In this document: positions 1-64,000 of the stretch, piece by piece
Layout of the letters: every line of letters starts with the position of its first letter
How positions within the stretch are numbered: position 1 is the first letter of the stretch
Source of the DNA: an uncultured Gammaproteobacteria bacterium
GTDB taxonomy: Bacteria > Patescibacteriota > Patescibacteriia > Magasanikbacterales > UBA922
Length of the DNA stretch: 64,000 nt
Reading direction: 5' to 3'
NCBI GenBank assembly: GCA_964345045.1
Contig: CAYFPM010000003.1
Coordinates: forward strand, 70,038 to 134,037
Made by a program: the position numbers and the translations under genes
Notes under the pieces: model-generated
Seen by the model: only the letters and a program-made list of their open reading frames with translations
Told to the model about the DNA's origin: nothing
Database searches by the model: none

Positions 1-431
1 AACGCCGAACCCAATATGATAAGTGGAGCACTAACCAAACCAATATATTTTTTGTTGGTTAATGAAAAAGAAAACAAGTAAATAAAAAATGCTAACAAAG
101 TTATAATAATGAATCTAGCTACCATAACAGCTTCTATGGCAGAGATACCAAACAATTTACCAAAATTAGCAATAATATTTGGAGAAAGCGGTGGAAACAA
201 ATACGGTTCTTCTTTTAGGTCGGCAAAAAAAGGATTGCCCAAATCACTATACCCATCGTAAACCTCTTGCACCTGAGCTACATAGTGCGCTTCTGTATTG
301 TGTTTTAGCATGTCTACCCCCTTGTAATTATCACTAAAACGAAAAATTACAGGTGGCAAAGCTATCAACAATCCAATAAACACAGATAAAACAATTGCCA
401 AAAAATGCTCTCTAAAAAAATTTCTAATCAT
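1..431 (-). CDS. Membrane protein, partial (the 3' end lies beyond the window start). The N-terminus reads MIRNFFREHFLAIVLSVFIGLL...
   Basis: Manual reverse-complement translation of 3..431 is open with an ATG at 429-431. It is hydrophobic with multiple predicted TM segments. It sits 1 nt downstream of the stop of the preceding gene, giving an operon-like arrangement. It is not in the ORF track because it is truncated. Confidence 0.45.
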   Translation of the reverse strand, partial: MIRNFFREHFLAIVLSVFIGLLIALPPVIFRFSDNYKGVDMLKHNTEAHYVAQVQEVYDGYSDLGNPFFADLKEEPYLFPPLSPNIIANFGKLFGISAIEAVMVARFIIITLLAFFIYLFSFSLTNKKYIGLVSAPLIILGSA

Positions 432-432
432 A

Positions 433-2568
433 TTATTTTTTTTCAAAAATCACATAGGATCCTTTTTGATCCGACCTATTATAGTACATTTCTAATTTTG
501 TTGCATTGTTATTTAGATATTGATTGGCAGTAGGTTCTCCAGAGATTATGTAGTCTGGCAAATTGCCCGTAGCAAATATATCTTCGCCAAAAGCAATATA
601 AGGATTCATTTGCATACGTTGTGATATATCTTGGCCTTTTAGCAAAAACCATAATTCTGGTTTGTCCACTACAAAAATACTTTTGTCAAAATGTGAACTT
701 GAAATTTCTTGAGCCAATTCTCTTGGAATTGGATTGTAATAAAGTTTATTGTCTCTTTGGGCTATCAAATGTATGGATTGTACCAAAACCAAAGCTAACA
801 CTATATAAGTACCAAACTTGAGCAAATTTCTTTTGTGATAGGCTGATAAGACAGTAAAAATCGAAATTGGGAAAAACAAAAGTAAAACCAAATGAGCTGG
901 AAATAAATATCGAAACCAACCCGAAGTACCTAAGAAAAATTTTATATTAAATAAAACAAAAATAAACAGAAGCACTTCTACCTGTTTTATTTTTTTATTT
1001 TTTGTTTGCAAAATAATAAAAATCGAGAAAAAGAAAGTTAGAATTGTAAAATGTAATAAAGTTGAATCCAAAATAAAATTGGACAAAGCAATTTTTTCTT
1101 CTGTTCCTACATTGTAGGGATTTGAATAATATTGCCAAATCTGTTGCAAATCTTGAGAAACAAATCCCTCTGGAAGAAGTGTTCTAAGCCACACCAAAAG
1201 TGGCAAGGCTGCCCCAAAAGCTAGATACAACCATCTTTTTATAAAAAGTTTTTTATAATAAATAGCTCTAATTATTTCCGAAAAACCAAGTGCTCCCAAG
1301 ATAACAAGATAAAAAACTTTGGTGCTGGCCGCCAAACCAAAAAATAGACCCGCCAAAAATATCTGCCAGTTCTTTTCTTTTTTAAAAAAAATCAAAGCAA
1401 GCAATAAATAAAATAGTCCCGGCACTTCTCCCAAGCCCCCACTAAGACCATTGCCATAAAAAGGCAAAAAGGTTACTACCAGAGCTAGCATTGGCAAAAC
1501 AAATTTTGTTCCATATGTTTCTTTTATCAGCTTGGCAGAGGCCCACAAAAAACCGAGCAAAAACAAAATCATGATTATCTGTGCTTGCCACAATCCCACC
1601 CCAAACAATTTAAAAGACAAAATTACAAAACCAATCAGCGGATAATTGGTACTAATAAAAAGCGGCCTACTTTCTATATATTGATCTTGTGAAAGTCGTA
1701 AGCTATAAACTCCATCTTCTACATAAGTTTTGGCCAAGCCCAGATTTACTCCATTATCAAACCAAGGGGATGGGCTGTCTGGGAACCCCCAAAAAACTGC
1801 TATCAAAAAAGTACTGATAACGGCTAACCAAGCTAATAATTTGATTTTACCTAGCTTGGCCAATCTCAATGAAAAAAATAAAACCACCAAATCTTTAATA
1901 GTACGAGGAATTCTTTTGGAAATATTGTAAGTGGTTTTTCTTCTCTCTTCACACACTACCGGAACTTCTTGGGTTTTTAACCCGGCGTGTTGGGCTCTCA
2001 ATACAAATTCTGTATCAAAAATTTCTTTCTCAGTCTTGCATTCTTTTATTATGGGTTTTATTTTTTCAGTTACTATTAATTTCATACCATGAGTATCGGT
2101 GCCAGAAAAATCAAAAGCTTTTTGCAAAAGCCAATTAAAAGTTTTGGTAATTGATCTACGCAAAAAAGGTCTGGTATCTTCTGCCCCCGGAGCTGTTTTT
2201 GACCCCACAATCATATCCAAATTTTCTTTGTATAGTAAATCCAAAGCTTTTTTTACAAATGGTACGTCCCAAAAATCTATATTAAATAAGACTGTATATT
2301 TGGAATTATTTTGTAACAAACCTTCTTTCAAAGCTTTGCCATAACCAGCTTCTGGCAAATGAATTGTTCTAACTTTGGGGAATTTATCAACCATTTTTTC
2401 CGCTATACTCTTGGTACGATCAAAACTACCATTTTCTACCAAAAAAATTTCATAATCCAAATCTGAAAAGTTTTTCTCCATTTCCAAAAACATTCTCTCT
2501 ACTTCTTTTTCGAGAATAGCTTCTTCATTATAGATTGGGACTACTAATGATAGTTCTTTCATATCCAT
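433..2568 (-). CDS. Bifunctional glycosyltransferase. The N-terminal GT2 domain resembles polyprenyl-phosphate sugar synthases of the Dpm1/Ppm1 type. It is fused to a C-terminal multi-TM GT-C-like (GT39/83-type) domain.
   Basis: The N-terminus (LSLVVPIYNEEAILEKEV...FLVENGSFDRTKSIAEKM...) is a GT-A/GT2 signature. The C-terminal roughly 450 aa form many hydrophobic helices typical of GT-C. Confidence 0.8.
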   Translation of the reverse strand: MDMKELSLVVPIYNEEAILEKEVERMFLEMEKNFSDLDYEIFLVENGSFDRTKSIAEKMVDKFPKVRTIHLPEAGYGKALKEGLLQNNSKYTVLFNIDFWDVPFVKKALDLLYKENLDMIVGSKTAPGAEDTRPFLRRSITKTFNWLLQKAFDFSGTDTHGMKLIVTEKIKPIIKECKTEKEIFDTEFVLRAQHAGLKTQEVPVVCEERRKTTYNISKRIPRTIKDLVVLFFSLRLAKLGKIKLLAWLAVISTFLIAVFWGFPDSPSPWFDNGVNLGLAKTYVEDGVYSLRLSQDQYIESRPLFISTNYPLIGFVILSFKLFGVGLWQAQIIMILFLLGFLWASAKLIKETYGTKFVLPMLALVVTFLPFYGNGLSGGLGEVPGLFYLLLALIFFKKEKNWQIFLAGLFFGLAASTKVFYLVILGALGFSEIIRAIYYKKLFIKRWLYLAFGAALPLLVWLRTLLPEGFVSQDLQQIWQYYSNPYNVGTEEKIALSNFILDSTLLHFTILTFFFSIFIILQTKNKKIKQVEVLLFIFVLFNIKFFLGTSGWFRYLFPAHLVLLLFFPISIFTVLSAYHKRNLLKFGTYIVLALVLVQSIHLIAQRDNKLYYNPIPRELAQEISSSHFDKSIFVVDKPELWFLLKGQDISQRMQMNPYIAFGEDIFATGNLPDYIISGEPTANQYLNNNATKLEMYYNRSDQKGSYVIFEKK

Positions 2569-4406
2569 TTGTTATACCACATTTGAAAAACTAATAAATT
2601 CCAAATTTTTCTACCATTATCTTTTTGCAAACTCATGTGCTCGTCAATAATATTCTTTACTTCTTTTTCATCAAAAAAACCAGTGTTTTTTATGTTTTCA
2701 TTAGACAAAGTCTCTAGTGTAAAATCTTTTAATTCCTTGGTAAACCACTTGGAAAGTGGTACCCCAAAACCTTGTTTTTTTCTATATATAATTTCCTTGG
2801 GCAATTTGTCCTTCATTAACTCTTTCAAAAGATGCTTAGTTTCAAAACCCTTTAGATGATAATTATATGGGAGAGACGTTACCAAGTCAACGAATTGATA
2901 ATCTAAAAAAGGAGCTCGTACTTCTAGTGAATTAGCCATACTAGCTCGGTCAACCTTTACCAAAACTTGATCCATAAGATATGTTCGCATATAAACTTTT
3001 GCCAACTGCTGCAATCGAGGAGCATCTTTTACCGAAAAAAAATAATTTTCAATCTCTTTGTAAATATTATTTTCTTCTTTATTTTTTATTAATTTATTTC
3101 TTGAATTTTTTGAGAAAGATCCCATCCAATCGTGATGAATATGTTCGTCTTCACTAGACAAGCCTGCCAAAAGTCTATCTAGTTTAAAACCAAAATTAAA
3201 ACGATCATGCGATGTGCCAATCATTTTTCTAACTTGTTTTAAAAAAACTTCTCCTAACTTATGGTTAAAAAATGGCAACATTTGTTCGGCAAAAAAAGTT
3301 GGATAACCAAAAAACAATTCGTCTCCCCCATCTCCTCCCAAGGCCACGGTTACTTTTCCCCTAGTAAATTTGGAGAGCAAATATGTAGGGATTACCGAAT
3401 AATCGGCTACTGGTTCATCAAATATATCTGGAACTTTTTCTACTACATCCAAAGCTTCTTTGGCCGACAAAATATGTTCATAATGATCTGTTTTCAAAAA
3501 ATCTGCTACTTGCCTAGCATAATTACTTTCATCATAACTTTTTTCTTCAAAACCAATACTAAAAGTTTTTATTTTTTGATTGGAATTTTTTTGGGCGTAG
3601 TAAGCAATAGTTGAACTGTCTAGCCCTCCGGAAAGAAAAATTCCAAGTGGCACATCTGCTACCAATCTTTTTTTGGTAGCCTCCGACAAGCAGTTTTCGA
3701 GAAGTTCCAAAGCTTCCTCTTTGTTACATTCTTTTTTTTGTTCAAAACTTATATCCCAAAACTTTTTCTTGTTTATCTTACTATTTTTTAATTGTAGGTA
3801 ATGTCCTGGTTCCAATTTGTAAACATTTTCAAAAATAGTATTTGGAGTTGGGATATAATCAAAAGCCAGGTATTGTTCCAATGATCTAAGATTGATTTGT
3901 TTTTTGAAACTTGGGTGTGCTACCAAAGATTTTAATTCTGAACCGAACATAAAAGTTTGTCCAAACATAGCCCAGTACAATGGCTTTTTGCCCATTTTGT
4001 CTCTAGCCAAAATTAGATTTTTGTTTGCTTTATTATAAATTGCCAAAGCAAACATTCCGTTAAATTTGGCAAAACAGTCTACACCAAAGATTTTGTAAGC
4101 TGCCAAGACCACTTCTGTATCACTTTGACTTTTAAATTTGTAACCAAATTTTATTAATTCTTTTTTTAATTCTTGAAAATTATATATTTCACCGTTGAAA
4201 ACTATTACCAAATTTTGATCCAAAGATACCATAGGTTGATGCCCAAGTGTGCTGGTGTCTATAATAGAAAGCCTTCTGTGTCCCAAGCCAAGATTATTTT
4301 CTACAAAAAAACCAACATCGTCTGGCCCACGATGTTTTATAGAATTAGTCATGCTCTCCAAAATTTCTCTTGTACCTTGACCAAAATAGCCGGCAATTCC
4401 ACACAT
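2559..4406 (-). CDS. asnB: Glutamine-hydrolysing AsnB-family amidotransferase (asparagine synthetase family). In this context it is probably a sugar amidotransferase.
   Basis: MCGIAGYF is the N-terminal nucleophile (Cys2) motif. The SGGLDSS PP-loop is present. I chose the start at the Met of MCGIAG (4406) rather than the longer ORF-track start. Confidence 0.85.
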   Translation of the reverse strand: MCGIAGYFGQGTREILESMTNSIKHRGPDDVGFFVENNLGLGHRRLSIIDTSTLGHQPMVSLDQNLVIVFNGEIYNFQELKKELIKFGYKFKSQSDTEVVLAAYKIFGVDCFAKFNGMFALAIYNKANKNLILARDKMGKKPLYWAMFGQTFMFGSELKSLVAHPSFKKQINLRSLEQYLAFDYIPTPNTIFENVYKLEPGHYLQLKNSKINKKKFWDISFEQKKECNKEEALELLENCLSEATKKRLVADVPLGIFLSGGLDSSTIAYYAQKNSNQKIKTFSIGFEEKSYDESNYARQVADFLKTDHYEHILSAKEALDVVEKVPDIFDEPVADYSVIPTYLLSKFTRGKVTVALGGDGGDELFFGYPTFFAEQMLPFFNHKLGEVFLKQVRKMIGTSHDRFNFGFKLDRLLAGLSSEDEHIHHDWMGSFSKNSRNKLIKNKEENNIYKEIENYFFSVKDAPRLQQLAKVYMRTYLMDQVLVKVDRASMANSLEVRAPFLDYQFVDLVTSLPYNYHLKGFETKHLLKELMKDKLPKEIIYRKKQGFGVPLSKWFTKELKDFTLETLSNENIKNTGFFDEKEVKNIIDEHMSLQKDNGRKIWNLLVFQMWYNKWI

Positions 4407-4408
4407 AA

Positions 4409-5545
4409 TTAATCTAAAAATTTCAAAATGTTTTCCACCCTTTTGTCCCAAGTGTAAGCTTTCACTTTTTTAGAGGCTTCTTCTACAATATCTTCTATTG
4501 ATTTTCCTCCAACCAAAGCTATTTTTATCCCTATCGCCAAAGCTTCGGGATTGTCTGGTTCTACCAAAACAGAATTTTTTTCATCTAGTATTTCTCTTAT
4601 AGATGGCAAATCAGAAGCTACAATTGGTCTATTGGCAGCCATATATTCAAACAATTTCATTGGCGATGTATATTGTTTGGATATTTTGCTTTCTCCACTA
4701 TTTGGCAAAACCAAAACATCGGCAGCACACATATATTCTGGGATAGTCTCATATTTTTTATGTCCAAGAACTAATACATTTTCAAATCTTCTTGTTTTTA
4801 TTTTTTGTGTGAAGCTAGCAATATCTTTGTCTGTTCCACCGACAAACACGAGAATTTCGTCTTTAAAAAAATTAGAAGCTTCTAACAAAGTATGTGCTCC
4901 TTTCCATTTGTATAAGTGGCCTGTGTAAAGAATTAATTTTTTTTCTAGTGGGAGATTAAGTTCTTTTCTACATCCTTCTTTTGTTTTTTTTATAGAAAAT
5001 TTATTGATATCTACAGCATCAGGAGCTACAAAAATTTCTGCATTTTTATTTTTATCCAAAAACTTTTGCTTTAATGGCTCTGTTATCACTATTATCTTGT
5101 ACACTTTTAGCAAAAGTTTTGTGTAAATCTTGCTTTTTATTTTTGGAAAATTATGAGCTTCAAAAACCATTCTTCGTTTTTTGGATAAAAAAAATATTGG
5201 TAGTAAATCTCTGGTATAAACAAAATCATATTCATGATTGTGTTTTTTTGTATAAATAAAAACTGACAAAGCAAAACTTAAACTCTGCAAATAAAAAGCA
5301 AATCTACCAAATACTTTATCTAACTTAATTACATCCCAACAAAATATTTTTTTGACTCCAAAAGTTTTGGGGATATTATAATAATCAAAAATATCAGTGT
5401 GTATATTGTTTTTTCTTTTTGGCAAAAGTAAAGTAACTTCTCTACCAGAGTTGGCAAAAGCTTCACACATTTTGGCAATCTGAATACCATGCGCTTTTTC
5501 GGTAGGCATCCTAGCATTTGCTATGTACAATATTTTTTTATTCAT
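4409..5545 (-). CDS. Glycosyltransferase family 4 (GT-B fold).
   Basis: A C-terminal GT4 signature is present (...LVEPDNPEALAIGIKIAL...). It is tightly packed in the operon. Confidence 0.8.
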   Translation of the reverse strand: MNKKILYIANARMPTEKAHGIQIAKMCEAFANSGREVTLLLPKRKNNIHTDIFDYYNIPKTFGVKKIFCWDVIKLDKVFGRFAFYLQSLSFALSVFIYTKKHNHEYDFVYTRDLLPIFFLSKKRRMVFEAHNFPKIKSKIYTKLLLKVYKIIVITEPLKQKFLDKNKNAEIFVAPDAVDINKFSIKKTKEGCRKELNLPLEKKLILYTGHLYKWKGAHTLLEASNFFKDEILVFVGGTDKDIASFTQKIKTRRFENVLVLGHKKYETIPEYMCAADVLVLPNSGESKISKQYTSPMKLFEYMAANRPIVASDLPSIREILDEKNSVLVEPDNPEALAIGIKIALVGGKSIEDIVEEASKKVKAYTWDKRVENILKFLD

Positions 5546-7232
5546 TTGTGTTTAGCTTAATAATATAAACATCTGGCCCCAAATATTTATCTTTTGATTG
5601 CCATATTTTGGCAAAAGAAAGCCCTGATCCATCGGTTGGAATATCATTTACAGGATCATCATTTACAAATCCATTATACACCTTAATTACCTCTCCCAAA
5701 GAATCAATGTCCACATTTACACCCTTGGTCTTGGCAAAATCTGGATCAAGAACCAAATATTCAAAATTATTATTTTTTAAATAATCAGCAAAATTGCTAT
5801 AAAAATCTTTGGCAACTACTTCATTTAGATTAAGAGCAAAAAAAATCTTATTATTTCTATATTCTTTAGCCAGTCTTTTTTCAGCCAAATCTATTTTACG
5901 AATTGAAGCTGGTTCTATTTTTTCTTTTTCTAAGACAGCTTCTCTGTTGGCAGGCAATCTGGTAAGTGGAGCAAGCACTACTACTTTGGTGTCCTCCTCT
6001 ATGTTTTGCAAAAAATAATTTCTAGCTGCTGTTCTAGAATCTTCTAACTGACTAAAAAACATACTGGTTGGCAAAATCAAAGCTAGCCAAACAATTACAG
6101 TAATCGCAGCTTGAAGTTTCTGAGATTTATTTGGCAAAACTTGTAAAAAATTATTCAAACTATATCCGGCGACTAGTGCAAAAAGTGGATAAAGAATCAA
6201 AATAAAACGACTGACATCTAAAAAAAGATAATAAAAAATAGCGATATAAAAAATTACAAAAGAAAATATGGCTAAAAAATAGCCTCGTTTTTTCAAAAAC
6301 AACATCAAAAAACCAGCTATTATAAAAAATAAAAATACAGGTTCTCTATTTAATATGTCTATCAAATAAAAATTGTAACTACCAAAAAGACCTACCAAAG
6401 TTTTGCCTTTTGTTATAGCTTCGCTTGCTCCTTCTGCTACATAGAATCCTCGTGGCCAAACCAAGTAAGCTAGCCCAGAAAGAGAAAAAAATCCTAACAA
6501 AGCTTGCCAAGACCAAGGCTTCTTTAATTCTTTTGTTATAGCAAGTTTATCTACAAACAAAAACCAAAACAAAATAAAAATTGTCAAAAGACCAACTTGG
6601 AGACTAATACCAATTCCTAGGCCGGCAAGAAGACAAGCCAATAAATATTTTTTTTCTTTGCCCCAAGTTTTGTGAGACAAAAAATAAATAATTAAAGAAA
6701 ATACAAAAGTTGCCGGCACCCAATGTCTCGCCCAATGTGAGAACAAAACATGCAAAATACTAAAAGACAAAAAGGCGGCTGACAAATAAGCTATTCTTTC
6801 ATTTTGAAAAATATTCTTGGCAGTTTTGTAAACTACCAAAATGGTAAGTACCCCCAAAATTACACTAATTAGGCGGGCAGATATAAATAAAGTAGATAAA
6901 TCTAAAATTGAATAATCCACAAATTGCTGCAAGCTGCCCGAAAAAAATAAAAATTTTGCTCCAAGAATAATTACAAAAGGAAGTAGATAAATATAAGAAA
7001 TATAAGGTGTGTAATAAAAAATTCCTTTAAAAACTTCGTCGTGTAACGACGGAAGCAATGTTTTTAGCTCAATCATTTTTAATGAACCAAATATAAAAGA
7101 AGGTTCATCGGCAATTAACCAGAGAGGCAAACCATAAGAAATTCCAAGCAATCTATAGATAATCCCCAAAAACAAAATTATTCCAATTGGAGTTGAGATA
7201 AATTTAAATATATCTTTTATTTTTGTTTTCAT
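5538..7232 (-). CDS. GT-C family membrane glycosyltransferase (ArnT/PMT-like, GT39/GT83-type).
   Basis: It is a 564-aa polytopic membrane protein with an N-terminal cluster of TM helices and a soluble C-terminal domain. It overlaps the neighbouring genes by a few nt. Confidence 0.7.
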   Translation of the reverse strand: MKTKIKDIFKFISTPIGIILFLGIIYRLLGISYGLPLWLIADEPSFIFGSLKMIELKTLLPSLHDEVFKGIFYYTPYISYIYLLPFVIILGAKFLFFSGSLQQFVDYSILDLSTLFISARLISVILGVLTILVVYKTAKNIFQNERIAYLSAAFLSFSILHVLFSHWARHWVPATFVFSLIIYFLSHKTWGKEKKYLLACLLAGLGIGISLQVGLLTIFILFWFLFVDKLAITKELKKPWSWQALLGFFSLSGLAYLVWPRGFYVAEGASEAITKGKTLVGLFGSYNFYLIDILNREPVFLFFIIAGFLMLFLKKRGYFLAIFSFVIFYIAIFYYLFLDVSRFILILYPLFALVAGYSLNNFLQVLPNKSQKLQAAITVIVWLALILPTSMFFSQLEDSRTAARNYFLQNIEEDTKVVVLAPLTRLPANREAVLEKEKIEPASIRKIDLAEKRLAKEYRNNKIFFALNLNEVVAKDFYSNFADYLKNNNFEYLVLDPDFAKTKGVNVDIDSLGEVIKVYNGFVNDDPVNDIPTDGSGLSFAKIWQSKDKYLGPDVYIIKLNTNE

Positions 7233-7789
7233 ACTTTGAAAATATCGGCTTCTTCTCTAGACAACCATGCTTTTAATGACTCGGCATTTTGATCGCGAAG
7301 AGATAAAGTTGGATTTTCTATTGGCCAATTTATATCTAAGTCAGGATCATTCCAAGCTATATTTGATTCACCATTTTGGTTATATAGCGCAGTATACTGA
7401 TACTCTACTTCGGCCAAGTCCCCCAAAACACAAAAACCAGAAGCAAAGCCTGGTGGAACATAAAGTAATTTTTTGTTGTGACTGCTCAATTCAAATCCCA
7501 ACCATTCTCCAAGTGTAGCGGAATTCTTGCGAATGTCTGCCGCTACTACAAAAGCATCTCCGTTTATAATTCTAATCAATTTGCCCAAAGGCTGATCGTA
7601 TTGAAAATGTAAACCACGTAATATTTTGCCAACAGAACGACTGTGATTGGTTTGGACAAAATTAAGACGAAGACCTGCTTCGGCAAAATAATCTTGCCGA
7701 AAAACTTCCATAAAAAAACCTCTTTCATCTCCCTTTACTTCCGGCTCTATCAAAAACAAACCCTTCAATTTTGTTTCTTTTACATTCAT
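7229..7789 (-). CDS. rfbC: dTDP-4-dehydrorhamnose 3,5-epimerase.
   Basis: The RmlC cupin motifs are classical (FIEPEV.GDERGFF, RGLHFQ, YVPPGFAHGF-like). The start is set at MNVKET (7789). Confidence 0.9.
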   Translation of the reverse strand: MNVKETKLKGLFLIEPEVKGDERGFFMEVFRQDYFAEAGLRLNFVQTNHSRSVGKILRGLHFQYDQPLGKLIRIINGDAFVVAADIRKNSATLGEWLGFELSSHNKKLLYVPPGFASGFCVLGDLAEVEYQYTALYNQNGESNIAWNDPDLDINWPIENPTLSLRDQNAESLKAWLSREEADIFKV

Positions 7790-7844
7790 ATATAAAAACT
7801 TAGGCAAAAAACCAACTACTAATCCCCTAAAAACTAGCACCTAG

Positions 7845-8909
7845 TTAATACCATTGTCCTTTTGATTGCTTTTCGTAATGATCTAAAAATTCTTTTTTAG
7901 TTTTTATTTTTTGCCACCACTCTCTGTTGTCTAGATACCAATCTACTACAGCTCCCAAACTTTTTTCCAAACTATGCGCTGGTTGCCAACCAAGTTCTGT
8001 TCTTAATTTGGTAGAATCCGGGGCATATCTGGTATCTGCTCCAGGCCTATCGTTTATATGTTCTTTGTGTAAATCCAAATCAATATTAAGTTTGTTTGCA
8101 ATCAGGCTCAAAACTTCCAAATTGGTTTTTTGTTCTCCGGAAATATTGTAAGTTTCAAATAATGGAGCCCGGTGCATTACAGTATCAACCGCATTACAAA
8201 AATCTTGCACATGAATCCAAGTACGCACATGATCTCCCTTGCCATGTACTGGCACTTTTTTACCTTCTATAAAATTGGAGATAGCCAATGGAATTAATTT
8301 TTCCGGATATTGGTAAGGACCATAATTGTTTGATCCACGCACAATTATAGCCGGTACTTCGTGAGTTCTAATAAAAGATTGCACTACCAAGTCAGCAGCC
8401 GCTTTGGAAGAAGAATACGGATTAGATGGTTTTAGCGGAGAATCTTCGGTGGAGACACCATCTTCTACACAACCATAAATTTCGTCGGTAGAAATGTGCA
8501 CCAATCTCTCACTACCATATTTGCGAACGGCTTCTATAATAGATCTGGTACCCCCAATATTAGTACGAATAAAATCGTTCATACTAATAATAGAACGATC
8601 GACATGAGTTTCGGCTGCAAAGTTTACTACGATATTGAATTTATGTTTTTGAAAAAGAATATCGAGCAATCTATCATCACAAATATCTCCATAGATAAAA
8701 TGATATCTTTTGTCTTTGGCATGCACCCCAGATTCTAGTGTTTCTATATCTGTTAGGTTGTCTTGGTTGCCGGCATAAGTAAGCAAATCCAAATTATAAA
8801 TTTCGTACTCCGGATAACTGTGGTAAATATGGCGTACAAAATTAGAGCCCATAAAACCATACCCTCCGGTAATTAATATTTTTTTTCTGGTTTCAGTATT
8901 AACGTTCAT
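7845..8909 (-). CDS. rfbB: dTDP-glucose 4,6-dehydratase.
   Basis: KILITGGYGFMGSNFVRHI is a Rossmann motif. An extended-SDR YxxxK is present and the similarity to RmlB runs along the whole length. Confidence 0.9.
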   Translation of the reverse strand: MNVNTETRKKILITGGYGFMGSNFVRHIYHSYPEYEIYNLDLLTYAGNQDNLTDIETLESGVHAKDKRYHFIYGDICDDRLLDILFQKHKFNIVVNFAAETHVDRSIISMNDFIRTNIGGTRSIIEAVRKYGSERLVHISTDEIYGCVEDGVSTEDSPLKPSNPYSSSKAAADLVVQSFIRTHEVPAIIVRGSNNYGPYQYPEKLIPLAISNFIEGKKVPVHGKGDHVRTWIHVQDFCNAVDTVMHRAPLFETYNISGEQKTNLEVLSLIANKLNIDLDLHKEHINDRPGADTRYAPDSTKLRTELGWQPAHSLEKSLGAVVDWYLDNREWWQKIKTKKEFLDHYEKQSKGQWY

Positions 8910-10128
8910 ATTTTTCCAAAAATTCTACAAACACGCTTTTAACATATTCCAAATGTTTGCTATTTAGTCCGTGGTGACAACCAATTACAAAACCATTTCT
9001 CATAATATGGTTGGTAACTGGGTAATCTGATTTCATTTTATTATTTTCCGAAAGTTTGGCAAAAGCCGGTTGTTTCAAAATATTGCCGGTAAAAATTGGT
9101 CTGGTTTGAATATTTTTCTCTTCCAAATATTTTTGCAATTCGTTTCTACCAAACGGACAATCTGGTTGCAAAGTAAGTGGAAAAGCCAACCAGTTTGTTC
9201 TTACTCTTTCGTCTTGTTTTGGCAAGATAAAATACTTTTCAAAATTAGAAAAGAAATCTAATAAATCTGCAAAATTACTACGTCGTCTTAGGGTAAACTG
9301 CTGCAAACGACTTAACTGAACCAAACCAAAAGCTCCTTGCATTTCGGTTGGTTGAAAATTATAACCAACTTCTGTAAAAATAAATTTGGCATCATAAGTC
9401 TCTCCATCAATTTCACCGGCAAATCTTTTTTGGATATCTTCTGATTTTTCGTAAGAACCAAACAAGGTGGATTGTCTGCCCCAGTTACTCATAACCAAAC
9501 CTCTTTCTTGTTGTGCTGGCAAGTTCATACATACCATCCCCCCACCTCCGGCAGCAGTAACAATATGAGAAGCATAAAAACTGGTAGTTGAAAAATGAGA
9601 ATAACTACCGGTTGGGATACCGGCAAAAGTAGCCCCGAGGGTGTCACAAGAATCTTCTATAAAAATTAAGTTGTATCTATAAGCCAAGTCGCGCAATTTT
9701 TCCATATCCGGAATATTGCCCAAAAGAGATGGTATCATCAAAGCCTTGGTCTTTTCTGTAATTTTTTCTTCTATTTTTTCTACATCTATTTGGTAAGTAC
9801 CCGGGGCAACATCTACAAAAATAGGCACCAAACCTTTTTGCAAGATTGGAGCTACAGTGGTAGAAAAAGTCAAAATTGGAGTGATCACTTCTGAACCTTT
9901 TGGTAAATTTGCCAATTCAAAAGCAATTAAATTTGCAGAAGAACCGGAATTAACCATGACTCCATACTTTTTTCCAAAAAGTTCGGCAATCTTTTTTTCA
10001 AATTCACGTACAGCAGGACCGGCAACAATCTTTTTGGGATTTTTCAAAACATTGAGTACAGCTTCTATTTCTTTTTGATCATATATAGCCGAAGCGTATG
10101 GTACACTAATTTTTTCTCTTTCGTTCAT
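8899..10128 (-). CDS. DegT/DnrJ/EryC1/StrS-family PLP-dependent sugar aminotransferase/dehydratase. It may be RfbH/E1-like.
   Basis: The aspartate-aminotransferase fold V signature fits (...SGSSANLIAFELANL..., FIEDSCDTLGA). It overlaps rfbB by 11 nt. Confidence 0.85.
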   Translation of the reverse strand: MNEREKISVPYASAIYDQKEIEAVLNVLKNPKKIVAGPAVREFEKKIAELFGKKYGVMVNSGSSANLIAFELANLPKGSEVITPILTFSTTVAPILQKGLVPIFVDVAPGTYQIDVEKIEEKITEKTKALMIPSLLGNIPDMEKLRDLAYRYNLIFIEDSCDTLGATFAGIPTGSYSHFSTTSFYASHIVTAAGGGGMVCMNLPAQQERGLVMSNWGRQSTLFGSYEKSEDIQKRFAGEIDGETYDAKFIFTEVGYNFQPTEMQGAFGLVQLSRLQQFTLRRRSNFADLLDFFSNFEKYFILPKQDERVRTNWLAFPLTLQPDCPFGRNELQKYLEEKNIQTRPIFTGNILKQPAFAKLSENNKMKSDYPVTNHIMRNGFVIGCHHGLNSKHLEYVKSVFVEFLEKYER

Positions 10129-10133
10129 AACTT

Positions 10134-11180
10134 TTACATTCTACTTTGGTAATAATCTATAGTTTTCTTTAAACCTGTCTCTAGGCTATGTTTGGGAGTC
10201 CAGCCCAATTTTTTGGCCAAACTGGTGTCGGCCTGCCACAATTTACTATCATAGGCCAAAATTGGCTTATCTCCCCATTTTACATTACTTTTACTACTTA
10301 TTAGCTCCAAGGTCAAATTTACCAGGGTTTCTATACTTACAGGCTCTCCGCTGCCAGCATTTACCACTACCCCCGGGTTCTCCCTTACTTTACCTGCCAC
10401 AGCAAGATAAAGATCCATCAAATCTTCTACATATATAAAATCTCTAGAAACTTCTTTGTTGGTTACCTCTATATCATCTCCTCGCAAAGCTCTGTTTATT
10501 ACTTCGTAAACCAACCTCCCGGGCTGAACCATGGGCCCATAGGGGGTAAAAATCCTAAGCGTGGCAATTGGCTTGTTTTCTTTTTTTGCAACTGCTTGCC
10601 CGTATAGAGTAGCCCCCAATTTGCTAATGCTATAAAGCTCGGTTGGCTCGCATATTTCACTTTCTTTTACAGCATGGTTCTTTGGGCCATACTCCATAAA
10701 ACTACCGGTGTTTACAAAAAATTTATAATCAATTTCTTTTAGACTATCTATTAGATTTTTGGTACCAAGCAAATTTGTAAGCAAAACTTCTTGATCTGGA
10801 GCAGTAACTCCACTCGCAATATTTGATGCTGCCAAATGAAACACTCCATCTGGTTGCAATTCTTTCATTACTTTTTTTAGCTCTTCTATATTTTTCAAAT
10901 CTGCTTTTACCAAATTAATTTTATTTTTTATATCTGAGCAACACTTAGAATAATGTTCACTGTTTTTCTGTTTAGAAATCAAACTCGCTTCGCTCTCGCA
11001 AGTTTTCTTACTGCAAATACAGTGGGCATTATAATCTAGACATTCCAAATTTTCCAAACGCCACAAATCAGTAGAGTCTTTTACCAAAATACTCACAGAA
11101 TAATTTTCTGTGAGTAATCTACGTACCAAATGTGATCCAATGAAGCCAGCTCCACCTGTAACCAAAACCCTCTCCGACAT
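10134..11180 (-). CDS. NAD(P)-dependent sugar epimerase/dehydratase (extended SDR). It carries an unusual roughly 45-aa Cys-rich insertion.
   Basis: VLVTGGAGFIGSHLVRRLL is a Rossmann motif. The insertion (CLDYNAHCICSKKTCESE...SKCCSD) lies between the first beta-alpha units. Confidence 0.8.
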   Translation of the reverse strand: MSERVLVTGGAGFIGSHLVRRLLTENYSVSILVKDSTDLWRLENLECLDYNAHCICSKKTCESEASLISKQKNSEHYSKCCSDIKNKINLVKADLKNIEELKKVMKELQPDGVFHLAASNIASGVTAPDQEVLLTNLLGTKNLIDSLKEIDYKFFVNTGSFMEYGPKNHAVKESEICEPTELYSISKLGATLYGQAVAKKENKPIATLRIFTPYGPMVQPGRLVYEVINRALRGDDIEVTNKEVSRDFIYVEDLMDLYLAVAGKVRENPGVVVNAGSGEPVSIETLVNLTLELISSKSNVKWGDKPILAYDSKLWQADTSLAKKLGWTPKHSLETGLKKTIDYYQSRM

Positions 11181-11182
11181 AA

Positions 11183-11965
11183 TTATTTTTTTATTTCAAA
11201 TTTTTCGTATTTTTTAATTCCCATACGATGCAAGATACACTTGGACATTACATCCAAAGTCATAAAACCATAAACCACGCTTTGACGAAAATTTGGTGAT
11301 TTTGATTCTTCGGTATAACGAGTTGGGATCCCGATTTCTGTTACTTTAAAATCCCCCAAGGAAAGCTCGGCCAACATCTCGGTGTCAAACACATAATTGT
11401 TGGAATTTTTTTCGAATGGAACTTTTTGCAAAAACTCTTTGGTATAAGCACGGTAGCCAGTATGATACTCACTCAATCCCAGATGAAGAACTGCTTCTTC
11501 TATTTTGGTAAGCGCAATATTGGCAACAAATCTCCACCACGGCATACCACCTTTTCTAGCTTCGCCCTTTACGTGCATGCGAGAACCAAAACAGGCTGCT
11601 GTTTCTGTACTTGCCAATTTTTCCACCATTTTTGGAAGTAAAGTAGGATCATATTGAAAATCAGAATGTACCATTACCACAATATCTGCCCCTAGTTTGA
11701 TAGCTTCTGTATAACCGGTTTTTTGGGCAGCTCCATAGCCTTTGTTTACTTCGTGATTAACCAAATGCACATCTAGATTTTTGGCAATTTCCTCTGTCTT
11801 GTCACGACTACCATCGTTGACTACCAAAATAGTATCTATTATATCCTTTGGCAAAGCCTTTACTGTTTTTTCCAAAGTTAATTCTGTATTGTAGGCTGGT
11901 ATAAAAACCACCACTTTTTTATTTTGAAACATACTACTTTTAAGGAGTAATTTAATTTTATACAA
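11183..11965 (-). CDS. Glycosyltransferase family 2 (Dpm1-like polyprenyl-phosphate sugar synthase type).
   Basis: VVVFIPAYNTELTLEKTV...VVNDGSRDKTEEIAK is a GT-A signature. An alternative ATG start at 11932 (MFQNKK) is possible. Confidence 0.8.
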   Translation of the reverse strand: MYKIKLLLKSSMFQNKKVVVFIPAYNTELTLEKTVKALPKDIIDTILVVNDGSRDKTEEIAKNLDVHLVNHEVNKGYGAAQKTGYTEAIKLGADIVVMVHSDFQYDPTLLPKMVEKLASTETAACFGSRMHVKGEARKGGMPWWRFVANIALTKIEEAVLHLGLSEYHTGYRAYTKEFLQKVPFEKNSNNYVFDTEMLAELSLGDFKVTEIGIPTRYTEESKSPNFRQSVVYGFMTLDVMSKCILHRMGIKKYEKFEIKK

Positions 11966-12063
11966 AATCTATTCTTTTTTATAAATAAATAATCTGCGTA
12001 GTCCTTTCAACAAAATCAGTGAAATCAGTGCTCATTAAAACAAAAATATTCTTTGGTGTCAAC

Positions 12064-13458
12064 TTACAAAACTCTGGTTAGCCTATCCAAAACTGTTCCA
12101 AAATTTATAAAAAAATCCAACAAAGAAACTAGAATTAAAAATGAAAAAGTGTACAGAAGACTTTTTTCTTTGTACCATTTTTTATTCTGCATACTTTTGT
12201 AAATCATGTAACCAGCAAAAAGTACTAAAAAAGGATAAATCTGAAACCTGTACCTAGATTGAACCACCGTTGGCAAAAGTACTAGTGGTGAGGTAGCGGC
12301 CATAACTGCTAGGTAATAAAAAATGGTTTTTTTCTTTTTGAGAAGCTCTACCAAACCAGAAAACCCAGCTAGAAAAACTCCGGCAATCCACACTAAGGAA
12401 CTAAAGACTACCGCACCTTCTCCCAAACCACTTTGGTAAAACCAAAAACCCATTGGCCTAATTAAACTAAAAAAGCGGATAAACCTAAGAAAGGTTAATT
12501 TGATAAAAACAAATGGATGGTTTAATAAAAACATTTTGAATTCCATACCTGCTTTTTCTTTTAGACCAAAAAAACCATTTTCATTTACATATTCTCGCAA
12601 AGGATTGTAGCCGTCTGCCAATTGGCCGCCATCGGCTTGTAGAGTATTCCCCACCCAAATATTAAACTCTCCGATCATGGTGGTAATGATAAGCTGATTG
12701 TAAATTAAGTAATTGCGAATTACCCATGGTGAAAGAGCGGCAAGAGCGGCAAACAAAAATACTGCCCCAGCTTTGTAAGATTTTTTTTGTATGTATAAAA
12801 ATAAAAAAATTGGAATAAAAAGTAAGATTGGAGGTCTCGTTAGCACCGCCAAACCGGTTATTAACCCAGATACCAGTGCAAGACAAATGTTTTTGTGGTC
12901 TTCATAGACTTTTACAAAAAGAAAAAGCGTCAACACTGTAAAAAATAAATACAAAGTTTCTGTCATGAGCATGGCCGAAATTTCGATTAAGTCTGGCCAA
13001 AAAGCAAATAAAGCTGCTGAGATTAGGGCAATATTTTTCGCCCCCTCCCCTGTCATCCCGAGCATAGCGAGAAATCTTTTTCTAATGTCTTTTTTCTCAT
13101 CAAGCTCTATATTTGAAAAAACCCTCAATGCAATCAAATATATTAACCAAACTGAAACGGTGTGAAGCAAAGCTTGGATAATCCAAACTACTTCGTAATG
13201 GTGACCAAAAATTTTGTAAACTCCCGCCAAAAAATACTCATAGCCTGGGCCAGCCCTCACTATAGCATTGTCCCACTCGTAGCTTAGGCTGCTATCTTCG
13301 CGAAAGCCAAAACCATCGACAATATTTACAGCAATTACGTCGTAAGCCTGTGCGTCCACCACCGGATGGATACGGAAGTAAAACGAATATATTAATGGCA
13401 GCAAAAAAGACAGGACCAAAATCCAAGCTAAAGTTTTGTTTTGTTTTAGTATTTGCAT
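12064..13458 (-). CDS. GT-C-like polytopic membrane glycosyltransferase (ArnT/PMT-like).
   Basis: It is a 464-aa protein with many TM helices. It is a paralogue in architecture to 5538..7232 and 17410..19053, and it follows a GT2 synthase gene. Confidence 0.65.
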   Translation of the reverse strand: MQILKQNKTLAWILVLSFLLPLIYSFYFRIHPVVDAQAYDVIAVNIVDGFGFREDSSLSYEWDNAIVRAGPGYEYFLAGVYKIFGHHYEVVWIIQALLHTVSVWLIYLIALRVFSNIELDEKKDIRKRFLAMLGMTGEGAKNIALISAALFAFWPDLIEISAMLMTETLYLFFTVLTLFLFVKVYEDHKNICLALVSGLITGLAVLTRPPILLFIPIFLFLYIQKKSYKAGAVFLFAALAALSPWVIRNYLIYNQLIITTMIGEFNIWVGNTLQADGGQLADGYNPLREYVNENGFFGLKEKAGMEFKMFLLNHPFVFIKLTFLRFIRFFSLIRPMGFWFYQSGLGEGAVVFSSLVWIAGVFLAGFSGLVELLKKKKTIFYYLAVMAATSPLVLLPTVVQSRYRFQIYPFLVLFAGYMIYKSMQNKKWYKEKSLLYTFSFLILVSLLDFFINFGTVLDRLTRVL

Positions 13459-13511
13459 AATTTTATAACAAAATTTTATCTTAAATTAGCAGAAAAATCA
13501 ACTTAAGCAAA

Positions 13512-13540
13512 TTGACATCCCTCCCTTTTTTTGCTAGGTT
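13512..13540 (+). promoter_or_regulatory. Sigma70-like promoter: TTGACA, a 17-nt spacer, then TAGGTT. It lies upstream of the high-GC cassette.
   Basis: Reading gives TTGACAtccctccctttttttgcTAGGTT. The -35 region TTGACATCCC is shared with the promoter at 54067. Confidence 0.4.
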
Positions 13541-13628
13541 AAAACTGCGCTCCAAAGAACCAAAATGGCTGTCTCTTCCTTAGAGACAACCATAAAATTC
13601 TTTGGAAAGGATAGGAAAGAAAGTGTCG

Positions 13629-14426
13629 AGTAATTTTGTAATCGCCACCACTACTTACTGCAGAGACCCTGCAGATGTCCAGGCTAGACTAACTGTGAGA
13701 ACAGTAAAAGAAGCCCGAAGCAGATTCACCCAAATTGTGGTGGCCGATCGTGGCAGCTCTCCTCAATTTGTAGCTATGCTCAAATCTGCCGGAGCAACTG
13801 TCTGTACTGCAGAAGGATCGCCTGGTCAGGCAACTCGTCTGGCTCTAAAAGAAGCTATGGACAGGGCCACCGGTGGCCACTGTGTAGTCTGGATGCCTTC
13901 GTGGATGTATAAGGCAGTAAGCGCAGCGCGCCAATTGGCCGAGAGAATCCACCACAACAAATTCGACCTTTGCCTGGCTTTTCGGACAGCAAACTCTATG
14001 AAAAGCCACCCCGCAGCTCAAATAGCAGCCGAGACTAGAGTCAATCAGTTTTTCAGAGGGTTGTTACCAGCTCCCAAGGAAGGTAGAAGGGTCAAAAGCT
14101 TCACTCCCCTATTCAAACTAGATCAGTGTGACCCAACCCTTGGCGTGTTTGCTATCGGAGCCAGAACTCTTCCGTTTTTTCTAGAGTATGCGGGCAACTA
14201 TGGCGACAATGTTTGGGATGCGATTCTTGTTCCTATCATGCAAATCATTGCTGACTCAAGCATGAAAAAACGGACTCTTTCAGCTAATCGATACAAGTTC
14301 CCCGAAGAGCTGCTTGGCTTGGTGGAGAAAAGAAAACTTTGGCTGGAACTGGCGGATGTAGAAGAAGCCCTAGTAGAGGAGGCAATCCGACTAGGTTGGA
14401 GGGATTCTCATGACAGACTGTGGTAA
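13629..14426 (+). CDS. Hypothetical GT-A-like nucleotide-diphospho-sugar transferase fold protein. It lies in a compositionally foreign high-GC cassette.
   Basis: The ORF is 13602..14426. I chose the GTG at 13629 because an AGGAAAG Shine-Dalgarno lies 5 nt upstream. The N-terminal VIATTTYCRD...IVVADRGSS resembles the GT-A beta1 strand and a DxD-like region. G+C is about 50% by eye against about 30% in the flanks. Confidence 0.55.
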   Translation, partial: SNFVIATTTYCRDPADVQARLTVRTVKEARSRFTQIVVADRGSSPQFVAMLKSAGATVCTAEGSPGQATRLALKEAMDRATGGHCVVWMPSWMYKAVSAARQLAERIHHNKFDLCLAFRTANSMKSHPAAQIAAETRVNQFFRGLLPAPKEGRRVKSFTPLFKLDQCDPTLGVFAIGARTLPFFLEYAGNYGDNVWDAILVPIMQIIADSSMKKRTLSANRYKFPEELLGLVEKRKLWLELADVEEALVEEAIRLGWRDSHDRLW

Positions 14427-14452
14427 GTACCACCAACCGCTCTTTTCCAAAA

Positions 14453-14479
14453 GAGGATTCACAATCCTCAACCCCTTCC
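14453..14479. repeat. Copy 1 of a short repeat element: a GAGGAT(T)/ATCCTC hairpin followed by AACCCCTTCC, then an AAATTTTAAA tract.
   Basis: gaggattcacaatcctcaaccccttcc lies directly 3' of the first high-GC gene. A second copy is at 15377..15402. Confidence 0.5.
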
Positions 14480-14547
14480 TTGTGTTTTTAAATTTTAAAG
14501 ACAAAAGGAAGTGGTAAAAAACACTTCAGAAAGACAAGAGACATTTC

Positions 14548-15183
14548 GTGAATAATTTCTCTTTTCCTGCCAGAATTTCTTGCCACGGAAGATTCAACTC
14601 CATTCGACTAATCCGAGCTACGGTCCCGATCATACCCGACGAGACAAATGCACTGATCGAATTGCGATGGCAAGAAGAGCTAGCAAGGAATCCTAAACTC
14701 CACAACGGCTCACTTGCAGCCCTGCATGCGCTGAATGCAAAGTGTGATCAACTAGAAGTTCGGTGGTGCGAAAGCAACTACCGAGAGTACCTGGGTGCCA
14801 GTCACCCTAACATCCCAAACGAACACCGACGACTACCTATGAGTGTAGGACTCCTCGTCCGAGTCAACTACTCTAGCTACCTAGTCGCAACTCGCAGTCC
14901 AGGGGTAGACTGGCCACTCATGCGTCACCTCAGCGCAGCTGGCGGAGTCAAAGCCGGTGAAAACCCCTTCGACGTAGTCCTGAGAGAGGCCAAAGAAGAA
15001 CTGGGGCTAGACCCTCATGAACTAGAGCCCCTTTCTTGCCTGGGTGTAGTCGAAGATCTGGTGAGGCCGCAGTACATGTTCGTCTTCGTGGCCGATGTAC
15101 AAATCTCCGAAGCAGAACTGATCAAGAGAGCCGCCGCGGCCCCCTCTGCAGAAGAAAACTGCCAACTTACTTTCCTGGATTAG
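14548..15183 (+). CDS. NUDIX hydrolase (high-GC cassette gene).
   Basis: The Nudix box is canonical: GGVKAGENPFDVVLREAKEELGL matches Gx5Ex7REUxEExGU. The ORF has a GTG start. The true start may be the internal Met at MSVGLL. Confidence 0.75.
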   Translation: MNNFSFPARISCHGRFNSIRLIRATVPIIPDETNALIELRWQEELARNPKLHNGSLAALHALNAKCDQLEVRWCESNYREYLGASHPNIPNEHRRLPMSVGLLVRVNYSSYLVATRSPGVDWPLMRHLSAAGGVKAGENPFDVVLREAKEELGLDPHELEPLSCLGVVEDLVRPQYMFVFVADVQISEAELIKRAAAAPSAEENCQLTFLD

Positions 15184-15376
15184 TTTTCTCTGAAGGCAAA
15201 CATGTCAGCCGATCCACGCTCTTTTGTGCCCGCCGCTTGGGCTGGCGCACAAATGGTCTTGGCAGCACATGACAACAAGCCCCTAGTAGAATGGGATACA
15301 GGAGATAAAGTCAACTATCCTACCTATATGGGTCGCCGCTTGGCCATGGTCAAGCCTTAAATTTATCGTTCATTTC

Positions 15377-15402
15377 GAGGATCTCCATCCTCAACCCCTT
15401 CC
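15377..15402. repeat. Copy 2 of the same repeat element.
   Basis: gaggatctccatcctcaaccccttcc lies 3' of the NUDIX gene region and is followed by caaaattttaaa. Confidence 0.5.
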
Positions 15403-15473
15403 CAAAATTTTAAACATTGATTACGCTGATTATTATAGATTACACCGAAATATGATTTAAAACTTTGGCAAAC

Positions 15474-15503
15474 AAAAAACATCCCACAAAGGGATGTTTT
15501 TTG
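15474..15503. terminator. Bidirectional intrinsic terminator.
   Basis: aaaaaaCATCCCacaaaGGGATGtttttt is a GC stem flanked by an A-run and a T-run. It sits between the + cassette and the 3' end of the minus-strand GT2 gene. Confidence 0.6.
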
Positions 15504-15539
15504 TCATTGTCAGCTTGATTGGAAATTCAGTAAAACAAT

Positions 15540-16250
15540 CTAAGAAACAAAAGCGTACTTTACAATCGCATAAATGGCTCGGAAACCATCTTTCCAATTA
15601 ATCTTTTTGCCCTCGGCATAACTACGACCTCGGTAAGAGATACCTACTTCGTAAATTCTAATACCTTTGATTTTAGAAATTTTGGCAGTTGCCTCGGGAT
15701 CAAATCCAAATCTTTTTTCTTTTAACTCTATTTTTCTCAAAAATTCTGTTTTGAAAACTTTGTAGCAAGTTTCCATGTCTGTAAGATTCAAATTAGTAAA
15801 CATGTTGGACAAAGTGGTAAGAAATTTGTTGCCCAAATAATGCCAATAGTACAATACTCTATGTGGACGATTGCCCATAAAACGAGAACCATAAACCACA
15901 TCGGCATCGCCCTCTAGTATAGGCGCTAACAAAATTTTGTATTCGTCTGGTGAGTACTCTAGATCTGCATCTTGCACAATCACAATGTCTCCAGTGGCTT
16001 CTTTGAAACCTCTGTGAAGTGCTGCTCCTTTGCCCATGTTTTCTGGCTGGTCAAAAACTTTTATGCTGTATTCTTCTTTTAGTCTTTCCAAAATATCTCT
16101 ACTCTTGTCTTTGGATTTGTCGTTGACTGTAATAATTTCTTTTTCCAAACCCAAAGTATCAGAATGATGTACTTTTTTAATTATTTTTTCCAAAGTATTT
16201 TCTTCGTTGTAAACCGGGATAACAATCGAAACTTTTTTTAGATCGTGCAT
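15540..16250 (-). CDS. Glycosyltransferase family 2 (Dpm1-like polyprenyl-phosphate mannose/glucose synthase type).
   Basis: [21 protein letters not shown]...[16 protein letters not shown]...[13 protein letters not shown] carries a DxD motif and has GT-A signatures. Confidence 0.85.
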
Positions 16251-16391
16251 ATCTACTTAATTATAATTTTAAACTTATTAGTTTTAATATTAGCTCTAAC
16301 AAATTTCACTTTGTTTAATTTGTCACTCCCAAAACAAAATCCAAATTCAAACCTCAATCTTATTCTCAATCTTAATCCTAAATACTATTCA

Positions 16392-17420
16392 CTATCCACT
16401 ACAACCTACTATCTTATCTATCACATTTTTTAAATTATGCTTGGCTACTACACTAGCTCTGCCATCTATATTTAAGCCAGAATTTTTTTGCAAAACTTCT
16501 TCTATTTTTCGAGCTAGCTCGTCTACTTGATTTGGTTCAAACTTGTCTACAGAATTTGCAAAATATCCATAAGCTTCACTAGAACTAATTACCCAAAGTC
16601 CTGTGGCCAAGGCTTCCAAAACCACTTTGTCCAAACTCCCAGTTCTACTGGTGTGGACTAATATACTATGCTTTTTATAAATTTCTGGCAAATCTTGGTA
16701 TTTTTTGGCTCCTACAAAACTAACTCTATATTCTAGGCCAAGTTTTTTTACCAAATCTTTTATTACACTCAAATATTCTTTATCTTTTTTCTGGATTGGT
16801 TCTCCTACAATGTCGAGGGTAAAATCTTTCTCTATTTTTTTAAGTGATAGAACCACAGTTTCCAAATCTTTTACTGGACTTATCCTCCCTACCCAAAGTA
16901 ATTTTTTATTACTTGCAGCACTCGCATCTTTTAGATCAAACAAATCAGTATCTATACCATGACCAACTACTTGTAATTTTTTTGTTTTTAATCGAAAGCT
17001 TGTTTCCGAAGCTGTAAAAATTTTGTTTACTACCATAGTGGCTAGACGCAAACGCAAATTTACCGCTTTATGGGTATACCACAACAAAGTTTTTTTACCG
17101 AGTAGCCACCACAGTTTCCAACCCAAGATTATGTATTCTGGATTCATGTGTACAAAAACCGCCTCGTAATTTTTTCTTTCGGTCCAAATGTATTTGTAAA
17201 AATTTAGACCTCTTTTAACTTTTCCAGCTCCAGATTCTTTGCCCAAAGAAAGTACTTTTACATTGCTCGGCAAATTGTACTCCCTTTTTTGTAAACAAAT
17301 CACAGTAAGAGAATCCACCTTTTTTGCCAATTCTGTTAGCCAAGTATGAAAAAATCCCAAATTACTATCTGTTTTGTCTACTATTTGAGTTGTAACTAAC
17401 AATTTCATACTACTTTGCAA
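16392..17420 (-). CDS. Glycosyltransferase family 4.
   Basis: It has a GT-B C-terminal domain (VGRISPVKDLETVVLS...), with LVHTSRTGSLDKVVLEALATG resembling the EX7E region. Confidence 0.8.
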   Translation of the reverse strand: MQSSMKLLVTTQIVDKTDSNLGFFHTWLTELAKKVDSLTVICLQKREYNLPSNVKVLSLGKESGAGKVKRGLNFYKYIWTERKNYEAVFVHMNPEYIILGWKLWWLLGKKTLLWYTHKAVNLRLRLATMVVNKIFTASETSFRLKTKKLQVVGHGIDTDLFDLKDASAASNKKLLWVGRISPVKDLETVVLSLKKIEKDFTLDIVGEPIQKKDKEYLSVIKDLVKKLGLEYRVSFVGAKKYQDLPEIYKKHSILVHTSRTGSLDKVVLEALATGLWVISSSEAYGYFANSVDKFEPNQVDELARKIEEVLQKNSGLNIDGRASVVAKHNLKNVIDKIVGCSG

Positions 17421-19053
17421 ATATTATTATGTTTGGCCCCATAGCTCTATACCGCCACAAGTTTATAAACATTGGTAACCAAGTATTGTCTGGGATAGAT
17501 CCCCAGGCGGTGTAACCTAGCTTGAAACTAGACAAAATTTCTTTTTCTTTTTTGTAGCCCAACCTTTTTAGTGCCGCCTCATTTTTATCAAAACTATCTG
17601 TTTTCTCCAAAATTAAAAACTTTGGTGTTTGGTCTATTTCTTCTACCTCTTCAAACTCAATTATATACCTAGATTTATTATTTTCTAAATTGTTTTGCAA
17701 AATTCTTTCTTCGGATTTGCCAATATTGTGCACTCTTGTCTCTTGCAAAGATTCTTTGTTTGCAACTAAGCCTAGCAAATGAAAGTCTATGCTGGTCGCA
17801 ATAGAGTCCCCTTTTTCTGTATTTTCTAATACATACTGGGCAGCCAATTGCCTAGTGTCTGGTCTATAGGCTTGTTTAGTTATAGCCAATATCCCTACCG
17901 CTTGCAAAGCAATTAGCAAATACAAAGCATACTTAAGATAAACGCTTTTGTCAATTTGCAAAAACAGTCTAGAGGTTACAAAAAAAGCCGCTGGCAAAAC
18001 TACCAAAGCAAAACGGCCGGTAATGACATCGCTAAAACCAAATACCAAAATAAATAATATAACCTGTGCTAGAGCAATCTTGTCATAAATTTCTAGTCTA
18101 ACTTTTTTATTGTAAAAAAGATAAGAAAAAATTACTAGAGAAAAACCCAAAACAATTTCTGTTCTCCATAAAAAGACTTTGGCAAATTGAAACAAATTGA
18201 CTAGTGCAAAAGTTGGTCTTTGGTGCGAGCTGCTAAGTAGCTGAGTCCCCCCTCCACCGAGGTTAAGTAAAGAAAAAACAAACTGCGGATAGCCTACCAA
18301 AATTGCAAGTAATCCAGATACGAGTAGGCTAAACCAAAACTTTTTATTACTTATTCTTGCCTTGAATTGAAGTTTTTCTTGCTCATAAAAATGAGCTAAA
18401 ACTGGCAAAATGAAATTTACTATTCCACTTTGCGATAATGCTAACGTAAAACCTGCGGCTCCAAAAGCCAGAGCATAATTTTGCCAAGATTTTTTCTCTA
18501 CCAAATGAAATGAAAAATAAAGTGTAAGCGCTGTTCCAAAAAATGCCAAGCTATGAATGCGCGGCATGACCGAAAAAAAAGTTGTATAGTAGCTAGTCCC
18601 TGCCAATAGCAACAGTATTAAGCCAGCTTTTTTTGAATTTTTTGTAAATTTTATTGTTAATTTGTACAACAAAAAAACAGAAACTAAATTTGCAAACAAA
18701 ACAAAAAGTCTTATCCAAAAAAACAAATTAGTTTCTCCCAAAGCATAACTATTGGCAAAATGATCTGGTGAAACAAAATTCCCAAACAGATAATAAAATC
18801 CAATCACCGGCACATACAGATAAGAACCCAAAAGCGGATACTTGTGATCACTAGCCAAAAAACTTAATAGCTCTCCACCTTGCAAGGATTGTAAAAATGA
18901 AAAAGCCGCAGGAACATTGGTATCCCAAATTCTTTGTGCATCTAGTCCATTTGTAAGAAGAGCTATTCTTGGGAGCAAAAATAGGATTATGATAAGCAAT
19001 AGACTAATTTTTTCTTTTATTTTCATATCTTTAAATTGTACCGAAAAAATCAC
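17410..19053 (-). CDS. GT-C-like polytopic membrane glycosyltransferase (ArnT/PMT-like).
   Basis: It is a 547-aa protein with 12 or more hydrophobic helices and a C-terminal soluble domain. It overlaps GT4 by 11 nt. Confidence 0.65.
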   Translation of the reverse strand: MIFSVQFKDMKIKEKISLLLIIILFLLPRIALLTNGLDAQRIWDTNVPAAFSFLQSLQGGELLSFLASDHKYPLLGSYLYVPVIGFYYLFGNFVSPDHFANSYALGETNLFFWIRLFVLFANLVSVFLLYKLTIKFTKNSKKAGLILLLLAGTSYYTTFFSVMPRIHSLAFFGTALTLYFSFHLVEKKSWQNYALAFGAAGFTLALSQSGIVNFILPVLAHFYEQEKLQFKARISNKKFWFSLLVSGLLAILVGYPQFVFSLLNLGGGGTQLLSSSHQRPTFALVNLFQFAKVFLWRTEIVLGFSLVIFSYLFYNKKVRLEIYDKIALAQVILFILVFGFSDVITGRFALVVLPAAFFVTSRLFLQIDKSVYLKYALYLLIALQAVGILAITKQAYRPDTRQLAAQYVLENTEKGDSIATSIDFHLLGLVANKESLQETRVHNIGKSEERILQNNLENNKSRYIIEFEEVEEIDQTPKFLILEKTDSFDKNEAALKRLGYKKEKEILSSFKLGYTAWGSIPDNTWLPMFINLWRYRAMGPNIIIFAK

Positions 19054-19061
19054 CTAAAAAC

Positions 19062-19097
19062 AAAAAACCCGGGCTGACCCGGGTTTTACTTTTTGTT
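19062..19097 (-). terminator. Intrinsic terminator.
   Basis: aaaaaACCCGGGctgaCCCGGGTtttacttttt is an 8-bp GC stem. On the minus strand it is followed by a T-run, directly after the stop of 19096..19965. Confidence 0.7.
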
Positions 19098-19965
19098 AAG
19101 CGGCTTTTCTCATGCCATTGTCTTCTTCTCTTCCATCGGCCTTCATAGCAGCATATAATTCTTCTAGTGCTTGTAATCTTTTTGCTACCGACTGATCACC
19201 TGATGTTTGGGATTCTTTTTGTAGTAATCCTATAACTTGTTCTAATTTTGTTTCAAAAAGTTCTACCGCTTCTGCAATAGAGGTCGCCTCTGGAGGTAAT
19301 TTTAACAATTCAACAGAGATACCTTCTATTATTTTTCTTACATCCCCTTCTCTAGAAGCTACTGCCAATTTAGTTTCGTTAGATAGTCCTCCCAAATGTT
19401 TAACAACTTCTGCCGTCAAAGTTTCTCTATAATCTCCTAGATCTGGAACCTCTTCTATATCCAAAATAGGCTCTCCTTTTTTTGCAAAAGCACCTATCTT
19501 TTCTGGAGGGGCATCTGGTACTCCCGAAGCATATTCTCTCTCTGGGGCTGTCTCTGGTACACCCCACACAGAACCAACGGGATCTTTTGGATCAAAAGCT
19601 TCTAGTGTTGTTTCACCTGCTACTTGTCGAGCAGGTTGCCCAGACTGAGCTTCTCCATGTACACCAACATCTAAACTTTCTGGAGATTCACCTAGATCAA
19701 AAGTTTTACGTCCCAATCTTTCATCAACTTTTTCAGCATCACCACGAGATCTAACATCATCTGGCACCCCATAACGAGGGCCAGGTGTTCTTGGTTCACT
19801 TAACTTAACGTCTTGACCTTGACCAAATTGATCTTCAAAAACTTCATGCCCCATTCTTTCAGTTGTTTCCATAGCTTCTTCACGACTCATTTTATCATCT
19901 GGAACTCCATAATCTGGCTTACGGCCAAAAGTCTCGGCCATTCTTCTTCTAAAATGTCCTAACAT
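19096..19965 (-). CDS. Hypothetical acidic soluble protein with internal YGVPDD-containing repeats.
   Basis: The protein is 289 aa with no TM. The repeats read KPDYGVPDDKMSREE...RYGVPDDVRSRGDAE...SGVPDAPPE. G+C is moderately elevated. A terminator lies downstream. Confidence 0.6.
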   Translation of the reverse strand: MLGHFRRRMAETFGRKPDYGVPDDKMSREEAMETTERMGHEVFEDQFGQGQDVKLSEPRTPGPRYGVPDDVRSRGDAEKVDERLGRKTFDLGESPESLDVGVHGEAQSGQPARQVAGETTLEAFDPKDPVGSVWGVPETAPEREYASGVPDAPPEKIGAFAKKGEPILDIEEVPDLGDYRETLTAEVVKHLGGLSNETKLAVASREGDVRKIIEGISVELLKLPPEATSIAEAVELFETKLEQVIGLLQKESQTSGDQSVAKRLQALEELYAAMKADGREEDNGMRKAA

Positions 19966-20106
19966 ATTTTTTCACTTAAAAATACTTATTAAAATAATAA
20001 CATGAAACAGATAAATATACACTATTTTTGCCATTTTGTCAAGCCCTTGAATGTCACCCCCTTTACAAAAACCATAAAGTATTGTAAAAAAAATATGGGG
20101 GTATAA

Positions 20107-20292
20107 ATGGATTTAAGAGGCGTAATCCTCTTCTTGGCTACTGCGATCGTCGTCGTTATCTTTGTGGTGATGCTACAATCTGGCGTCGATATAACCAACC
20201 TACAGCAAGTACTAGAGGAAATAAGAAAGTGGCCTGCCCAAATAATCGGCCTAACTATTCTGTTCAGCGCTATTCTTGCCTGTTTCAAATAA
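20107..20292 (+). CDS. Small single-TM membrane protein (61 aa).
   Basis: A GGGGG Shine-Dalgarno lies 6 nt upstream of the ATG. The hydrophobic helix is VILFLATAIVVVIFVVML. It is preferred over the overlapping antisense 96-aa ORF. Confidence 0.4.
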   Translation: MDLRGVILFLATAIVVVIFVVMLQSGVDITNLQQVLEEIRKWPAQIIGLTILFSAILACFK

Positions 20293-20340
20293 CGGTCAGA
20301 CAGACAACCCAAGGGGAACTGACCAAAAAATCAAATTTAA

Positions 20341-20372
20341 AAAAAGAGCTTTTTGGCTCTTTTTAATTTAAA
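20341..20372. terminator. Bidirectional intrinsic terminator.
   Basis: aaaaAGAGCtttttGGCTCTttttaattt. It serves the + small ORF and the convergent minus-strand asnB-like gene. Confidence 0.55.
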
Positions 20373-22207
20373 CTAACTTTAAACTTTTTAAACCATATTT
20401 GAAAAACAATCAAAGCCCAAAGCAAGTTCATGTGGTAAGCCCGCATCTCTATATGATCGTCCAACATTTTTTTAATCTCTACAAAATCAAAAATCTCTTT
20501 AGTTTCAATATTATAATCCGGCGACAAAACCTCGTAAGCCAAATTCTTTAGTTCTCTTCTAAGCCAAGCAGAAGTTGGAGAAAACCAACCTCGCTTGGGC
20601 TGATTGAACAAATACTCTGGGATATAATCTTGCAAGGCTTCTTTAAAAATAGCTTTGGTATTTTTACCGTCTATTTTCCAATCGGTTGGTATTTGCAAAG
20701 ACAATTCAACCAATCTATGATCCAATATGGGCACTCTTTGCTCCAAACCATGTGCCATAGTCATCTTGTCACTACGCAACAAAGACTCATCGGGCAACCA
20801 AGACCTTACATCGGCCCACATAAAATTTTTCTCAAAATCTTTGTCCAATTTTGCAAAATACTGATTATTATAAAAATCACTAGTAATGTTTAAATTATTT
20901 TTATTTTTTTTCAAAAATCTTGCTACATTTTTTTCTTTCTGTGCCATAAATGTCAAATATCTTTCTACCCCCGGTTCCAGCTCAAATTTATGCAAAGAAG
21001 TTTTGTATTTGGCAAAAAAAGACAAAAGAGGCTTAGCTGTACTTTTTATAACTTTTGGCAATTTTTGGTAGTCACTGATTAATTTACTAAGTCTATAACG
21101 TTCGTATCCACCAAAAAGCTCGTCACCACCATCTCCTCCCAAAACCACAGTTACATCTTTTACAGTTTCTTTGGCTAGTAAATAAGTAGAAATCTGAGTA
21201 GCATTGGCCACGGGTTCATCCATGTGGTATACCACTGACTCCAGATTATCTAGAGCGTCTTTGCCTGTTATATATATTTCTTTGTGATCAGTGTCAAAAT
21301 ATTTGGCAGTTTTTTGTGCCAATTTGGCATCAGCATTAAACTTATCCGGATTAACATCATAAGCTGCCGAAAAAGTCTTTACTTTGTTTTTTGTATTTTC
21401 TGTTACCAAACCGGTAATAATAGAAGAGTCAATTCCTCCACTAAGAAAAACTCCTACTGGCCTATCGGAAATAAGCTGCATATTTACCGACTCTTTCATT
21501 AGGCTTCTTATATTTTGTTTTGCGTCTTCTTGGCTAGAAAGATTGGTAAACTTACTTGGCTGCCAATATTTTTTAATTGTTAATTTTTTATCTTTGAAAA
21601 TTAAACAAGAACCAGGTTCTAGTTTTTTTATCCCTTCAAACATAGTGAGAGGGGCTGGCACATACAACATTCGCAAATAAATATTCAAAGCTTCCAAATT
21701 TAATTTCTTGGGGATGTCGTGTTCCAAAATAGATTTTATCTCCGAAGAAAACAAGAGCTTACCCTTGTCATAAAAATAATAGAGTGGTTTTACTCCTATT
21801 CTATCTCTCCCTATAAACAAAGTTCCCTTATTTTTATCCCAAATTGCAAAAGCAAAAATTCCATTTAAATACTCTACACATTTTTCACCATACTCTTGAT
21901 AAAGTGCCAAAATAACTTCTGAATCAGTTTGTGATTGAAATTTGTAACCTTTGTTTTGCAAATCCTTTTTTAACTCCTCAAAGTTATATATTTCTCCATT
22001 GTACACCAATACCAAATTTTTGTTGTCAAAAAACATTGGTTGGTGACCTTTGTCACTAAGATCAATAATAGAAAGTCTAGTATGGCCAAGTGAAATTTTT
22101 TCATCAACAAAAAAACCATCGTCATCTGGTCCACGATGTTTTAATTTTTCATTCATGGTTTTTATCAAATTTTCATCTTGAAAATTAAAACCATTTATTC
22201 CACACAT
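20363..22207 (-). CDS. asnB: AsnB-family glutamine amidotransferase, second paralogue.
   Basis: The protein starts MCGINGF. SGGIDSS is present along with a C-terminal synthetase domain. Confidence 0.85.
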   Translation of the reverse strand: MCGINGFNFQDENLIKTMNEKLKHRGPDDDGFFVDEKISLGHTRLSIIDLSDKGHQPMFFDNKNLVLVYNGEIYNFEELKKDLQNKGYKFQSQTDSEVILALYQEYGEKCVEYLNGIFAFAIWDKNKGTLFIGRDRIGVKPLYYFYDKGKLLFSSEIKSILEHDIPKKLNLEALNIYLRMLYVPAPLTMFEGIKKLEPGSCLIFKDKKLTIKKYWQPSKFTNLSSQEDAKQNIRSLMKESVNMQLISDRPVGVFLSGGIDSSIITGLVTENTKNKVKTFSAAYDVNPDKFNADAKLAQKTAKYFDTDHKEIYITGKDALDNLESVVYHMDEPVANATQISTYLLAKETVKDVTVVLGGDGGDELFGGYERYRLSKLISDYQKLPKVIKSTAKPLLSFFAKYKTSLHKFELEPGVERYLTFMAQKEKNVARFLKKNKNNLNITSDFYNNQYFAKLDKDFEKNFMWADVRSWLPDESLLRSDKMTMAHGLEQRVPILDHRLVELSLQIPTDWKIDGKNTKAIFKEALQDYIPEYLFNQPKRGWFSPTSAWLRRELKNLAYEVLSPDYNIETKEIFDFVEIKKMLDDHIEMRAYHMNLLWALIVFQIWFKKFKVSLN

Positions 22208-22233
22208 ATAATTACAAAAGCAAACAATCGAGA

Positions 22234-23442
22234 TTAATTTATTTCTTCTATAGCTTTTTTAACAGTATTATCCAAAACTTCGATAGAAAATTGTTTTTTA
22301 CTCTTTGCTTTAGCATTTTCCGAAAGCTTTTTTCTTTTTTCAGTTGAAATCAATTCTTCCAAAGCATCTACAAAATCGTTTGGAGTAACTCCAACCAAAA
22401 CGTCTTCTCCCGGTGTATAATCATAATCTGCTACTCCACGCTCGTGCGTAATAGTTGGGAATCCTCTGGCCAAGGGTTCGAATATTTTTTGTTGCATCCC
22501 AGCCCCCCGCAGCGAAGGAACAATTGCAATGTCCATCTGTGCCAAAAAATTTTCGATATCATCTACAAATCCTTCGTACACCACATTGTCTACTAAATAA
22601 TTTTTCAAATCTTCTGGGAATTTATTGCCAGTAATATGAAACTGAAATTGATTCCCAAATTTTTTGTAAACCATGGGGGCTACTTCTTTTATAATAAATT
22701 CCAAAGCATGACGATTGTGACTAACATTATAAGTAGAACCTGAAAAAAATATATGCAATTTTTCTTTTTCTTTTGGGGTGTGAGTATCCAATTTTTTGTA
22801 CATGGCTCGAATTGGCAAATTGTATATTTTTTCTCTGCGTAATTTTTTATAAGTTTTTAATTCTTTTGGAGTGATAGAAAACAAAACATCGGCAACTTTG
22901 GCAGTAATCACTTCGGTAAAATATTTTGGAATGAATTTGAGATAATTTATCAAAGATCTACCATCTTCATCCAAAAAATGAAAAGCTTCAAAATTAATCG
23001 ATCGAACTAAAATTGGGGTACTCCTTTTTTTGGCAAATTTGTATAGTGGCCAAAGATAAGTATAATCCAACCAAACATAATCTGGTTTAAAATTATCTAA
23101 TTCTTTTTCAAAAATCTTTTGGACATTTGGTTCGGTATATTCCAAAACCGAACCATCTACATACCAAGGATGAGTTAGTACGTATAAATACTTTTTAAAT
23201 TTATTGGGAGCAAATTTTGTTCCATATATGTATGGAACCGGAATTATTTCTACATTTTCTTTTTTCCAAAATTCAACTACTTCTTCTTGATTTTGCCAAT
23301 CAAAAAATTTACCAATTACTTTTACTTCGTAGCCAAGTCTTTTTAATTGTCGAATACCATCGGCTCTATCTTGTTCACAAGCTCCAGCTTCTGGATAAGG
23401 AAACCTAGGAGTAACCAATAATATTTTCTTTTTTTCTTGCAT
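22234..23442 (-). CDS. Glycosyltransferase family 4-like (GT-B).
   Basis: C-terminal region ...IAIVPSLRGAGMQQKIFEPLARGFPTITHERG.... Confidence 0.7.
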   Translation of the reverse strand: MQEKKKILLVTPRFPYPEAGACEQDRADGIRQLKRLGYEVKVIGKFFDWQNQEEVVEFWKKENVEIIPVPYIYGTKFAPNKFKKYLYVLTHPWYVDGSVLEYTEPNVQKIFEKELDNFKPDYVWLDYTYLWPLYKFAKKRSTPILVRSINFEAFHFLDEDGRSLINYLKFIPKYFTEVITAKVADVLFSITPKELKTYKKLRREKIYNLPIRAMYKKLDTHTPKEKEKLHIFFSGSTYNVSHNRHALEFIIKEVAPMVYKKFGNQFQFHITGNKFPEDLKNYLVDNVVYEGFVDDIENFLAQMDIAIVPSLRGAGMQQKIFEPLARGFPTITHERGVADYDYTPGEDVLVGVTPNDFVDALEELISTEKRKKLSENAKAKSKKQFSIEVLDNTVKKAIEEIN

Positions 23443-23445
23443 ATT

Positions 23446-24363
23446 TTAAATCCTTTTTAACCAATATTTATACATATCTGCAAAAGTTTGTTCGTGTGAA
23501 ATTTTTGGTTGCCAATCAATTAGTGATTGCAAGTAAGATGTGTCTCCATACAAATCCATTACATCATTTTTGCGCACAAATCTAGGATTTACTCTCACTT
23601 CTACGTCTTTCAAATTAGCCAATTTTTTACCAAACTCAATTACTTCTTTTAGAGAAATAGATTTTCCACTACACACATTTACCTTTATACCAAATTTGTC
23701 TTGTTCCAACAGAAGTCTATATGCCAAAACAAAATCTCTTACATCGGACAAATCTCTTTTTACTTCTGTATTACCAAGTTCAAGATAATCTCTTTTTCCT
23801 TGCCCAATTTCTGCAATTTGTTTAATAATTTTTGACATTACAAAAGTTTCGGGTCTACCAGGTCCGGTATGATTAAAACTTCTGGTAACAATTATGGGGA
23901 CTTTTTCTTTGTATTTGTCGCAAAGTTCTTCTTGATTTATTCTAGTTTCCGAATAAACCCCCACTCCATACAAAGGATGTTTTTCGTCTATAGGTAAATA
24001 TTCTGGTCTACCATAAACATGTACCGAACCTGCTACCAAAATCTTGGGAACTGATTCCAAATTGGAGGCTGCTCGCAAAATATTTTCTGTACCTCCCACA
24101 TTTATATCTCTTGCCACCTGTGGGTTCTGTTCACATTCTCCAAGCGAACTAATTCCTGCCAAATGAAATATGTGAGTTGGTTTTAATTTATCAAAGATAC
24201 TTTGCAAATTATCTATTTGCCTAATATCACATTGATAATAATTTTTTTCATTACTATCACCTCTACCAATACCAAAAACTTCATAGCCATCCCCCTCTAA
24301 TTCTTTTTTTAAATACGGAGCCACAAAACCTTGTGCCCCAGTAATAATGGCTTTTTTTGACAT
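23446..24363 (-). CDS. GDP-4-keto-6-deoxy-D-mannose reductase-like SDR (Rmd/GDP-6-deoxy-D-talose synthase-like).
   Basis: AIITGAQGFVAPYLKKELE is a Rossmann motif. It is about 305 aa long and lies adjacent to gmd. Confidence 0.7.
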   Translation of the reverse strand: MSKKAIITGAQGFVAPYLKKELEGDGYEVFGIGRGDSNEKNYYQCDIRQIDNLQSIFDKLKPTHIFHLAGISSLGECEQNPQVARDINVGGTENILRAASNLESVPKILVAGSVHVYGRPEYLPIDEKHPLYGVGVYSETRINQEELCDKYKEKVPIIVTRSFNHTGPGRPETFVMSKIIKQIAEIGQGKRDYLELGNTEVKRDLSDVRDFVLAYRLLLEQDKFGIKVNVCSGKSISLKEVIEFGKKLANLKDVEVRVNPRFVRKNDVMDLYGDTSYLQSLIDWQPKISHEQTFADMYKYWLKRI

Positions 24364-24380
24364 AAGACTTTTTAGAAATT

Positions 24381-25358
24381 CTAAGCCTCTAATTCTTTCA
24401 AATCATGTTCAACCATGATTTTTACAAGATCCTTAAATTTAACTTTTGGTTCCCAATTTAATTTTTCTTTTGCTTTGGCCGCGTCCCCAATAAGCAAGTC
24501 TACTTCGGCCGGACGAAGATAACGTTCATCAAAACCAACATAATCTTGCCAGTTTTCGATTCCAACTACAGCAAAAGCTTCTTTTACAAAATCTCTTACA
24601 GTGTGGGTTTCTCCTGTAGCAATTACATAGTCATCTGGCTTGTCTTGCTGCAACATTAGCCACATAGCTTCTACATATTCTTTGGCATATCCCCAATCAC
24701 GCTTGGCATCCAAATTACCCAAAATCAATTTATCTCTTTTGCCTTTTTTGATCTCGGCTACAGCTTTGCTTATTTTTTTGGTTACAAAATTTTCACCACG
24801 TCTTGGTGATTCGTGATTAAACAAAATTCCAGAACAAGCAAACATTCCATAACTCTCACGATAGTTGACTGTTTGATGATGGGCAAAAACTTTGGCACAA
24901 CCATATGGACTACGTGGATGAAACGGAGTTTCCTCATTTTGAGGAACCGCTTTTACTTTACCAAACATCTCACTACTAGAAGCTTGATAAAACTTGGTTT
25001 TTATATTGCTTTCTCTAATAGCTTCCAAAATTCTAACTACACCAAGGGCGTCTATATCTGTGGTGTAAGCCGGGATATCAAAACTAATACGCACATGGCT
25101 TTGGGCAGCCAAATTATAAACTTCGTCCGGTTGAATTTTGTAAAGCAACCTAGACAAGTTGGTGCCATCGTTTAGATCTCCATAATGAAGATGTAATTTG
25201 TGTTTTTCTCCGGGTTTGGACAAATGATCCAACCTAGAACGAATCAAGGTACTATTTCTACGTACAATTCCGTGGACTTCGTAACCTTTTTCTAATAACA
25301 ATTCTGCCAAGTATGATCCATCTTGACCAGTAATACCTGTTATAAATGCTTTTTTCAT
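24381..25358 (-). CDS. gmd: GDP-mannose 4,6-dehydratase.
   Basis: [35 protein letters not shown] is a near-invariant Gmd N-terminus. The start is taken at MKKAF. Confidence 0.9.
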
Positions 25359-25462
25359 ACAAATCAATTAAAGAAAAAATTCCAAAAGAAAAATATTTCA
25401 CTCCCCTCCAAAACTAATTTTGGAGGATTAGATTCACTTTTCTTAAGAATTTAATTGCTAGA

Positions 25463-26398
25463 TCATGAATAATTATATTTTTTACTTAACTGGCTAAACC
25501 AACTTTTGTAAATCTCTTTTATCATGTCGTTATAAGAAATTTCTGCTTGCCAATTTACAGTTTCTTTTAGCCTACTATTATCTCCATACAGATCCAATAC
25601 ATCATTAGGGCGAACAAAATCAGGATTTACTCTTACCTCTACAGCTTCTAATTGGGCTAGTACTCTACCACTTTCAATTATATCTTTCAAGGAAATAGAA
25701 ACCCCTCTACAGACATTAATAATTTGCCCAAATTTAGCTTCTTCCAAGAGCATTCTGTAAGCTTTGACTACGTCACGCACATCTAATATATCCCTTTTTA
25801 TTTCTGTATTTCCCATTTCCAAAAAATCTCTCTTGCCAAGCTTGATTTCACAAATTTGTTTAATTATTTTGGAAACTACAAATGAATCAGTCTGTCCAAC
25901 CCCGGTATGATTGAAACTTCTGACAATTATTATATCTAATTTTTCAAAGTATTCTTTGGCCATTTCCTCCATTTCTATTCTCACTTTAGCATAAACATTT
26001 TTGCCATTAAGCGGATGATCTTCGTCTATCGGCAAATATTCTGGAGCACCATAAACCGTGCTAGAGCTAGCGAGCAAAACTTTTGGTTTTACTTGCGAAT
26101 CAAGAGCTGTTAACAAAATATTTTTTGCTCCAGTTACAGTAACTGCTCTGGCATTTTCTTCATCCTTTTGGGCAGCTCCGGGGATTCCTACAGCCGCCAA
26201 ATGAAAAACAAAGTCCGGTTTTATTTTCTCAAAAACTTCTCTAACCTGATTACTATCTGTTACATCCATCACAAAATAATTTTTTCTTGTGTCTTTTTTT
26301 CTTCCTGTTACAAAAACTTCATAACCTTTTTCTTCTAATTCATGCACCATGTGTGGAGCCACAAAACCATGAATACCCGTAACAAGCGCTTTTTTCAT
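25463..26398 (-). CDS. Second Rmd-like GDP-4-keto-6-deoxymannose reductase paralogue.
   Basis: ALVTGIHGFVAPHMVHELEEKGYEVFVTG. It is collinear with 23446..24363 along its whole length. Confidence 0.7.
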   Translation of the reverse strand: MKKALVTGIHGFVAPHMVHELEEKGYEVFVTGRKKDTRKNYFVMDVTDSNQVREVFEKIKPDFVFHLAAVGIPGAAQKDEENARAVTVTGAKNILLTALDSQVKPKVLLASSSTVYGAPEYLPIDEDHPLNGKNVYAKVRIEMEEMAKEYFEKLDIIIVRSFNHTGVGQTDSFVVSKIIKQICEIKLGKRDFLEMGNTEIKRDILDVRDVVKAYRMLLEEAKFGQIINVCRGVSISLKDIIESGRVLAQLEAVEVRVNPDFVRPNDVLDLYGDNSRLKETVNWQAEISYNDMIKEIYKSWFSQLSKKYNYS

Positions 26399-26399
26399 A

Positions 26400-27380
26400 C
26401 TAAACTTTTTTAATTTTCTCTACCCAAGCTTCTCTATTTTCTATTGGGACTATTTCTACACGCTCACTTTGCTTTAACTCAAAATTAGCCACCCCCACGT
26501 CATTCATTATTATTTTTGTCCCAGCAGCATTTGCTTCCATAGCTACCAAACCATACCCTTCGCTAGAGCTTGGAAACAAAACACAATCTGCTGTTTTGAT
26601 ATAACTAATATGCTCGTCAGTCCAATTTTCGAATTTAATATTTTTGCTAAAATTTACTTGTCTTAACAATTTATTTTTTTGGCTCCCCTCTCCTACTACA
26701 AGCAATAATGAATTCCCCAAACCAGACTGTTTTTGAAAAATATCCAATAAAAATTGAATATTTTTTATTCTTTCTATTCTCCCCAAAAACAAAAATATTT
26801 TTTCAAAAGTAGGATATTTTTTATGCAAATCTATTTTTGGATTATAATTTTTAATTTTCTCTATGTCCAAAGATATTGGTTTAATCGTTATGTTTTTTTC
26901 TTCTACACCTAAATTAACTAAACTTTTTTTTATTCTTTGCCCTACTACTCTCAATTGATCTGCCTTGAAAACAATTCTTTTACCAATTTGGTATTGCAAC
27001 CAATTTTTAAAACCACTTTTTTTATAATAACCTGAACTAAAAAAATCTCCATGAAGTTGCACCTCCAAACTTTTTCCTGTTTTTTTCTTTAGACAAAAAC
27101 CAATTAAACCCAGAAAAAAAGGATCTTGAGTGGTGATACTTTTTATATTATTTTCTTTTATAACTTTTAACCCTATTTTTTTGAGACGAAAAAACTGTTG
27201 CAACTTGTTACCACCAGTGGAAACAATATGAACTTGAGGGCTAAGCTTAAAATTCTTTTTTTCTTTGCTTGGTACCAAAACAAAAAGTTCTTGTTCTTCT
27301 CCATAAGAAATCATCCGCTTGGCCACAGAAGAGTCTTTGTCCAAAATCTTTTTGTCTAGACTAATCATCAACTGCGACAT
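26400..27380 (-). CDS. Glycosyltransferase family 4.
   Basis: The C-terminal sequence EGYGLVAMEANAAGTKIIMNDVGVANFEL is an EX7E-type motif. Confidence 0.7.
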   Translation of the reverse strand: MSQLMISLDKKILDKDSSVAKRMISYGEEQELFVLVPSKEKKNFKLSPQVHIVSTGGNKLQQFFRLKKIGLKVIKENNIKSITTQDPFFLGLIGFCLKKKTGKSLEVQLHGDFFSSGYYKKSGFKNWLQYQIGKRIVFKADQLRVVGQRIKKSLVNLGVEEKNITIKPISLDIEKIKNYNPKIDLHKKYPTFEKIFLFLGRIERIKNIQFLLDIFQKQSGLGNSLLLVVGEGSQKNKLLRQVNFSKNIKFENWTDEHISYIKTADCVLFPSSSEGYGLVAMEANAAGTKIIMNDVGVANFELKQSERVEIVPIENREAWVEKIKKV

Positions 27381-28519
27381 AAATTTGTTATTACCTTCTT
27401 GGTATCTTCTACCATTTTTGTAAGTGCAAATTTTTCAAAAAAATCATCCTTTTCTTTTTCTGACCAATCGAGATTATTTTTCGAAATCATTTTGATAATT
27501 TTTTCTTCCATTTCTTTTTCATTATTGTAAGCAAAAAGTTCGCCATTCCCCCCTTTAATAATTAATTCACTATTGCCACCAACATCACTGGCAAGTACAG
27601 GAAGATCGGCAAAAATTGCTTCGAGTAGCACATGAGACAATCCTTCGTAACTACTATTTAATACAAAAACAGAACTTTTTTTCATTTCTTTCAAAACTTC
27701 TTCGTGTCCCACATTACCAAAAAATTTAACTTTTTTTTCTATTTGTAAATTGGCAGTTAACTTTTTTAAGTTTTTCATTTCTGGTCCGTCCCCCACTATT
27801 TTTAATGTAGTCTCCGGCATTTCTTTGTTTACCCCTCGAAAAACTTTTATAAGAGTATCTACTCCTTTCCAAGGCACCAAACGTCCAACAAAAATAATTG
27901 AATTATCTCTTTCTACTTTTTTTGGCAAATTTTTTTTAAATTCTGCAGTATTATAAACCACTTCTATACAATGTCTATTTGCCCCCCAATTTTTTACAAT
28001 CTTTTTCAAATATTCACTTGGAACAATTACAGTGTTAGCTTGTTTACAAACAAAATGTTCGACCCATTTTAAAAATTTTATTTTAAAAGGCAAAGCAATA
28101 TTTTTTTTCTGAAAATCATCAATAGAAACAAATTTAGAATCATTAACTTTTGATTCCAAATTCATATACTGTTCCCAAGCATAATCCCCCACCACTTTTA
28201 CTACAAAAGTTTTTCGAAATAATTTGGCGAGTAACATAGAAGGGAAACCAGCGTTTACCGGCCCCATGGCATAGACCACATCTGTAGCAATAATATTTTT
28301 TAGAAGTAGCCAAAAATAATGTAAATACTTCAAAAATTTATTATTGAATCTAACCGCTGACAATGAACAATTTATCATTGATTTGTCCGAATTGGAATTA
28401 AGTGACACTACTCTTACATCATCACCTAATTTTGTAAATTCATTGGCCAAAGTAACCACATAAGTAGCCGGACCTCCAACTTGTGGTGGAAAAATATCTG
28501 CTGCCAACAAAATTTTCAT
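27368..28519 (-). CDS. Glycosyltransferase family 4.
   Basis: The protein starts MKILLAADIFPPQVGGPATYV, and EGLSHVLLEAIFADLPVLASDVGGNSELI is present. Confidence 0.8.
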   Translation of the reverse strand: MKILLAADIFPPQVGGPATYVVTLANEFTKLGDDVRVVSLNSNSDKSMINCSLSAVRFNNKFLKYLHYFWLLLKNIIATDVVYAMGPVNAGFPSMLLAKLFRKTFVVKVVGDYAWEQYMNLESKVNDSKFVSIDDFQKKNIALPFKIKFLKWVEHFVCKQANTVIVPSEYLKKIVKNWGANRHCIEVVYNTAEFKKNLPKKVERDNSIIFVGRLVPWKGVDTLIKVFRGVNKEMPETTLKIVGDGPEMKNLKKLTANLQIEKKVKFFGNVGHEEVLKEMKKSSVFVLNSSYEGLSHVLLEAIFADLPVLASDVGGNSELIIKGGNGELFAYNNEKEMEEKIIKMISKNNLDWSEKEKDDFFEKFALTKMVEDTKKVITNLCRS

Positions 28520-28521
28520 AT

Positions 28522-29688
28522 TTAACGAGTCATTCTATTAAAAACATCCAACATCTTGCTTGAGACATCTTGCCAAGTATATTCTTTTTCTACCATTTGT
28601 TTGGATTTTTGTATTACACTTTCTACTTCTTTTTCATTTTTTTCATCTATAATATACATGATTTTTTCTGCTATCGACCTGGCATCATTTACATTACAAA
28701 ACCAACCTGTTTTTCCTTCTTTCAAAAAATCCACTATACCCCCAACTGGTGTAGCAACTACCGGGATACCAGCGGCCATAGCTTCTAAAAAAGAATTTCC
28801 CAAACCTTCGGTCAAACTAGGCCTACAAAAAACATCGGCGATATGTAAATAATTGGGAATTTCATGATGAGGAACAGAACCAACAAAATGTACTCTATCG
28901 AGGGAACTTAATCTTTTGGCCAATGTTTGTAATTCTTGACACAAAGGACCAGAACCAACTACCAAAAGATGAACATGTCCAGGCAAAAGAGCTATGGCAG
29001 ACACAAGATGACCAATGCCATTTTTCTTGACTAATCTAGAAGTAGTTACTACTACTTTGGCATCTCTAGGTAGATTAAACTTATCTTTTATTTCTTTTTG
29101 TAATCTAAAATCTAAATTCTGAAATTTCTTTATATCCACGGCATTGGGAACAACTTCTATATTTGCCTGACTCCCCAACCTTTTGGCCCAATCTGCCAAA
29201 TAATTACTAATAGCTTGAATAGAATCAGCCTTTTTGAAAATATCTTTAAATTTATTTTTTATAAAAGGAATATCTACTTTTCCTTCTACTTCGGACAAAT
29301 TATCACCTTCTTGTAATGTTAAAAGAAATGGAATTTTTGGATATAAATTTTTGAAGTGCAATGCCCCAAAACCAGAAAAACTGGCCATAATAGACCAGAT
29401 CAAACTATAATTATTTTTTTTGTGAAGTTGTCTTGCCAATTTGACCGAACGAAATGGAAAAAGTAGTTTGTCTATTTTGCCGGCACAACAACCCAATCTA
29501 TATACATATACATTGCCTATTTTTTCTACTTTTGGATCTTTTTTACTCAATCGTACAGTCAACAAATCAAAATCATACTCATCGGACAAACGTTCTGTAA
29601 TTTTGGCTACAGCCACTTCTGCTCCGCCAACATGTGGCAAATAAGCTGTAGAGAAAATTAAGATCTTTTTTTTCTTATCCTTTTTCAT
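28522..29688 (-). CDS. Glycosyltransferase family 4.
   Basis: GGAEVAVAKITERL and EGLGNSFLEAMAAGIPVVATPVGGIVDFL are present. I chose the ATG at 29688 (MKKDKKKK) over the TTG at 29712. Confidence 0.8.
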   Translation of the reverse strand: MKKDKKKKILIFSTAYLPHVGGAEVAVAKITERLSDEYDFDLLTVRLSKKDPKVEKIGNVYVYRLGCCAGKIDKLLFPFRSVKLARQLHKKNNYSLIWSIMASFSGFGALHFKNLYPKIPFLLTLQEGDNLSEVEGKVDIPFIKNKFKDIFKKADSIQAISNYLADWAKRLGSQANIEVVPNAVDIKKFQNLDFRLQKEIKDKFNLPRDAKVVVTTSRLVKKNGIGHLVSAIALLPGHVHLLVVGSGPLCQELQTLAKRLSSLDRVHFVGSVPHHEIPNYLHIADVFCRPSLTEGLGNSFLEAMAAGIPVVATPVGGIVDFLKEGKTGWFCNVNDARSIAEKIMYIIDEKNEKEVESVIQKSKQMVEKEYTWQDVSSKMLDVFNRMTR

Positions 29689-29695
29689 ATAGGAT

Positions 29696-30634
29696 TTACA
29701 ATCTACTAGCAAAATTTTCTATTGTTTTTTGTAATCCATTTTCCAAATCAATATTAGGTTCCCAATCCAATATGTTTTTTGCTTTGGTTATGTCGGGTCT
29801 TCTTTGCATCGGGTCGTCTTCTCGAAACTCACCAGTATATTCTATTTTGCTACTACTTTTTGTTTGTTCTATAATTTTTTCTGCCAAGTCTTTGATAGTA
29901 AATTCAATTGGATTACCTAGATTTATAGGACCACTTACTTTTTTTTCAGAATCCATCATTTTTAGTAGTCCTTCTACCAAATCGTCTACATAACAAAAAC
30001 TTCTGGTTTGGCTACCGTCACCATCTACTCGCAGAGGTTCATTTTTCAAAGCTTGTAAAATAAAATTAGAAACTACTCTACCATCATTAAAAGCCATCCT
30101 TGGACCGTAAGTATTAAAAATTCTAATTACTTTGATATCCATCCCATGCATTCTATGATAATCAAAGCAAAGCGTTTCTGAACATCTTTTACCTTCGTCA
30201 TAACAAGCTCTTGGCCCAATAGTATTTACATTTCCTCTGTATTCTTCGGATTGTGGATCTACATTTGGGTCACCATAAACTTCCGAAGTTGAGGCTTGCA
30301 AAATAGTGGCACCATGTTTTCTAGCCAATCCCAACATGTTTATCATTCCAATTGTATTGGCTTTGATAGTTCTAACTGGATTTTTTTGATAATGTTCTGG
30401 AGCAGCCGGACAAGCCAAATTGTAAACTTGATCTATTTTTTCATCTATAAAAAAGGGTTCAATTATATCGTGTTCTATAAACGTAAAATTGTCTTTGGAA
30501 AGAAGATGTTCGATGTTATCTTTTGAACCTGTAAAAAGATTATCCAAACAAAAAACATGATGCCCCTCGGCCACCAATTTTTCTACCAAATGTGAACCAA
30601 TAAAGCCGGCTCCGCCGGTTACTAATATATTCAT
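29696..30634 (-). CDS. UDP-glucuronate decarboxylase (UDP-xylose synthase).
   Basis: The N-terminus reads MNILVTGGAGFIGSHLVEKLVAEGHHVFCLDNLFTGSKDNIEHL. The YNLACPAAPEHYQ and STSEVYGDP motifs are typical of UXS/ArnA decarboxylases. Confidence 0.85.
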   Translation of the reverse strand: MNILVTGGAGFIGSHLVEKLVAEGHHVFCLDNLFTGSKDNIEHLLSKDNFTFIEHDIIEPFFIDEKIDQVYNLACPAAPEHYQKNPVRTIKANTIGMINMLGLARKHGATILQASTSEVYGDPNVDPQSEEYRGNVNTIGPRACYDEGKRCSETLCFDYHRMHGMDIKVIRIFNTYGPRMAFNDGRVVSNFILQALKNEPLRVDGDGSQTRSFCYVDDLVEGLLKMMDSEKKVSGPINLGNPIEFTIKDLAEKIIEQTKSSSKIEYTGEFREDDPMQRRPDITKAKNILDWEPNIDLENGLQKTIENFASRL

Positions 30635-30703
30635 AATTATGAATTTTATAGAAAAAGCTCCCTACTGTCAAACGAACTAGAGAGTATTTTAGCCTTAATT
30701 TAG

Positions 30704-32464
30704 CTAAAATTCATAGATTAAAAAGGCTTTTTCTCCATTTTTTTTATTAATCTTTTTAGGAATAATCTCTCTCTCTTTCAAATAATTCTCTAGAAGTAAT
30801 CCAGAATCTCTTCTATTTGGAACCTTTCGAAGAAGCTCTTCATTATCTGCCGCAATGTAAATAAATTTTTCTACTCCCTGTTCTTTGTAAAATTTATCAA
30901 AAGTTTCGTTTGTAATATCTGCAAATTCTATATCCGAAAGAACTGGCCAACCATCATAAATAAGATGTCTTTGGAAATACCACAAACTAGGCAAAAATTT
31001 TAAATCCTTTTCAAAAATAATTACGATTGGCAAAGGTTTATCTCCTTTTTTTATTTTTTCTTTAATTCTTTTAGTTTGTAAATCTGCCAAAAACTGGTAC
31101 TCTGCTTGTCCGGCAAAATAAGTTACTCTGTTTTCCAAAATATCTTCCAAATATTCTCCTACTTCATTAAAACCAAAATTTTGTGTTTCTTCGTTTATTT
31201 GGGCATACGTTATATTTACTACTCCCCAACTATCTAATCGCAAAAATGAATTATACGAAAATAAAAATTCTACCAGAAAAATTATACTCAACACAGCAAA
31301 ACTTACAACTTTACCAAATTTAAAATTTCTAAAAAACTCAGAAACTCTCATTAAAGTAAAAGAGATCAACAAAATAAAAAATGGCACAATCATAGAAACA
31401 AATCTATAATTGGATCCAATTACAAAAAACCACAAGTAAAAAATAAAAGTACTCCCAAATAAAAATAACAAATTTTTATTAATATCTAACTTTTTTATCT
31501 TAGCTAGCTTGGTAATAATTTTGGAAGAAAAAAGAAGCCTAGCAGAAACAACCCAAATAGAGACTACGGTAAGGAGACCAAACAACAAATTAGTAGCATA
31601 ATGCATGGCTGCAAAAAAATAAGTAAACCTGGTTTCGAGTCCACCAACCAAATTTCTTCCCAACCTTACCTGCCACTCCGGTACATTTTGCCCAAAAGCC
31701 GCCGAAAGCTGAAAATCAAAATGTCCTCTAGAATTGTAAAGAGCCAAGTTATATATAGAAGAAGGAGCCGTCACCAAAAAGAAGACAATCAAACCTTGCC
31801 AAAAATTTTTATCTTTATAAAATTTTATTTTGAAAAGTAAAATATACCAAAGAAGAATCGGCATAATCACCAAAATTGTATACTTGGTTATAATCCCTAC
31901 CCCAAAACACAACCAAAACCAAAGCCAATTTTTGGAGTTATCTTTTGTCTGCAAAAGAAAATAAAAACTGGCCAAGATTAATAAAATGACTACGCTTTCT
32001 TGAAGCCCCAGTCTTGACACAAAAAGATTGTAAGAATTAACAGCTAATAAAGCCGCCGACAAAAGTCCTACTTTTTTACCAAATAATTTTTTCCCTACCA
32101 AAAATATCATGACGATACTGGCCAAACCAGCCAATATAGATGGAAATCTTACTGCAAACAAAGTCACCCCAAATATTTTTATTGATAAATTTTGCAACAA
32201 AAAAAAGAATACAGGATGATCATGAAAAGAAAGATGTGCCCACCAAGGAACTTCTTCAAACCATTGCCAAGGAGTTGGTTGTTGTGGAGCAGCATCATAA
32301 TCTATCATTTCTATAGCTCGAAAAGCCAAAACTGTTTCGTCCAAATAACTATCGTGCCAACTAATATGATAAAATCTTAAGCCTGCTCCCAAAAACAAAA
32401 TTAAAGATAAACTGATAAAAATCTTCTTTTCAGACTTAATTTTTTGCCAAAATTTATTGATCAT
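30704..32464 (-). CDS. GT-C family membrane glycosyltransferase (ArnT/PMT-like).
   Basis: It is a 586-aa protein with an N-terminal polytopic domain and a C-terminal soluble domain. It is the fifth GT-C paralogue in the window. Confidence 0.7.
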   Translation of the reverse strand: MINKFWQKIKSEKKIFISLSLILFLGAGLRFYHISWHDSYLDETVLAFRAIEMIDYDAAPQQPTPWQWFEEVPWWAHLSFHDHPVFFFLLQNLSIKIFGVTLFAVRFPSILAGLASIVMIFLVGKKLFGKKVGLLSAALLAVNSYNLFVSRLGLQESVVILLILASFYFLLQTKDNSKNWLWFWLCFGVGIITKYTILVIMPILLWYILLFKIKFYKDKNFWQGLIVFFLVTAPSSIYNLALYNSRGHFDFQLSAAFGQNVPEWQVRLGRNLVGGLETRFTYFFAAMHYATNLLFGLLTVVSIWVVSARLLFSSKIITKLAKIKKLDINKNLLFLFGSTFIFYLWFFVIGSNYRFVSMIVPFFILLISFTLMRVSEFFRNFKFGKVVSFAVLSIIFLVEFLFSYNSFLRLDSWGVVNITYAQINEETQNFGFNEVGEYLEDILENRVTYFAGQAEYQFLADLQTKRIKEKIKKGDKPLPIVIIFEKDLKFLPSLWYFQRHLIYDGWPVLSDIEFADITNETFDKFYKEQGVEKFIYIAADNEELLRKVPNRRDSGLLLENYLKEREIIPKKINKKNGEKAFLIYEF

Positions 32465-32569
32465 AGACTGTTATTTTACCCCAATCTTAACTTAAAATAA
32501 ATAGAAAGCTATATGGACAAATCGGGTAAAAATATCTATACTAAGCTAAATTATATTTACAAAACGATG

Positions 32570-33712
32570 TCTATTAAAATACTATACGTAATTACCCAAA
32601 ACCATTGGGGTGGGGCCCAAAAATACATCTACGATCTGGCTACAAATTTGCCAGACTCTTTTGAAATTCATGTGGCAATTGGAGCAAAATCCAAGAACGA
32701 ATCTGCTGGACTAATAGAAAAAATAAAAAATAGTAATTATAAAATAACCCTCCACCAAATAGATAATCTAATTAGATCTATCTGCCCCAAAAAAGACATT
32801 GCCGCTATAAAAGATCTAAGAGATTTATACAAAAAACTAAAACCAGACATAGTCCACTTAAATAGTTCCAAAGCTAGTGTAATTGGGAGTTTGGCAAAAT
32901 TAGAAAATACAAAAATTGTTTATACTGCTCATGGTTGGGTTTTTAATGAACCTATGCCAAAAATAAAAAAGTCTATTTACAAAATGGCAGAAAAACACAG
33001 TGCCTCTAAAAAAGATCTTATAATTACTCTTTCGGATAAAGAATACAACCAAGCAATAAAAATACTAAAAATAAAAAAAGAAAAATTGCAAAAAATACAC
33101 ATTGGTGTGCCAGAAAAAAAATTATTATCAAAAACAGAAGCTAAGCAAAAATTAAAGTTAGACAAAAATAAAAAATTAATCTTTGGAACTATTGCTAATT
33201 TTTATCACACCAAAGGATACGATCTTCTATTAAAAGCACTAAAAAAAGAAAAAAATAATTTGAAAGATGCCCAGTTTTTATTTATCGGTGACGGACCAAA
33301 AAAAAATGAGGTAGAAAAATATATAGAAAAAAATAATTTAAAAAATCTGGTTACTATCACCGGATTTGTAAACGATGCTTCTAGCTTTATTAAGGCTTTT
33401 GATTTTTTTGTATTACCTTCTCGCAAAGAAGGGCTCCCCTACACGATCTTGGAATCTATGGTGGCCAAAGTACCCATTATTGCTACCAATGTAGGTGGGA
33501 ACAGTGAAATAATTGAAAATAAAAAGACGGGATTACTAATCCCGCCGGAAAGTATAAATGATTTATCTCAGGCTATTTTGTTTGCTTACAAAAACAAAGA
33601 ACAAATGGAGAAAATGGCAACTACTCTGTACAATGCAAAAAAAGAAAATTATTCTCTTGTAAAAATGTTGGATACTACTGTTCAATCGTACTATTCAATA
33701 CTGAAGCCCTAA
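32570..33712 (+). CDS. Glycosyltransferase family 4.
   Basis: MSIKILYVITQNHWGGAQKY and EGLPYTILESMVAKVPIIATNVGGNSEII are present. The start is set at MSIKIL rather than the ORF-track Met 19 codons upstream. Confidence 0.8.
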   Translation, partial: SIKILYVITQNHWGGAQKYIYDLATNLPDSFEIHVAIGAKSKNESAGLIEKIKNSNYKITLHQIDNLIRSICPKKDIAAIKDLRDLYKKLKPDIVHLNSSKASVIGSLAKLENTKIVYTAHGWVFNEPMPKIKKSIYKMAEKHSASKKDLIITLSDKEYNQAIKILKIKKEKLQKIHIGVPEKKLLSKTEAKQKLKLDKNKKLIFGTIANFYHTKGYDLLLKALKKEKNNLKDAQFLFIGDGPKKNEVEKYIEKNNLKNLVTITGFVNDASSFIKAFDFFVLPSRKEGLPYTILESMVAKVPIIATNVGGNSEIIENKKTGLLIPPESINDLSQAILFAYKNKEQMEKMATTLYNAKKENYSLVKMLDTTVQSYYSILKP

Positions 33713-35705
33713 TTTGATTCTCAACATTTAAACCTTCTTCTGTAAAAGATACCTTTTTCTCTTTGGCTTCGTCCAAAATTTCTATAGATTTTTCTTTGTT
33801 TCCAATTGCATTTTCAAGGAGTGCCAATCTCCACCAACCCTCACCGATTCTTGGATCATCGTCTATAGATTGTTGATATAGGGCTCTGGCTTCATCTACT
33901 TTTTGTAGTTGGACTTTAATTCCAGCCAAAGTAAATATTAACTGTTGTCTTTTTGGAGAAATTTGCAAAGCTTCTTCTGCAACAGACTCTGCTTCTAAGA
34001 GATGAACTTTGTTGCCAGACAAATTAGCTACTGTTTGCAACATTATAGATTGCTGAGCATGAATTCTTACATCTCCTGGATGTAATTCTTTATTTTTATT
34101 GTAGCCTTCATTCGCTACTTCAAACAAATTCTGTGCCAATGGAGATTTATTGGCCTGTACATATTTGTGCAAATTGGCGCTTACAGCTCTACCATAATCA
34201 TTTCTTATATCATCTATATGAGGGGTTGGAATGCTGGTGGCGTAGTCATAAGCCCCTCTAGAATCAAACAGAGAATGTGTTTCTCGTATCGCTACAATAG
34301 TGGCCATATTAGCTCTGGCTGGATTAATATTGGTGCTATAGATAAGCAGCAAAATCACCAAAGTAGTTGTAGCAGTAACTCCAACCGATAAATCTACTTT
34401 GGCACTGCCCACCGAATTAGTTATTTTTTCTTTGCTAATCTGTGAGTTTAAAAACGCCAAAGTAAAAAAGAAATAAAGATAAGAAGTAGGGTTTTCGAAT
34501 ACCGATACAGTTTGCACAAGATGAGCCAAGAAAAAAGCGGTGCCAACTGCAACTATATGAATATCTATTTTTTCTTTTTTGTAAGCTTGCCACAAATAAT
34601 AAATCGTTACACCATATATCCCAAAAAATATTACAACCCCGAGCAAACCTCTTTCGGCCAAAGTATTCAAAGCAATATTGTGAGCATTATCAAACCAGGT
34701 TTCACCATAACCAAATCGTAAAAATTCCGGTCTATAATGCGTATTGAACGCGTAATAAAAATTAGAAGGCCCCCAACCCAAAATAGGTTTTTCTGTCCAA
34801 CTTTTTATAGCTATCCCCCACGCCATGGGTCTGGTACTAGTAGCTTTTAGAGGATCTCTTACCAATCTGGCTACAGCCGATGGCATTTTGTCTACAAAAG
34901 TAGAATCTCTAAACATCCAAAGAGCCCCAAAAGCAACTGCCCCCAAAATTACAAAAGCAAAAAAACCTTTTTTAAGTTTTTCGTTCTTTTTGTTTGCAAG
35001 TACATAAGAAAGCAAAAGAAAGAAAATACCAGCAGCAAAACCCAAAAAGGCACCTCTAGATCCACTAAAAAATATTCCCAAAACACCCAATAGCCCGGCA
35101 AAAGCGGCAAACCATTTCCAATAATCATGGTTCTCTTTTACATAAAGGAGCCAACCAATAGCAGACATAAACAGCCCATAACCACCAACATAAATTGGGT
35201 TACCCAAACTAGACGAGGTTCTCGAGCCACTTTTGTTCAAGAAAAAATCCGGATCTATCCTCTGCATAGCCGCAATCAACATCACCAAACTTCCGCCTAT
35301 CATAAAAAATCTCATCAACCATTTCCAATCTTTCCATTCTGTAACCACAGAAGACAATATGTAGTAATAGATTACATAATGCAAAACCGAAAACAACCCC
35401 AACATACGTTCGTGGTTGTCCCAAAAACTTCTATAAGAATCTACTCCAAAAAAAGTAGAAATAGAAAAACTTAATATAAAAAGACCAACTATAATATTTA
35501 TAGGTGTGAGTTTTGGTTTGAAACGACTCCAATGTAAAGAAAGCAAGATTGTGTATGCTCCAAGCAAAACCAAGACCAATATTCTAAAAGCAATTACTTT
35601 TGGAACAACAAAAGGAAAGATAAAATATCTAGGTAAAAAAAGTAAAGGTATAAAAAAAGTAAATACTGTAAAAAATTTTATTAAAAACTCTAATCTCTTT
35701 TTCAT
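33675..35705 (-). CDS. O-antigen ligase (Wzy_C) family polytopic membrane protein fused to C-terminal TPR repeats.
   Basis: The N-terminal roughly 430 aa are multi-TM with a Wzy_C-like loop. The C-terminal roughly 200 aa are TPR-like helical repeats. Confidence 0.8.
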   Translation of the reverse strand: MKKRLEFLIKFFTVFTFFIPLLFLPRYFIFPFVVPKVIAFRILVLVLLGAYTILLSLHWSRFKPKLTPINIIVGLFILSFSISTFFGVDSYRSFWDNHERMLGLFSVLHYVIYYYILSSVVTEWKDWKWLMRFFMIGGSLVMLIAAMQRIDPDFFLNKSGSRTSSSLGNPIYVGGYGLFMSAIGWLLYVKENHDYWKWFAAFAGLLGVLGIFFSGSRGAFLGFAAGIFFLLLSYVLANKKNEKLKKGFFAFVILGAVAFGALWMFRDSTFVDKMPSAVARLVRDPLKATSTRPMAWGIAIKSWTEKPILGWGPSNFYYAFNTHYRPEFLRFGYGETWFDNAHNIALNTLAERGLLGVVIFFGIYGVTIYYLWQAYKKEKIDIHIVAVGTAFFLAHLVQTVSVFENPTSYLYFFFTLAFLNSQISKEKITNSVGSAKVDLSVGVTATTTLVILLLIYSTNINPARANMATIVAIRETHSLFDSRGAYDYATSIPTPHIDDIRNDYGRAVSANLHKYVQANKSPLAQNLFEVANEGYNKNKELHPGDVRIHAQQSIMLQTVANLSGNKVHLLEAESVAEEALQISPKRQQLIFTLAGIKVQLQKVDEARALYQQSIDDDPRIGEGWWRLALLENAIGNKEKSIEILDEAKEKKVSFTEEGLNVENQIRASVLNSTIEQ

Positions 35706-35731
35706 AAACCTTTCTTTATTTACTTTTTAAA

Positions 35732-36406
35732 TTATTTTTTATAGTGGCCCCATTTTTGTTGATAAACTGAGTTATCTGGATATTTATCTAATAGTTCCTC
35801 TGCCACTAGTTTAGCCTTATCTTTCATATCAAATTTTTCATAAAATCTGATAGCGTGCACCAACAAATCTTGATTATTATCAGTTGCGTTAATCCCTTTT
35901 ACAATAGTTTCTTCTGCTTCGTCTACTTTGTCCATTAGTCCATACTGCATTCTGGATAAAACTATATAGATATCAGCATTTACCGAATTAACTTCGGAAG
36001 CAAGTCTATAGTATTCTTCTGCTTTAGTATAATCTTTTAAATTACTTCTATATACTTCGGCGATATTTCGGTAGCCCAAAATATTGTTACTCTGTAATAC
36101 CAAAGAATTTTGGAAAGCTTCTATAGCTCCTTCGTAATCCTCAAGCAAAATTCTAAAATTACCTATTTCTATCCAAGCTTCCCAAGCATTGGGATTTTCG
36201 TTATAAAATTTCTTAACTTTTTCTAATTTTTCCAAAGTAACTCTTTTTTCATCCTCACCAAAACTGGTGGGGACCTCAAAACCGATAAAAGGATCTTTAC
36301 CCAGACTATTTCCTCCATTATTTAGGCTTTGTCTATATTGATAAAAAATAAACAAACCTGCCATCAAAATAACCAGTAATATACCAATATATAATTTTTT
36401 ATTCAT
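35732..36406 (-). CDS. TPR-repeat protein with an N-terminal membrane anchor.
   Basis: The N-terminus MNKKLYIGILLVILMAGLFIFY is a TM segment. Several TPR-like repeats follow (AWEAWIEIGNFRILLEDYEGAIEAFQNSL...). Confidence 0.7.
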   Translation of the reverse strand: MNKKLYIGILLVILMAGLFIFYQYRQSLNNGGNSLGKDPFIGFEVPTSFGEDEKRVTLEKLEKVKKFYNENPNAWEAWIEIGNFRILLEDYEGAIEAFQNSLVLQSNNILGYRNIAEVYRSNLKDYTKAEEYYRLASEVNSVNADIYIVLSRMQYGLMDKVDEAEETIVKGINATDNNQDLLVHAIRFYEKFDMKDKAKLVAEELLDKYPDNSVYQQKWGHYKK

Positions 36407-36454
36407 AAATATAAATTTTTAAGCCCCTCGATTATATCACGTAGACCTAGGCAA

Positions 36455-36500
36455 AACAACCCCAAAAACAAAACCACCCCGATTTATAACCGGGGTGGTT
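36455..36500 (-). terminator. Intrinsic terminator downstream of the large surface-protein gene.
   Basis: AACCACCCCGatttataacCGGGGTGGTT is a 10-bp stem. On the minus strand it is followed by ttgtttttgggg. Confidence 0.7.
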
Positions 36501-36540
36501 TGTTTTCACTAAACTACCGTTTCTAAGTAAGAAAATTTAC

Positions 36541-39500
36541 TTAGAGAGATAGAACTGCAGGTGTACTTGAGTTGGAGTTCAATCCAGAAACAAGGTAACC
36601 GTTGGTCCAGTCGTTAGTTGTAGTTGCGTGAGTTCCTAGGTGACGGTCAGACCAGATGAAGTCATCGTGTAGACCACTATCGATGTTAGTTACTGTAGAC
36701 ATCAATGTAGCACCTAGAGAGGTTGAACTACCGTTGGTTGATGAAGCATCTGCAAAAGCAGCGTCACCACCAAGACGAGTAGAAATAGAGTCACCAGAGC
36801 TAGCTCCGGAAACAGTACCACGAAGAACGAAGGTACGAGGAGCAGTCTTAGATACACGTACTTCTCTAGCACCTTGGCTTAGACCACCTTCTTCGCTGGT
36901 GTTCAAGTTAACTTCTAGGAATCCGCCTCCACCAATTGAAGTGCTGTCTGCAGATTGTGAGAACAACAAGTCGTCTGGTGAATTTGTAATGTCGTAAACT
37001 TCGAAGTTAGTTACTGTTACAGATGAAGTTGTAACATCGAATGTGAATTTAGCCACACCGATATCACCTGTGTTAGCAGTTACTTTAAACTTGAACAAGT
37101 CGTTTACACCGTTTGTAAGTGTAGAACCAATTGGAAGCTGTGTAATTGTAGGTACAGCAGCGTACAAGTAGTGAGTATTTCCGTTAGGAGCATCGCTACC
37201 TAGGTATTCTACACTACCACTTCCGGTTAGATCACCCTTACCTTCGATGTCTCCGGCAGCGGCGATGTTGAAACCAACAGCATGACCACCAACTGTTACG
37301 TTTTGGTTGCTGGCAACCACGCTTAGGTCAGCTTTTAGGTATACAATCATACCGTCTGTATCATCTTTGTCTACAACGAAAGCGTCGTTGGCAAATTTGA
37401 TAACAGGGGTTGTACTTGTAGGTTGTACGCTTCCCAATCTTACACCATCTTCGTCTTCAAGATACAGCAAGCTGTAATCGTTGTAAGATGAACTGCTGGT
37501 GTCTGTTACACGTTGTGTAAACATGATTTGTTCGATTTCTACATCTTCTGTAGATGTAGCTAGGAATACGAATGATGCCAAAGTAGCACCAGTTGTACCA
37601 CCTGCGAACAATCTGGCAGTTGGGTTAGCACTGTCAGAAGAAACCTGAACAGTACCACCAGAAGTACCAACAGTCATAGCTTGACCACTAGCAGAGTCGA
37701 TAACTTCGCTCACGCTAGAATTGGTGTCTACACCATTGGCAGTTACTTGGTTGGCAGAAGCAGTAGCAAAAGTGTGAGTACCGGCAGTAGCACCACCAGC
37801 GATGTCTACACGTACTTCTACTACAAGCTTAGCACCTTTTTTAACAACGAATTGATCGTCACCACTTAGGTTGAAGGTGAAGTTTTCGTCATTACCGGCA
37901 GTAGCGTCACTACCATTTTGAACTTCGGCTAGTACTTCTACAGTACCAGAACCGTTGAAAGAGTCACCATCTTTGTCAACCCAAAGACGGATGTTTTGTA
38001 GATCTTGAGTAATGGCTGTAGCACTAGTTGTGTCGCTTACGATCAACTGAGTAACTTTCATGTCCTCAGAAGAACCGGCAGCGTCCAACTGAACTTTGGC
38101 TACCAATACTCCACTTGTACCAGGAGCATAAGTCTGTGCTGGAGGTGTAGACAAAGTTGTTACACGCAAAGCAGCAGTCTTAATGGTTTGAGCATTAGCA
38201 CTTACTGCTGACTGTGGAGTAGCATAAGTACCTAGAGTAATAGTGTCACCACTATCTACACCAGTAGCGTCAAAGTTTGTAGTATTACGCATGTCGATAG
38301 CAAATGTAACTGTGTCATCTGCTACAGGAGTAGAATCAATATTGGCCTTTAGGGTTACAATATTGTCTCCTGGTTGTAGAGTAATAGTGTCTGTTGAAGT
38401 GGCATAACCAACTCCAGCAGTAGAACCTACACCATCAACACCACCAGTAAGAGCATTTCCTTCTGCATCGTACAGAATCAAACTGTCAAATGCTTCTGGA
38501 GCAGCAGTACCAGTAGTGGTAATTCTAAAGGTCAAGGTAGAAATATCTACAGCTTCACCAGTTACGTGGAAGTTCCAAGAAGCCAAAGCAACATTGCTTA
38601 CATCTTCTGGAACGTCTTGAGTTTGTACGTCATTTACCTTGGTAACGTTAATTTTACCTTGGGAAATAGTAATAGTGTTAGTCAAAGCACTAGCACTGTT
38701 GGTTGGAGATCTGTAGTAGTTACTATTTAGATCTTTGGCCAATACGTGTGAAACTCTCTTAACGTCCAAGTTAACAGTTCTAGAAGAACCGGCAACTAGG
38801 TCACCGTATACGTCAAAGGTTCTGTTTTTACCTTTTTCTAGCATACAGTCGCTACCACAGGCAGACAAATCAAAGTTGATGTATTTGTCTTTCAATTCTC
38901 CGGTGGCAATAACATTGTTATTGTAGCGAAGTTCGATGTTTTGTACATCGTCATCACTAGAAGTACCAGAGTTGTTCAACATGATACGTTCAATTTGGAA
39001 GTCTTCTGTAGCAACAGTTACTTTCAAACTAGCCAAGTGTACGTCTGTGGTACCTACTTGTTTTGTAGAATTACCAACAGAAGTACCTTCTGCTACAATA
39101 ACAGTACCCAAAGTTACACCAGAGTTCATAGTTACAGCATTACCATCTAGTGGCAAGTTGCCTACAACTGTAGAGTCGGTGTCAATGCTGTAAAGTTCTA
39201 GACTTGGGATGTTTCCACCACCAACAGAACTAGCCATGTCACCTACCAAGGTGTAAGTTTCGGTTTGTCCACTCTTGATAGTAATGTCTTCTGTGAAGGT
39301 TACAAGACTATCAGAGTTAAGAGTTTTACCAGATTCATTCAATAGGTCACCGTTTTCGTCAACTACGTTGATTTTACTAAAATCAGAGTCAACAGCGATG
39401 TTTCCACCACGTTTAACCATGAATGATTTGATAACTACATCACCACCGCTAGCAGTAAATCTAACTTTGGTGAAAGGAACACGAACAGCACTTTTTACTG

Positions 39501-40329
39501 CAAATGTTCCACTTGGTGTGTCGGCAGCCAAAGCAACAGTCAAAGTACCGCTAGAAACAGTACCTTCACCTTCTTCTTCGCCAGGACCTACTACTCCGTC
39601 ACCAGCACCCTGTGTAGGATCACTGTAAACGCTAGCAGCAGTTTTTGAACCAGAAGCTTCTGGAACGCTGTCTAGAACAGATTGAGAGACAGTTTGAACT
39701 TCTGAACTTTTTACAGTTCCGTCAACCATCATTCTTTCACCATTCTCTACATAGTATACGTCACTGCTACCACTGGTTTTTACAAACATACCATCGTGTG
39801 GAGTTGATTCTGTCAACTCATCACCACGAGATACGTAGTTTGGCCAGAATGGATCAGCGATGTCATATACTTTTTTAGCCCAATCGCTTCCGTATAGTTC
39901 GCGAGCTACTTGCTCACTACCAATTTTTGAGATTTTGTTGCCTGGTTCTACAACGTATACGCTTGGTGAAATTTGTACTTTTACCAAAGCTGAACCAGCT
40001 CTGAAGTTGACACCGAAAGGAGCACTTGAAGGTGCTGGGTAAGCGTCAACACAGGTTGTTGGGATTTCTTGTACACCAGAGAAATCTTCGTACCATGTAC
40101 GATATACTTCTGATTTAGGGAAGTACATGCGTTCCATGTCAGAGTTTAGAAGGTATACAGCACTGTTACCAGGAACTTTGAACAAGTCACCGGCTTCTAG
40201 TGTAGGACATTCTTCTGCAGCATGAGCTACCATTGGCACAAGGGCAGCAATACCCATGCTCCAAAGGATAGTTGTTACTACAACTGACCATGTGAAAGCT
40301 TTCTTTCCCATTTGAATTGCATTCGCCAT
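36541..40329 (-). CDS. Large secreted surface protein (1262 aa), S-layer/adhesin-like. It is Thr/Ser/Gly/Val-rich with repeated beta-sandwich (Ig/BIG-like) regions.
   Basis: A signal peptide is present (MANAIQMGKKAFTWSVVVTTILWSMGIAALVPMVAHA|AEE). Complexity is low and there are many short repeats such as TVTxxDV. It has its own terminator and a 230-nt leader. Confidence 0.85.
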   Translation of the reverse strand: MANAIQMGKKAFTWSVVVTTILWSMGIAALVPMVAHAAEECPTLEAGDLFKVPGNSAVYLLNSDMERMYFPKSEVYRTWYEDFSGVQEIPTTCVDAYPAPSSAPFGVNFRAGSALVKVQISPSVYVVEPGNKISKIGSEQVARELYGSDWAKKVYDIADPFWPNYVSRGDELTESTPHDGMFVKTSGSSDVYYVENGERMMVDGTVKSSEVQTVSQSVLDSVPEASGSKTAASVYSDPTQGAGDGVVGPGEEEGEGTVSSGTLTVALAADTPSGTFAVKSAVRVPFTKVRFTASGGDVVIKSFMVKRGGNIAVDSDFSKINVVDENGDLLNESGKTLNSDSLVTFTEDITIKSGQTETYTLVGDMASSVGGGNIPSLELYSIDTDSTVVGNLPLDGNAVTMNSGVTLGTVIVAEGTSVGNSTKQVGTTDVHLASLKVTVATEDFQIERIMLNNSGTSSDDDVQNIELRYNNNVIATGELKDKYINFDLSACGSDCMLEKGKNRTFDVYGDLVAGSSRTVNLDVKRVSHVLAKDLNSNYYRSPTNSASALTNTITISQGKINVTKVNDVQTQDVPEDVSNVALASWNFHVTGEAVDISTLTFRITTTGTAAPEAFDSLILYDAEGNALTGGVDGVGSTAGVGYATSTDTITLQPGDNIVTLKANIDSTPVADDTVTFAIDMRNTTNFDATGVDSGDTITLGTYATPQSAVSANAQTIKTAALRVTTLSTPPAQTYAPGTSGVLVAKVQLDAAGSSEDMKVTQLIVSDTTSATAITQDLQNIRLWVDKDGDSFNGSGTVEVLAEVQNGSDATAGNDENFTFNLSGDDQFVVKKGAKLVVEVRVDIAGGATAGTHTFATASANQVTANGVDTNSSVSEVIDSASGQAMTVGTSGGTVQVSSDSANPTARLFAGGTTGATLASFVFLATSTEDVEIEQIMFTQRVTDTSSSSYNDYSLLYLEDEDGVRLGSVQPTSTTPVIKFANDAFVVDKDDTDGMIVYLKADLSVVASNQNVTVGGHAVGFNIAAAGDIEGKGDLTGSGSVEYLGSDAPNGNTHYLYAAVPTITQLPIGSTLTNGVNDLFKFKVTANTGDIGVAKFTFDVTTSSVTVTNFEVYDITNSPDDLLFSQSADSTSIGGGGFLEVNLNTSEEGGLSQGAREVRVSKTAPRTFVLRGTVSGASSGDSISTRLGGDAAFADASSTNGSSTSLGATLMSTVTNIDSGLHDDFIWSDRHLGTHATTTNDWTNGYLVSGLNSNSSTPAVLSL

Positions 40330-40560
40330 AATTAATTTAATTTCTTTACGTCCCCACGCAATCTGAGTATTCAGACGTCAGGGAGATAAAGTTAGTTTTA
40401 CAACGCACATAACGGCTCGGACCGAACCTCGACCTTTGCTACGCGCTTATGCCCGATTTTATCCTCGTTTAGAGGAACCACCATTACTGTATGGCATTAG
40501 AGAGTCCAATTTGAACTAACTAATGCCACACAGTAAAGTGTTCGGACAAATTAATAAAAA
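40330..40560 (-). promoter_or_regulatory. Long, relatively GC-rich structured leader/promoter region upstream of the surface-protein gene.
   Basis: The 230 nt are non-coding. On the minus strand they contain a 9-bp inverted repeat (TGGCATTAG...CTAATGCCA) and other hairpins. The exact TSS is unknown. Confidence 0.4.
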
Positions 40561-41991
40561 TTAATTTTCTAAATTATTTTCTTCTACAACAGTATCTTCC
40601 ATTTCTTCTTTTACCTCGTCAAAGCTCGCCTCAGGACGAGCGTCGACGGGTTCCTCTTTATTTTCTAGATTTTCAATTTCTTCTACTACTTTGGCAGCAT
40701 CGTTTACTACTTGTTTTACTTCTACTACCAATTCTTTAACTGTCTTTTTTACCTCTGCTAATTCTTGTACCTTTTGCAAAGCACCTTCTAGATCATCATT
40801 TTCTATTAAGCTATCCACTTCTACCAAAGTTTCACCAGCCTTTTTAGTAGCTTCTACTGTTGTTTCTCCTACTTCGTCTACAGTTTCTTTTACAGTCTTT
40901 TCTTTATCATTATTCTTAATTTCCTCTTCATTTATATTTTCTTCTACATTATTTTCTTCTGGTTCTTCGGAAGAATTCTCTTCTACAACTTCTTCGGTTA
41001 CTTCTTCTGTTTCAGCTTCTTTTACTACTTTGGCTACCGGAATTGTACTAAGAGTAGAACTGGAAGAAACCAAAATTCCTGTTTCTTCTAGTTCTGTATC
41101 CAAGGCTTCTATTTCGGATACGATTCTATCTATTCTTTTTTCTATTTTTTCTTTTACTTCTTCTTTGTTTACACCAGCTTCAGCATCTTCTTTCTTTTTT
41201 ACCAATACTTCTACGGCTTTTACACCGGTGTCTTGGATCAAGTTTTCTACTTCTCCCACTTCTTTGGTCAAATCTTTTGATTCTTGTTCTTCTTCTGCTA
41301 TTTCTTCTAGGTTTTCTGTTTCTTCATCACCAGCTTCTGTTTCCTTTTCCAATTCTGTAGGTTCGATAATATCTTTTTTCTCTCCCAAAGCTAGTAATAT
41401 CTCTTCTGTTTTTTCTTCTACTACTTTGGCTATGGCTACAGCTTGTTTTGGAGATTTTGATTCTGTTTTTTCCAAACTTTTGTTAGCAGATTCTATTTTC
41501 TTTTTCAAAGACTTTATAGAAGCAGCGGCTTGTTTGGTATTTGTAGCTTTTTTAAATTCTTCTACTTTTACAGCTGCATGTTTTAGATTGGTGGCAGCCT
41601 TTCCTTCTTCCGAACCAATTACAGTAGCTACCAAAAGTTCTGTGGTTTCGGCTGCTAATTTTACACCATATAGAGCTTCTCCAGGCAAACTATCTTGTGA
41701 AGCGCTAACACTAGCAATCCAACCTCCTACAGCCACAATTCCTACCAAAAATACTGTTAGACTAAATCTAGTTGCCAAAAGTAATTTGTTTGGAACAAAA
41801 ATGTGTAAAATTCCTGAAAGACTTTCCAATAAACCATTTGCACTAAAAGAGGTTTTTTCTTTTGTTTCTTGTGAAGTTGTGATTGTGCTTAACAATTGTT
41901 TTTTGTTTTCCAAAACCCAAGAAGGATCAGGGTTTACCTGACTTTTTGATTCTCTAATTGCTTTTAGTTGTGCAGCGAGTTCTTTACTCAT
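40561..41991 (-). CDS. Putative anti-sigma factor. It has a single TM and a DUF5667-like extracytoplasmic domain with an acidic, Glu-rich C-terminus.
   Basis: It lies immediately downstream of the ECF sigma gene with an 8-nt overlap. The TM is RFSLTVFLVGIVAVGGWIASV. The C-terminus is E/K-rich, repetitive and predicted coiled-coil. Confidence 0.6.
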   Translation of the reverse strand: MSKELAAQLKAIRESKSQVNPDPSWVLENKKQLLSTITTSQETKEKTSFSANGLLESLSGILHIFVPNKLLLATRFSLTVFLVGIVAVGGWIASVSASQDSLPGEALYGVKLAAETTELLVATVIGSEEGKAATNLKHAAVKVEEFKKATNTKQAAASIKSLKKKIESANKSLEKTESKSPKQAVAIAKVVEEKTEEILLALGEKKDIIEPTELEKETEAGDEETENLEEIAEEEQESKDLTKEVGEVENLIQDTGVKAVEVLVKKKEDAEAGVNKEEVKEKIEKRIDRIVSEIEALDTELEETGILVSSSSTLSTIPVAKVVKEAETEEVTEEVVEENSSEEPEENNVEENINEEEIKNNDKEKTVKETVDEVGETTVEATKKAGETLVEVDSLIENDDLEGALQKVQELAEVKKTVKELVVEVKQVVNDAAKVVEEIENLENKEEPVDARPEASFDEVKEEMEDTVVEENNLEN

Positions 41992-42541
41992 ATTTATCTT
42001 CCAAAAGTTCTTTTAACTTATTTATAGCTCTATGTAGTGTTACACGCACACTACTGGCTTTTTTATCCAGAACTTCGGCGATTTCTTTGGTACTAAGACC
42101 TTCTACATGTCTTAGATGAATAACATCTTGGTATTCTTGTTTTAAAGATTTTATAGTTTCTAATAACTGCTCGGCATCCTGACTAACTGCAGTCTCGTGA
42201 TGTAAATCGGTTTTTGAATTTATTCCAACCGCTTCTTCTATTGGCAGCTCTTTTCTTTTGGCTCTGTCTCTGTAAACATCTACAATCTTGTTGCGAGCGA
42301 TAGCGTAAACCAAGGCTCTAAAGCTTTTTATCTCTATATCCTTATTCTTGGTTAAATAATCCCAAGCTTTTAGAAAAACCTCACTAGTGACATCCTCGGC
42401 CTCTTCTTTGTTGGATATTTTGAAATAAACGAACCTATATATTGGTTCTACGTATTTGTCGTACAAAACAGCATAAGATTCGGCATCTTTGTTGTTGCGA
42501 ACCTTGTACAAGAACAATTTTTCTTTAATATTGCTGTTCAT
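41984..42541 (-). CDS. RNA polymerase sigma-70 factor, ECF subfamily.
   Basis: Region 2 reads YVEPIYRFVYFKISNKEEAEDVTSEVFLKAW and region 4 reads LSTKEIAEVLDKKASSVRVTLHRAINKL. I chose the start at the ATG (MNSNIKE) rather than the upstream TTG. Confidence 0.85.
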   Translation of the reverse strand: MNSNIKEKLFLYKVRNNKDAESYAVLYDKYVEPIYRFVYFKISNKEEAEDVTSEVFLKAWDYLTKNKDIEIKSFRALVYAIARNKIVDVYRDRAKRKELPIEEAVGINSKTDLHHETAVSQDAEQLLETIKSLKQEYQDVIHLRHVEGLSTKEIAEVLDKKASSVRVTLHRAINKLKELLEDKYE

Positions 42542-42908
42542 AAGAGTAGACGAGAAAATAGGAAAAGTGTTACACCTAAATATCAAAATGCCTATAACGG
42601 CGCTTATTATACATTATTATTATATGTTTGAAAACGTACCTTATCAGGACAAATTCAGTCTTTGTTCCAACTTTTTTACTTCTTTTTATCAAATTTTAGA
42701 ACGGCATATTTATACCAAATTATCTACAAAAAGTCAACCCCAACGACCACCTTTTGTATAGACTATTGTATACAAATACAGGAATTTTTAGTCTTTTTTA
42801 GTAGAAATTTAGAGCCAAAAACAATTCTAAAAACTTAATTTTTTAAATTTTTGAATACCAAAATTATTCTCTATAAATGTTTTTTGCCAAAATATTAGAC
42901 AAAAAATC

Positions 42909-42937
42909 TTGACAAAATCGCTTAAAAATGATAAATT
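42909..42937 (+). promoter_or_regulatory. Sigma70-like promoter: TTGACA, a 17-nt spacer, then TAAATT. It lies upstream of the HTH gene.
   Basis: cTTGACAaaatcgcttaaaaatgaTAAATT. TATAAT also appears a few nt downstream. Confidence 0.45.
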
Positions 42938-42971
42938 GTATACACTATAATATACAAAAACAGTCAAAAAT

Positions 42972-43283
42972 ATGACTGAGGAACACAAAGAAATAGTCCG
43001 AATCTCCATTTCAGAAGCAGCTCGATTGTTTGGGGTAAATGCCCAAACTATTCGTAGAGCTATCAAAAATGGTGAAGTGACCTACGTAGTAGTGGCTGGC
43101 CGATACAAGCTTAATTTTGAAAGCGTTTTGAAATGGTCTCAGAAAAAAACCACTGTCAAAAACAAAACAAATAGATATGGAATTGGCCAATATGTAGACA
43201 AATGGAAAATATCCAATACTCTCTACTCGCCAAACAAAAAAAGCGTCCGGCCTGTGGACGAAAACGAAACAGACAAACAATAA
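42972..43283 (+). CDS. Excisionase-family (HTH_17-like) helix-turn-helix DNA-binding protein.
   Basis: ISISEAARLFGVNAQTIRRAIKNGEV is a typical excisionase/MerR-type HTH. The protein is 103 aa. Confidence 0.7.
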   Translation: MTEEHKEIVRISISEAARLFGVNAQTIRRAIKNGEVTYVVVAGRYKLNFESVLKWSQKKTTVKNKTNRYGIGQYVDKWKISNTLYSPNKKSVRPVDENETDKQ

Positions 43284-43320
43284 ACCCCGATATAAATCGG
43301 GGTTTTGTTTTTGTTATTTT
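43283..43320 (+). terminator. Intrinsic terminator.
   Basis: AACCCCGATataaATCGGGGTTttgtttttgttatttt. Confidence 0.7.
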
Positions 43321-43328
43321 GGAATGAA

Positions 43329-43377
43329 GGTTGGCCCGCGTCCTGCTACAGCCGAAGCTGGAGGACGCGAGCCAACC
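43329..43377 (-). terminator. GC-rich 15-bp inverted repeat. It is a probable terminator or boundary hairpin for the foreign small gene.
   Basis: GGTTGGCCCGCGTCC, then 19 nt, then GGACGCGAGCCAACC. It lies directly 3' (minus strand) of 43395..43703. No clean U-run is present. Confidence 0.4.
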
Positions 43378-43394
43378 TATGGCCGCGAGGAGTA

Positions 43395-43703
43395 CTAGCT
43401 ACCCTCGATCTCGAGGTGGCCGGCACGAGTGTTGGCGTTGTAGAAGCACTGCATCGACATCTCGTTCTGGCCCACCCGCAGGTAGCCCTTGATACAGAAC
43501 ATGCCCGGCGAGCCCGACTCGTACTCGAGTCCGGTAACCCTCACCTGCAGCTCCCGCACGCTGGCTCCGGACGCCATTGGTATGGCGTGGAACGTGAGCA
43601 GCCAGGGCCGCTCCGTGTCGTCGAAAGCCCGAGTGAACGCGTTGATCACGTCCGGGGCACTGGGGTTCTTGCAAGTCTCCTGGATATCGTAGCGAGTGGT
43701 CAT
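43395..43703 (-). CDS. Hypothetical 102-aa protein encoded by a compositionally foreign gene (about 60% G+C by eye).
   Basis: A strong GAGGAGGG Shine-Dalgarno lies 5 nt upstream of the ATG at 43703. The sequence is not low-complexity. The two overlapping longer ORFs are treated as GC shadow frames. Confidence 0.6.
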   Translation of the reverse strand: MTTRYDIQETCKNPSAPDVINAFTRAFDDTERPWLLTFHAIPMASGASVRELQVRVTGLEYESGSPGMFCIKGYLRVGQNEMSMQCFYNANTRAGHLEIEGS

Positions 43704-43756
43704 AAGACCCTCCTCTGTGGCTGTTTTCAAATAGCTGGTGCCACATAACCAGACCA

Positions 43757-43790
43757 AAAAAAATATCACAAAAAAACTCCCCTGTCAAGA
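43757..43790 (-). promoter_or_regulatory. Putative sigma70-like promoter for the 43395..43703 gene.
   Basis: The minus strand reads cTTGACAggggagtttttttgtgaTATTTT, about 55 nt upstream of the SD and ATG. Confidence 0.3.
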
Positions 43791-43881
43791 GGTTTATCCC
43801 AAATTTTGTTATATTAATTCATCCTCCCTCTCAGCACTTGTTTCTACAGGCAAAAAAAAGTATAATTGCCACACATAAACT

Positions 43882-45717
43882 ATGAAATTTTTTGAAAAAC
43901 ACGCCAACAAACACCATCTAATCCATGCCCCACACAAGTGGTTTCTGGCATTTTTAGTCTCCCCTATTCACTACGCAGAGATGCGTTACAAAAAACACTA
44001 TCATCTCAACTTTGCTCACGCCAAAAAATTATTTATTTTCGATAGCTTACTTTTGTTATCTACCTTAATTCTAATATTTGCCACTGTTTTTTGGTTTACT
44101 TTTGATCCGACTGTTACCGACTATATAGAATTAAAAATAAGCGCCAATGGAGAAAGAATCGAAAGTGGAGACAAAATAGATTTCAAAATTAATTTTGAAA
44201 ATAATAGTGACATCGCTATCGAAAATGTAGATTTGCTATTAGAACTACCAGCAAATTTTGTAGCCGAAGAATCATCAAAAGAACCCAGCCAAGACGGAGG
44301 CTTTACCAAGTACGATTTACCAAATATCCTACCCGGACAAAAAGGAAATATAGAGTTAACCGGCCGATATTATCACACCCCAAACAATGAAACAGAATTT
44401 CTAGCGAGACTCTTTTACAAACAAGCAGATAGACAAAGTATCGAACAAAAACTAGAAAAAATAATCTTAGTCTCGAGAGATTCCAAACTAAAAATTGATT
44501 CAAATTTACCGGACAAATTATTGGGTACTGGACAAAAAAATGTCACTCTAATTCTTGAAAACCAAGGTGATCTAGAATTAAACAATATAATAATTCCTTT
44601 GAATCTAACTGCCGGTGTAGAACTAAAGCAACAGACAGAAGAAAATACAAAGGAAATTAAATTGGAAAAACTTTCTCCAGGAGAAATAGTAGAATTGGAT
44701 CTGAATCTAGAAACTAATCTACCAAAAAGCAAAGATCAACTGGAAATCACTGTAAATCCTAGTATAGAAGTATTGGGAGAGAACATCGCCCAAAAATCAC
44801 TAACCAAAAATATAGAATTGGTTCATCCCGAAGCGAGTATTACGGCCTCTTGGAAAAAAGAAAATCAAAATATAAGTCCAGGAGAACAAATTCTATTAAA
44901 TATAAATGTAGAAAACAGAAGTAATGTAAACCTCCAAAATATAGAAATTTTGCTTCCAGTCCCAACTAGTCTGGTAGACGCATTTGGCTTGCAACGAAAC
45001 AATCCTGGTAAGTTACAAAACAATACCTTTGTCTTAAACAAAAATTATTACAAATCGCTAGAGAGTTTAACCGCTGGAAGCTCTACTAATATTGAATTAA
45101 ATATTCCTATAAGAAAAAAAATTACTGCCGGAACCAATGTACAACTTAGCTTATCACCACAGTTAATTGCCGAGATAGAAGGTATACCAGAAGCTAAATA
45201 TAAAAATAATTTTACTTCTAGCAACTTATCTATTGGGACTAATCTATCTATCGATTCTGAATTACGCTACTACACCGATGACTCTGATCAACTTGGTAGA
45301 GGCCCACTACCACCACAAGTTGGAAAAGAAACCAAATACTGGGTGATTTCTAATTTGCAAAATTCCACCAGCCATATTAGTAATCTGAAATTAGAAGCCA
45401 AACTGTCGCCAAAAGCCAAATGGACCGGTAAAAACAGCGTTAGTCATGGCAATGCAGCAGTATACAATGCAAATACTAGAACAGTCACTTGGTCTGTAGA
45501 ACAACTTTTTGCTCACGAAGCTGCCGGTGTTTATTTTGAAATTGGTTTTACCCCCGAGGCTAGCGATATTGGCCAAACCCCAAAACTGATAGAATCTATA
45601 AAAATATCTGCCTACGATGATTTTATAAAAGAAAATTTACAAAAATCTACTGCTAGTTTGGATACTTCTTTACCAAAAGATTCTATTGCCCAAAACAAAG
45701 GAGTGATTGTAAGATGA
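43882..45717 (+). CDS. Membrane-anchored extracellular protein with repeated beta-sandwich (DUF11/CARDB-like) modules.
   Basis: The N-terminus is His-rich and followed by a TM (LLLLSTLILIFATVFWFTF). Modules recur with the patterns IENVDLLLELPANF, NIIIPLNLTAGVEL and NIEILLPVPTSLV. Confidence 0.75.
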   Translation: MKFFEKHANKHHLIHAPHKWFLAFLVSPIHYAEMRYKKHYHLNFAHAKKLFIFDSLLLLSTLILIFATVFWFTFDPTVTDYIELKISANGERIESGDKIDFKINFENNSDIAIENVDLLLELPANFVAEESSKEPSQDGGFTKYDLPNILPGQKGNIELTGRYYHTPNNETEFLARLFYKQADRQSIEQKLEKIILVSRDSKLKIDSNLPDKLLGTGQKNVTLILENQGDLELNNIIIPLNLTAGVELKQQTEENTKEIKLEKLSPGEIVELDLNLETNLPKSKDQLEITVNPSIEVLGENIAQKSLTKNIELVHPEASITASWKKENQNISPGEQILLNINVENRSNVNLQNIEILLPVPTSLVDAFGLQRNNPGKLQNNTFVLNKNYYKSLESLTAGSSTNIELNIPIRKKITAGTNVQLSLSPQLIAEIEGIPEAKYKNNFTSSNLSIGTNLSIDSELRYYTDDSDQLGRGPLPPQVGKETKYWVISNLQNSTSHISNLKLEAKLSPKAKWTGKNSVSHGNAAVYNANTRTVTWSVEQLFAHEAAGVYFEIGFTPEASDIGQTPKLIESIKISAYDDFIKENLQKSTASLDTSLPKDSIAQNKGVIVR

Positions 45718-45720
45718 TAT

Positions 45721-45805
45721 AAGCAGATTAAGCAGAGTATGAATTAAGCAAACACTACCTTGCTTACTCTGCCTAATCTGCTTATTGCTTATTCTGCTTA
45801 TTTTT
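45721..45805 (+). terminator. Long hairpin terminator.
   Basis: AAGCAGATTAAGCAGAGTA...TACTCTGCCTAATCTGCTT is a 19-bp stem with 1 mismatch. It is followed by attgcttattctgcttattttt. Confidence 0.6.
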
Positions 45806-45826
45806 AGTCTTAATTCTACAAAATAC

Positions 45827-47320
45827 ATGCTTAACAAATACAAATTAGAACTAATTGTTTTTACTACCGGAGCCTGCGTTATGATTATGGAGTTAGTAGG
45901 TTCTAGAGTTTTGGCTCCTTATTTGGGGACATCTATTGTAGTGTGGACCAGTATTATTGGTATAATTTTGGCTTGTCTTAGTTTGGGATATTGGTATGGA
46001 GGCAAACTAGCCGACCAAAAACCAAATTGGCAAAGTTTTGCTACAGTTATTTTTCTTTCCGCTATATATATTGGACTAGTCGGATTTCTAAAAGAATGGG
46101 TTTTGGGACTTATCCAAGTTTTTACTTCAGATCTTAGAATTGGTTCTTTTTTGGCTACTATTATCTTGTTTGCTCCTCCCAGTGTTTTGCTAGGGATGGT
46201 ATCTCCTTATGCTGTAAAATTAAAATTAAAAGATTTACAAAGCTCTGGTTCCACCGTGGGAGAACTTTATGCTATGTCTACTTTGGGTAGTATTGTTGGT
46301 ACATTTGTCACCGGTTTTGTACTAGTAGGTCATATTGGCAATACCAAAATACTTTTTCTTTTATCTATAATTTTAATTTTGATTTCTATTTATTCTGCCC
46401 CCAAGGATGTTATTAATTTTAAAAAAATTACTACATTTTTGTTTTCTATTTCTTTTGCTTTTTCTGGGAGTATAGATGCCTTTGCTATTGGCAAAGATAT
46501 AATTGCTATAGATACTCAATATTCTCATATTCGAGTAGAAGAGACTACTTATCACAAAAACGAAAGACCGATCAAATCCATGCGAACGGATCCATTTGTA
46601 GTTCAATCTGCCATTTATACAGATGGAGACGATGATTTGGTTTTTGATTACACCAAATTTTATCGCCTAGCAGATCATTTTGTACCGAACCCAAATAGAG
46701 TTTTACTTATCGGCGGAGCGGCTTACACTTTTCCAAGAGACTTTGTAAAACGTCATCCAAACTCGGTGATCAATGTAGTAGAAATTGATCCGGGTATGAC
46801 AGCGGTAGCCAAAGAACATTTTGGACTAGAAGAAGATAATAGAATTAATTCTATCCACGAAGACGCCAGAACTCTTTTAAACAGAACCGCCGGTGGTTAT
46901 GACACTATCTATGTAGATGCCTATCACAATATTTTTTCTGTTCCTTATCAATTAACTACCCAAGAAGCTGTAGCAAGTATGGAAAGAGCTTTGAACCAAA
47001 ATGGTATAGTAATGGCCAATTTGATCTCGGCTCTAAAAGGACCTAAATCAAAATTTTTGGCTAGCGAAATGGCTACTTACAAATCTGTATTTAAAAATGT
47101 CCATCTCTTTCGAGCCAGTCCAGAAAGAGAGTTAGATGAACCCCAAAATGTAATTTTGCTAGCTTCTAATGGAGACAATGTAAACAATTTTGAATCAGAA
47201 GATGAAACTTTTAACCGATATTTGTCTTCTATTTGGAAAGAGAGCCTAGACGAAGAAGCTATTATCCTAACAGATGATTTTGCCCCGGTAGATCAATTTG
47301 TCCTAAATTTTATGGATTAG
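45827..47320 (+). CDS. Fusion protein: an N-terminal polytopic membrane domain and a C-terminal spermidine/spermine synthase-like aminopropyltransferase domain.
   Basis: VLLIGGAAYTFPRDFVKRHPNSVINVVEIDPGMTAVAKEHFGL...IYVDAYHN matches the spermidine synthase fold. The first roughly 200 aa contain 6 or more TM helices. The start is taken at MLNKYK, since the upstream ORF-track start overlaps the terminator. Confidence 0.8.
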   Translation: MLNKYKLELIVFTTGACVMIMELVGSRVLAPYLGTSIVVWTSIIGIILACLSLGYWYGGKLADQKPNWQSFATVIFLSAIYIGLVGFLKEWVLGLIQVFTSDLRIGSFLATIILFAPPSVLLGMVSPYAVKLKLKDLQSSGSTVGELYAMSTLGSIVGTFVTGFVLVGHIGNTKILFLLSIILILISIYSAPKDVINFKKITTFLFSISFAFSGSIDAFAIGKDIIAIDTQYSHIRVEETTYHKNERPIKSMRTDPFVVQSAIYTDGDDDLVFDYTKFYRLADHFVPNPNRVLLIGGAAYTFPRDFVKRHPNSVINVVEIDPGMTAVAKEHFGLEEDNRINSIHEDARTLLNRTAGGYDTIYVDAYHNIFSVPYQLTTQEAVASMERALNQNGIVMANLISALKGPKSKFLASEMATYKSVFKNVHLFRASPERELDEPQNVILLASNGDNVNNFESEDETFNRYLSSIWKESLDEEAIILTDDFAPVDQFVLNFMD

Positions 47321-47337
47321 ACCAACCAAAAACACCT

Positions 47338-47368
47338 CAAAAAACCGCTAAAATAAGCGGTTTTTTCT
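47338..47368 (+). terminator. Intrinsic terminator.
   Basis: aaaACCGCTaaaataAGCGGTtttttc. Confidence 0.65.
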
Positions 47369-47405
47369 TATATTAGTTTTTAATCAAAAGTAGCCCTTTT
47401 AGACC

Positions 47406-47434
47406 TTGACAAATCCTCTAAAATATGGTATATT
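47406..47434 (+). promoter_or_regulatory. Near-consensus sigma70-like promoter: TTGACA, a 17-nt spacer, then TATATT.
   Basis: cTTGACAaatcctctaaaatatggTATATT lies about 85 nt upstream of the GT4 gene start. Confidence 0.5.
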
Positions 47435-47520
47435 TTTATGTTATTTTAGTGCCATATTCTTGGCTAAAAATAGACTAATTTTGCTATAAATTTAGATAAA
47501 ATACAAACCTTAATTAATAT

Positions 47521-48684
47521 ATGAAAATCGCCATGATCGGACAAAAAGGTCTGCCTGCCAAATTTGGTGGAGTAGAAAGACATGTGCACGATCTATCGAC
47601 AATCTTGGTAGAGCGCGGTTTTCAGGTATCTGCATATTCTAGACCTTGGTATGCAAAAAAAAGCAAACCAAGCCAAATAGATGGAGTTGATCTGGTATAC
47701 CTACCAAGTCTTCATTCCAAACACTTGGATACTATCTCTCACACTTTTTTGGCCACTCTTCATGCTATAAAAAGTAATGTAGATGTAATCCACTATCACG
47801 GAGTAGGCCCTTCTTTGTGGTCTTTTATCCCAAAGATATTTTCTCCTAGAACCAAAGTCATTGCCACTTTTCACTCTATTGATCGTAAACACGAAAAGTG
47901 GGGTCTTTTTGCCAAGCTAGTTTTGCTATTGGGCGAATGGGCTACTTGTAAAATTCCAGATCAAACCATCTCTGTATCGAATACTATCAAACAGTATGTT
48001 AGAGATGTTTATGATTGTGAAGCAATCTATATCCCAAATGCAGTTCCAAATTACAAGAGAACCAAAGATACTTCTTACATTAAAAAATGGGATCTAACTA
48101 CTAATTCTTATGTAGTTATGATCAGCAGGCTAATCCCTCACAAAGGGGCGCACTACTTGGTAGAGGCCTACAATTCTCTAACCAAAACCAATCCCAAACT
48201 AGCAGAAAAAAACAAACTAGTAATTGTTGGTGGAGGTCACTACACAGATAATTATGTAGAAAAACTAAGAAAAATGGCAAAGAAAAATCCAAATATTATT
48301 TTTACTGGTTTTCAAACAGACTCCGAGCTAAGACAGCTATATTCTCATGCCAAACTATTTGTACATCCATCCGACAAAGAAGGGATGCCTATTTCTGTGC
48401 TAGAAGCTATGAGTTATGGATTGCCTACTCTACTTTCGGATATTCCAGAGCACATAGAGTTTGTAAAAAATTCTGAGTATCTATTTTCTCATGGTCAAAG
48501 CAAATCTTTGAAAGATCAACTTGTGAAACTATTGCAAAAGAAAAATATAGAACTTAAAGAGCACGGAAAAACTAACAAACAACTAATTGAATCCGAGTAC
48601 CAGTGGGACAATATAATCGATAAAACTATTGATGTTTACCATATCCCCAAAGGAAAAGTAGAAGTAAAAATAGTAAACGCCTAA
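47521..48684 (+). CDS. Glycosyltransferase family 4.
   Basis: MKIAMIGQKGLPAKFGGVERHVHDL and EGMPISVLEAMSYGLPTLLSDIPEH are present. Confidence 0.85.
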   Translation: MKIAMIGQKGLPAKFGGVERHVHDLSTILVERGFQVSAYSRPWYAKKSKPSQIDGVDLVYLPSLHSKHLDTISHTFLATLHAIKSNVDVIHYHGVGPSLWSFIPKIFSPRTKVIATFHSIDRKHEKWGLFAKLVLLLGEWATCKIPDQTISVSNTIKQYVRDVYDCEAIYIPNAVPNYKRTKDTSYIKKWDLTTNSYVVMISRLIPHKGAHYLVEAYNSLTKTNPKLAEKNKLVIVGGGHYTDNYVEKLRKMAKKNPNIIFTGFQTDSELRQLYSHAKLFVHPSDKEGMPISVLEAMSYGLPTLLSDIPEHIEFVKNSEYLFSHGQSKSLKDQLVKLLQKKNIELKEHGKTNKQLIESEYQWDNIIDKTIDVYHIPKGKVEVKIVNA

Positions 48685-48713
48685 AAAACCTCCGCATTAA
48701 CGGAGGTTTTTTG
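48683..48713. terminator. Bidirectional intrinsic terminator.
   Basis: aaaaaaCCTCCGcattaaCGGAGGtttttt. Confidence 0.7.
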
Positions 48714-48775
48714 ATACAAATTATTTGATCAAACTACCCACTACTCCCTACTCACTATACCCTAGTCCCTACTAT

Positions 48776-50809
48776 TTAAATTCCAGAAGATAGTCCGATA
48801 ATATCATCTGTCCCATCAAAATCCACATCTGCACTACGCACATCTATACCGGTTTTAAGAAGAGTTTTGTAAGCTGTTATATCTTTGTATAATTTTTTAC
48901 CACTAGCCTCAAATACTTTTATAATAGGGCCTTTGCCACTGCCCGCTCCCACTATCACCTCATCTTTGCCAACCCCGTCTACGTTACCAGCAGCTACATT
49001 TACCCCACCACGAAAACTTCGTTCAAAACCAAACCAACGATAAAGTCTACTTAGTGAATATCCCCCACCAACTTTAAAAATATTAATAGACGATTCACTA
49101 TTTTTGCCAGTACCAATTAGGATTTCATCATTACCATTGCCAGCTACATCGCCGAGCGCAATGCTATAACCATTTTTGTAATTGGTGCCAAATGGATACC
49201 ACTCTTCTACCAGTTTAAAACCATCTCTAGAATAAATTTTGATAGGAGCATTATAGCCATTACCAGGAGCAGTTACTATTTCTTTTTTACCATCGGCATT
49301 GATATCTCCTACAGCAATTTTTATTTCTCCCTTAAAATTGACCCCATACGGAAAAATTTTCATATAAAGTTCTCCATCGTCTCGCCAAGCGTAGAGCCTA
49401 TTTCTTTTCAAAGCTATCAAATCTCTTTTGCCATTACCATCTAGGTCAACATGAGCAATTTTGTCTCCCCCTTTATAATCATCTTCGAAAACAAAAAATC
49501 CATTTCTAACTTTGGTACTATCTGGACTTAAAAATCTCACAAAATCTCCATTGGTAAAGACCACATCTTCTAAAGTAGCAAAGGTTTTTAACATTACTCT
49601 ACCATCATAAGGCGCCAAAGTTTCTTCGGAAACAATGGCCCCATCGTTTATACGTGTATCTTGGGTGCCTCTTATTTTTTCGTACTCTCCTCCCAAACTT
49701 ACAGTTTGAGTACGATTGGAACTATTTACCACAGCCAAACCATGCTCATAGTTTCTCTGCCACACCCCAGCTTCAAAATCTTTTGCCCCATCCCCAGCTA
49801 CAGCCTGACCAAGACTACCCCCAAGGTCTGCATCGTATTCATCGTAATACCAAGTTTGTCCATGATCTGTATCACCAAAATCAAAAGAATAATAACCACC
49901 CACCAACAAAGCACTAGTAAGACCAAAACGCATTTTTTGATAGTCTACTTGTGAACCTTGATTAAAAGTATTGGCATTGAGAATATTTACTCTTGGGTGG
50001 GGACCTGCTTCGTGAAAATATTTATAAGTTCTCATGGTAGGACTCCAAGCTGCCGGCAAAAAATTTTCAATCATCTGGCCATTGAGTTTGTCTCTATAAA
50101 ATCTGGTAGTTCCATTTCCTACCAACCAATATTTGTCTCCAACCAATCTTCTGGTTTCGTCATAAAGAAAATTCATACCATCTCGCCAAGATTGATCTGG
50201 ATTGTTGTCTTTTTTTCTATTTAGATCCAAATCAATATCTGCCCCGGTAAACCAAGTAATCGAATCAAAAGTGTTGTCGTAAAAAACACCATCCCACAAA
50301 CCTGTAGAAAGTAATTCATAAGCTACAAACTCGGCCAAGGCTTTGTTCATTTTTTTGCCTTCTAGAGTAGGTGCCGAGGTACTCATGTTTAGCAAGTGTG
50401 CTCCTGGCCAAAAACTTAATTTTTGCCCTCTGGTATTTACAGCATACCAACGAGGATCTATTCTGGCAGCCAATTTTTGTCTCATTCTGCTTTTGCTAAT
50501 TGGTGCATTTTTTTCTATTTCTTGTGAAGTAATATACACCAACATTTTTATGTCGGGATTCAAACTTTTGATTAAATCTAATTGTCTACGACTGGTTACT
50601 TGGGTTTCCATGTCCAAAATAAGCAAATCCCATTTAGCCAATTGTCTGGCCGTGCTATCGTTTATTTGCCAATGTAAAAAATAATTAGCCTTTTGTAGAG
50701 AAGAATTATTGGCAGAAACAAAACTTGGTTGAAACAAAAAAGAGATAATTAAAGCCATTACTATAATTATCCTCTTTTTAATTTTGTTTTGATGAAAAAA
50801 TAGTTTCAT
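48776..50809 (-). CDS. Secreted protein. It has an N-terminal putative glycoside-hydrolase-like (GHL-type TIM barrel) domain and C-terminal FG-GAP/VCBS beta-propeller repeats.
   Basis: A signal peptide is present (MKLFFHQNKIKKRIIIVMALIISFLFQPSFVSA). The FG-GAP-like repeats include VGDINADGKKEIV, LGDVAGNGNDEILIG, AGNVDGVGKDEVIVG and ADVDFDGTDDIIG. Confidence 0.7.
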   Translation of the reverse strand: MKLFFHQNKIKKRIIIVMALIISFLFQPSFVSANNSSLQKANYFLHWQINDSTARQLAKWDLLILDMETQVTSRRQLDLIKSLNPDIKMLVYITSQEIEKNAPISKSRMRQKLAARIDPRWYAVNTRGQKLSFWPGAHLLNMSTSAPTLEGKKMNKALAEFVAYELLSTGLWDGVFYDNTFDSITWFTGADIDLDLNRKKDNNPDQSWRDGMNFLYDETRRLVGDKYWLVGNGTTRFYRDKLNGQMIENFLPAAWSPTMRTYKYFHEAGPHPRVNILNANTFNQGSQVDYQKMRFGLTSALLVGGYYSFDFGDTDHGQTWYYDEYDADLGGSLGQAVAGDGAKDFEAGVWQRNYEHGLAVVNSSNRTQTVSLGGEYEKIRGTQDTRINDGAIVSEETLAPYDGRVMLKTFATLEDVVFTNGDFVRFLSPDSTKVRNGFFVFEDDYKGGDKIAHVDLDGNGKRDLIALKRNRLYAWRDDGELYMKIFPYGVNFKGEIKIAVGDINADGKKEIVTAPGNGYNAPIKIYSRDGFKLVEEWYPFGTNYKNGYSIALGDVAGNGNDEILIGTGKNSESSINIFKVGGGYSLSRLYRWFGFERSFRGGVNVAAGNVDGVGKDEVIVGAGSGKGPIIKVFEASGKKLYKDITAYKTLLKTGIDVRSADVDFDGTDDIIGLSSGI

Positions 50810-50810
50810 T

Positions 50811-51875
50811 CTATTTGCTATCTTGCTTATATATTTTTAATAATTCTTCTATGTTTTTGTCCAAAGAAAAATTATCTTGGGCATATTTTTTGGCATTTTT
50901 GGCTATTTGTTTGGCCACATCGCGGTTGTGATGGATCAAACGAATCGCACTGGCCAAAGATTCGGCTTGTTCGGTAGGCACTACAACTCCGGTTTTCATA
51001 TTTTGGATCAAATCTTCTCCAGCTGCCACAGTACCAATTACTACTTTCCCAGCTGCCATAGATTCCATTATTGCCAAACTCATACCTTCCCAGAGAGAAG
51101 GTTGCACAATTATATCTATATCTAGCATAAATTTGGGCAAATTGTCAACTGTTCCGTGCCACTTTATTTTTTTGTCTATTCCTATGGATTTGGCTCTTTT
51201 TTGTAGTTTATCTTTTAAACTACCATCACCAAAAATATGTAATTCCAGAGGAATCTCTGGCAACTGAGCCAAAGCCAATAGGAGCACTTCGTGGCCTTTT
51301 TGTTTTTCCAATCTACCAATAGTTGCCAATTTTAATTTTTTATTTTGAAAGAGTTTTCCATTTAATTTGGACCAAATATTCAAAGCAATGGCATTTTTTA
51401 ATAAAATAATATTTGAATCTTCTATAAAAAAATCTTCTTCTAACTCTTTTTTTATACCTTCGGAGACTGTTATAACTTTGTCGGCTTTTTTTAGAATTAT
51501 TTTTAAATATTGTTGGCGAAAAAAATTCACTTCCTCGGATATTAGATTGTGCTGGGTGCTAAGCCAATTGATATTTTTTAATTTTTTCTTTAGTTTGTAG
51601 GCAGCCACATCTGCCGAAAACACATGAGAATGTATTATATCTGGTTGCCACTTTTTTATAAATTCTTCCAAATCTTTTAAATTTTTTTGAAAGTTGTTTG
51701 TACCTACTTTTGTTTCAATTTCTGCGTCTTGAAAAAGTTTGGCCATCTCTCCCCCACCTCGCACACTAGCAACCACCACTTCGTGCATTTGCATCTGCAA
51801 AATCTTGGCTTGCTCCAAAATAAGGTGCTCGGCTCCACCATGGGTAAATCTTGGTATTATATGAAGAATTTTCAT
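50811..51875 (-). CDS. Glycosyltransferase family 4.
   Basis: MKILHIIPRFTHGGAEHLILEQAKIL and EGMSLAIMESMAAGKVVIGTVAAG are present. Confidence 0.85.
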   Translation of the reverse strand: MKILHIIPRFTHGGAEHLILEQAKILQMQMHEVVVASVRGGGEMAKLFQDAEIETKVGTNNFQKNLKDLEEFIKKWQPDIIHSHVFSADVAAYKLKKKLKNINWLSTQHNLISEEVNFFRQQYLKIILKKADKVITVSEGIKKELEEDFFIEDSNIILLKNAIALNIWSKLNGKLFQNKKLKLATIGRLEKQKGHEVLLLALAQLPEIPLELHIFGDGSLKDKLQKRAKSIGIDKKIKWHGTVDNLPKFMLDIDIIVQPSLWEGMSLAIMESMAAGKVVIGTVAAGEDLIQNMKTGVVVPTEQAESLASAIRLIHHNRDVAKQIAKNAKKYAQDNFSLDKNIEELLKIYKQDSK

Positions 51876-51886
51876 AAAAATAAATT

Positions 51887-52003
51887 CCTCCCCTAGCAGG
51901 GGAGGCTAGGTGGGGTCAAATTATAATTCAACGCTTCCAATTCATATTGCCCCCCTCCCCGATACTTCGATCGAGGCAGGCTAGCTCCCCCTCTCAGGGG
52001 GAG
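51887..52003. repeat. Pair of related GC-rich hairpins in a divergent intergenic region. Each has a C-rich arm, a short loop and a G-rich arm.
   Basis: CCTCCCCTagcAGGGGAGG is at 51887-51905 and CTCCCCCTctcAGGGGGAG is at 51985-52003. Both are followed by a GGCTAG motif. This is unusual in an AT-rich genome. Confidence 0.45.
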
Positions 52004-52074
52004 AAAATTTATACAAAACAATTATTCTGCTATAATTAGCTAACAATATTATCTCATAAATTAGCCAAAAATCA

Positions 52075-53481
52075 ATGTTCGCAAGTGTAAACAAACAAAC
52101 AAAAAACTTAGTTATGATTATTAGTCTGATTTTGGGACTAGGAATTTTGGTAAATCCAAATGCTGGTGTAGATATTGGACTTACCGGTATTTTGGTTTTG
52201 CTCATTGCTCATATTTTTCTAAAAGAAAAAGTTATTCTTTTGTTTTTGCTAATCCGACCAACTTTGGACTGGTGGCGTGATTTGATTTTGTTTATCTATA
52301 GAGACAATGTTATCAATCTAAACGCTGCTTTTGCTATTCTTTTTTTGTTCTGGGCTAGTTTTACACTTTTTTCTTATAGACAATATTTCAAAAAACTACC
52401 TTTGAAAATTCCTATTTTGCTATTTTTTTTAGTAGTTGTAATTAGTGGTTCCCTCGGGATAAACCCTATAAACTCGGCTATAGAGGCTATCAAACTAGCC
52501 GATCTTATCCTTTTCTTTTGGCTTAGTTACATTTTGGTTTATGCAAGAAAAATTAGTAAAGCTCTATTTGTAAAAACTATTTTTGTGGCAGCAGTTTTGC
52601 CAATGTTGGCCGCTCTTTACCAACTCTTGCTAGGTTCTGGCCTGGCTACTTTTGATATTCGTGGTCGTATTTTTGGCACTCTCGGCCACCCAAATGTTTT
52701 TGCTTTTCTGGTGCTTAGCATAATTATTTTGTTTACCGATAAAAGTGTAATTAACGCCAATGACTTTTGGGAAAATAATAAATTAACTAGATTTATCATT
52801 TACTGTTTATTATTTACTTTACTCTTATTCACCTACACCAGAGTAACTCTTATTGGCCTAGCTATTTTCTTGGTTATCATTGGTGTTTACAAGTACAAAA
52901 AAATGCTTACTTGGCTAGTGGTTGGTACTGGACTTTTTTATTTAACTTTTTTTCCACTTAATAATTGGCTGGTAGACAATGCCAATGTTGATTTGTCGGC
53001 TATTCCCCTAGTTGGTCGTATTACTACCAGAAACGACGAAGCTGATTCTATTTCTTGGCGATTGTCTTTGCTCCGAGAAAACATGCCTATTATTCGTTCA
53101 CGCCCGGCTCTTGGTTATGGTTTTGGTAATTTTGAAGAAGTTTGGCGAGAGAACCGTAGTATAGAGCACCAATGGGACGACAGTGACGAAGCTCACAATG
53201 ACTATCTTAGGATCGCCCTTGAATTGGGTTTAACTGGCTTTATTGTTTATATTGCTTTTTTACTTAATCTACTTTATGTAGTTTCCAAAAAAGCTTTTGT
53301 AGATAAAAAATCTTTGCAAAAAAATATTCATCTTTTGGCTTGGGTTTTTATTTTCTTGGTGGTTAGTTTGTCGGACAACATGATCCGCCACACTCCGGTA
53401 ATGTGGATTACATTTAGCTACTGGGGAGCAGCTCTCGCCAAGAAAAAAACAGTTGATCCGGGGAGTTTTTTGAATAGTTAG
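52075..53481 (+). CDS. O-antigen ligase/polymerase (Wzy_C) family polytopic membrane protein.
   Basis: The 468-aa protein has about 12 TM helices. A periplasmic loop with ...GHPNVFAFLV..YTRVTLIGLAIF... is typical of Wzy_C. Confidence 0.8.
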   Translation: MFASVNKQTKNLVMIISLILGLGILVNPNAGVDIGLTGILVLLIAHIFLKEKVILLFLLIRPTLDWWRDLILFIYRDNVINLNAAFAILFLFWASFTLFSYRQYFKKLPLKIPILLFFLVVVISGSLGINPINSAIEAIKLADLILFFWLSYILVYARKISKALFVKTIFVAAVLPMLAALYQLLLGSGLATFDIRGRIFGTLGHPNVFAFLVLSIIILFTDKSVINANDFWENNKLTRFIIYCLLFTLLLFTYTRVTLIGLAIFLVIIGVYKYKKMLTWLVVGTGLFYLTFFPLNNWLVDNANVDLSAIPLVGRITTRNDEADSISWRLSLLRENMPIIRSRPALGYGFGNFEEVWRENRSIEHQWDDSDEAHNDYLRIALELGLTGFIVYIAFLLNLLYVVSKKAFVDKKSLQKNIHLLAWVFIFLVVSLSDNMIRHTPVMWITFSYWGAALAKKKTVDPGSFLNS

Positions 53482-53494
53482 TTTTTCAAAAACA

Positions 53495-53530
53495 AAAAAT
53501 CCAGAGATAATCTCTGGGTTTTTTGTTTGG
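53495..53530 (+). terminator. Intrinsic terminator.
   Basis: aaaaaatCCAGAGAtaaTCTCTGGgttttttgtttgg. Confidence 0.7.
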
Positions 53531-53589
53531 CATTGTTTTCTTTTGCAAAAAAACAATGTGTGAAGTGAGCTGTATATATTTGGTCAAGG

Positions 53590-53991
53590 TTAGTACTCAA
53601 GACTAATCCCCCGTTGTCCTTTTTCCCCCACATACGGCATAGGGCGAAAATAAGGTTGCGAGGTTGCAGCTGGAGGTTTTTTGCAGGTATACCACGGCTT
53701 TGGGCTATTGCCACAACGATAGATACGTGCTCCTGGCCACCTGTTACAGACCCTATTTCTATAGGTAGTAAATGCCTCCCCTTTTCTTGGAGTCATACTG
53801 ATCTTGGTAGAGTATCCTCTACTATCCCCCACATACACAGCAAAAGAACAAATGTGTGGTTTGGGCAAATGGCTTAGCGCCAATTCGTCGACACAGTGTG
53901 GTAGCCAACCGTGCAACCAATACAGTACTCCCAAAACCAAGAGCACATGGATACCTCGGATCTTTAGAGCCTCTTTGGCCAATCTGTTCAT
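53590..53991 (-). CDS. Small secreted cysteine-rich hypothetical protein (133 aa). It is the first gene of the high-GC block.
   Basis: An AAGGGAG Shine-Dalgarno precedes the ATG. The N-terminus has a signal/TM segment (GIHVLLVLGVLYWLHGWLP). The mature part contains 6 Cys. Confidence 0.55.
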   Translation of the reverse strand: MNRLAKEALKIRGIHVLLVLGVLYWLHGWLPHCVDELALSHLPKPHICSFAVYVGDSRGYSTKISMTPRKGEAFTTYRNRVCNRWPGARIYRCGNSPKPWYTCKKPPAATSQPYFRPMPYVGEKGQRGISLEY

Positions 53992-54066
53992 GTTACTCCC
54001 TTTCTTCTATCGAAGACATAGTAAAATATCAATAATTTGAGCAAATGTCAAGTATTATTTTGAAAC

Positions 54067-54095
54067 TTTTTTGGCTTGACATCCCCGCAATATAG
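54067..54095 (+). promoter_or_regulatory. Sigma70-like promoter: TTGACA, a 17-nt spacer, then TAGACT.
   Basis: TTGACAtccccgcaatatagtgcTAGACT. The -35 context TTGACATCCC is identical to the promoter at 13512. Confidence 0.45.
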
Positions 54096-54158
54096 TGCTA
54101 GACTGATCAGTCTTTCATAATTTATAGTGAAAGTAAGTTCTTTTTATTTCTACTAGCC

Positions 54159-54209
54159 GGTTGAACACGAGTTTCTAGCTTGAAGGAGGTTAGAACCTCG
54201 TGTTCAACC
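54159..54209 (+). promoter_or_regulatory. Leader hairpin with a 13-bp stem. Its loop contains a GAAGGAGG Shine-Dalgarno that precedes a 15-codon GTG uORF (54200..54247). The uORF stop overlaps the main ATG as ATGA.
   Basis: GGTTGAACACGAG...CTCGTGTTCAACC followed by aaaaaattttt. This is a possible attenuator or translational-coupling element. Confidence 0.35.
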
Positions 54210-54243
54210 AAAAAATTTTTCCAAATAGAAAAGGAAAAGAAGC

Positions 54244-55737
54244 ATGAATCACAGCTACGAAATTTGGTCCAGGCAACTGATAAACGCGGCAGACAAGGCC
54301 CTCCAAGATGTCGCTGCCCAACGAAAGCCCAACATGGGCTGGTGGCAAAGCTACTTGAAGCAATACAAGTTGCTAGGTGGAAAAACAGAAAAACTAGAAC
54401 GCTCTCCGGTGCTCGAGGCGGCCAACAATGTCTTTCATGTTTGGATAGCTCTTACCAACAGTATTCCGCTGTTGGTAGGGGTAGAGACAGGTATGGCCGA
54501 TCGCCACTACCTAGAAGCCTTTGTCCCAGACGAGTTCTTGGCGGCTATGACCGCCATCTTCTACGACATCTTGCCCCCTCACCAGAGGAATATCCTCATC
54601 AACAACCTGATTACGGCTCGTTTTCAAGAGGCTGCGACACCCTGGATTGCAGACCAGCGACAGCAGGCTCCGCAAACTCTAGAAAACACAAATATAAACA
54701 AGAGAGAAAATCTCTATCGAGAAATTCAAGCTCTTGCTAGGCTTTGGTTTGCTTCCACCAAGTTCGATCCTTTACCTCAGGCCGCTATCCAGTTCGGGCC
54801 ACAGGGGATCGAGCTAGATGCCACTCGATCGGAAAAAGTTGCTCACAATCTTTTGGCCAGTGAATTTGGTTTTGGTCCGGGTGGAGACCCCGAACCAGAA
54901 CACCGTCGCTGGGCCAAAAGGGTGATTGCCCAGTGTCGACACCGGCATCCTTGGGCTAGACCAGAGCGACTCGAGCGCTACACCGATGCCTTGCAGACGG
55001 TTCGAGACTACTATATTGGCGAGGATTCTGGAGAAGCTAGCGAGAAAATCCGTGATCAGGCCGAGAGGATGATGAGTTCTTTTGGTCTAGATGACGATTT
55101 TGCCTTGATCATGATCTTGGCAGAAGCTTTGGCACTAGCCACTGACTTTTTCTTGCACCCCAATATGTCGAACGAAGACAGGCTACGGGTGGTAGAGCAC
55201 ACCACTTACCAGCAGCTAATTCACAATGAGCTGAACCAACACGAGTGGCGAGTGATCTTGCATACTTTCTTGAGCATTGCCAGCAAAGGATCTCCTCTGG
55301 GAGTTCTTCGTATCGAACAGCTAGATCCGGATCTAGAAGAGGCATTGCAAACCAGGTTCAGAGCTATGGCTCTCATGTTCATGAAGGATCATGACTACAC
55401 GGTCAAAGAACCTCTGCACGTCTTGGCCGAACAAAAAGCCAACAGCCGTATGGCCAAAGCCAAACGTTTGGCAATGAGCAGCTTCTGGTGGGTCTTGCGC
55501 TTTGTACCGGTCTTGCTTTTCTCACGCGACCGAGCCAAGTTTGCTGCCAAGTGGCAGGAACTGCGCTCTATCTGGGGTCTACCTCCCAAGCCAGTCGAGG
55601 AAGTGGTAGAGACAGAGGCTTTGCCAGAGTCGGCCGACAAGACTGATCCTACAACAGAGGATGTAGAGACCACCGGCGATGTTGCCGAGGTCATCCCCAT
55701 GCGTTCTGCGGTTGGGGATCGTCCTTCCGAAAAATAA
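54244..55737 (+). CDS. Hypothetical soluble 497-aa protein of no recognisable family (elevated G+C).
   Basis: The long ORF is in a different frame from the Arg-rich overlapping ORF 54180..54740. Tandem terminators follow it. Confidence 0.65.
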   Translation: MNHSYEIWSRQLINAADKALQDVAAQRKPNMGWWQSYLKQYKLLGGKTEKLERSPVLEAANNVFHVWIALTNSIPLLVGVETGMADRHYLEAFVPDEFLAAMTAIFYDILPPHQRNILINNLITARFQEAATPWIADQRQQAPQTLENTNINKRENLYREIQALARLWFASTKFDPLPQAAIQFGPQGIELDATRSEKVAHNLLASEFGFGPGGDPEPEHRRWAKRVIAQCRHRHPWARPERLERYTDALQTVRDYYIGEDSGEASEKIRDQAERMMSSFGLDDDFALIMILAEALALATDFFLHPNMSNEDRLRVVEHTTYQQLIHNELNQHEWRVILHTFLSIASKGSPLGVLRIEQLDPDLEEALQTRFRAMALMFMKDHDYTVKEPLHVLAEQKANSRMAKAKRLAMSSFWWVLRFVPVLLFSRDRAKFAAKWQELRSIWGLPPKPVEEVVETEALPESADKTDPTTEDVETTGDVAEVIPMRSAVGDRPSEK

Positions 55738-55751
55738 TTAGCTAGTAGTTT

Positions 55752-55848
55752 GGTACGAATAGTATTCGTACCTCCCATTCCTTTTGTTCTAAAATTTTTA
55801 GACCAAAAGCAAATAAAAAATCCTGAGTTACACTCAGGATTTTTTATT
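55752..55848. terminator. Tandem terminators between convergent genes.
   Basis: GGTACGAATagtATTCGTACC with a T-rich tail is at 55752-55790. aaaaaaTCCTGAGTtacACTCAGGAttttttatttc is at 55815-55848 and is bidirectional. Confidence 0.65.
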
Positions 55849-55980
55849 TCTCACTAAAACTTTTTTGCAAAGTTTTACTGGGAAGGTACGCCGGGCCGGA
55901 GCAGCTACTCGAGTTTCATCCGAAGATGATCCAAGAGAAGTGCTCCGGCCCTGGTTTAGGCGCGGACGATGAGAAGCTTG

Positions 55981-57957
55981 CTACGGACAGCCGTCGTCAG
56001 GCACACCGTTGCAGTCGTTGTCGTACCCCAGGTCGGCCGGGTTGGCGGGATCGCTCTCGCACCACTCGACCGCCCCAGGATGGTTCTGGAAACCCGTCGG
56101 GGTATCGTCGCAGTCACCACCGAGCAACTGAGAGACCGGAATCGAGCTGTTGCTAGACCCTCGACAAGGCGACACCTCGCAGTAGCCGTCCCCGTCGTCG
56201 TCCCAATCGTCCGCCGTGCCGTCGCTCTGCGGACCACCGTTGGCACCACTGGCACCATACGGCGTCCTACCGCGCTGATCCACGTAGGGCGCGCACAAGT
56301 TGCACGCCCAGTACGAACCGGCGGGGCAGGTCTGCTGCTGGGTGCAGCTACCACCCGTGGCCACGCACATGTCGGTGACCTCGTCGCAGACCTGACCGGC
56401 ACTGCAGGTGACCACAGTGCCCGACTGGCAGGTACCGCTCTGGCACGTCTCCGTTCCGTTGCAGTACGAACCATCGTCACAGTCCGCGTTCACCGTACAC
56501 TGCGGCGGAGCCGCGGCGCAGTCGGGATCGTCTCCGTCGACGAGCCCGTCGGCGTCATTGTCCCAGTTGTCCGTGCAGTTGCCAAAGGCCTGGGTCTCGG
56601 GCTCGAAGGCCCCATCCCCGTCGTTGTCCTCGGCGCTGGTACAGACGTGACCCGTGGGCGTGGTCGTCGCAGTGTTGGTCGACGAACAGCCCCAGAGGAA
56701 GCCGGCCGGCAAGTTCGCCGGGGTGCGGTTCTCGAGGGGAGATCCGTTCCCGGTGATACCAGTCGGCGTCTGCATGCATTCTGCGTCCGAGGTCGGACCG
56801 TTGCAACAGTCGGGAATCCAGGACTGAACGCACTGACCGTTGACCGCCCCGTGCGTGGTGCACGCGTTGTTGTCGGCACAGTCCACGCACTGGTTGCTCT
56901 GGCAGGCGAAGCCCACCGCACAATCCGCATCCGTGGCACAGCCCAAGCACGTACCGGCCGTCACCCCCGAGATGTCCGAACACACACCGCTGGCGCAGTC
57001 GTTGTGATCGTCACAGCAGAGGGGGTTGGTGCTGGCCGTGTTCACGCAAGCGTGATTCACGGCGTTGTCGGTGGTACAGGCGTCGCCGTCGTCGCAGTCG
57101 AGAACCGTACAGATGTTCGCGGTGCAAACTTCGTCGGTACGACAGTGGGCGTCCACGAGACACTGCTCGCAGGTACCCGCCGCCGAGGTCGAGGTCTCGG
57201 TACAGAACAAGCCGTCTTGGCACGGAGCCGAGGCAGGCGCGGCGTTGCAACAGTTGGGAATGGCCTGGTTCACGCACCCCATCGTCCCGACGGTGTCCGT
57301 GGTGCAGGCGTTGCCATCGTCGCAGCCGGTGCAGGTGTCGGTGGTATCATCGCAGTACTCGGTAGCGAGGCAGGCACTGGCGCCGCTCTGGCAGGTACCG
57401 GAGACCATGTCGCAGGTCTCGGCACCGTTGCAGAAGAGGCCGTCACTGCAGTCCGCGTCCGAGAGACAGCTGACGCAGCGATCGCCCGCCTCGTCGCACA
57501 TCTCGGTGGCGGCACACGGAGGCGCGGTCACTTGGCAGGTACGTCCGGTGGTGGACGTCCCCACGCAGGTGGCGCTCCCGTTGCAGAAGAGGCCATCGGC
57601 CCCGCAGTCCGCGTCGGAGAGGCACTGACAGCTGATCCCCTCGTCGACATTGCCATCGCAGTTGTCGTCGATACCGTTGCAGATCTCGGTGGCGCCGGGG
57701 TAGACGTTCGGGTTGTGATCGTCACAGTCCGGAGGCCCATCGACGATGGCTCCATCGTTGCAGTTGTTGTCGTAGTACGTCTGATTCGGAGAACCGTCGC
57801 CGTCGCTGTCGATGGAGTTCTTGTCATCGCAGATGTGGACACGGACAGTGCCCGAAACGTTGACGAAGTCGGTACCGCAAGCCGTGAGGCCCGCGGTGAG
57901 CAGGAAGGTGAAGAGAGACAGACAGAGTCGCTTGGCTTGCGCCATGGTGACCTCCAA
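55981..57957 (-). CDS. Cys-rich repeat lipoprotein (658 aa). It carries Myxococcales-type cysteine-rich repeats and MopE-like putative metal-binding motifs. G+C is very high, roughly 65-70% by eye.
   Basis: A GGAGG Shine-Dalgarno lies 6 nt upstream. The lipoprotein signal is MAQAKRLCLSLFTFLLTAGLTAC. Recurring motifs include DCDDHNPNVYPGATEICNGIDDNCDG, CxSDADCxDGLFCNGxETC and CDDGNACTTDxxxxxxC. Confidence 0.8.
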   Translation of the reverse strand: MEVTMAQAKRLCLSLFTFLLTAGLTACGTDFVNVSGTVRVHICDDKNSIDSDGDGSPNQTYYDNNCNDGAIVDGPPDCDDHNPNVYPGATEICNGIDDNCDGNVDEGISCQCLSDADCGADGLFCNGSATCVGTSTTGRTCQVTAPPCAATEMCDEAGDRCVSCLSDADCSDGLFCNGAETCDMVSGTCQSGASACLATEYCDDTTDTCTGCDDGNACTTDTVGTMGCVNQAIPNCCNAAPASAPCQDGLFCTETSTSAAGTCEQCLVDAHCRTDEVCTANICTVLDCDDGDACTTDNAVNHACVNTASTNPLCCDDHNDCASGVCSDISGVTAGTCLGCATDADCAVGFACQSNQCVDCADNNACTTHGAVNGQCVQSWIPDCCNGPTSDAECMQTPTGITGNGSPLENRTPANLPAGFLWGCSSTNTATTTPTGHVCTSAEDNDGDGAFEPETQAFGNCTDNWDNDADGLVDGDDPDCAAAPPQCTVNADCDDGSYCNGTETCQSGTCQSGTVVTCSAGQVCDEVTDMCVATGGSCTQQQTCPAGSYWACNLCAPYVDQRGRTPYGASGANGGPQSDGTADDWDDDGDGYCEVSPCRGSSNSSIPVSQLLGGDCDDTPTGFQNHPGAVEWCESDPANPADLGYDNDCNGVPDDGCP

Positions 57958-58437
57958 TCAAAGCCAGCTTCTCGAAAGATGCTGACGAGTTACAAGTTCT
58001 GGCGCCCCGGAATGGAGCTCCACAATCGTGGTGCCTTGTCCCAGGCGCCTCGGGTCGTTGGGCAGCTAGGTAGCCATCCGCAGAGTTTGGTTTTTTTGTA
58101 GTCATAGAGAGTGCTAACGAAAGATCCAAGTGGTAATAGAAAAAGATACTTCTAATCCACTGCTTTACGCTCAGTATGACTAATTAACAAAAACAAACTC
58201 TGCAGACAACTTGCCTAGCAAAATCTTCTCATCGATTGTAATGAACAATCGTGTCTACTGTTTGAGTAGTGACACATAAAATATTTAGTAAACAACTAAC
58301 TATTTTATCTATCACAACTTTTTTACAAACTCTCTTTTGCCTTCAAACTTTTTTTAAAAGCACAAGAGAATTCGAGGTGTGGGCAGGGCACCTCTTCGAA
58401 CCGAAGTCCGAAGAGGGCCTGCCCACTGAAGCAAGAA

Positions 58438-58851
58438 CTACTGATCGATCGTGACCGTGGTCTGACCACTGTCGCGATTGACGTAGGCGTCGAGGTCGAG
58501 CTCGACCTCGGTCTTGCGGTCGAACCCACCGTTGGCCGCAATGGCTCCCACGGTGATGGCACCGGCGAGCAACAACACGCCGATGCCGATCGCGATCCCG
58601 ATGGTCGTGTTGTGCTCGCGCACGTCACGAGCCACGACGTCCTCGGCCTTGCGGCTCTTCCTGACCCGCTCCACGCACTTGCCGTACTCGGCCTTCTCGG
58701 ACGGATCCGAGAGGTTGAGCGGCACGCACACCGCCTCCGGGCTGGGGAGCCCGGCGGTCGGCGAACGCGGCGTGGTGGCGCAGCCCGAAGCGAAGACCAG
58801 CATGCAGACGAAGATAGAGACGAGACTGTAGAAGAAGTTGTTGTTCTTCAT
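58438..58851 (-). CDS. Glycine-zipper (2TM-type) lipoprotein.
   Basis: An AAGGAG Shine-Dalgarno lies 7 nt upstream of the second ATG. The lipobox is LVFASGC. The C-terminal IGIAIGIGVLLLAGAITVGAIAANGG is a glycine zipper. The start overlaps the stop of the upstream gene. Confidence 0.7.
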   Translation of the reverse strand: MKNNNFFYSLVSIFVCMLVFASGCATTPRSPTAGLPSPEAVCVPLNLSDPSEKAEYGKCVERVRKSRKAEDVVARDVREHNTTIGIAIGIGVLLLAGAITVGAIAANGGFDRKTEVELDLDAYVNRDSGQTTVTIDQ

Positions 58852-58868
58852 GATCTGGTTCTCCTTAT

Positions 58869-59837
58869 TCATCGCACGCCACCACGAACCGCAGTCCGCA
58901 TGCTTCGACGCTCGGCTTCGGCCGCGGTGGCCTTCTGCTCGAGGTTGTCGATGCGGATGTTGTCCCGGTTGTGACCGCTACGCAACAGAGTGATCGCATC
59001 CATGATCGACACGGTATCGGCAGCCCTGGCGGTCGCCTCGTCGACGAACGTCTTGTCCACGGCCGCGGCTCGCGCCTTGGCCGCCTTGGCGTTGGCAGCG
59101 ATCTTGGCCGTATTGGCCTTGATCTCGGTGTCGAGCGCGGTGTGAACCGTCGCCACGTCGCCACGAACCACCGCTTCGCGGGTGTCCGTGTAGGTCTTGG
59201 CGACCCGCTCCGTCTTGTCGATCTTCTGATCGGTCTCCATGTCGTGGAGCTTGCCCGCGAAGTAGGAAACCGTGAAGCCGAACGCGACGATGCCAGCCAG
59301 AGCGCCGATGACGCCCCAGCTCTTGCCACTCGACCACGAGTTCTTCATCTCGGCGCGGGTCTGCGCATCGATGAAGTCCCCGCGCAGGTCTCGCACCTCG
59401 TCGCCGAGGCGCTCGACCTGTCCGATGCGGTGCTGCGACAAGGTGTCGAGCTCCACGCCGTCGCCACCATTGCGCCCGTAGCGCTGCTGGGGACGGCTGG
59501 CCGCATCGAGCTGGTCGCCGAGCGCCCGCTCGGCCACGCCGATGTAGCGCCCGGCCAAGTCCGCGGTCAAGCGGTCGTGGCGCGGCTCCGGCACCTGCAG
59601 ACGAACCTGCGGCAAGTCCACGTCGACCGTGGGCCGCTGGGGCTCTCGGTCGACCACCACCGGCTCACGCCGCGTCGGCCGCTCGCCGACGTAGGTCTCG
59701 TCGATCTGGTCACGGTAGACCGGACCGCCGAAGTGGTGGTGATGCTGGTGCTCGTGTAGCCCTTGGCGTCGAGCGTCGTCGAAGGGATCCTGCCGGGTCC
59801 CGGGGTTCATGTTCAGTTCGGTTGCGTCACCGGACAT
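58869..59837 (-). CDS. Hypothetical bitopic membrane protein. It has a His-rich disordered N-terminal domain, one TM, and an Ala/Lys-rich coiled-coil C-terminal domain.
   Basis: An AGGAGGAA Shine-Dalgarno lies 6 nt upstream of the ATG at 59837. The His-rich tract is HEHQHHHH. The TM is WGVIGALAGIVAFGFTVSYFAG. The gene is co-transcribed with the downstream lipoprotein, overlapping it by 4 nt. The longer ORF-track N-terminus runs into AT-rich promoter DNA. Confidence 0.65.
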   Translation of the reverse strand: MSGDATELNMNPGTRQDPFDDARRQGLHEHQHHHHFGGPVYRDQIDETYVGERPTRREPVVVDREPQRPTVDVDLPQVRLQVPEPRHDRLTADLAGRYIGVAERALGDQLDAASRPQQRYGRNGGDGVELDTLSQHRIGQVERLGDEVRDLRGDFIDAQTRAEMKNSWSSGKSWGVIGALAGIVAFGFTVSYFAGKLHDMETDQKIDKTERVAKTYTDTREAVVRGDVATVHTALDTEIKANTAKIAANAKAAKARAAAVDKTFVDEATARAADTVSIMDAITLLRSGHNRDNIRIDNLEQKATAAEAERRSMRTAVRGGVR

Positions 59838-60364
59838 GGTGTTCCTCCTAGTCCGATCAAGTGCCCGAGAAAAAATCTCAGGCCAGGTTGTAAGTACTAG
59901 CGAAAAATCCGCGCTGCAGGGCATGCCTAGCAGACATGCTTGTCTGGCTACTGCCAGGCATCCCCACAACGGGGGTCCTCTACAAACACGGTTATTAGCT
60001 ACAAAATTTGCAACCAATATTCCGTGTTTGTAAAAGTAGTTCTTGCTTCTTGTAAAGAACCGTGTCAACTATATTTGTGACACCTGAGATATACACCAAA
60101 TTGATATATATTTCAATAGGCACAAAAAACCAATAAAGCATTTTTTAACATCATATAATAGCACATTTTAACAAATTTGTCAAGACTCTTATTAACTAAT
60201 TATTATATTTGTGTGTCTTAATTTTTGTTAAAAATTTGCCTAATTTTAGCTATTTTTACAAGACCTTTTGTCCACAATAATTATTCTGAACAAAAGGAAG
60301 TGGCGGCACTCTGTAGTATCTCTACTATAGAGTGCCGCAAAAAAATGAAGCAGTGTGTGAGGCT

Positions 60365-62617
60365 CTAGCTAGAGCTACCCCCACGAGACGGCCACGGAGA
60401 CCTAGAACCCAATCCAGTCCCCCTAGAGCTATGCTCATCCAAGGCGGCCTGGGACTCCGGATCCAGATCCGTCGACAGACTCACCTCTCCGTTACTCGGA
60501 GCAGAATCGTCGGTATCCCACGAGGGCCTAGGCGTCACCACCGTCTCGGGCAGATCCCGAGGCAGAGCCTCTCGCAAGGGAGGCTCCGGGTCTTGCCCAG
60601 CGTCTCCCGACGATGAGGGCAAGTCCTCGGTGGTTACCTCCGGGTCAGTCTCCTCTGCCGGCGAGGGCAGACGGAACTCCGGAGCATCCAGCCCGAAGGT
60701 ACCTTCGAAGTTACTGATACCGGCAAGCAAGACATCGATCTCGTCGCCAGTACTGCGTTTGAGCTGCTTGGGCATCTCACCAGTCCAGCCCTGGCTCCGC
60801 AGCCAGTCCTCGTTCGGTACGCAGCCGTTCTGGGCCTCTTCGCGGCTGGGCCACGAGAGCGGCCAGCGCGGCAGCTTCTGATCCCCGGCCAAGGCCATGG
60901 CCTCCATGGCGAACACCCTGGAGAGAACATCGGCCAACGAACCTTCGTAGCACTGCTGAGCGTACCGCCGAATGAGGTCGTAGGACACCCCCGGACTCTT
61001 GGACAGAGCTCGGTAGACCGGGTTCAGAAGGCACATCTGAACCGCCTGAAGCATGGTTGGGTAGACCTTGGTACGCAGTTTATCCACAGCCTTGCGAGCG
61101 CGCTCGATGGCCTCCGTGGGATCGACCCAATCGAGAGACTCGAGAGTCTCACGATCGAGATGCCAGGGCCTCTGCCCCAACGTCTCGAGAGGATCGCTCT
61201 TGACCGGCAGGTCGCTGCGCCACGGGGGCACATGGTAGCCGTCGGCCTCCAGCTCTTGCTTGGCCAGGAGAAGCTTCCGTAGGACATCGCCCGGGCCGTC
61301 TTCTCGTTGCCAGTGCTCCGAGAAGGCCTGCTCGAGCTGTGCCGTAGTCTGGCAGTTGCCTTGCGGCGACTGCTGCCCGACCCGACCGATGCGCCACTCG
61401 TGGTAGTTCATGAGAGCCTTCGAGGCTTCTGCCTGGAGGGTCAGATACTTCTTCTCCTCCGGACTCATGAACAGGTACTTCCAAGTCATGGCCTTGTAGA
61501 CCAAGAGCAGAAGCACCACCGCCATGGCGAGGCCAAGGATGACCCAACGGGTCTCTTGGTCTACCTTGCGCAGCTCGGTGAGAGCCTCACTCGTGTCGGA
61601 GTAGCCCCCCTGGTACCAACGCTGATCCGGCTTCTCGGCCTTTACCAGTGCTGCCAAGTCCATGGCCTTGAGCTCTTCGAGCTTGGCCTGGAACTCGGCT
61701 TCCAGCTTGGCCAGAGCCTCTCGCTTGTCCTTGGTATGCTTCTCCTCGAGACCGGGCGTCTCGGCGTCGAAACCAGCCAAGATCGACTCGGTCTGGCCTT
61801 CGTAACTGTCTTGACTCCCGGCTGCGGCACCCGCTGCTCCAGAGAGAGCGGCAGCCGCCGCGGCTCTGGCCGAAGCGATCGAGGCGATAGTGCTGGTACG
61901 GGTACCAGCCCAACGCGCCGAGCGCATGGTCCGACGAGCCCGACGACCTCGAGCCTTGGCACCGGCTCGCCGACGCCGCTCGATTTGGTCCTTGGTAGCT
62001 GCTCGATCCGACTGAAAGGCGGCCTTGGCACCAGCAAGCTGGCCCTCGGCCGCCGTGATCTGGGGCTCGTACTCGGCCTTGATCTTGGCTTCGGCCGCCG
62101 TACGGAGTTCGAGCTCGATCTTGTCGTTCTGAGCGGTCATCCAGCGATCGATGTCGCTTTGGAAGATGGCCATCTCGAAGTACTTGGCAAACCCAAACTG
62201 GATGATGAACACCACAGCGATGTAGACCAGATACTTGAACTTGCTTCCCGAGCTTACTCGCCAACTGTCTGGGCTGGCGATGTAGATGGTTCGGTGCAGA
62301 GCGGCGATGGCAGCTGCCACGAGCAGGCCTGCCAGAATGGCAATGGCCAGCTGCGTGTACAGCCCGTACTGATCCAGGAAGAGGCTCACGTACTTCGCGG
62401 CTCCCACCGCATCATACGCAAACAAGACGGCGAGAATGATGGTGGCGCCCACGAGGACACCTTCCATCTTCTCGGTGATCTTGTCGAAGCCTTTCCGAAG
62501 GAGGAACGGGTCAAAGGGCTTCTTGCCCAAGTTGTCGGTGTTGTTGGTATCCACGAAAGAACCTCCCTTTCTGTGGAGATCGGTGCAGTAGAGACAAATC
62601 GCCTCAAACTGCTTCAT
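60365..62617 (-). CDS. Large hypothetical membrane protein of about 750 aa. It has N-terminal TM helices, a long Ala/Arg/Glu-rich coiled-coil, an internal TM, a C-terminal globular domain and an acidic Pro/Ser-rich tail.
   Basis: The ORF is 60365..62803, with a GTG at 62803 in AT-rich DNA. I chose the first ATG (MKQFEAI, 62617) but the start is uncertain. G+C is above 60% by eye. Confidence 0.6.
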   Translation of the reverse strand: MKQFEAICLYCTDLHRKGGSFVDTNNTDNLGKKPFDPFLLRKGFDKITEKMEGVLVGATIILAVLFAYDAVGAAKYVSLFLDQYGLYTQLAIAILAGLLVAAAIAALHRTIYIASPDSWRVSSGSKFKYLVYIAVVFIIQFGFAKYFEMAIFQSDIDRWMTAQNDKIELELRTAAEAKIKAEYEPQITAAEGQLAGAKAAFQSDRAATKDQIERRRRAGAKARGRRARRTMRSARWAGTRTSTIASIASARAAAAAALSGAAGAAAGSQDSYEGQTESILAGFDAETPGLEEKHTKDKREALAKLEAEFQAKLEELKAMDLAALVKAEKPDQRWYQGGYSDTSEALTELRKVDQETRWVILGLAMAVVLLLLVYKAMTWKYLFMSPEEKKYLTLQAEASKALMNYHEWRIGRVGQQSPQGNCQTTAQLEQAFSEHWQREDGPGDVLRKLLLAKQELEADGYHVPPWRSDLPVKSDPLETLGQRPWHLDRETLESLDWVDPTEAIERARKAVDKLRTKVYPTMLQAVQMCLLNPVYRALSKSPGVSYDLIRRYAQQCYEGSLADVLSRVFAMEAMALAGDQKLPRWPLSWPSREEAQNGCVPNEDWLRSQGWTGEMPKQLKRSTGDEIDVLLAGISNFEGTFGLDAPEFRLPSPAEETDPEVTTEDLPSSSGDAGQDPEPPLREALPRDLPETVVTPRPSWDTDDSAPSNGEVSLSTDLDPESQAALDEHSSRGTGLGSRSPWPSRGGSSS

Positions 62618-62899
62618 TGTGAAATCGGACGGAAAACCGCCCCGAATTGGGAATCCGAGGTAACGGCTTCCACAATTTTTGGCTTGTAATCCACATAAGC
62701 CAAAAATTGTAAAAGCCGATCGGTAAAAAACCGTCCAAACATTATAAAGAACTCCGCTTTGGGTACAATTGTCCCACTTTAAGCGAACGGATAAAGATAC
62801 CACAAAATCAAACTTTTGTCAAGATTTTTTGCTAAATTTAGCTAAAATAAGCAAAAAACGCCCAAAGTAGGACGTTTTTATACTTGTTTAAATTGTTTT

Positions 62900-64000
62900 C
62901 TAGGCTGCTTTTGGCAAAGCAGGCTCTTTTCTAACCAATTGCATCTTGTCGTCTACCACCTCTACTTCGGCCAAAAATGATTCTGTCCCATCTACTGATT
63001 CTACCAAAAATCCTGTTTCCCCTGCCGGAGCCGGTTTGAAATTGTAGTTTTTGTCGTAGAAAAAACTTTCTCCTACATTTTTATCCCAAAACTTAATGGC
63101 ATGAGATCCTTCTGGAACAGCAAAATAAGGATCATCTTCGGTTACGCCTCTTAAGAAAATTTTAGATTCTGCATCCAAGTTTTTGAACGTTGCCAGCAAA
63201 TTTTCTGTTGGACTTTTGCTAGTATCGATTTGCATTCCAGTAAATACTGAATCCTCACCCAAACTTAATTTTTGGAAACGTAGAGCTTGTTCAAAACTTT
63301 CGGCAATTGATTTGGCTTTGTCACTAGCATTTAATTTTATATCTCTAAAGGTAGCCATATCGTTGTCTACTTTGGATATATAAGCTTGTTCGGCTTGGCT
63401 GTAACCAGATGCCATCTCTGCCCCAGAAGCAGCTGCTGGTTCGGCCGGCTCGGCTGCTGCTTCGGCTTTTGGAGTAGCAGTTTCAACTATTTTTTCGGTG
63501 CCATATACTCCACCACTACTTTGTGCCAAATCTGTTGTATCTGCAGCAAGAAAATCTTTTTCTTTGGCTTCGTCCAAACTAACTTCTTCTTGACCTACCT
63601 TTACCTCTGCTTCTCCGAGAGGTTCTTTGACAATTAATTCCGAACCGCCGGTTAATTCTAATTTTGTTCCATCGGCACTTAATTTCAAATGACCAATTAT
63701 ACTACCGTCTTTGGCAAAGGCAGCCCAATCGGCTTGGTCTACAGCGCCAACTCTGCCACTGTATAATCTACCAACCTGATCAATCCCCGCTTCGGTAGGG
63801 ACAAATCTAGCAATTCCATCTGTTCCTACTTCTTGGTTTACAGCAATTCCGTTGGCAAATTCTTGTGGAATTTTGTCTCCTTTGTATACAAAATTAGCGC
63901 CTCTTGATTCATCTGGTAATATAATTTTTTTATCACCTTGAACAATTGTATCCCTATAAAATTGTTCGGACAGATCTCCTTTTAGATCTAGATTACCGCT
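62900..64000 (-). CDS. Hypothetical protein, partial (the 5' end lies beyond the window end). It is low-GC and host-like.
   Basis: The reverse-complement frame is open from 64000 down to the stop at 62900. The ORF-track start at 63688 is only an internal TTG. The product is hydrophilic with Ala/Glu/Pro-rich linker regions. Confidence 0.6.
   Translation of the reverse strand, partial: SGNLDLKGDLSEQFYRDTIVQGDKKIILPDESRGANFVYKGDKIPQEFANGIAVNQEVGTDGIARFVPTEAGIDQVGRLYSGRVGAVDQADWAAFAKDGSIIGHLKLSADGTKLELTGGSELIVKEPLGEAEVKVGQEEVSLDEAKEKDFLAADTTDLAQSSGGVYGTEKIVETATPKAEAAAEPAEPAAASGAEMASGYSQAEQAYISKVDNDMATFRDIKLNASDKAKSIAESFEQALRFQKLSLGEDSVFTGMQIDTSKSPTENLLATFKNLDAESKIFLRGVTEDDPYFAVPEGSHAIKFWDKNVGESFFYDKNYNFKPAPAGETGFLVESVDGTESFLAEVEVVDDKMQLVRKEPALPKAA

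Follow-up and report, generated by a model that had tools for sequence, protein, structure and literature searches.

The described systems closest to the locus analyzed here are single-gene islets or ORFan insertions, in which a sharp compositional break and foreign codons occur between syntenic flanks, relatives have an empty site, and mobility genes are absent. Phage morons and orphan immunity genes of polymorphic toxins stand alone, each with a promoter and terminator of its own, and show a deviant composition, a variable site, and strong divergence, and integron cassettes couple one open reading frame to an attC hairpin of about 57–141 nt (5'-RYYYAAC...GTTRRRY-3'). The Xis proteins of Tn916 and of phages (TIGR01764, HTH_17), finally, share a winged-helix DNA-binding domain and have a cognate integrase and att sites. 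We analyzed a GC-rich island in a 64-kb stretch of DNA (64,000 nucleotides, hereafter the window), for which a sequence-only reading had proposed cargo left by an integrative element or a toxin/antitoxin-like pair; a literature search on the source project, PRJEB17505, found no paper. The explanation that we favor, and consider likely though well short of certain, is a horizontally acquired islet, that is, ∼395 bp of GC-rich DNA inserted between conserved HTH_17 and CLIPPER/DUF11 genes of a low-GC member of Candidatus Magasanikbacteria (CPR/Patescibacteria).

The GC-rich island and its host locus

The features of the region, with the evidence for each, are as follows (window coordinates):

42909–42937, + strand: promoter-like site of the HTH gene, TTGACA-17-TAAATT (consensus scan alone, 10/12 matches)
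42972–43283, + strand: HTH_17 or "excisionase-family" gene, 103 aa, a conserved flank outside the insertion (TIGR01764, HTH_17)
43282–43315, both strands: predicted bidirectional intrinsic terminator, AT-rich and host-like (10-bp stem with a T-run after it on each strand)
43325–43722, no strand: GC-rich island, ∼395 nt, ∼62% G+C in a ∼35% G+C genome (GC profiles; absent from the corresponding spacer of the relatives L024 and L026)
43328–43378, − strand: GC-rich stem-loop, 17 nt past the stop codon of the small gene, unique in the window
43395–43703, − strand: protein-coding gene, 102 aa (GC3, 38 homologues, alignments, AlphaFold2, codon usage)
43708–43715, − strand: Shine-Dalgarno sequence GAGGAGGG, 4 nt before the ATG of the small gene (read from the sequence)
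43735–43752, − strand: putative 5'-UTR hairpin CUGGU-8 nt-ACCAG, AT-rich (present in the sequence and in the minimum-free-energy fold of the transcript)
43760–43788, − strand: sigma-70-type promoter-like site TTGACA-17-TATTTT with a TG before the −10 element (consensus scan, 10/12 matches)
43882–45717, + strand: DUF11/CLIPPER-repeat gene, 611 aa, a conserved host flank (Pfam DUF11; 181 homologues)

The 102-aa reading frame is real, and it is foreign to its host genome in both base composition and codon usage. The gene, which is convergent with the HTH gene as had been read from the sequence (at about 60% G+C), has a G+C content of 61.8%, with values of 0.54, 0.46, and 0.85 at codon positions 1, 2, and 3. 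At the island, the high GC3 (0.854) is confined to the 102-aa frame; it lies 16 standard deviations above the mean of 12 neighbor genes (0.276, SD 0.035), and the raised values extend to GC1 and GC2, which depend on the amino-acid composition. All 14 of its Glu, Lys, and Gln codons end in G, compared with 16% in the neighbors, and CGG makes up 4 of its 7 Arg codons as against 1 of 55 in host genes. The Shine-Dalgarno sequence reported earlier is indeed in place, and the foreign origin proposed for the gene is supported by its GC3 and by the fact that two syntenic relatives lack it in the spacer. When the 102-aa sequence was used in a word-indexed protein search, no match was returned, the protein itself included, and in the public ENA assembly spanning the island, a 147-aa ORF is called on the wrong (+) strand.

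For the syntenic comparison, we used L024 and L026, two distant Magasanikbacteria relatives that were the closest at hand. Both share the gene order ECF sigma/anti-sigma pair, HTH_17, CLIPPER (DUF11), GT4, with an HTH protein that is 63–75% identical and an adjacent CLIPPER protein that is only 42–43% identical to those of the window. The spacer between the HTH and CLIPPER genes is gene-free in both relatives (311 nt in L024 and 185 nt in L026), compared with 598 nt, including the island, in the window, and a tblastn search for the small-gene family within 8 kb on either side of the two sites found no member. Being foreign in composition and missing from the relatives' spacer, the small gene looks like an insertion. 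Because the relatives are distant (CLIPPER identity of 42–45% among the closest ones), the empty site represents absence in the lineage and not a recent presence/absence polymorphism. The HTH_17 and CLIPPER/DUF11 envelope-protein genes sit in a cell-envelope glycan locus: the Pfam-matched genes at 22–54 kb encode glycosyltransferases, epimerases, Wzy, PMT, sigma/anti-sigma, and spermine-synthase-like proteins, and those of the 181 CLIPPER homologues that carry a source name are mostly from Candidatus Magasanikbacteria. Other GC-rich material is also present in this genome, as a high-GC block of ∼8.5 kb (54.2–62.7 kb, GC3 0.55–0.89) lies in the same window.

The island consists of the Shine-Dalgarno sequence, the coding sequence, and the 3' hairpin. 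The hairpin has arms of 17 nt each (43328–43344 and 43362–43378), complementary at 16 of 17 positions (94%), together with an additional inner 4-bp stem, and folds at −40.5 kcal/mol (z = −5.9 relative to shuffled sequences); no U-tract follows it directly. It is likely the small gene's own terminator or a 3' mRNA-stabilizing hairpin. A GC-rich inverted repeat had been correctly noticed from the sequence, but its arms are not a 15-bp repeat (they are 17 nt long with one mismatch), and it does not bound the gene, since it forms one stem-loop on the 3' side only. No comparable repeat is found at the 5' end of the gene; the sole flanking inverted match (43299–43320 and 43760–43781, 77%) consists of A/T runs; the island flanks show no direct (att-like) repeats, terminal repeats, or target-site duplication; and neither the island nor the hairpin has a second copy within the 64-kb window. 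A MITE or other TIR-bounded element was considered and rejected because both GC-rich arms lie at one end, 17 nt apart, and there is no target-site duplication. Just beyond the hairpin, the predicted host-like terminator at 43282–43315 closes the HTH transcript and probably the small-gene transcript too. On the other side, the promoter-like site at 43760–43788 lies outside the island in AT-rich DNA and is a candidate promoter of the small gene. The 5' UTR of the window copy shows marginal similarity to a relative's UTR in one case only, L019 (p ∼ 0.007 before correction, 10 comparisons), and the predicted promoter and 5' UTR may equally have arrived with the gene or be host-derived.

If the island is an acquired islet, a ∼395-bp segment comprising the Shine-Dalgarno sequence, the intact 102-aa gene, and the 3' hairpin would have entered the HTH-CLIPPER spacer, presumably recently, given that there has been almost no amelioration. 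The segment may have been taken up as DNA and integrated through illegitimate or microhomology-mediated recombination, rather than by a site-specific element. The gene would then be transcribed from the AT-rich promoter-like sequence just outside the island, and its transcript would end at its own GC hairpin and/or at the bidirectional terminator of the host. The marks of an islet found here are the deviant composition and codon usage and, in distant relatives only, the absence of the gene from the orthologous site; with regard to donor and phylogeny, the best homologues are 42–51% identical.

A rare protein family

The small gene encodes a member of a rare family of ∼100-aa alpha+beta proteins that lacks functional annotation. 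A phmmer search with the 102-aa protein found 38 homologues at E < 1e-3 among 1.84 billion representative proteins; these are 90–110 aa long and ∼35–50% identical to the query (the best ∼51% over the aligned part), and they share the motifs NPS, AFxxAYD, YESGxPGMF, and GFYNANxRxG, which span the full length. In the alignments, the invariant columns P14, A26, Y61, E62, S63, G67, F69, Y88, and G95 are all kept in the window protein, for which AlphaFold2 predicts a beta-alpha-beta5 fold with a pLDDT of 93.5. Searches of Pfam, NCBIfam, PHROGs, and PADLOC with the protein and with a 35-member alignment gave no more than scattered hits to single members (E = 0.008 or weaker), a sequence-profile search of the PDB gave nothing below E = 0.16, and Foldseek searches of the PDB and BFVD returned no hit at E ≤ 0.001, CBF-beta coming closest (TM 0.45, E = 0.016).

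A search for family loci with smaller queries retrieved 4 genome loci and 6 metagenome loci. Elsewhere, the family genes are solitary and have their own promoters, and several adjoin dnaK (in Saccharibacteria-type contigs) or tRNA-Glu(CUC); as far as the context is visible, they are found mostly in CPR-type genomes, and at least one member has been called on the wrong strand in public data. At the dnaK-adjacent loci, the family proteins are 29–41% identical although the DnaK proteins are 81–90% identical, and family identity does not track DnaK identity, a noisy signal. That the family is solitary, has its own promoters, shifts context, and is strongly divergent hints, weakly, that the small protein might act on its own as a binding or protective accessory protein, comparable to an immunity protein or an inhibitor, and not as a pathway enzyme.

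Alternative explanations

The integrative-element remnant originally proposed, in which the HTH protein is the excisionase, the GC-rich gene the cargo, and the inverted repeat the end of the element, agrees with the foreign composition of the small gene and with the domain assignment of the HTH protein, which matches both TIGR01764 "excise" (E = 7.8e-8; 32.6 bits, cutoff 28.8) and Pfam HTH_17 (28.3 bits, cutoff 27). We nevertheless consider it very improbable. The integrase and tRNA-att search that had been suggested found no recombinase, transposase, or integrase domain among the ORFs scanned or annotated over ∼22–64 kb and, using ARAGORN, no tRNA or tmRNA in the whole 64-kb window; the inverted repeat is one 3' hairpin; and the HTH gene has a host-like composition (GC3 = 0.375) and is syntenic and conserved in distant relatives that do not have the island. 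Of the properties of an Xis or other recombination directionality factor, the HTH protein has the winged-helix domain, whereas a nearby integrase (∼22–64 kb), an att or tRNA target, and a patchy distribution are all missing. A sequence-profile search of the PDB with the HTH protein gave no match; we take the protein to be more like the small MerR/Xis-like regulators, such as Streptomyces BldC, and the NCBIfam BldC model matches it weakly (E = 0.009), making it a candidate member of the BldC group only. To judge from sequence and synteny, the HTH protein is a conserved, ordinary chromosomal regulator in this lineage, an outcome that the sequence-only reading had itself named as refuting its proposal, and the excisionase role assigned to it is not supported. 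Because the adjacent "excisionase" is such a regulator, we read the islet as a lone acquired gene and not as a mobile-element remnant, and an "excisionase-family" HTH annotation beside a foreign gene does not by itself constitute evidence of a mobile element. The suggestion that the two genes form a toxin-antitoxin-like pair takes account of their small size, their adjacency, and the DNA-binding HTH domain of one of them, but has next to no chance of being correct: the genes are convergent, with separate predicted promoters and a terminator between them, the HTH gene stands alone at the site in the relatives, homologues of the small protein are encoded by solitary genes at other loci, and no toxin or antitoxin family is matched in Pfam or PADLOC, where the family gives just single-member hits at E = 0.009 or weaker. 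It is just as hard to credit that the island is a structured non-coding RNA, or that the 147-aa ORF on the + strand is the real gene, with the 102-aa ORF a side effect of the high G+C content. In AT-rich genomes, a GC-rich island often turns out to be an RNA gene, the island here contains three overlapping long ORFs, and the whole transcript folds at z = −7.1; however, this value is due to the two terminal hairpins, the coding sequence alone having z = −0.96, and Rfam gives no match at the gathering score over the whole window and only chance-level matches at E < 10 over 43200–43900. The codon-position GC pattern, moreover, fits the 102-aa frame only, and it is this frame that has the homologues and a confident predicted fold. 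An assembly chimera, with reads from a GC-rich organism spliced into the contig, might be suspected because three contigs from sister samples break off within the island (at 43342, 43417, and 43482 of the window, 17–157 nt in), but we give it hardly any weight. The three broken contigs match the window at 99.9–100% identity up to their ends, their differing break points are explained better by low coverage of GC-rich DNA than by a graph junction, and both sides of the island are host-like. Overall, four independent sister-sample assemblies are 99.9–100% identical across or into the island, one of them a 60.8-kb contig that crosses all of it with 1 mismatch in 16.7 kb; the island is not an assembly artefact.

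The remaining alternatives concern the family as a whole. An unlikely one, to which we nonetheless accord a real share of the probability, is that the gene is an old resident, the family's GC-rich, rare-codon coding sequence being actively maintained in every host, for example through mRNA stability or tRNA-dependent control of translation, with the window copy, in a very AT-rich host, as the extreme. In 15 of 16 loci, the family gene has a higher GC3 than its neighbors; Glu, Lys, and Gln codons ending in G are enriched in all 16 loci, and pyrimidine-box codons ending in C in 15 of them. This family-wide GC3 excess suggests that the GC-richness of the small gene may be partly selected or intrinsic, rather than a sign of recent transfer. 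In addition, the GC-richness ends sharply at the Shine-Dalgarno sequence, the promoters and UTRs being AT-rich in all family loci, and each of the seven tRNA genes observed at family loci decodes codons ending in G. The orthologues in L006 and L011 are saturated at synonymous sites (dS ∼ 1.3, dN/dS ∼ 0.1), yet GC3 is still raised in both; the residual excess, however, also fits incomplete amelioration. Further points against an old resident are that the gene is missing at the syntenic site in L024 and L026, that GC1 and GC2 of the window copy are shifted too, and that the coding sequences are not unusually structured (z from −2.4 to +0.7, no excess mRNA structure in 17 family coding sequences). 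Nor does dnaK in the same contigs show a GC3 shift, from which it follows that high expression alone does not explain the family pattern; translational selection for high expression was for this reason set aside as unsupported. We regard as improbable, in turn, an unrecognized cassette-mobilizing system that targets intergenic hairpins or tRNA genes, with the small gene as an actively mobile single-gene cassette. In its favor, L018 and L019 have the gene on different sides of the same murF/tRNA-Glu(CUC) junction, and parts of the tRNA are duplicated there (in L019 as an exact 18-nt repeat, in L018 over 78 nt at 82% identity); in L028, tandem small GC-rich genes lie beside tRNA fragments, behind a 68-nt leader repeated at 90% identity; and the HTH-CLIPPER spacer of the relatives carries unrelated long inverted repeats, so that this spacer may be a landing site. 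On the other side, a recombinase is absent from all family contexts retrieved, the window island has no target-site duplication or terminal repeats around it, the hairpin spans only 51 nt with its core sites in reverse order relative to an integron attC, and the family has no relatives in viral contigs, phage records, or plasmid records. There is also a more speculative view, quite unlikely in our estimation: the window copy would be the extreme of a set of CPR-specific solitary small genes that keep host-rare G- or C-ending codons whatever the base composition of the genome and often lie beside genes for C-wobble tRNAs (Glu-CUC, Gly-CCC, and others), reflecting either a translational switch gated by codons and tRNAs, which would mirror the bldA/TTA control in Streptomyces, or an unrecognized mobilization of cassettes at tRNA genes and intergenic hairpins. 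If the GC3 bias were selected and not inherited from a donor, it would amount to an unusual case of codon control directed at a particular gene, in organisms whose translation machinery is minimal.

Comparison with known systems

Compared with the Xis proteins of Tn916 and phages, the HTH protein has the same winged-helix DNA-binding domain and scores above the thresholds of the corresponding models; unlike theirs, its gene is unaccompanied by a cognate integrase or att sites and is conserved, syntenic, and slow-evolving beside an ECF sigma/anti-sigma pair. The island resembles an integron cassette in that it appears to be a promoterless unit, with a Shine-Dalgarno sequence, one ORF, and an imperfect, bulged hairpin directly 3' of it. 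It differs in the length of the hairpin and in its ends, 5'-GGTTGGC...GCCAACC-3', and there is no cassette array and, in the recombinase scan over ∼22–64 kb, no intI; an attC reading of the hairpin was rejected because the core sites, as read from the sequence, are in the wrong order. With phage morons and orphan polymorphic-toxin immunity genes, the small gene shares its solitary state, its own predicted promoter and terminator, its deviant composition, its variable site, and its strong divergence, but there is no phage or toxin context in ∼18 family loci, no phage or viral match, and no known immunity or anti-defense domain.

The closest likeness is to single-gene islets and ORFan insertions, with which the locus shares the sharp compositional break, the foreign codons, the syntenic flanks, the empty site in relatives, and the lack of mobility genes. 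It departs from them in that the contrast is extreme for its size (GC3 of 0.85 versus 0.28), that the host belongs to the CPR, and that the family exceeds its host in GC3 at nearly all loci examined. Taken as a single locus, it would represent a clean but ordinary horizontal acquisition, nearly unameliorated, in a reduced CPR genome whose relatives have an empty site.

The small GC-rich gene and its signals

Right past the terminator of the HTH_17 gene, the G+C content leaps to 60–70%, from ~43325 to ~43722, in an island of ~395 nt that separates this gene from that for a DUF11/CLIPPER protein. Three long ORFs overlap within the island, and GC by codon position is as expected for a GC-rich gene in only one of them, a 102-aa frame (GC1/2/3 = 0.54/0.46/0.85). 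The features of the region are:

42909-42937, +: predicted promoter-like site of the HTH gene
42972-43283, +: HTH ORF, 103 aa, scoring above the curated cut-offs of both Pfam HTH_17 and TIGR01764 ("excisionase family DNA-binding domain," E = 7.8e-8)
43282-43315, both strands: predicted classical bidirectional intrinsic terminator, after the HTH ORF
43328-43378, -: GC-rich stem-loop starting 17 nt past the stop codon of the 102-aa ORF, with 17-nt arms (one mismatch) and an inner 4-bp stem
43395-43703, -: 102-aa ORF (family gene), within the island
4 nt 5' of the ATG of the 102-aa ORF, -: Shine-Dalgarno GAGGAGGG, read from the sequence
Upstream of the family gene, -: predicted small 5' hairpin, in AT-rich DNA outside the island
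43788-43760, -: predicted promoter-like TTGACA-17-TATTTT, in AT-rich DNA outside the island

The 147-aa + strand ORF called at this locus in ENA, on the identical contig (43305-43748; GC1 0.72, GC3 0.54), is a shadow of the 102-aa gene. A word-indexed protein search with the 102-aa protein returned no matches, its own protein included; both this search and exact look-ups fail because the ENA assembly spanning the island calls the opposite strand, and the real protein is therefore missing from the collection. In an exhaustive phmmer search of 1.84 billion representatives, we obtained 38 matches with E < 1e-3, nearly all of them 90–110 aa long and aligned end to end at 35–50% identity. They share the conserved motifs NPS, AFxxAYD, YESGxPGMF, and GFYNANxRxG, and the window copy retains every invariant position of the family. 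The small gene is real, a member of an undescribed family, and probably expressed. A non-coding RNA was also considered and rejected, there being no credible Rfam match and no excess of structure in the coding part over shuffled sequence (z = -0.96); the value for the whole transcript (z = -7.1) is owed to its two terminal hairpins (3' stem-loop at 43328-43378: -40.5 kcal/mol, z = -5.9). The features picked out in the sequence-only reading are thus real, except that the inverted repeat said to bound the gene is a single 3' hairpin and not a pair of ends around it.

The proposal that the gene is foreign holds up on its codon usage, its GC1 and GC2, and its absence from the corresponding spacers of two syntenic Magasanikbacteria relatives (contigs L024 and L026). 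Its Glu, Lys, and Gln codons all end in G (14/14, vs 16% in the neighbours), CGG accounts for 4/7 Arg codons (1/55 in host genes), and Leu is encoded exclusively by CTG or CTC; because GC1 and GC2 are raised too, the amino-acid composition is also foreign. An assembly artefact is ruled out by a 60.8-kb sister-sample contig that spans the island (1 mismatch in 16.7 kb) and by three sister contigs that enter it for 17–157 nt at 99.9–100% identity. The latter end at 43342 (L004), 43417 (L003), and 43482 (L002); since these break points differ, low coverage of GC-rich DNA is the probable cause, with strain heterogeneity at the island a possible alternative.

The HTH_17 gene and the envelope locus

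The first 53 kb of the window have a G+C content of ~35%, and the HTH gene, with a GC3 of 0.375, is host-like in composition. The order Wzy/TPR, ~1200-aa protein, anti-sigma, ECF sigma, HTH_17, CLIPPER, GT4 is kept in L024 and L026, with GT4 directly after CLIPPER in L026 and one extra gene intervening in L024. The HTH proteins of the two relatives (L024 7351-7689, L026 7477-7815) are 63% and 75% identical, respectively, to that of the window (42972-43283), whereas the adjoining CLIPPER proteins are only 42–43% identical. Given this synteny, the slower divergence, and the host-like GC3, the HTH gene is a slowly evolving chromosomal regulator rather than the directionality factor of an element. 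The sequence-only reading, which favoured an excisionase, had itself named a conserved regulator as what would speak against that role, and conservation in both relatives is what we found. All three proteins continue past the HTH domain into an invariant C-terminal stretch (GIGQYVD.WKI.N.LYSP), suggesting that this regulator is specific to the lineage and deserves characterisation.

Nor does the region look like an element scar: the genes scanned or annotated across ~22–64 kb of the window contain no recombinase or transposase domain (those with Pfam matches belong mostly to a cell-envelope glycan locus), the whole 64 kb has no tRNA or tmRNA gene, and the window contains neither direct nor terminal repeats, nor does any island sequence occur in it a second time. 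A toxin-antitoxin operon, also suggested earlier, is excluded because the HTH gene and the small gene converge on a terminator that separates them.

The 611-aa CLIPPER protein has 181 homologues, those with a named source mostly from Candidatus Magasanikbacteria, the nearest non-identical one being only 45% identical. The HTH-CLIPPER spacer is gene-free in L024 (311 nt) and L026 (185 nt), and within ±8 kb of it no family member is detectable in either contig; the 598-nt spacer of the window consists of the ~395-nt island and a remainder of ~200 nt, about the size of the relatives' spacers. What we find is a lone, intact, horizontally acquired gene of an uncharacterised, mostly CPR-associated small-protein family, inserted in a conserved Magasanikbacteria envelope locus.

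Both relatives' spacers contain long inverted repeats (L024 7713-7914, 25-nt arms, 96%, 152 nt apart; L026 7809-7950, 46–57-nt arms, 72–80%). Neither repeat is related to the other or to the hairpin of the window; small palindromic elements may therefore have landed in this spacer repeatedly. Directly behind the CLIPPER gene, L024 also carries a 798-aa ORFan (10381-12777) of ~54% G+C in a contig of 38% G+C; GC-rich ORFan insertions seem to recur at this locus. Elsewhere in the window, an ~8.5-kb block of ~60% G+C (54241-62680), with host-like AT-rich DNA on either side, seems to be a further piece of foreign DNA acquired by this genome. Its five ORFan genes (GC3 0.55–0.89) lack Pfam and NCBIfam matches, save that one of them, for a 658-aa cysteine-rich repeat protein (55981-57957, -), has a MopE-type metal-binding motif. 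A stretch of 49–53% G+C (13600-15400) has two ORFs without NCBIfam matches (13602-14426, +; 14548-15183, +; GC3 0.46–0.52 vs ~0.3 in the host).

The protein family and its loci elsewhere

AlphaFold2 with the family alignment gave a confident beta-alpha-beta5 model (pLDDT 93.5, pTM 0.84). We found no meaningful match to the family in Pfam, NCBIfam, PHROG, or PADLOC and no sequence relatives in the PDB, and a fold search of the PDB and BFVD returned nothing significant (top hit CBF-beta, TM 0.45, E = 0.016). About 18 family loci are readable. Where flanking sequence is available, most of the genes are solitary, with a TTGAC-17-TATAAT-type promoter, a 5' UTR, and a hairpin terminator; viral contigs, phage records, and plasmid records yielded no member. 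Because the family is solitary, self-promoted, context-hopping, and strongly divergent, we weakly favour an accessory protein that stands alone and has a binding or protective role.

The family gene is convergent with dnaK in L015 (a MAG carrying the label Candidatus Saccharibacteria) and in five contigs with DnaK proteins 75–89% identical to that of L015. Saccharibacteria-type contigs with a homologue so placed in the hrcA-grpE-dnaK region are L005, L006, L008, L011, and L015/L020 (also L012, L013, L021, and L023). At dnaK loci a conserved leader of ~95 nt precedes the gene; it ends in AGAAAGGTGnGnCGtATG, has some covarying stem positions, and may be a cis-regulatory leader RNA. The dnaK-adjacent family proteins are only 29–41% identical where DnaK is 81–90% identical; in the one close pair, L006/L011, dN/dS is about 0.1, i.e., purifying selection. 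Contig L014 has a divergent paralogue (4827-5255; hhalign probability 90%) without the YESGxPGMF loop 700 nt upstream of its family gene.

Codon bias and mode of arrival

The family gene exceeds the neighbouring-gene mean in GC3 at 15/16 comparable loci (e.g., 0.85 vs 0.44 in L018, 0.69 vs 0.39 in L012, and 0.70 vs 0.48 in L015); G-ending Glu/Lys/Gln codons are enriched at 16/16 and C-ending pyrimidine-box codons at 15/16. In the same contigs dnaK has no such GC3 shift, and the family coding sequences have no unusual structure. Two readings of the bias remain: repeated spread from a GC-rich reservoir that has escaped sampling, followed by incomplete amelioration, and selection that holds the coding sequence GC-rich. 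The L006/L011 pair, in which GC3 is still elevated at saturation of the synonymous sites, fits both, as amelioration from a GC-rich ancestor could leave an equal excess. For the window copy, recent acquisition is the better explanation, since the site is empty in relatives and the amino-acid composition is shifted. The tRNA genes at family loci (L016, L018, L019, and L021) all have a wobble C, reading G-ending codons (7/7: Glu-CUC twice, Gly-CCC, Val-CAC, Arg-CCU, Lys-CUU, and Ser-CGA); with only about three independent cases, this may be coincidence. The family-wide bias is somewhat more interesting than the locus itself and deserves a proper phylogenetic test.

L018 and L019, two of the window copy's closest relatives with readable DNA, have the family gene on opposite sides of one murF/tRNA-Glu(CUC) junction, beside partial duplications of this tRNA (L018 19-241, 78 nt at 82%; L019 873-1064, an exact 18-nt 3'-end repeat) that resemble integration scars. 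In L028, at least two small GC-rich genes, the family gene (96 aa) among them, stand in tandem next to tRNA-like fragments (1-235). A 68-nt promoter/leader module (754-821 and 1120-1187, 90% identity; partial third copy at 1607-1623) fronts this gene and an unrelated small GC-rich gene (86 aa), an arrangement resembling a cassette array. In the window, the island may have landed as a promoterless fragment behind a promoter-like sequence of a kind common in AT-rich DNA, or it may have arrived together with its own promoter; the 5' UTR is only marginally similar to that of L019. Compared with integron attC sites, the window hairpin has core-like sites in reverse order, and this, together with the lack of repeats or second copies in the window, leads us to infer that taken-up DNA was inserted once, by illegitimate recombination.

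Follow-up and report, generated by a model that had tools for sequence, protein, structure and literature searches.

The block of genes at 53590-62554 in the 64-kb window (the whole stretch of DNA that was analysed, 64,000 nucleotides) alternates GC-rich genes with AT-rich spacers, and we consider it, with a probability of about 0.55, to be a mosaic in which foreign high-GC transcription units were acquired horizontally, piece by piece, at a preferred locus. This reading starts from the composition, boundaries, promoter and terminator layout, and common codon dialect of the block, its independence from the assembly, and its recurrence in another contig, L010, all of which were observed directly. 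The block consists of three GC-rich segments (~1.6 to 2.4 kb each), which are separated by AT-rich spacers of 260 to 320 nt, and an adjoining divergent pair of mid-GC genes. The features are as follows, with z scores for GC3.

43321..43720 (-): fifth, solitary high-GC cassette, 400 nt, 12 kb from the block
43398-43703 (-): 101-aa ORF in this cassette, GC3 0.85, Shine-Dalgarno sequence GAGGAGG
53590..53991 (-): small Cys-containing protein, 133 aa, N-terminal hydrophobic anchor; mid-GC (GC 0.47, GC3 0.46, z 4.6)
53992..54243: AT-rich divergent promoter spacer, 33% GC
54244..55737 (+): 497-aa protein, one hydrophobic segment, acidic C-terminal tail; GC 0.51, GC3 0.55, z 7.0
55811..55849: host-style bidirectional intrinsic terminator, common to the convergent 497-aa and MopE-like genes
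55878..58090 (-): GC-rich segment A, 2.2 kb, 64% GC; leader, gene, and 3' hairpin
55981-57945 (-): MopE/Cys-repeat lipoprotein gene, 654 aa, 76 Cys, lipobox LTAC; GC 0.65, GC3 0.81, z 13.4
58091..58372: AT-rich spacer upstream of segment A, 21-40% GC
58373..59978 (-): GC-rich segment B, 1.6 kb, 64% GC; leader, two genes, and hairpin
58438-58851/58872 (-): lipoprotein gene, 137/144 aa, lipobox and C-terminal TM; to 58872, GC 0.63, GC3 0.89, z 15.4
58869-59837 (-): 322-aa bitopic His-rich/coiled-coil protein gene, one TM-like segment; GC 0.67, GC3 0.85, z 14.4
59979..60300: AT-rich spacer, 21-41% GC
60301..62700 (-): GC-rich segment C, ~2.4 kb; gene and 3' hairpin (60300-60364)
60365-62554 (-): 729-aa polytopic coiled-coil membrane protein gene, GTG start, four TM-like segments; GC 0.61, GC3 0.75, z 11.8
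62701..62899: AT-rich spacer
62900..64000 (-): 3' end of a giant membrane protein gene of host composition (at least 1550 aa, GC3 0.29), continuing past the window in L004

Composition and layout of the block

Host-like ORFs in the window have a GC3 of 0.272 +/- 0.040 (range 0.18-0.36, n = 37), in a genome of ~33 to 36% GC rather than the ~30% given in an earlier note on this DNA. GC3 reaches 0.74 to 0.89 (z = 12-15) in four block genes and 0.46 to 0.55 in the other two, and the earlier description of six GC-rich ORFs therefore holds for four, with the first two being mid-GC and forming a separate codon class. One codon dialect is common to the four high-GC genes (mutual RSCU r = 0.81-0.92), and it correlates negatively with host codon usage (r = -0.53 to -0.62). 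The block ORFs also have elevated GC1 and GC2, and their proteins are enriched in Gly, Ala, Arg, and Pro, so that the bias extends beyond synonymous codons, suggesting that these proteins evolved in a GC-rich background. With spacer cores of 21 to 41% GC, the contrast between foreign coding DNA and host-like spacers is confirmed. The accompanying argument that amelioration cannot explain coding-only foreignness also holds, because GC3 and intergenic sites are expected to decay at similar rates.

The GC-rich state is not confined to the ORFs, as had been proposed, but extends into the leader and terminator hairpin that each segment possesses. Segments A and B have sharp edges, with GC changing by ~0.3 within 60 nt, located 141 to 145 nt upstream of the start codons and 65 to 103 nt downstream of the stops; segment C grades more slowly into its flanks. 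The GC-rich leader of segment A is 145 nt long and that of segment B is 141 nt and structured (z -5.4), and the downstream flanks contain GC-rich hairpins at 55878-55980 (z -4.8) and 58373-58437 (perfect, z -7.5), respectively. Because the GC-richness continues past the ORFs and ends abruptly, physical foreign fragments fit better than codon selection. In segment B, the genes for the 322-aa and 144-aa proteins meet or overlap at ATGA, which fits an operon transferred intact.

There are 17 promoter-like sites, compared with 5.4 +/- 3.0 in shuffles. TG-extended sites of the form TTGACA-17-TATxxT occur at 62822, 60183, and 54051 on the (-) strand and at 54076 on the (+) strand. Two of the three spacers upstream of GC-rich segments carry such promoters: TTGACA-17-TATCTT at 62822-62794 (-) in 62701..62899, and TTGACA-17-TATTAT at 60183-60155 (-) in 59979..60300, which resembles a host promoter at 47405-47443. 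The consensus scan yielded none for the MopE-like gene, which corrects the earlier note on this point. The spacer 53992..54243 has back-to-back TTGACA promoters (54051-54023 (-) and 54076-54104 (+)) and a 51-nt palindrome at 54167-54217 with GAAGGAGG in its loop. Further palindromes occur at 60062-60083 (GTGTC-N12-GACAC), in a spacer that also has an 11-bp inverted repeat abutting the GC boundary, and at 58251-58275 (GTGTC-N15-GACAC) in 58091..58372. Host-style bidirectional terminators are found at 53490-53528 and 55811-55849, with an A-rich arm style that recurs in L010, and a further terminator-like site at 62879-62854 serves the upstream giant gene. The GGAGG-type Shine-Dalgarno sequences noted previously are present, but two starts are better placed at ATG 57945 and GTG 62554, each with this motif 7 nt upstream; the latter agrees with the ENA gene call of 729 aa.

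The earlier note regarded the six genes as a self-contained module. In our analysis the genes fall instead into two composition classes and, counting both strands, at least four transcription units, and at five other loci with relatives of the 729-aa protein no homologue of another block protein lies beside them. Nor is the design confined to the block: the solitary cassette 12 kb away has a GC-rich hairpin (43331-43378) and AT-rich flanks with a host promoter (43788-43760) and a host terminator (43282-43305). Its identical design indicates that single-gene-sized insertions occur in this genome.

Contigs from the runs ERR2281801, ERR2281802, and ERR2281803 (ENA MEGAHIT and Logan assemblies) match the window at 99.5 to 100% identity. 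Every GC/AT junction is spanned by contigs covering 42075-57449, 49695-56288, 56284-59258, 58004-59322, and 59584-64000, the last running 3.5 kb further beyond the window, and second-assembly support covers the block except for 59323-59583, inside one ORF. With its junctions reproduced in independent contigs from three sequencing runs, the block is not an assembly artefact, in agreement with the earlier note, which considered such a pattern unexpected for a chimera. All eight inter-assembly variants lie in GC-rich genes and all eight change an amino acid, with four clustered within 36 nt and common to two runs; the host-like DNA on those contigs showed none. Within the population, selection on the cassette products seems to be either diversifying or relaxed.

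Predicted products and their relatives

The cassette products, comprising a Cys-repeat surface lipoprotein, a lipoprotein and bitopic coiled-coil pair, and a polytopic coiled-coil membrane protein, are predicted to be envelope proteins. The earlier expectation of mostly envelope-targeted products is borne out by a lipobox in the MopE-like and 137/144-aa proteins, TM-like segments in the 322-aa (one) and 729-aa (four) proteins, and the hydrophobic anchor of the 133-aa protein. The cassette proteins appear to be near-orphans, with orphan status established for two. The 133-aa protein has no match in Pfam, PHROGs, NCBIfam, or PADLOC, the 497-aa protein has no family match and an unusable single-sequence AlphaFold model (pLDDT 37), and the 101-aa ORF has no Pfam match. 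Segment B gave a weak match to the PHROG 'Rz-like spanin' (E 1.9e-4). Searches of plasmid and phage collections gave no match, and a viral-contig collection queried with three of the block proteins (the 322-aa, 497-aa, and DUF4407-family proteins) gave no match.

The MopE-like Cys repeats recognized earlier are supported by a match to Pfam PF11617 of 48 bits (cut-off 27, E 1.4e-12). The protein shares this CNGxDDDCDG-type motif and CxDxNxCTxD-type repeats with MopE-related and Dictyostelium-type Cys-repeat surface proteins of Myxococcota, Planctomycetota, and Bacteroidota, along with its 76 Cys and lipoprotein signal. However, only the repeats match (3 to 63% query coverage, many phyla): it has no full-length homologue or orthologue and no T9SS or MYXO-CTERM sorting domain, and in the AT-rich host such proteins are compositionally alien. 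The Myxococcota or Bdellovibrionota donor suggested previously finds no support in these scattered repeat-level matches, nor in the 729-aa protein, which has no homologue above ~27% identity among 1.8 billion cluster representatives.

The 729-aa protein (AlphaFold pLDDT 74) is a very divergent member of a DUF4407-containing family. A phmmer search of 1.84 billion cluster representatives retrieved 13 relatives at 22 to 27% identity, and a word-indexed search of 5.8 billion clusters returned only the self-match. Thirteen proteins bearing DUF4407 (Pfam PF14362) are colinear with it over 542 columns and share its layout of N-terminal TM helices, a long helical hairpin, one further TM segment, and a helical C-terminal domain, although it falls below the Pfam model threshold and has 18 to 23% alignment identity to every relative. 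No function is known for the family, and literature that mentions it assigns none.

A DUF4407-like gene also occurs in L010, a distantly related lower-GC contig, where it adjoins a 2251-aa ORF homologous to the giant gene product (BLASTP 27% identity over 568 aa, E 2e-34). There the two genes have GC3 values of 0.72 and 0.32, and a second GC-rich ORF lies past a 415-nt, 42% GC spacer with back-to-back consensus promoters; the relative orientation of the giant and DUF4407-like genes differs from that in the block. The DUF4407-like gene exceeds its neighbours in GC3 in all seven contexts examined, by +0.09 to +0.47. In L009, from a 58% GC genome, the family gene is 66% GC, and in mid-GC hosts the excess is small (z ~1.4-2.2, calculated from GC3 tables).

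Origin of the GC-rich segments

In the reading we favor, at least four short pieces (0.4 to 2.4 kb) would have come from a single high-GC organism or from organisms of nearly the same composition. Each would be a complete gene or small operon with a short GC-rich leader and a GC-rich terminator hairpin but no usable promoter. The pieces would have arrived separately and would now sit in AT-rich DNA of recipient origin, where three of the four have, just upstream, a recipient-type sigma-70 promoter (TTGACA, 17 nt, TG-extended -10) that could drive them, with recipient-style terminators, two of them bidirectional, nearby. The mid-GC pair at 53590-55737 may be a separate acquisition that is older or from another donor. 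The preferred site would be the variable end of an envelope-glycan cluster, flanked by a Wzy-type gene and the giant membrane protein gene, to the latter of which the DUF4407-like gene appears evolutionarily tied. Strong host-type promoters in the spacers, the confinement of non-synonymous variants to GC-rich genes, and the same layout in L010 support piecemeal capture. However, no donor was found, although a gene without amelioration would be expected to have near relatives, and the window contains no integrase, transposase, tRNA, flanking direct repeat, or shared end motif that could explain insertion. Nor would chance independent insertions be expected to place members of one rare family next to homologous giant genes in two distant genomes, both times with such a GC contrast. 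The GC excess of the family gene in every context examined, even in a 58% GC genome, also weighs against this reading.

The missing donor and the recurrence elsewhere lead us to keep open a stranger reading, which we rate as unlikely, that the cassettes are long-standing residents whose high GC is actively maintained against genome AT pressure. The giant-gene/DUF4407 pair would then be ancestral and vertically inherited, consistent with its conserved adjacency in two distantly related lower-GC genomes (27%, E 2e-34 for the giant protein; ~22% for the DUF4407-like protein), the similar GC3 contrasts (0.75 vs 0.29 and 0.72 vs 0.32), the excess in seven of seven contexts, and the absence of a donor from very large databases. 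Candidate forces are GC-biased gene conversion, through frequent recombination at surface-protein loci, or selection on DNA or RNA, for instance for expression control by rare codons or avoidance of an AT-targeting nuclease; the four changes within 36 nt in two runs could be a conversion tract. Yet biased gene conversion in bacteria is reported to have effects of a few percent, and we know of no process that keeps GC3 at 0.75 to 0.89 against a background of 0.27. The GC-rich untranslated flanks with sharp ends argue against codon-level selection, unrelated genes (MopE-like, 322/144-aa pair, and, by GC3 only, the 101-aa ORF) use the same dialect, and both the differing orientation and the small excess in mid-GC hosts speak against maintenance.

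We give less credence still to in-situ xenologous replacement, in which the coding bodies of an ancestral locus, made up of the giant gene and natively promoted envelope genes, would have been repeatedly overwritten by alleles from a GC-rich partner or neighbour that owns homologous genes, leaving native promoters and spacers in place. This scheme accounts together for conserved adjacency, unameliorated GC, and low cross-lineage identity, and it accords with the native promoter spacers, the 66% GC family gene in L009, and the clustered, non-synonymous variants. However, alleles of 33% and 65% GC offer no obvious substrate for homologous recombination, the leaders and hairpins that accompany the ORFs mean that the exchange would not have been allele-precise, no partner genome was found, and the 43.3 kb cassette has no known ancestral counterpart.

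Ranking below this is transfer of a single ~7 kb block from one GC-rich donor, with its intergenic regions later inserted into or replaced by AT-rich promoter-bearing DNA. The three segments are indeed contiguous, on one strand, and in a common dialect, but three separate secondary events would be needed, each delivering a promoter, the spacers have no common sequence, terminal repeats, or mobile-element signature, and the design recurs alone 12 kb away and in L010. The joining of another organism's GC-rich DNA to an AT-rich contig during assembly or binning is scarcely credible: five of six independent contig ends in the block fall inside GC-rich ORFs, suggesting that these are hard to assemble, but at least six GC/AT transitions recur at 99.5 to 100% identity across three runs and two pipelines with each junction bridged, and chimeras would not interleave so finely with functional-looking promoters, Shine-Dalgarno sites, and terminators.

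Likeness to known systems

The block resembles horizontally acquired islands of atypical G+C in its strong composition and codon deviation, its surface/envelope cargo, and its position in a variable polysaccharide/surface-protein region. Unlike such islands, it lacks an integrase, tRNA, and flanking repeats, its foreign DNA, instead of forming one uniform tract, is broken into pieces of gene size by AT-rich promoter spacers of recipient type, and it has no detectable donor despite the lack of amelioration. Phage morons, reportedly described by Hendrix and colleagues as autonomous promoter-ORF-terminator units of deviant composition, share the arrangement of a promoter, one or two ORFs, and a terminator, the sharp composition contrast, and the apparent one-by-one addition. 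The block, however, is not in a prophage, has no phage genes or convincing PHROG matches, and has its promoters in recipient-like DNA rather than in the inserted piece. In integron arrays, too, gene-sized units of heterogeneous composition stand in tandem on one strand, with a palindrome, perfect or not, after each unit, but the window has no integrase, the 3' hairpins and spacers have no conserved attC-like core in common, and integron cassettes are promoterless whereas the block units have their own promoters (except the MopE-like gene, by consensus scan). The contrast between GC-rich gene and AT-rich surroundings is seen in a second, distantly related genome, with a DUF4407-like gene beside the same giant gene, and the likeliest role of the products is to change the cell surface, for instance in how the cell attaches to a partner cell or phage or is recognized by one.

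Composition and anatomy of the GC-rich segments

The GC content per kb across the window is 30-39% apart from a few patches, and the host-like open reading frames (ORFs) in it have a GC3 of 0.272 ± 0.040 (n = 37). The six ORFs of the block lie 4.6-15.4 SD above this host GC3, an atypical composition of the kind seen in classical genomic islands.

ORFs of the block, with strand, product and GC3
53590-53991, (-), 133-aa protein, GC3 0.46
54244-55737, (+), 497-aa protein, GC3 0.55
55981-57945, (-), MopE-like lipoprotein, GC3 0.81
58438-58872, (-), 137/144-aa lipoprotein, GC3 0.89
58869-59837, (-), 322-aa protein, GC3 0.85
60365-62554, (-), 729-aa DUF4407-like protein, GC3 0.75

The pattern described in the earlier note, with GC-rich ORFs set between AT-rich and host-like spacers, is confirmed by GC3 values of 0.46-0.89 against 0.272 for the host and by spacer cores of 21-41% GC. 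GC1 and GC2 are raised in the block genes too, and their proteins are enriched in Gly, Ala, Arg and Pro; the GC bias is therefore old enough to be fixed in protein sequence. In codon usage the four high-GC genes correlate with one another (r 0.81-0.92) and are anticorrelated with the host (-0.53 to -0.62), with host genes correlating with pooled host codon usage at r = 0.83. The two mid-GC genes (53590-53991 and 54244-55737) form a separate codon-usage class. Elsewhere in the window, two further ORFs of intermediate GC on the plus strand, 13602-14426 and 14548-15183 (GC3 0.45 and 0.52, the second a NUDIX protein), are flanked by AT-rich spacers and run opposite to the minus-strand glycan operons in which they lie. 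The ORF at 36541-40329 (-), which encodes a 1262-aa ORFan protein, provides a useful internal control: it is 43% GC yet has a host-like GC3 of 0.30, and its GC elevation stems from amino-acid composition and not from foreign origin.

Fine-scale GC and change-point analysis resolved three GC-rich segments, with edges that are sharp for A and B and more gradual for C.

GC-rich segments of the block
55878-58090, segment A, MopE-like lipoprotein gene, 2.2 kb
58373-59978, segment B, 322-aa and 137/144-aa genes, 1.6 kb
about 60300-62700, segment C, 729-aa gene, about 2.4 kb

Leaders of 145 nt in segment A and 141 nt in segment B are GC-rich, and past the stop codon in A, B and C there is a strong GC-rich hairpin (z -4.8, -7.5 and -5.9) with no good T-run. 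GC-rich DNA thus overshoots the ORFs in every segment, and each segment therefore resembles a promoterless transcription unit. The AT-rich DNA separating the segments, 260-320 nt long, is the source of the predicted promoters. Sigma-70-like sites number 17 against 5.4 ± 3.0 in shuffles, a three-fold excess, and near-consensus TG-extended promoters are predicted at 62822 for the 729-aa gene, at 60183 for the 322-aa operon, and at 54051 and 54076 for the divergently transcribed mid-GC pair, where they stand back-to-back; no promoter was detected for the MopE-like gene of segment A. Segment B is a two-gene operon in which the stop codon of the 322-aa gene overlaps an ATG of the lipoprotein gene, with a further ATG at 58851 behind AAGGAG. 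Two bidirectional terminators of host style are present, one at 53490-53528 and one at 55811-55849; 62854-62879 is a further terminator-like site.

Comparison of the spacers found no common sequence and no terminal repeats, and a MITE-like origin or terminal repeats of the AT-rich spacers were rejected on that basis. A riboswitch or structured RNA in the long leaders or GC patches was rejected on the outcome of an Rfam search, in which no family reached the gathering score anywhere in the window; the matches at 53-64 kb and 43.1-43.9 kb were all below threshold and due to chance. The palindrome GTGTC-N(12-15)-GACAC, a motif picked post hoc, occurs exactly twice in 64 kb (0.2 expected), at 58251-58275 and 60062-60083, in the AT-rich spacers upstream of segments A and B, and may be a shared operator. 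A near-perfect 51-nt palindrome at 54167-54217, whose loop holds GAAGGAGG, separates the plus-strand promoter from the beginning of the 497-aa gene and may act as an operator or as a hairpin in the 5' UTR.

Gene calls differ at several of these loci. For the gene of segment C, the NCBI call (60365-62803, 812 aa, GTG start at 62803) runs through the promoter, and the ENA call of 729 aa, with a GTG at 62554 and AGGGAGG 7 nt upstream, has the more plausible start; a 42-aa ORF is also called in the leader (62614-62742). Antisense ORFs opposite the GC-rich genes, which could mislead gene callers, were dismissed as genes and regarded as by-products of stop-codon-poor GC-rich DNA (55969-58101, 710 aa, 58971-59759 and 61307-62689, all on the plus strand). 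The real frames are those of the minus strand, as shown by GC3 phase, the lipobox and the Pfam match.

A solitary patch of 400 nt and 62% GC lies 12 kb from the block.

Features of the solitary cassette
43321-43720, GC-rich patch
43398-43703, (-), 101-aa ORF with its own Shine-Dalgarno site, GC3 0.85
43788-43760, TG-extended TTGACA promoter in the AT-rich flank
43282-43305, host bidirectional terminator in the AT-rich flank

A GC-rich hairpin stands directly 3' of the stop codon of the 101-aa ORF; gene callers overlooked this frame and chose 43399-43788 instead. With this cassette, gene-sized units of the block's design therefore exist elsewhere in the genome.

Block proteins and agreement between assemblies

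The MopE-like protein is a lipoprotein of 654 aa with 76 Cys, and it exceeds the gathering score of PF11617 (48.1 bits against 27, E 1.4e-12, the match falling on residues 77-106 when translation is taken from a TTG start, 658 aa). Its 885 database matches, from Bacteroidota, Planctomycetota, Myxococcota and Desulfobacterota, are at the level of repeats only and cover 3-63% of the query; the MopE motif seen in its sequence is by itself no demonstration of metal binding. The 137/144-aa protein has the topology of a u-spanin, with the lipobox FASGC and a C-terminal TM-like segment at 93-111; its match to PHROG 456 'Rz-like spanin' is weak (E 1.9e-4, 22 bits), and no holin or endolysin is found nearby. 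The 322-aa protein has a His-rich N terminus, a single TM segment and a coiled-coil C terminus. In Pfam, PHROGs, NCBIfam and PADLOC there is nothing for the 133-aa and 497-aa proteins, and a defence-system origin was rejected, PADLOC and NCBIfam being empty.

The 729-aa protein has four TM-like segments and a long helical hairpin, and fold searches gave generic helical matches only. A word-indexed search of 5.8 billion clusters returned only the protein itself, and an exhaustive HMMER/phmmer search, run against 1.84 billion representatives, added 13 relatives that are colinear with it and 22-27% identical (E 1e-11 to 8e-4). All 13 carry PF14362 (DUF4407; best E 2e-28). The 729-aa protein gave no match to the PF14362 HMM at E <= 0.1 or E <= 0.01, and hhalign established its full-length homology to the DUF4407 carriers (99.9% probability, E 1e-34, 542 columns). 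From topology and motifs only, we infer that the cassettes may function in surface or envelope remodelling, possibly in interaction with a partner or a phage.

The window was drawn from an NCBI contig of 229,673 bp. ENA (MEGAHIT) and Logan contigs from three PRJEB17505 runs (ERR2281801-3) agree with it at 99.5-100% identity and leave no GC/AT transition unbridged; they span 42075-57449, 49695-56288, 56284-59258, 58004-59322, 58218-59059 and 59584-64000, the last running on for another 3.5 kb. The earlier note had made its reading hinge on support for the junctions; independent contigs cross all of them, and an assembly chimera is rejected at contig level, since the bridging contigs come from other runs or assemblers. 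The independent assemblies break within the block at 54331, 56284-56288, 57449, 59258, 59322 and 59584 (five of the six breaks inside GC-rich ORFs), which suggests a drop in coverage or microheterogeneity there. Contig ends tend to fall inside GC-rich ORFs, and the GC-rich parts therefore assemble poorly.

Compared with the window, the other assemblies or protein-cluster members show eight differences, a small sample with two at a contig end, and all eight are non-synonymous and in GC-rich genes; in host-like DNA under the same contigs none were seen in this small sample. They are G174R, G169D and P143Q in the MopE-like protein, D56E in the 144-aa protein, and V276L, M279I, L284R and S287R in the 322-aa protein, where the four changes fall inside 36 nt, form a haplotype present in two runs and map to the C-terminal coiled coil. 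The variant positions in the window are 57426-57518 and 58977-59012.

The DUF4407-like gene in other genomes

We compared the window with the loci of six relatives of the 729-aa protein. The DUF4407-like gene exceeds its neighbours' GC3 in all seven contexts, strongly so in four.

GC3 of the DUF4407-like gene and of its neighbours (L numbers are loci of relatives)
Window: family gene 0.75, neighbours 0.27
L008: family gene 0.85, neighbours about 0.50
L010: family gene 0.72, neighbours 0.32-0.49
L012: family gene 0.68, neighbours 0.45
L011: family gene 0.60, neighbours about 0.50
L014: family gene 0.60, neighbours about 0.51
L009 (58% GC genome): family gene 0.78, neighbours about 0.66

In the relatives' loci the gene sits among housekeeping genes (ATP synthase, FtsZ/NrdR, FtsH/RRF) and not among mobile elements, and no homologues of the other block proteins were found there. 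The spacer upstream of the DUF4407-like gene, 151-415 nt long, is among the most AT-rich gaps of each locus, and TTGACAA(A) occurs upstream of the gene in six of the seven contexts (the window, L009, L010, L011, L012 and L014), with a maximum of four in shuffles.

The closest analogue of the block is L010, a lower-GC contig. There the DUF4407-like gene adjoins a 2251-aa ORF at L010 3192-9947, which has host composition and no Pfam domain and is a homologue of the giant membrane protein gene that flanks the block (27% identity over 568 aa, E 2e-34). The window and L010 do not agree in how the DUF4407-like gene is oriented with respect to the giant gene. The L010 spacer at 305-719 (415 nt, 42% GC) carries back-to-back consensus promoters, and beyond it lies a second GC-rich ORF. 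This ORF (L010 2-304, (-), 70% GC) encodes a Pro-rich and collagen-like N terminus (GKDGKDGRDG), and its predicted promoter is a perfect TTGACA-17-TATAAT, back-to-back with that of the DUF4407-like gene. When the L010 promoter and leader are compared with the window, the best match is the promoter of the 729-aa gene; its score of 29 is barely above the 27 of other promoters, and the likeness is therefore taken as promoter consensus only.

Origin of the cassettes

We favour, at a probability of roughly 0.55, the reading that the block is foreign high-GC DNA that arrived as several short pieces and has persisted behind native promoters, because of the composition of both protein and DNA, the sharp, fragment-like edges that take in untranslated flanks as well, the codon dialect common to the high-GC genes, and the existence of the solitary cassette. 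The 'six-gene module' of the earlier note accordingly gives way to a mosaic of independently wired foreign cassettes. On this reading the arrangement is a variant form of horizontal acquisition, and the GC excess shown by the DUF4407-like family is left unexplained.

Three observations count against simple piecemeal capture. The genes look unameliorated, yet searches with the MopE-like and 729-aa proteins gave neither a donor nor a close homologue; the genes covered include no insertion machinery; and the rare DUF4407-like gene and the giant gene are neighbours again in a distant genome, where the GC contrast is repeated. These observations leave three further readings. The strongest of them, itself unlikely, is that high GC is heritable and actively maintained in vertically inherited envelope-gene cassettes of a low-GC lineage. 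The pair of giant gene and DUF4407-like gene and its companion genes would then have descended vertically over a very long period, with coding bodies and short flanks held at 60-70% GC in genomes of 33-45% GC. What holds them there would be a targeted process as yet undescribed in bacteria, either GC-biased conversion or repair confined to particular loci, or continual renewal by copies taken from a GC-rich partner organism. We consider a hotspot or in-situ replacement less probable again, and the transfer of a single block the least probable of the three.

Known mobile systems fit the cassettes incompletely. As general background, genomic islands and transferred genes are reported to account for up to 13% of the length of a genome in ultra-small bacteria from groundwater (PMC12455944); a Patescibacteria-like identity for the present host is no more than a guess prompted by giant ORFan proteins, and nothing here rests on it. 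As for the features of a classical genomic island, the window contains no tRNA or rRNA and no direct repeats flank the block, and mobility domains are absent from the block and from the called genes at 42-57 kb, with the region covered reaching to about 67.5 kb. Unlike an integron, the arrangement shows no integrase domain, either in the block proteins or among genes called between 42 and 57 kb, and its 3' hairpins and spacers have no common sequence. The 43.3 kb cassette and segments B and C resemble a phage moron, being promoter-ORF-terminator units of deviant composition, but the block lies outside any prophage and its neighbours are glycan genes. A phage origin was rejected: phage records gave no match, nor did viral contigs queried with the 322-aa and 497-aa proteins and the DUF4407 family, PHROGs gave one weak match, and the sole plasmid match is a 74-nt MopE motif on a Sandaracinus plasmid.

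If piecemeal capture is true, the block would be an unusually clean natural case of promoterless, compositionally extreme foreign genes gaining expression, in which short fragments survive only where they are placed behind native promoters. The source would be a single GC-rich organism, perhaps one that is host, prey or physical partner to this uncultured low-GC bacterium. The recurrence of the DUF4407-like gene beside the giant gene, together with its GC excess in all seven contexts, turns a one-off oddity into a testable pattern. Behind that pattern lies either a conserved hotspot for insertion or replacement that goes with giant surface proteins, or a process that holds particular genes at high GC in the face of genome-wide AT pressure, and the latter, if true, would challenge the standard amelioration model for dating horizontal transfers.

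Follow-up and report, generated by a model that had tools for sequence, protein, structure and literature searches.

The DNA analysed (the window, 64,000 nt) belongs to the genome of a Candidatus Magasanikbacteria organism (CPR), of about 33% GC. The preliminary description, made from the letters alone, had suggested a probable CPR-like low-GC genome, and for the neighbouring 1262-aa protein every named homologue does come from Candidatus Magasanikbacteria. On the minus strand an unbroken open reading frame covers 55981..57957, giving 658 aa when counted from a TTG codon. The start is likely to be ATG 57945 and the product 654 aa, because GGAGG at 57951-57955 precedes this ATG by 5 nt; the TTG at 57957 overlaps the same GGAGG, and so is an improbable start. 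The lipoprotein of 658 aa originally proposed therefore keeps its reading frame, but is probably the shorter form. The minus-strand gene is real, with a frame backed by its GC1/GC2/GC3 (0.56/0.57/0.81), by a Pfam match and by 1191 homologues. Ten or more shadow ORFs of ≥80 aa overlap it on both strands, in agreement with the five or more long ones pointed out before; one of them, 55969..58101 (+; 710 aa), places its codon position 1 on the GC-rich position 3 of the lipoprotein gene. Looked up as exact products, neither length of the protein (658 or 654 aa) nor the 710-aa shadow ORF gave a match, and the protein is missing from a collection of 15 billion proteins in which its island neighbours are present. 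The features of the locus are itemized in Table 1.

Table 1. Features of the lipoprotein gene and of the surrounding island. Positions are those of the window; aa, residues of the lipoprotein.
Feature	Position	Strand	Basis or remark
Cys-rich lipoprotein CDS	55981..57945	-	ORF list, start context, composition; 654 aa + stop
Shine-Dalgarno GGAGG	57951..57955	-	sequence read; 5 nt upstream of ATG 57945
Lipoprotein signal peptide MAQAKRLCLSLFTFLLTAGLTA, then C	57877..57945	-	lipobox LTAC; Cys23 = predicted lipidation site
D/N-rich segment, aa 24-72, DSDGDG loop	57730..57876	-	regex + module table
Single significant MopE-type motif, aa 73-102, DCDDHNPNVYPGATEICNGIDDNCDGNVDE	57640..57729	-	PF11617
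Repeats A1, A2, aa 106-207	57325..57630	-	self-similarity 108-137 vs null maximum 53
Repeats B1-C1, B2-C2, B3, aa 208-390	56776..57324	-	self-similarity 90-110
Acidic Ca-loop segment, aa 438-476, EDNDGDG...NCTDNWDNDADGLVDGDDPDC	56518..56634	-	teneurin-4 alignment
Repeat A3, aa 477-531	56353..56517	-	score 137 vs A2; full-length model pLDDT 82-90
Degenerate MopE-like C-terminal tail, aa 579-654, DDWDDDGDG + DNDCNG loops	55984..56211	-	module table
GC-rich 3' hairpin, UUCG-type loop, without T-run	55895..55949	-	directly past the lipoprotein stop; -32.1 kcal/mol, z -2.46
AT-rich bidirectional intrinsic terminator, host type	55811..55849	.	79% identical to 53490-53528 terminator
p137, lipobox FASGC, C-terminal transmembrane segment	58438..58851	-	exact product recorded in public assemblies
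p322, one transmembrane segment + coiled coil, AGGAGG ribosome-binding site	58869..59837	-	no family match
Sigma-70-type promoter TTGACA-17-TATTAT, AT-rich	60155..60183	-	precedes p322/p137 unit
p729, multi-transmembrane + coiled-coil ORFan	60365..62554	-	word-indexed search: self-match only
Promoter TTGACA-17-TATCTT, AT-rich	62794..62822	-	precedes p729; 16-mer AAAAATCTTGACAAAA also at 42902-42917

Starting at the N terminus (MAQAKRLCLSLFTFLLTAGLTAC) the protein has a charged n-region containing K5 and R6, continues with the hydrophobic LCLSLFTFLLTAGL and then reaches the lipobox L-T-A-C23, which had been noticed from the outset. In the AF2 model residues 2-22 form a helix (pLDDT 88-90). The N terminus thus has the features of an SPase II substrate, taken as a charged n-region, a hydrophobic h-region and [LVI][ASTVI][GAS]C within approximately the first 15-35 residues, and judged by reading of the sequence rather than by a dedicated predictor. 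These features support a precursor of lipoprotein type, the bulk of which consists of Cys-rich repeats and in which Cys23 would be the lipidated residue. Copies of Lgt have been reported in other CPR (PMC4736985).

Following the lipobox the chain runs through the D/N-rich segment and the MopE motif into repeats A1 and A2, and then into B1-C1, B2-C2 and B3. A T/P linker leads on to the acidic Ca-loop segment, A3, a short Cys tail, a second linker and the degenerate MopE-like tail. The core is built from 50-aa 'CxSDADC..LFCNG' units, of which there are three, and from as many 'CDDGNACTTD' units, accompanied by short Cys units. The A units (~50 aa) take the form CxSDADC..DGLFCNG..TC..C..C..CDE..D.C, the B units CDDGNACTTD..C..CC and the C units CxxDADC..C..C; the DNA direct repeats D2 and D4 fall within the B/C region. 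Internal repetition was scored by windowed Smith-Waterman comparison, a BLAST self-comparison having been uninformative. Windows of 45 aa score up to 137, where the maximum from 300 composition-matched shuffles is 53, and the repeats make up most of the protein. The C-terminal tail is marginally similar to aa 61-71 (55, against the same null maximum). The Cys-rich repeat architecture of the preliminary description is thus well founded, but its layout of about 12 modules, alternating between MopE motifs and Cys-rich repeats, is replaced by the order above with one significant MopE motif, and its count of about 110 Cys by 76 (11.6%).

Two profile searches had been suggested at the beginning, and they gave opposite results. 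PF11617 finds one stretch of the protein, discussed below, while TIGR04201 (Myxo_Cys_RPT) scores 15.5 bits (E 0.014) on the whole protein, below its cutoff of 25, with the best stretch at aa 336-357 in 658-aa numbering. The repeats are therefore not assigned to the myxobacterial Cys-rich class, as they had been. PF04706 (Dickkopf_N) on A1/A2 remains under threshold (21.7 bits; threshold 25), and these repeats are not placed in that family. PF00526 (Dicty_CTDC) on a B1-B2 fragment is likewise below threshold (14.4 bits; threshold 27), though high-coverage homologues do carry PF00526. The MopE motif is thus the one type of module that exceeds a curated threshold. Structure prediction, also suggested earlier, is informative for part of the chain. 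A fragment of A type is modelled as beta-hairpins with a pLDDT of 86.6, whereas the full-length model has a mean pLDDT of 52.5 and about 60% of it lies below 50. A Foldseek search of the full-length model against the PDB gave nothing significant, and the A1/A2 repeats found no solved structural relative there.

The MopE motif is matched by PF11617 (Cu-binding_MopE) over the full profile (1-30), with 48.1 bits against a cutoff of 27 (E 1.4e-12). It comprises 5% of the protein. There is no second copy over the whole protein, and the C-terminal third scanned alone gives no match, so that one of the approximately six copies first described is retained and the others go undetected by Pfam. The motif raises the alternative of a surface protein that binds or scavenges copper or another transition metal, like MopE/CorA of methanotrophs. 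A tethered surface protein with many potential ligands could act in this way, and a PDB sequence search weakly aligns the motif with MopE* (2vov_A, E 0.011), over residues 9-48 only. The Cu(I) ligands of MopE are Kyn130 (oxidized Trp130), His132 and His203 (PMC3423442). All fall outside that stretch, which leaves the protein outside the MopE/CorA copper proteins proper and makes the copper-type ligands of the preliminary description a weak reading. The 658 aa include only 8 His and 7 Met, the even Cys count fits disulfides rather than free thiolate ligands, and the acidic O-ligand loops are of Ca2+ type (PMC9058538). Copper binding is thus unsupported, and a role of this kind is decidedly unlikely. 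MopE* is protected from proteolysis by Ca2+ (PMC3423442).

Six acidic loops of DxDxDG type flank or interrupt the Cys-rich core, and resemble the MopE motif, thrombospondin type-3 repeats or the C-rich domain of teneurins. The teneurin C-rich module contains six Cys paired 1-3, 2-5 and 4-6. Residues 456-489 of the lipoprotein align with this domain of teneurin-4 at borderline significance (7plp_A, E 0.0049), and in the alignment two of these Cys give way to other residues (C852 to G471, C858 to A477). The three Ca2+ ions of the teneurin-4 domain are bound by D840, D843, N844, D845, D847, D851, D854 and D856 (PMC9058538). All eight of these side-chain ligands are kept in the aligned stretch, as D459, D462, N463, D464, D466, D470, D473 and D475. 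On this basis Ca2+ is favoured for the acidic loops, which would be expected to bind it.

The gene is located in an island of ~6.6-8.4 kb together with three further GC3-rich envelope ORFans, p137, p322 and p729, with host-like genes on both sides. At the island the composition jumps from 33% to 65% GC. GC3 is about 0.89 in p137, 0.85 in p322 and about 0.74 in p729, and like that of the lipoprotein gene lies far from the 0.22-0.31 of 35 host genes. It is uniform along each island ORF, in the lipoprotein gene from the first codon to the last. NCBIfam and Pfam contain no family for p729, p322, p137, p497 or p133. AT-rich spacers alternate with the GC-rich ORFs five times over, and each transcription unit of the island is preceded by one. 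Strong predicted sigma-70-type promoters are found at two of these (p322/p137 and p729); no clean promoter of this type was seen directly upstream of the lipoprotein gene. The 16-mer of the p729 promoter recurs exactly at 42902-42917, in host DNA. Across the whole window no Rfam family reaches its gathering score, and the island gives only sub-threshold terminator-like matches. A patch of SNPs in p322 was considered as the mark of a DGR, and this was rejected, as the window has no reverse transcriptase and the changes are not specific to adenine.

An abrupt change of composition might be produced by an assembly or binning artefact, in which DNA of a GC-rich organism was misjoined to a CPR contig. 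Independent assemblies do break within the GC-rich genes (at 56284-56288, 57433-57449 and 59258-59584), and the supporting contigs are all from a single project (PRJEB17505). However, 44244-64000 is tiled by contigs L005, L002, L007, L013 and L015, which are 99.9-100% identical to the window. By these five contigs, which are independent and derive from several sequencing runs, both island junctions are tiled. Each bridges the breaks of the other run, and for the outer junctions and every internal break there is at least one spanning contig of a different run; the island is not chimeric on this evidence. The MEGAHIT and Logan assemblies agree across it. The fivefold alternation with AT-rich spacers carrying host-type promoters and terminators, the copies of the spacer 16-mer and of the terminator in undisputed host DNA, and the host-like genes on either side all argue the same way. 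A misjoin is extremely improbable.

The lipoprotein shares its repeat consensus with 19 homologues in an alignment. The central repeat array, ~70% of the protein, is best matched in Planctomycetes/Phycisphaerae (P0029, P0018, P0113 and P0120, 32-47% identity), and matches from Myxococcota and Bacteroidota cover essentially just the 30-aa MopE motif; 'Myxococcales-style', as the repeats had been called, is too specific. Best homologues from Patescibacteria would have told against the original reading, but none of the named homologues is from that group. No orthologue turned up in a scan of 185,579 GTDB species genomes, nor in JGI metagenomes; both gave matches at the level of motifs only. Viral contigs, phage genomes and plasmids contain no match for the lipoprotein or for p729. 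Taken together with the GTDB and JGI searches, these scans point to no donor lineage that carries close relatives of the genes. p729 has 13 remote homologues with 22-27% identity, and one cluster member is named Candidatus Parcubacteria; because of this relative a non-CPR donor is not proven. Of the marks expected of a genomic island, the sharp compositional deviation is present, while signs of mobility and an identifiable donor are absent: the island has no flanking direct repeats, its ORFs contain no integrase domain, and there is no tRNA in the 64-kb window. A search of the literature on PRJEB17505, and on Magasanikbacteria with HGT and GC content, returned nothing.

Horizontal acquisition from a GC-rich donor, or from several, is the most likely origin of the lipoprotein gene and its three neighbours; the direction of transfer and its source are what we infer from this pattern. 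The genes could instead be native to the CPR, by vertical descent or CPR-CPR exchange, with some local process that keeps their synonymous sites GC-rich. The Parcubacteria-labelled relative of p729 would be explained, as would the host-like spacers, promoters and terminators, the borders without integrase or tRNA, and a fifth GC3-rich ORF 12 kb from the island (43395-43703). A native origin would also fit the Peribacteria, likewise CPR, which encode extracellular proteins that are large and Cys-rich and weakly resemble the Cys-rich repeats of Myxococcus; a role in attachment has been proposed for them (PMC4736985). This precedent makes it an overstatement that such an architecture is unexpected in an AT-rich small genome. 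Against a native origin, the named homologues include no Patescibacteria, orthologues are lacking from the genomes and metagenomes searched, and GC3 values of 0.74-0.92 coexist with 0.22-0.31 within one replicon. We know of no intrinsic mechanism for such a contrast. A native origin is thus unlikely.

Simple block transfer does not account for AT-rich spacers lying beside un-ameliorated synonymous sites. A further idea, to which we attach a decidedly low probability, is that the GC3-rich units are promoter-less cassettes (RBS, ORF and GC-rich UUCG hairpin) captured repeatedly by an episymbiotic CPR bacterium from a GC-rich partner, possibly its host, and slotted behind the cell's own AT-rich promoters. 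Four such units are counted in the island, and the ORF at 43395-43703 is a fifth. If correct, this would let the cell vary its complement of partner-derived surface proteins, used in attachment or mimicry. It would also be a way of capturing genes not previously described in CPR, and would point directly from the genome to the host of Magasanikbacteria. The 3' hairpins were also considered as those of integron cassettes; this was rejected, since no attC-type R''/R' cores are visible and promoters lie between the cassettes.

With horizontal acquisition as the preferred origin, we lean on balance towards the product being a calcium-stabilized, disulfide-stapled stalk or adhesin, membrane-tethered at the surface of the CPR cell. 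Export by Sec and lipidation at Cys23 would give a membrane-tethered extracellular lipoprotein. The mature chain of ~630 residues is extremely acidic (101 acidic and 9 basic residues, pI about 4.05) and may fold into a string of small beta-hairpin modules. These could be stapled by up to 37 disulfides, because an even number of Cys (74) remain after the lipidated one. Ca2+ bound in the six acidic loops would make the chain rigid, and the result would be a stiff, protease-resistant stalk or adhesin on the Candidatus Magasanikbacteria surface, with which the cell probably contacts a partner cell or some other surface. The genes, most likely imported, sit behind AT-rich, host-like spacer DNA.

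A different role, as a delivery or presentation scaffold of a conflict system (a toxin, a phage-derived lysis or a defence module), is very unlikely. It is suggested by Phycisphaerae proteins in which the same array is fused to an S8 peptidase (P0113) or an endonuclease (P0120), and by the neighbours: p137 has a lipobox, a C-terminal transmembrane segment and a weak match to PHROG 456 'Rz-like spanin' (E 1.9e-4), and is abutted by the 3' end of p322, with its transmembrane segment and coiled coil. The lipoprotein itself has no enzymatic or toxin domain in Pfam and NCBIfam scans. Among seven proteins, six of them from the island region, PADLOC gave no match and PHROGs nothing besides the spanin-like one, and relatives are lacking on viral contigs, phage genomes and plasmids.

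It is the common view that CPR/Patescibacteria spend their lives attached to another cell. In most of their lineages, Magasanikbacteria among them, the partner is not known, nor is the machinery of attachment. The stalk or adhesin is a concrete candidate for such machinery, because it is predicted to be surface-tethered and stabilized by disulfides and Ca2+, and is foreign, accompanied by native-looking expression signals and clustered with foreign envelope proteins. Its un-ameliorated codon usage could guide a search for the donor, possibly the host, among GC-rich genomes from the same samples.

The type of protein is already known. Such proteins are frequent in Planctomycetota, Myxococcota and Bacteroidota, and CPR have been noted before to possess Cys-rich surface proteins; the value of the locus lies in its genomic context rather than in a new protein family. 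MopE/CorA (PDB 2VOV) is surface-associated, as the lipoprotein is predicted to be, and resembles it in the N-terminal motif region (MopE* 9-48), but the copper site and the remaining MopE fold are absent from the lipoprotein (PMC3423442). Other PF11617 proteins, from Bacteroidota, Myxococcota and elsewhere, share the DCDDxxxxxxPGAxExCNGxDDNCDG motif above the Pfam threshold, a secreted or surface location and a richness in Asp, Asn, Gly and Cys. They differ in that the motif is repeated many times in tandem, often alongside T9SS or lectin domains, where the lipoprotein has one significant copy. Teneurin C-rich and thrombospondin type-3 domains (PDB 7PLP; PMC9058538) share the eight aligned Ca2+ side-chain ligands, in NCTDNWDNDADGLVDGDDPDC, but the lipoprotein has no teneurin-type YD shell or other domain in common. 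The Peribacteria proteins come from a CPR host and have a signal peptide and high Cys content; they are larger (~1,655 aa), contain ~7% Cys and were not reported as compositionally foreign, and the likeness is by description only (PMC4736985). Planctomycetota Cys-rich proteins are larger and sometimes fused to enzymes, whereas the lipoprotein has more degenerate units, with Ca-loop segments and a lipobox as caps. The likeness is at the level of the repeats, with a best score of 97 bits and no collinear orthologue. These proteins cover up to 96% of the A/B/C array, and their alternating 'CDDGLFCNGxETC' and 'DGVxCTxDxCDExxDxC' units show the same Cys spacing in the consensus of the alignment.

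Over its first 53 kb the window has a GC content of ~30-38%, and a very large envelope-glycosylation cluster (1-53500) fills most of the sequence. The cluster encodes at least five PMT_2/ArnT-like proteins, two Wzy-type proteins and two AsnB-type amidotransferases, with many GT1, GT2 and GT4 genes, sugar-modifying enzymes and a GHL15/FG-GAP protein, and is consistent with heavy surface-polymer investment by this CPR genome. There are dozens of full-length homologues (40-70% identity) of the 1262-aa protein encoded at 36541-40329; all the named ones belong to Candidatus Magasanikbacteria, in agreement with the CPR host proposed in the preliminary description. The GC-rich island contains the gene of the Cys-rich lipoprotein together with p137, p322 and p729 (named by length in amino acids). 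Within each of these four genes GC3 is even from the first to the last codon, and the difference between that of the lipoprotein gene and that of host genes (see table) upholds the foreign origin suspected previously. Three genes of intermediate GC3 (0.45-0.55), a NUDIX protein among them, may be older acquisitions that are partly ameliorated. Those at 13602-15183 and 53590-53991 have been described as opposite-strand genes within the otherwise minus-strand glycosylation cluster.

Features of the island and its surroundings, in window coordinates unless residues are stated
Feature	Position	Strand	GC3
Host genes			0.22-0.31
Lipoprotein gene	55981-57945	-	0.81
p137	58438-58851	-	~0.89
p322	58869-59837		0.85
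p729	60365-62554	-	~0.74
Fifth GC3-rich ORF	43395-43703	-	0.80-0.92
Intermediate gene	13602-15183	+	
p133 (intermediate)	53590-53991	-	0.46
p497 (intermediate)	54244-55737	+	0.55
Gene past the island (host-like)	past 62900		0.29
Promoter TTGACA-17-TATTAT	60155-60183		
Promoter TTGACA-17-TATCTT	62794-62822		
GC-rich 3' hairpins	55895-55949, 58380-58425, 60300-60340, 43310-43380	-	
Contig L005	44244-57449		
Contig L002	49695-56288		
Contig L007	56284-59258		
Contig L013	57433-60929		
Contig L015	59584 to past 64000		
A units, CxSDADC..DGLFCNG..TC..C..C..CDE..D.C	residues 106-157 (A1), 158-207 (A2), 477-531 (A3)		
B units, CDDGNACTTD..C..CC	residues 208, 283, 355		
C units, CxxDADC..C..C	residues 259, 333		

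Identity to the window is 99.9-100% for contigs of runs ERR2281802 and ERR2281803 (MEGAHIT assemblies obtained via ENA) and at least 99.5% for further Logan contigs. Five contigs tile 44244-64000. The breaks in these independent assemblies (56284-56288, 57433-57449 and 59258-59584) all fall in GC-rich genes, two of them inside the repeat-rich lipoprotein gene, and none in AT-rich DNA, a pattern pointing to repeats, strain variation or reduced coverage where GC is high. Every break of one run is spanned by a contig of the other, and both outer junctions are covered. An origin of the island as an assembly chimera is opposed by these bridging contigs and by the interleaved host-type spacers, and is thus very unlikely.

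The spacers within the island fall to 26-36% GC, and carry long leaders and two sigma-70-type promoters. The 16-mer AAAAATCTTGACAAAA, comprising a promoter -35 region with its upstream A-tract, is common to a host gene and the foreign p729, with exact copies at 62814-62829 (-), upstream of p729, and at 42902-42917 (+) in host DNA; the window holds four matches with up to two mismatches, where 0.42 are expected. Directly downstream of the lipoprotein gene lies an AT-rich bidirectional intrinsic terminator (55811-55849) that is 79% identical to one in host DNA (53490-53528). Every GC-rich gene or operon is closed by a long GC-rich hairpin that lacks a T-run and has a fold energy of -26 to -41 kcal/mol; a UUCG-type tetraloop is present in three of the four. 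These hairpins look like donor-type elements brought in with the ORFs.

The open reading frame of the lipoprotein runs on the minus strand from a TTG at 57957 to 55981. The gene placed at 55981-57957 by the preliminary description is real. A GGAGG sequence at 57951-57955 lies 5 nt upstream of the ATG at 57945. Since the TTG overlaps this Shine-Dalgarno sequence, a 654-aa product is the most likely, and residues are numbered in that form unless stated. The coding frame is fixed by GC content at the three codon positions (0.56/0.57/0.81), the Pfam match and 1191 database homologues. The five or more shadow ORFs noted earlier on both strands amount to at least ten of at least 80 aa, the 710-aa ORF 55969..58101 (+) and at least nine more; codon position 1 of the 710-aa ORF is the GC-rich position 3 of the true gene. 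On L005, a shortened 69-kb ENA contig, the public gene call is not on the true minus strand but on a 456-aa plus-strand shadow ORF (L005 11837-13204 (+), window 56080-57447). The 654- or 658-aa product is missing from a 15-billion-protein collection in which the products of all the neighbours are present.

The lipoprotein signal at the N-terminus (MAQAKRLCLSLFTFLLTAGLTAC) is of textbook form and has the lipobox L-T-A-C, as had been claimed, and residues 2-22 are helical in the AF2 prediction. There are 76 cysteines (11.6%), not the ~110 first estimated; the 74 that follow the lipidated one in the mature chain are an even number, compatible with 37 disulfides. In the mature chain 101 residues are acidic and 9 basic, and the pI is ~4.05. 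Windowed Smith-Waterman self-comparison, from which the module boundaries are taken, reaches scores of 137, where 300 composition-matched shuffles do not exceed 53; this bears out the Cys-rich repeats. In place of the alternation of MopE and Cys-repeat motifs proposed earlier, the anatomy is one of three A units (~50 aa), three B units and two short C units that follow B1 and B2. Six DxDxDG-like acidic loops (residues 46, 93, 440, 462, 580/582 and 642) are placed at both chain ends and in the middle. Where several MopE motifs had been described, a single copy (aa 73-102) passes Pfam (PF11617, 48.1 bits, cutoff 27). The myxobacterial repeat model TIGR04201 Myxo_Cys_RPT is below threshold (15.5 bits, cutoff 25), as are Dicty_CTDC (14.4, cutoff 27) and Dickkopf_N (21.7, cutoff 25).

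No orthologue was found, the best collinear matches having 29-32% identity over 62-68% of the query (65-97 bits), and only motif-level matches emerged when 185,579 species genomes and JGI metagenomes were scanned. Among named hits, those covering the central A/B/C array are Planctomycetes/Phycisphaerae proteins (P0029, P0018, P0113 and P0120), whereas Bacteroidota, Myxococcota, Desulfobacterales and one archaeon match essentially the MopE motif only; with the failure of TIGR04201, the label 'Myxococcales-style' does not hold. Patescibacteria are absent from the taxonomically named hits, so the non-Patescibacterial affinity proposed earlier holds. P0059, the closest high-coverage relative among the contexts examined, is native in a diderm genome of 55% GC. 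Phages, plasmids, viral contigs and defence-system models gave nothing matching.

The full-length AF2 model is poor (pLDDT 52.5), its confident parts being A1-A2, C1 and A3; A1-A2 on its own is predicted to form short beta-hairpins (pLDDT 86.6). Two weak sequence matches to the PDB bear on metal binding. Residues 456-489 match the teneurin-4 C-rich domain (7plp_A, E 0.0049), which binds three Ca2+ through D840, D843, N844, D845, D847, D851, D854 and D856 (PMC9058538). All eight ligands are kept, while two of the six cysteines are not. Residues 63-104 match MopE* residues 9-48 (2vov_A, E 0.011), but the Cu(I) ligands of MopE (Kyn130, His132 and His203; PMC3423442) fall outside this stretch, and PF11617 is acknowledged to be a small, unspecific portion of MopE (PMC6189053). 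By sequence comparison, binding of Ca2+ is therefore better supported than that of copper, which is not supported; the earlier stress on metal or copper does not hold.

The start of p137 adjoins the end of p322, a transmembrane and coiled-coil protein. The small p137, which has a lipobox (FASGC) near its N-terminus and a transmembrane segment at its C-terminus, is laid out like unimolecular spanins; its weak match to PHROG 456 'Rz-like spanin' (E 1.9e-4) is the sole phage-family signal. Codons 276-287 of p322 (58977-59012) carry four nonsynonymous changes within 36 bp (V276L, M279I, L284R and S287R) in contigs of three runs (L008, L009 and L013) that are otherwise near-identical at the locus; the changes mark either a second strain allele or a small hypervariable patch. 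In the indexed search p729 matches only itself. It has 13 remote relatives (22-27% identity), and a cluster of remote homologues includes one protein labelled Candidatus Parcubacteria, so a non-CPR donor is not proven for p729. An Arg/Ala-rich low-complexity stretch in mid-protein (residues ~215-260, RRRRAGAKARGRRARRTMRSARWAGTRTS...AAAAAA), just ahead of which GC3 drops to 0.52-0.64, could be a real linker or a local frame problem. GGAGG is the ribosome-binding site of the fifth GC3-rich ORF, a 102-aa ORFan 12 kb off the island. Its promoter, TTGACA..TATTTT, is of host style, and its GC-rich UUCG hairpin is very stable (-41.5 kcal/mol, z -5.9). The ORF lies beside genes for an HTH_17 excisionase-like protein (42972-43283) and an ECF sigma factor (41984-42586), and has no match in Pfam, PADLOC or PHROG.

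The lipoprotein is most likely a horizontally acquired stalk or adhesin on the CPR cell. It would be a membrane-tethered extracellular chain of mini-modules, stapled by disulfides and made rigid by acidic loops that bind Ca2+. Its gene sits next to those of three other putatively foreign envelope proteins, behind AT-rich spacers of host-like type. In Peribacteria, also of the CPR, large extracellular Cys-rich proteins weakly like Myxococcus Cys-rich repeat proteins have a proposed role in attachment (PMC4736985), so that this type of protein is not unexpected in CPR. The unusual feature here is that un-ameliorated foreign codon usage is combined with spacers of wholly host-like type, and that a fifth ORF of this kind is present.
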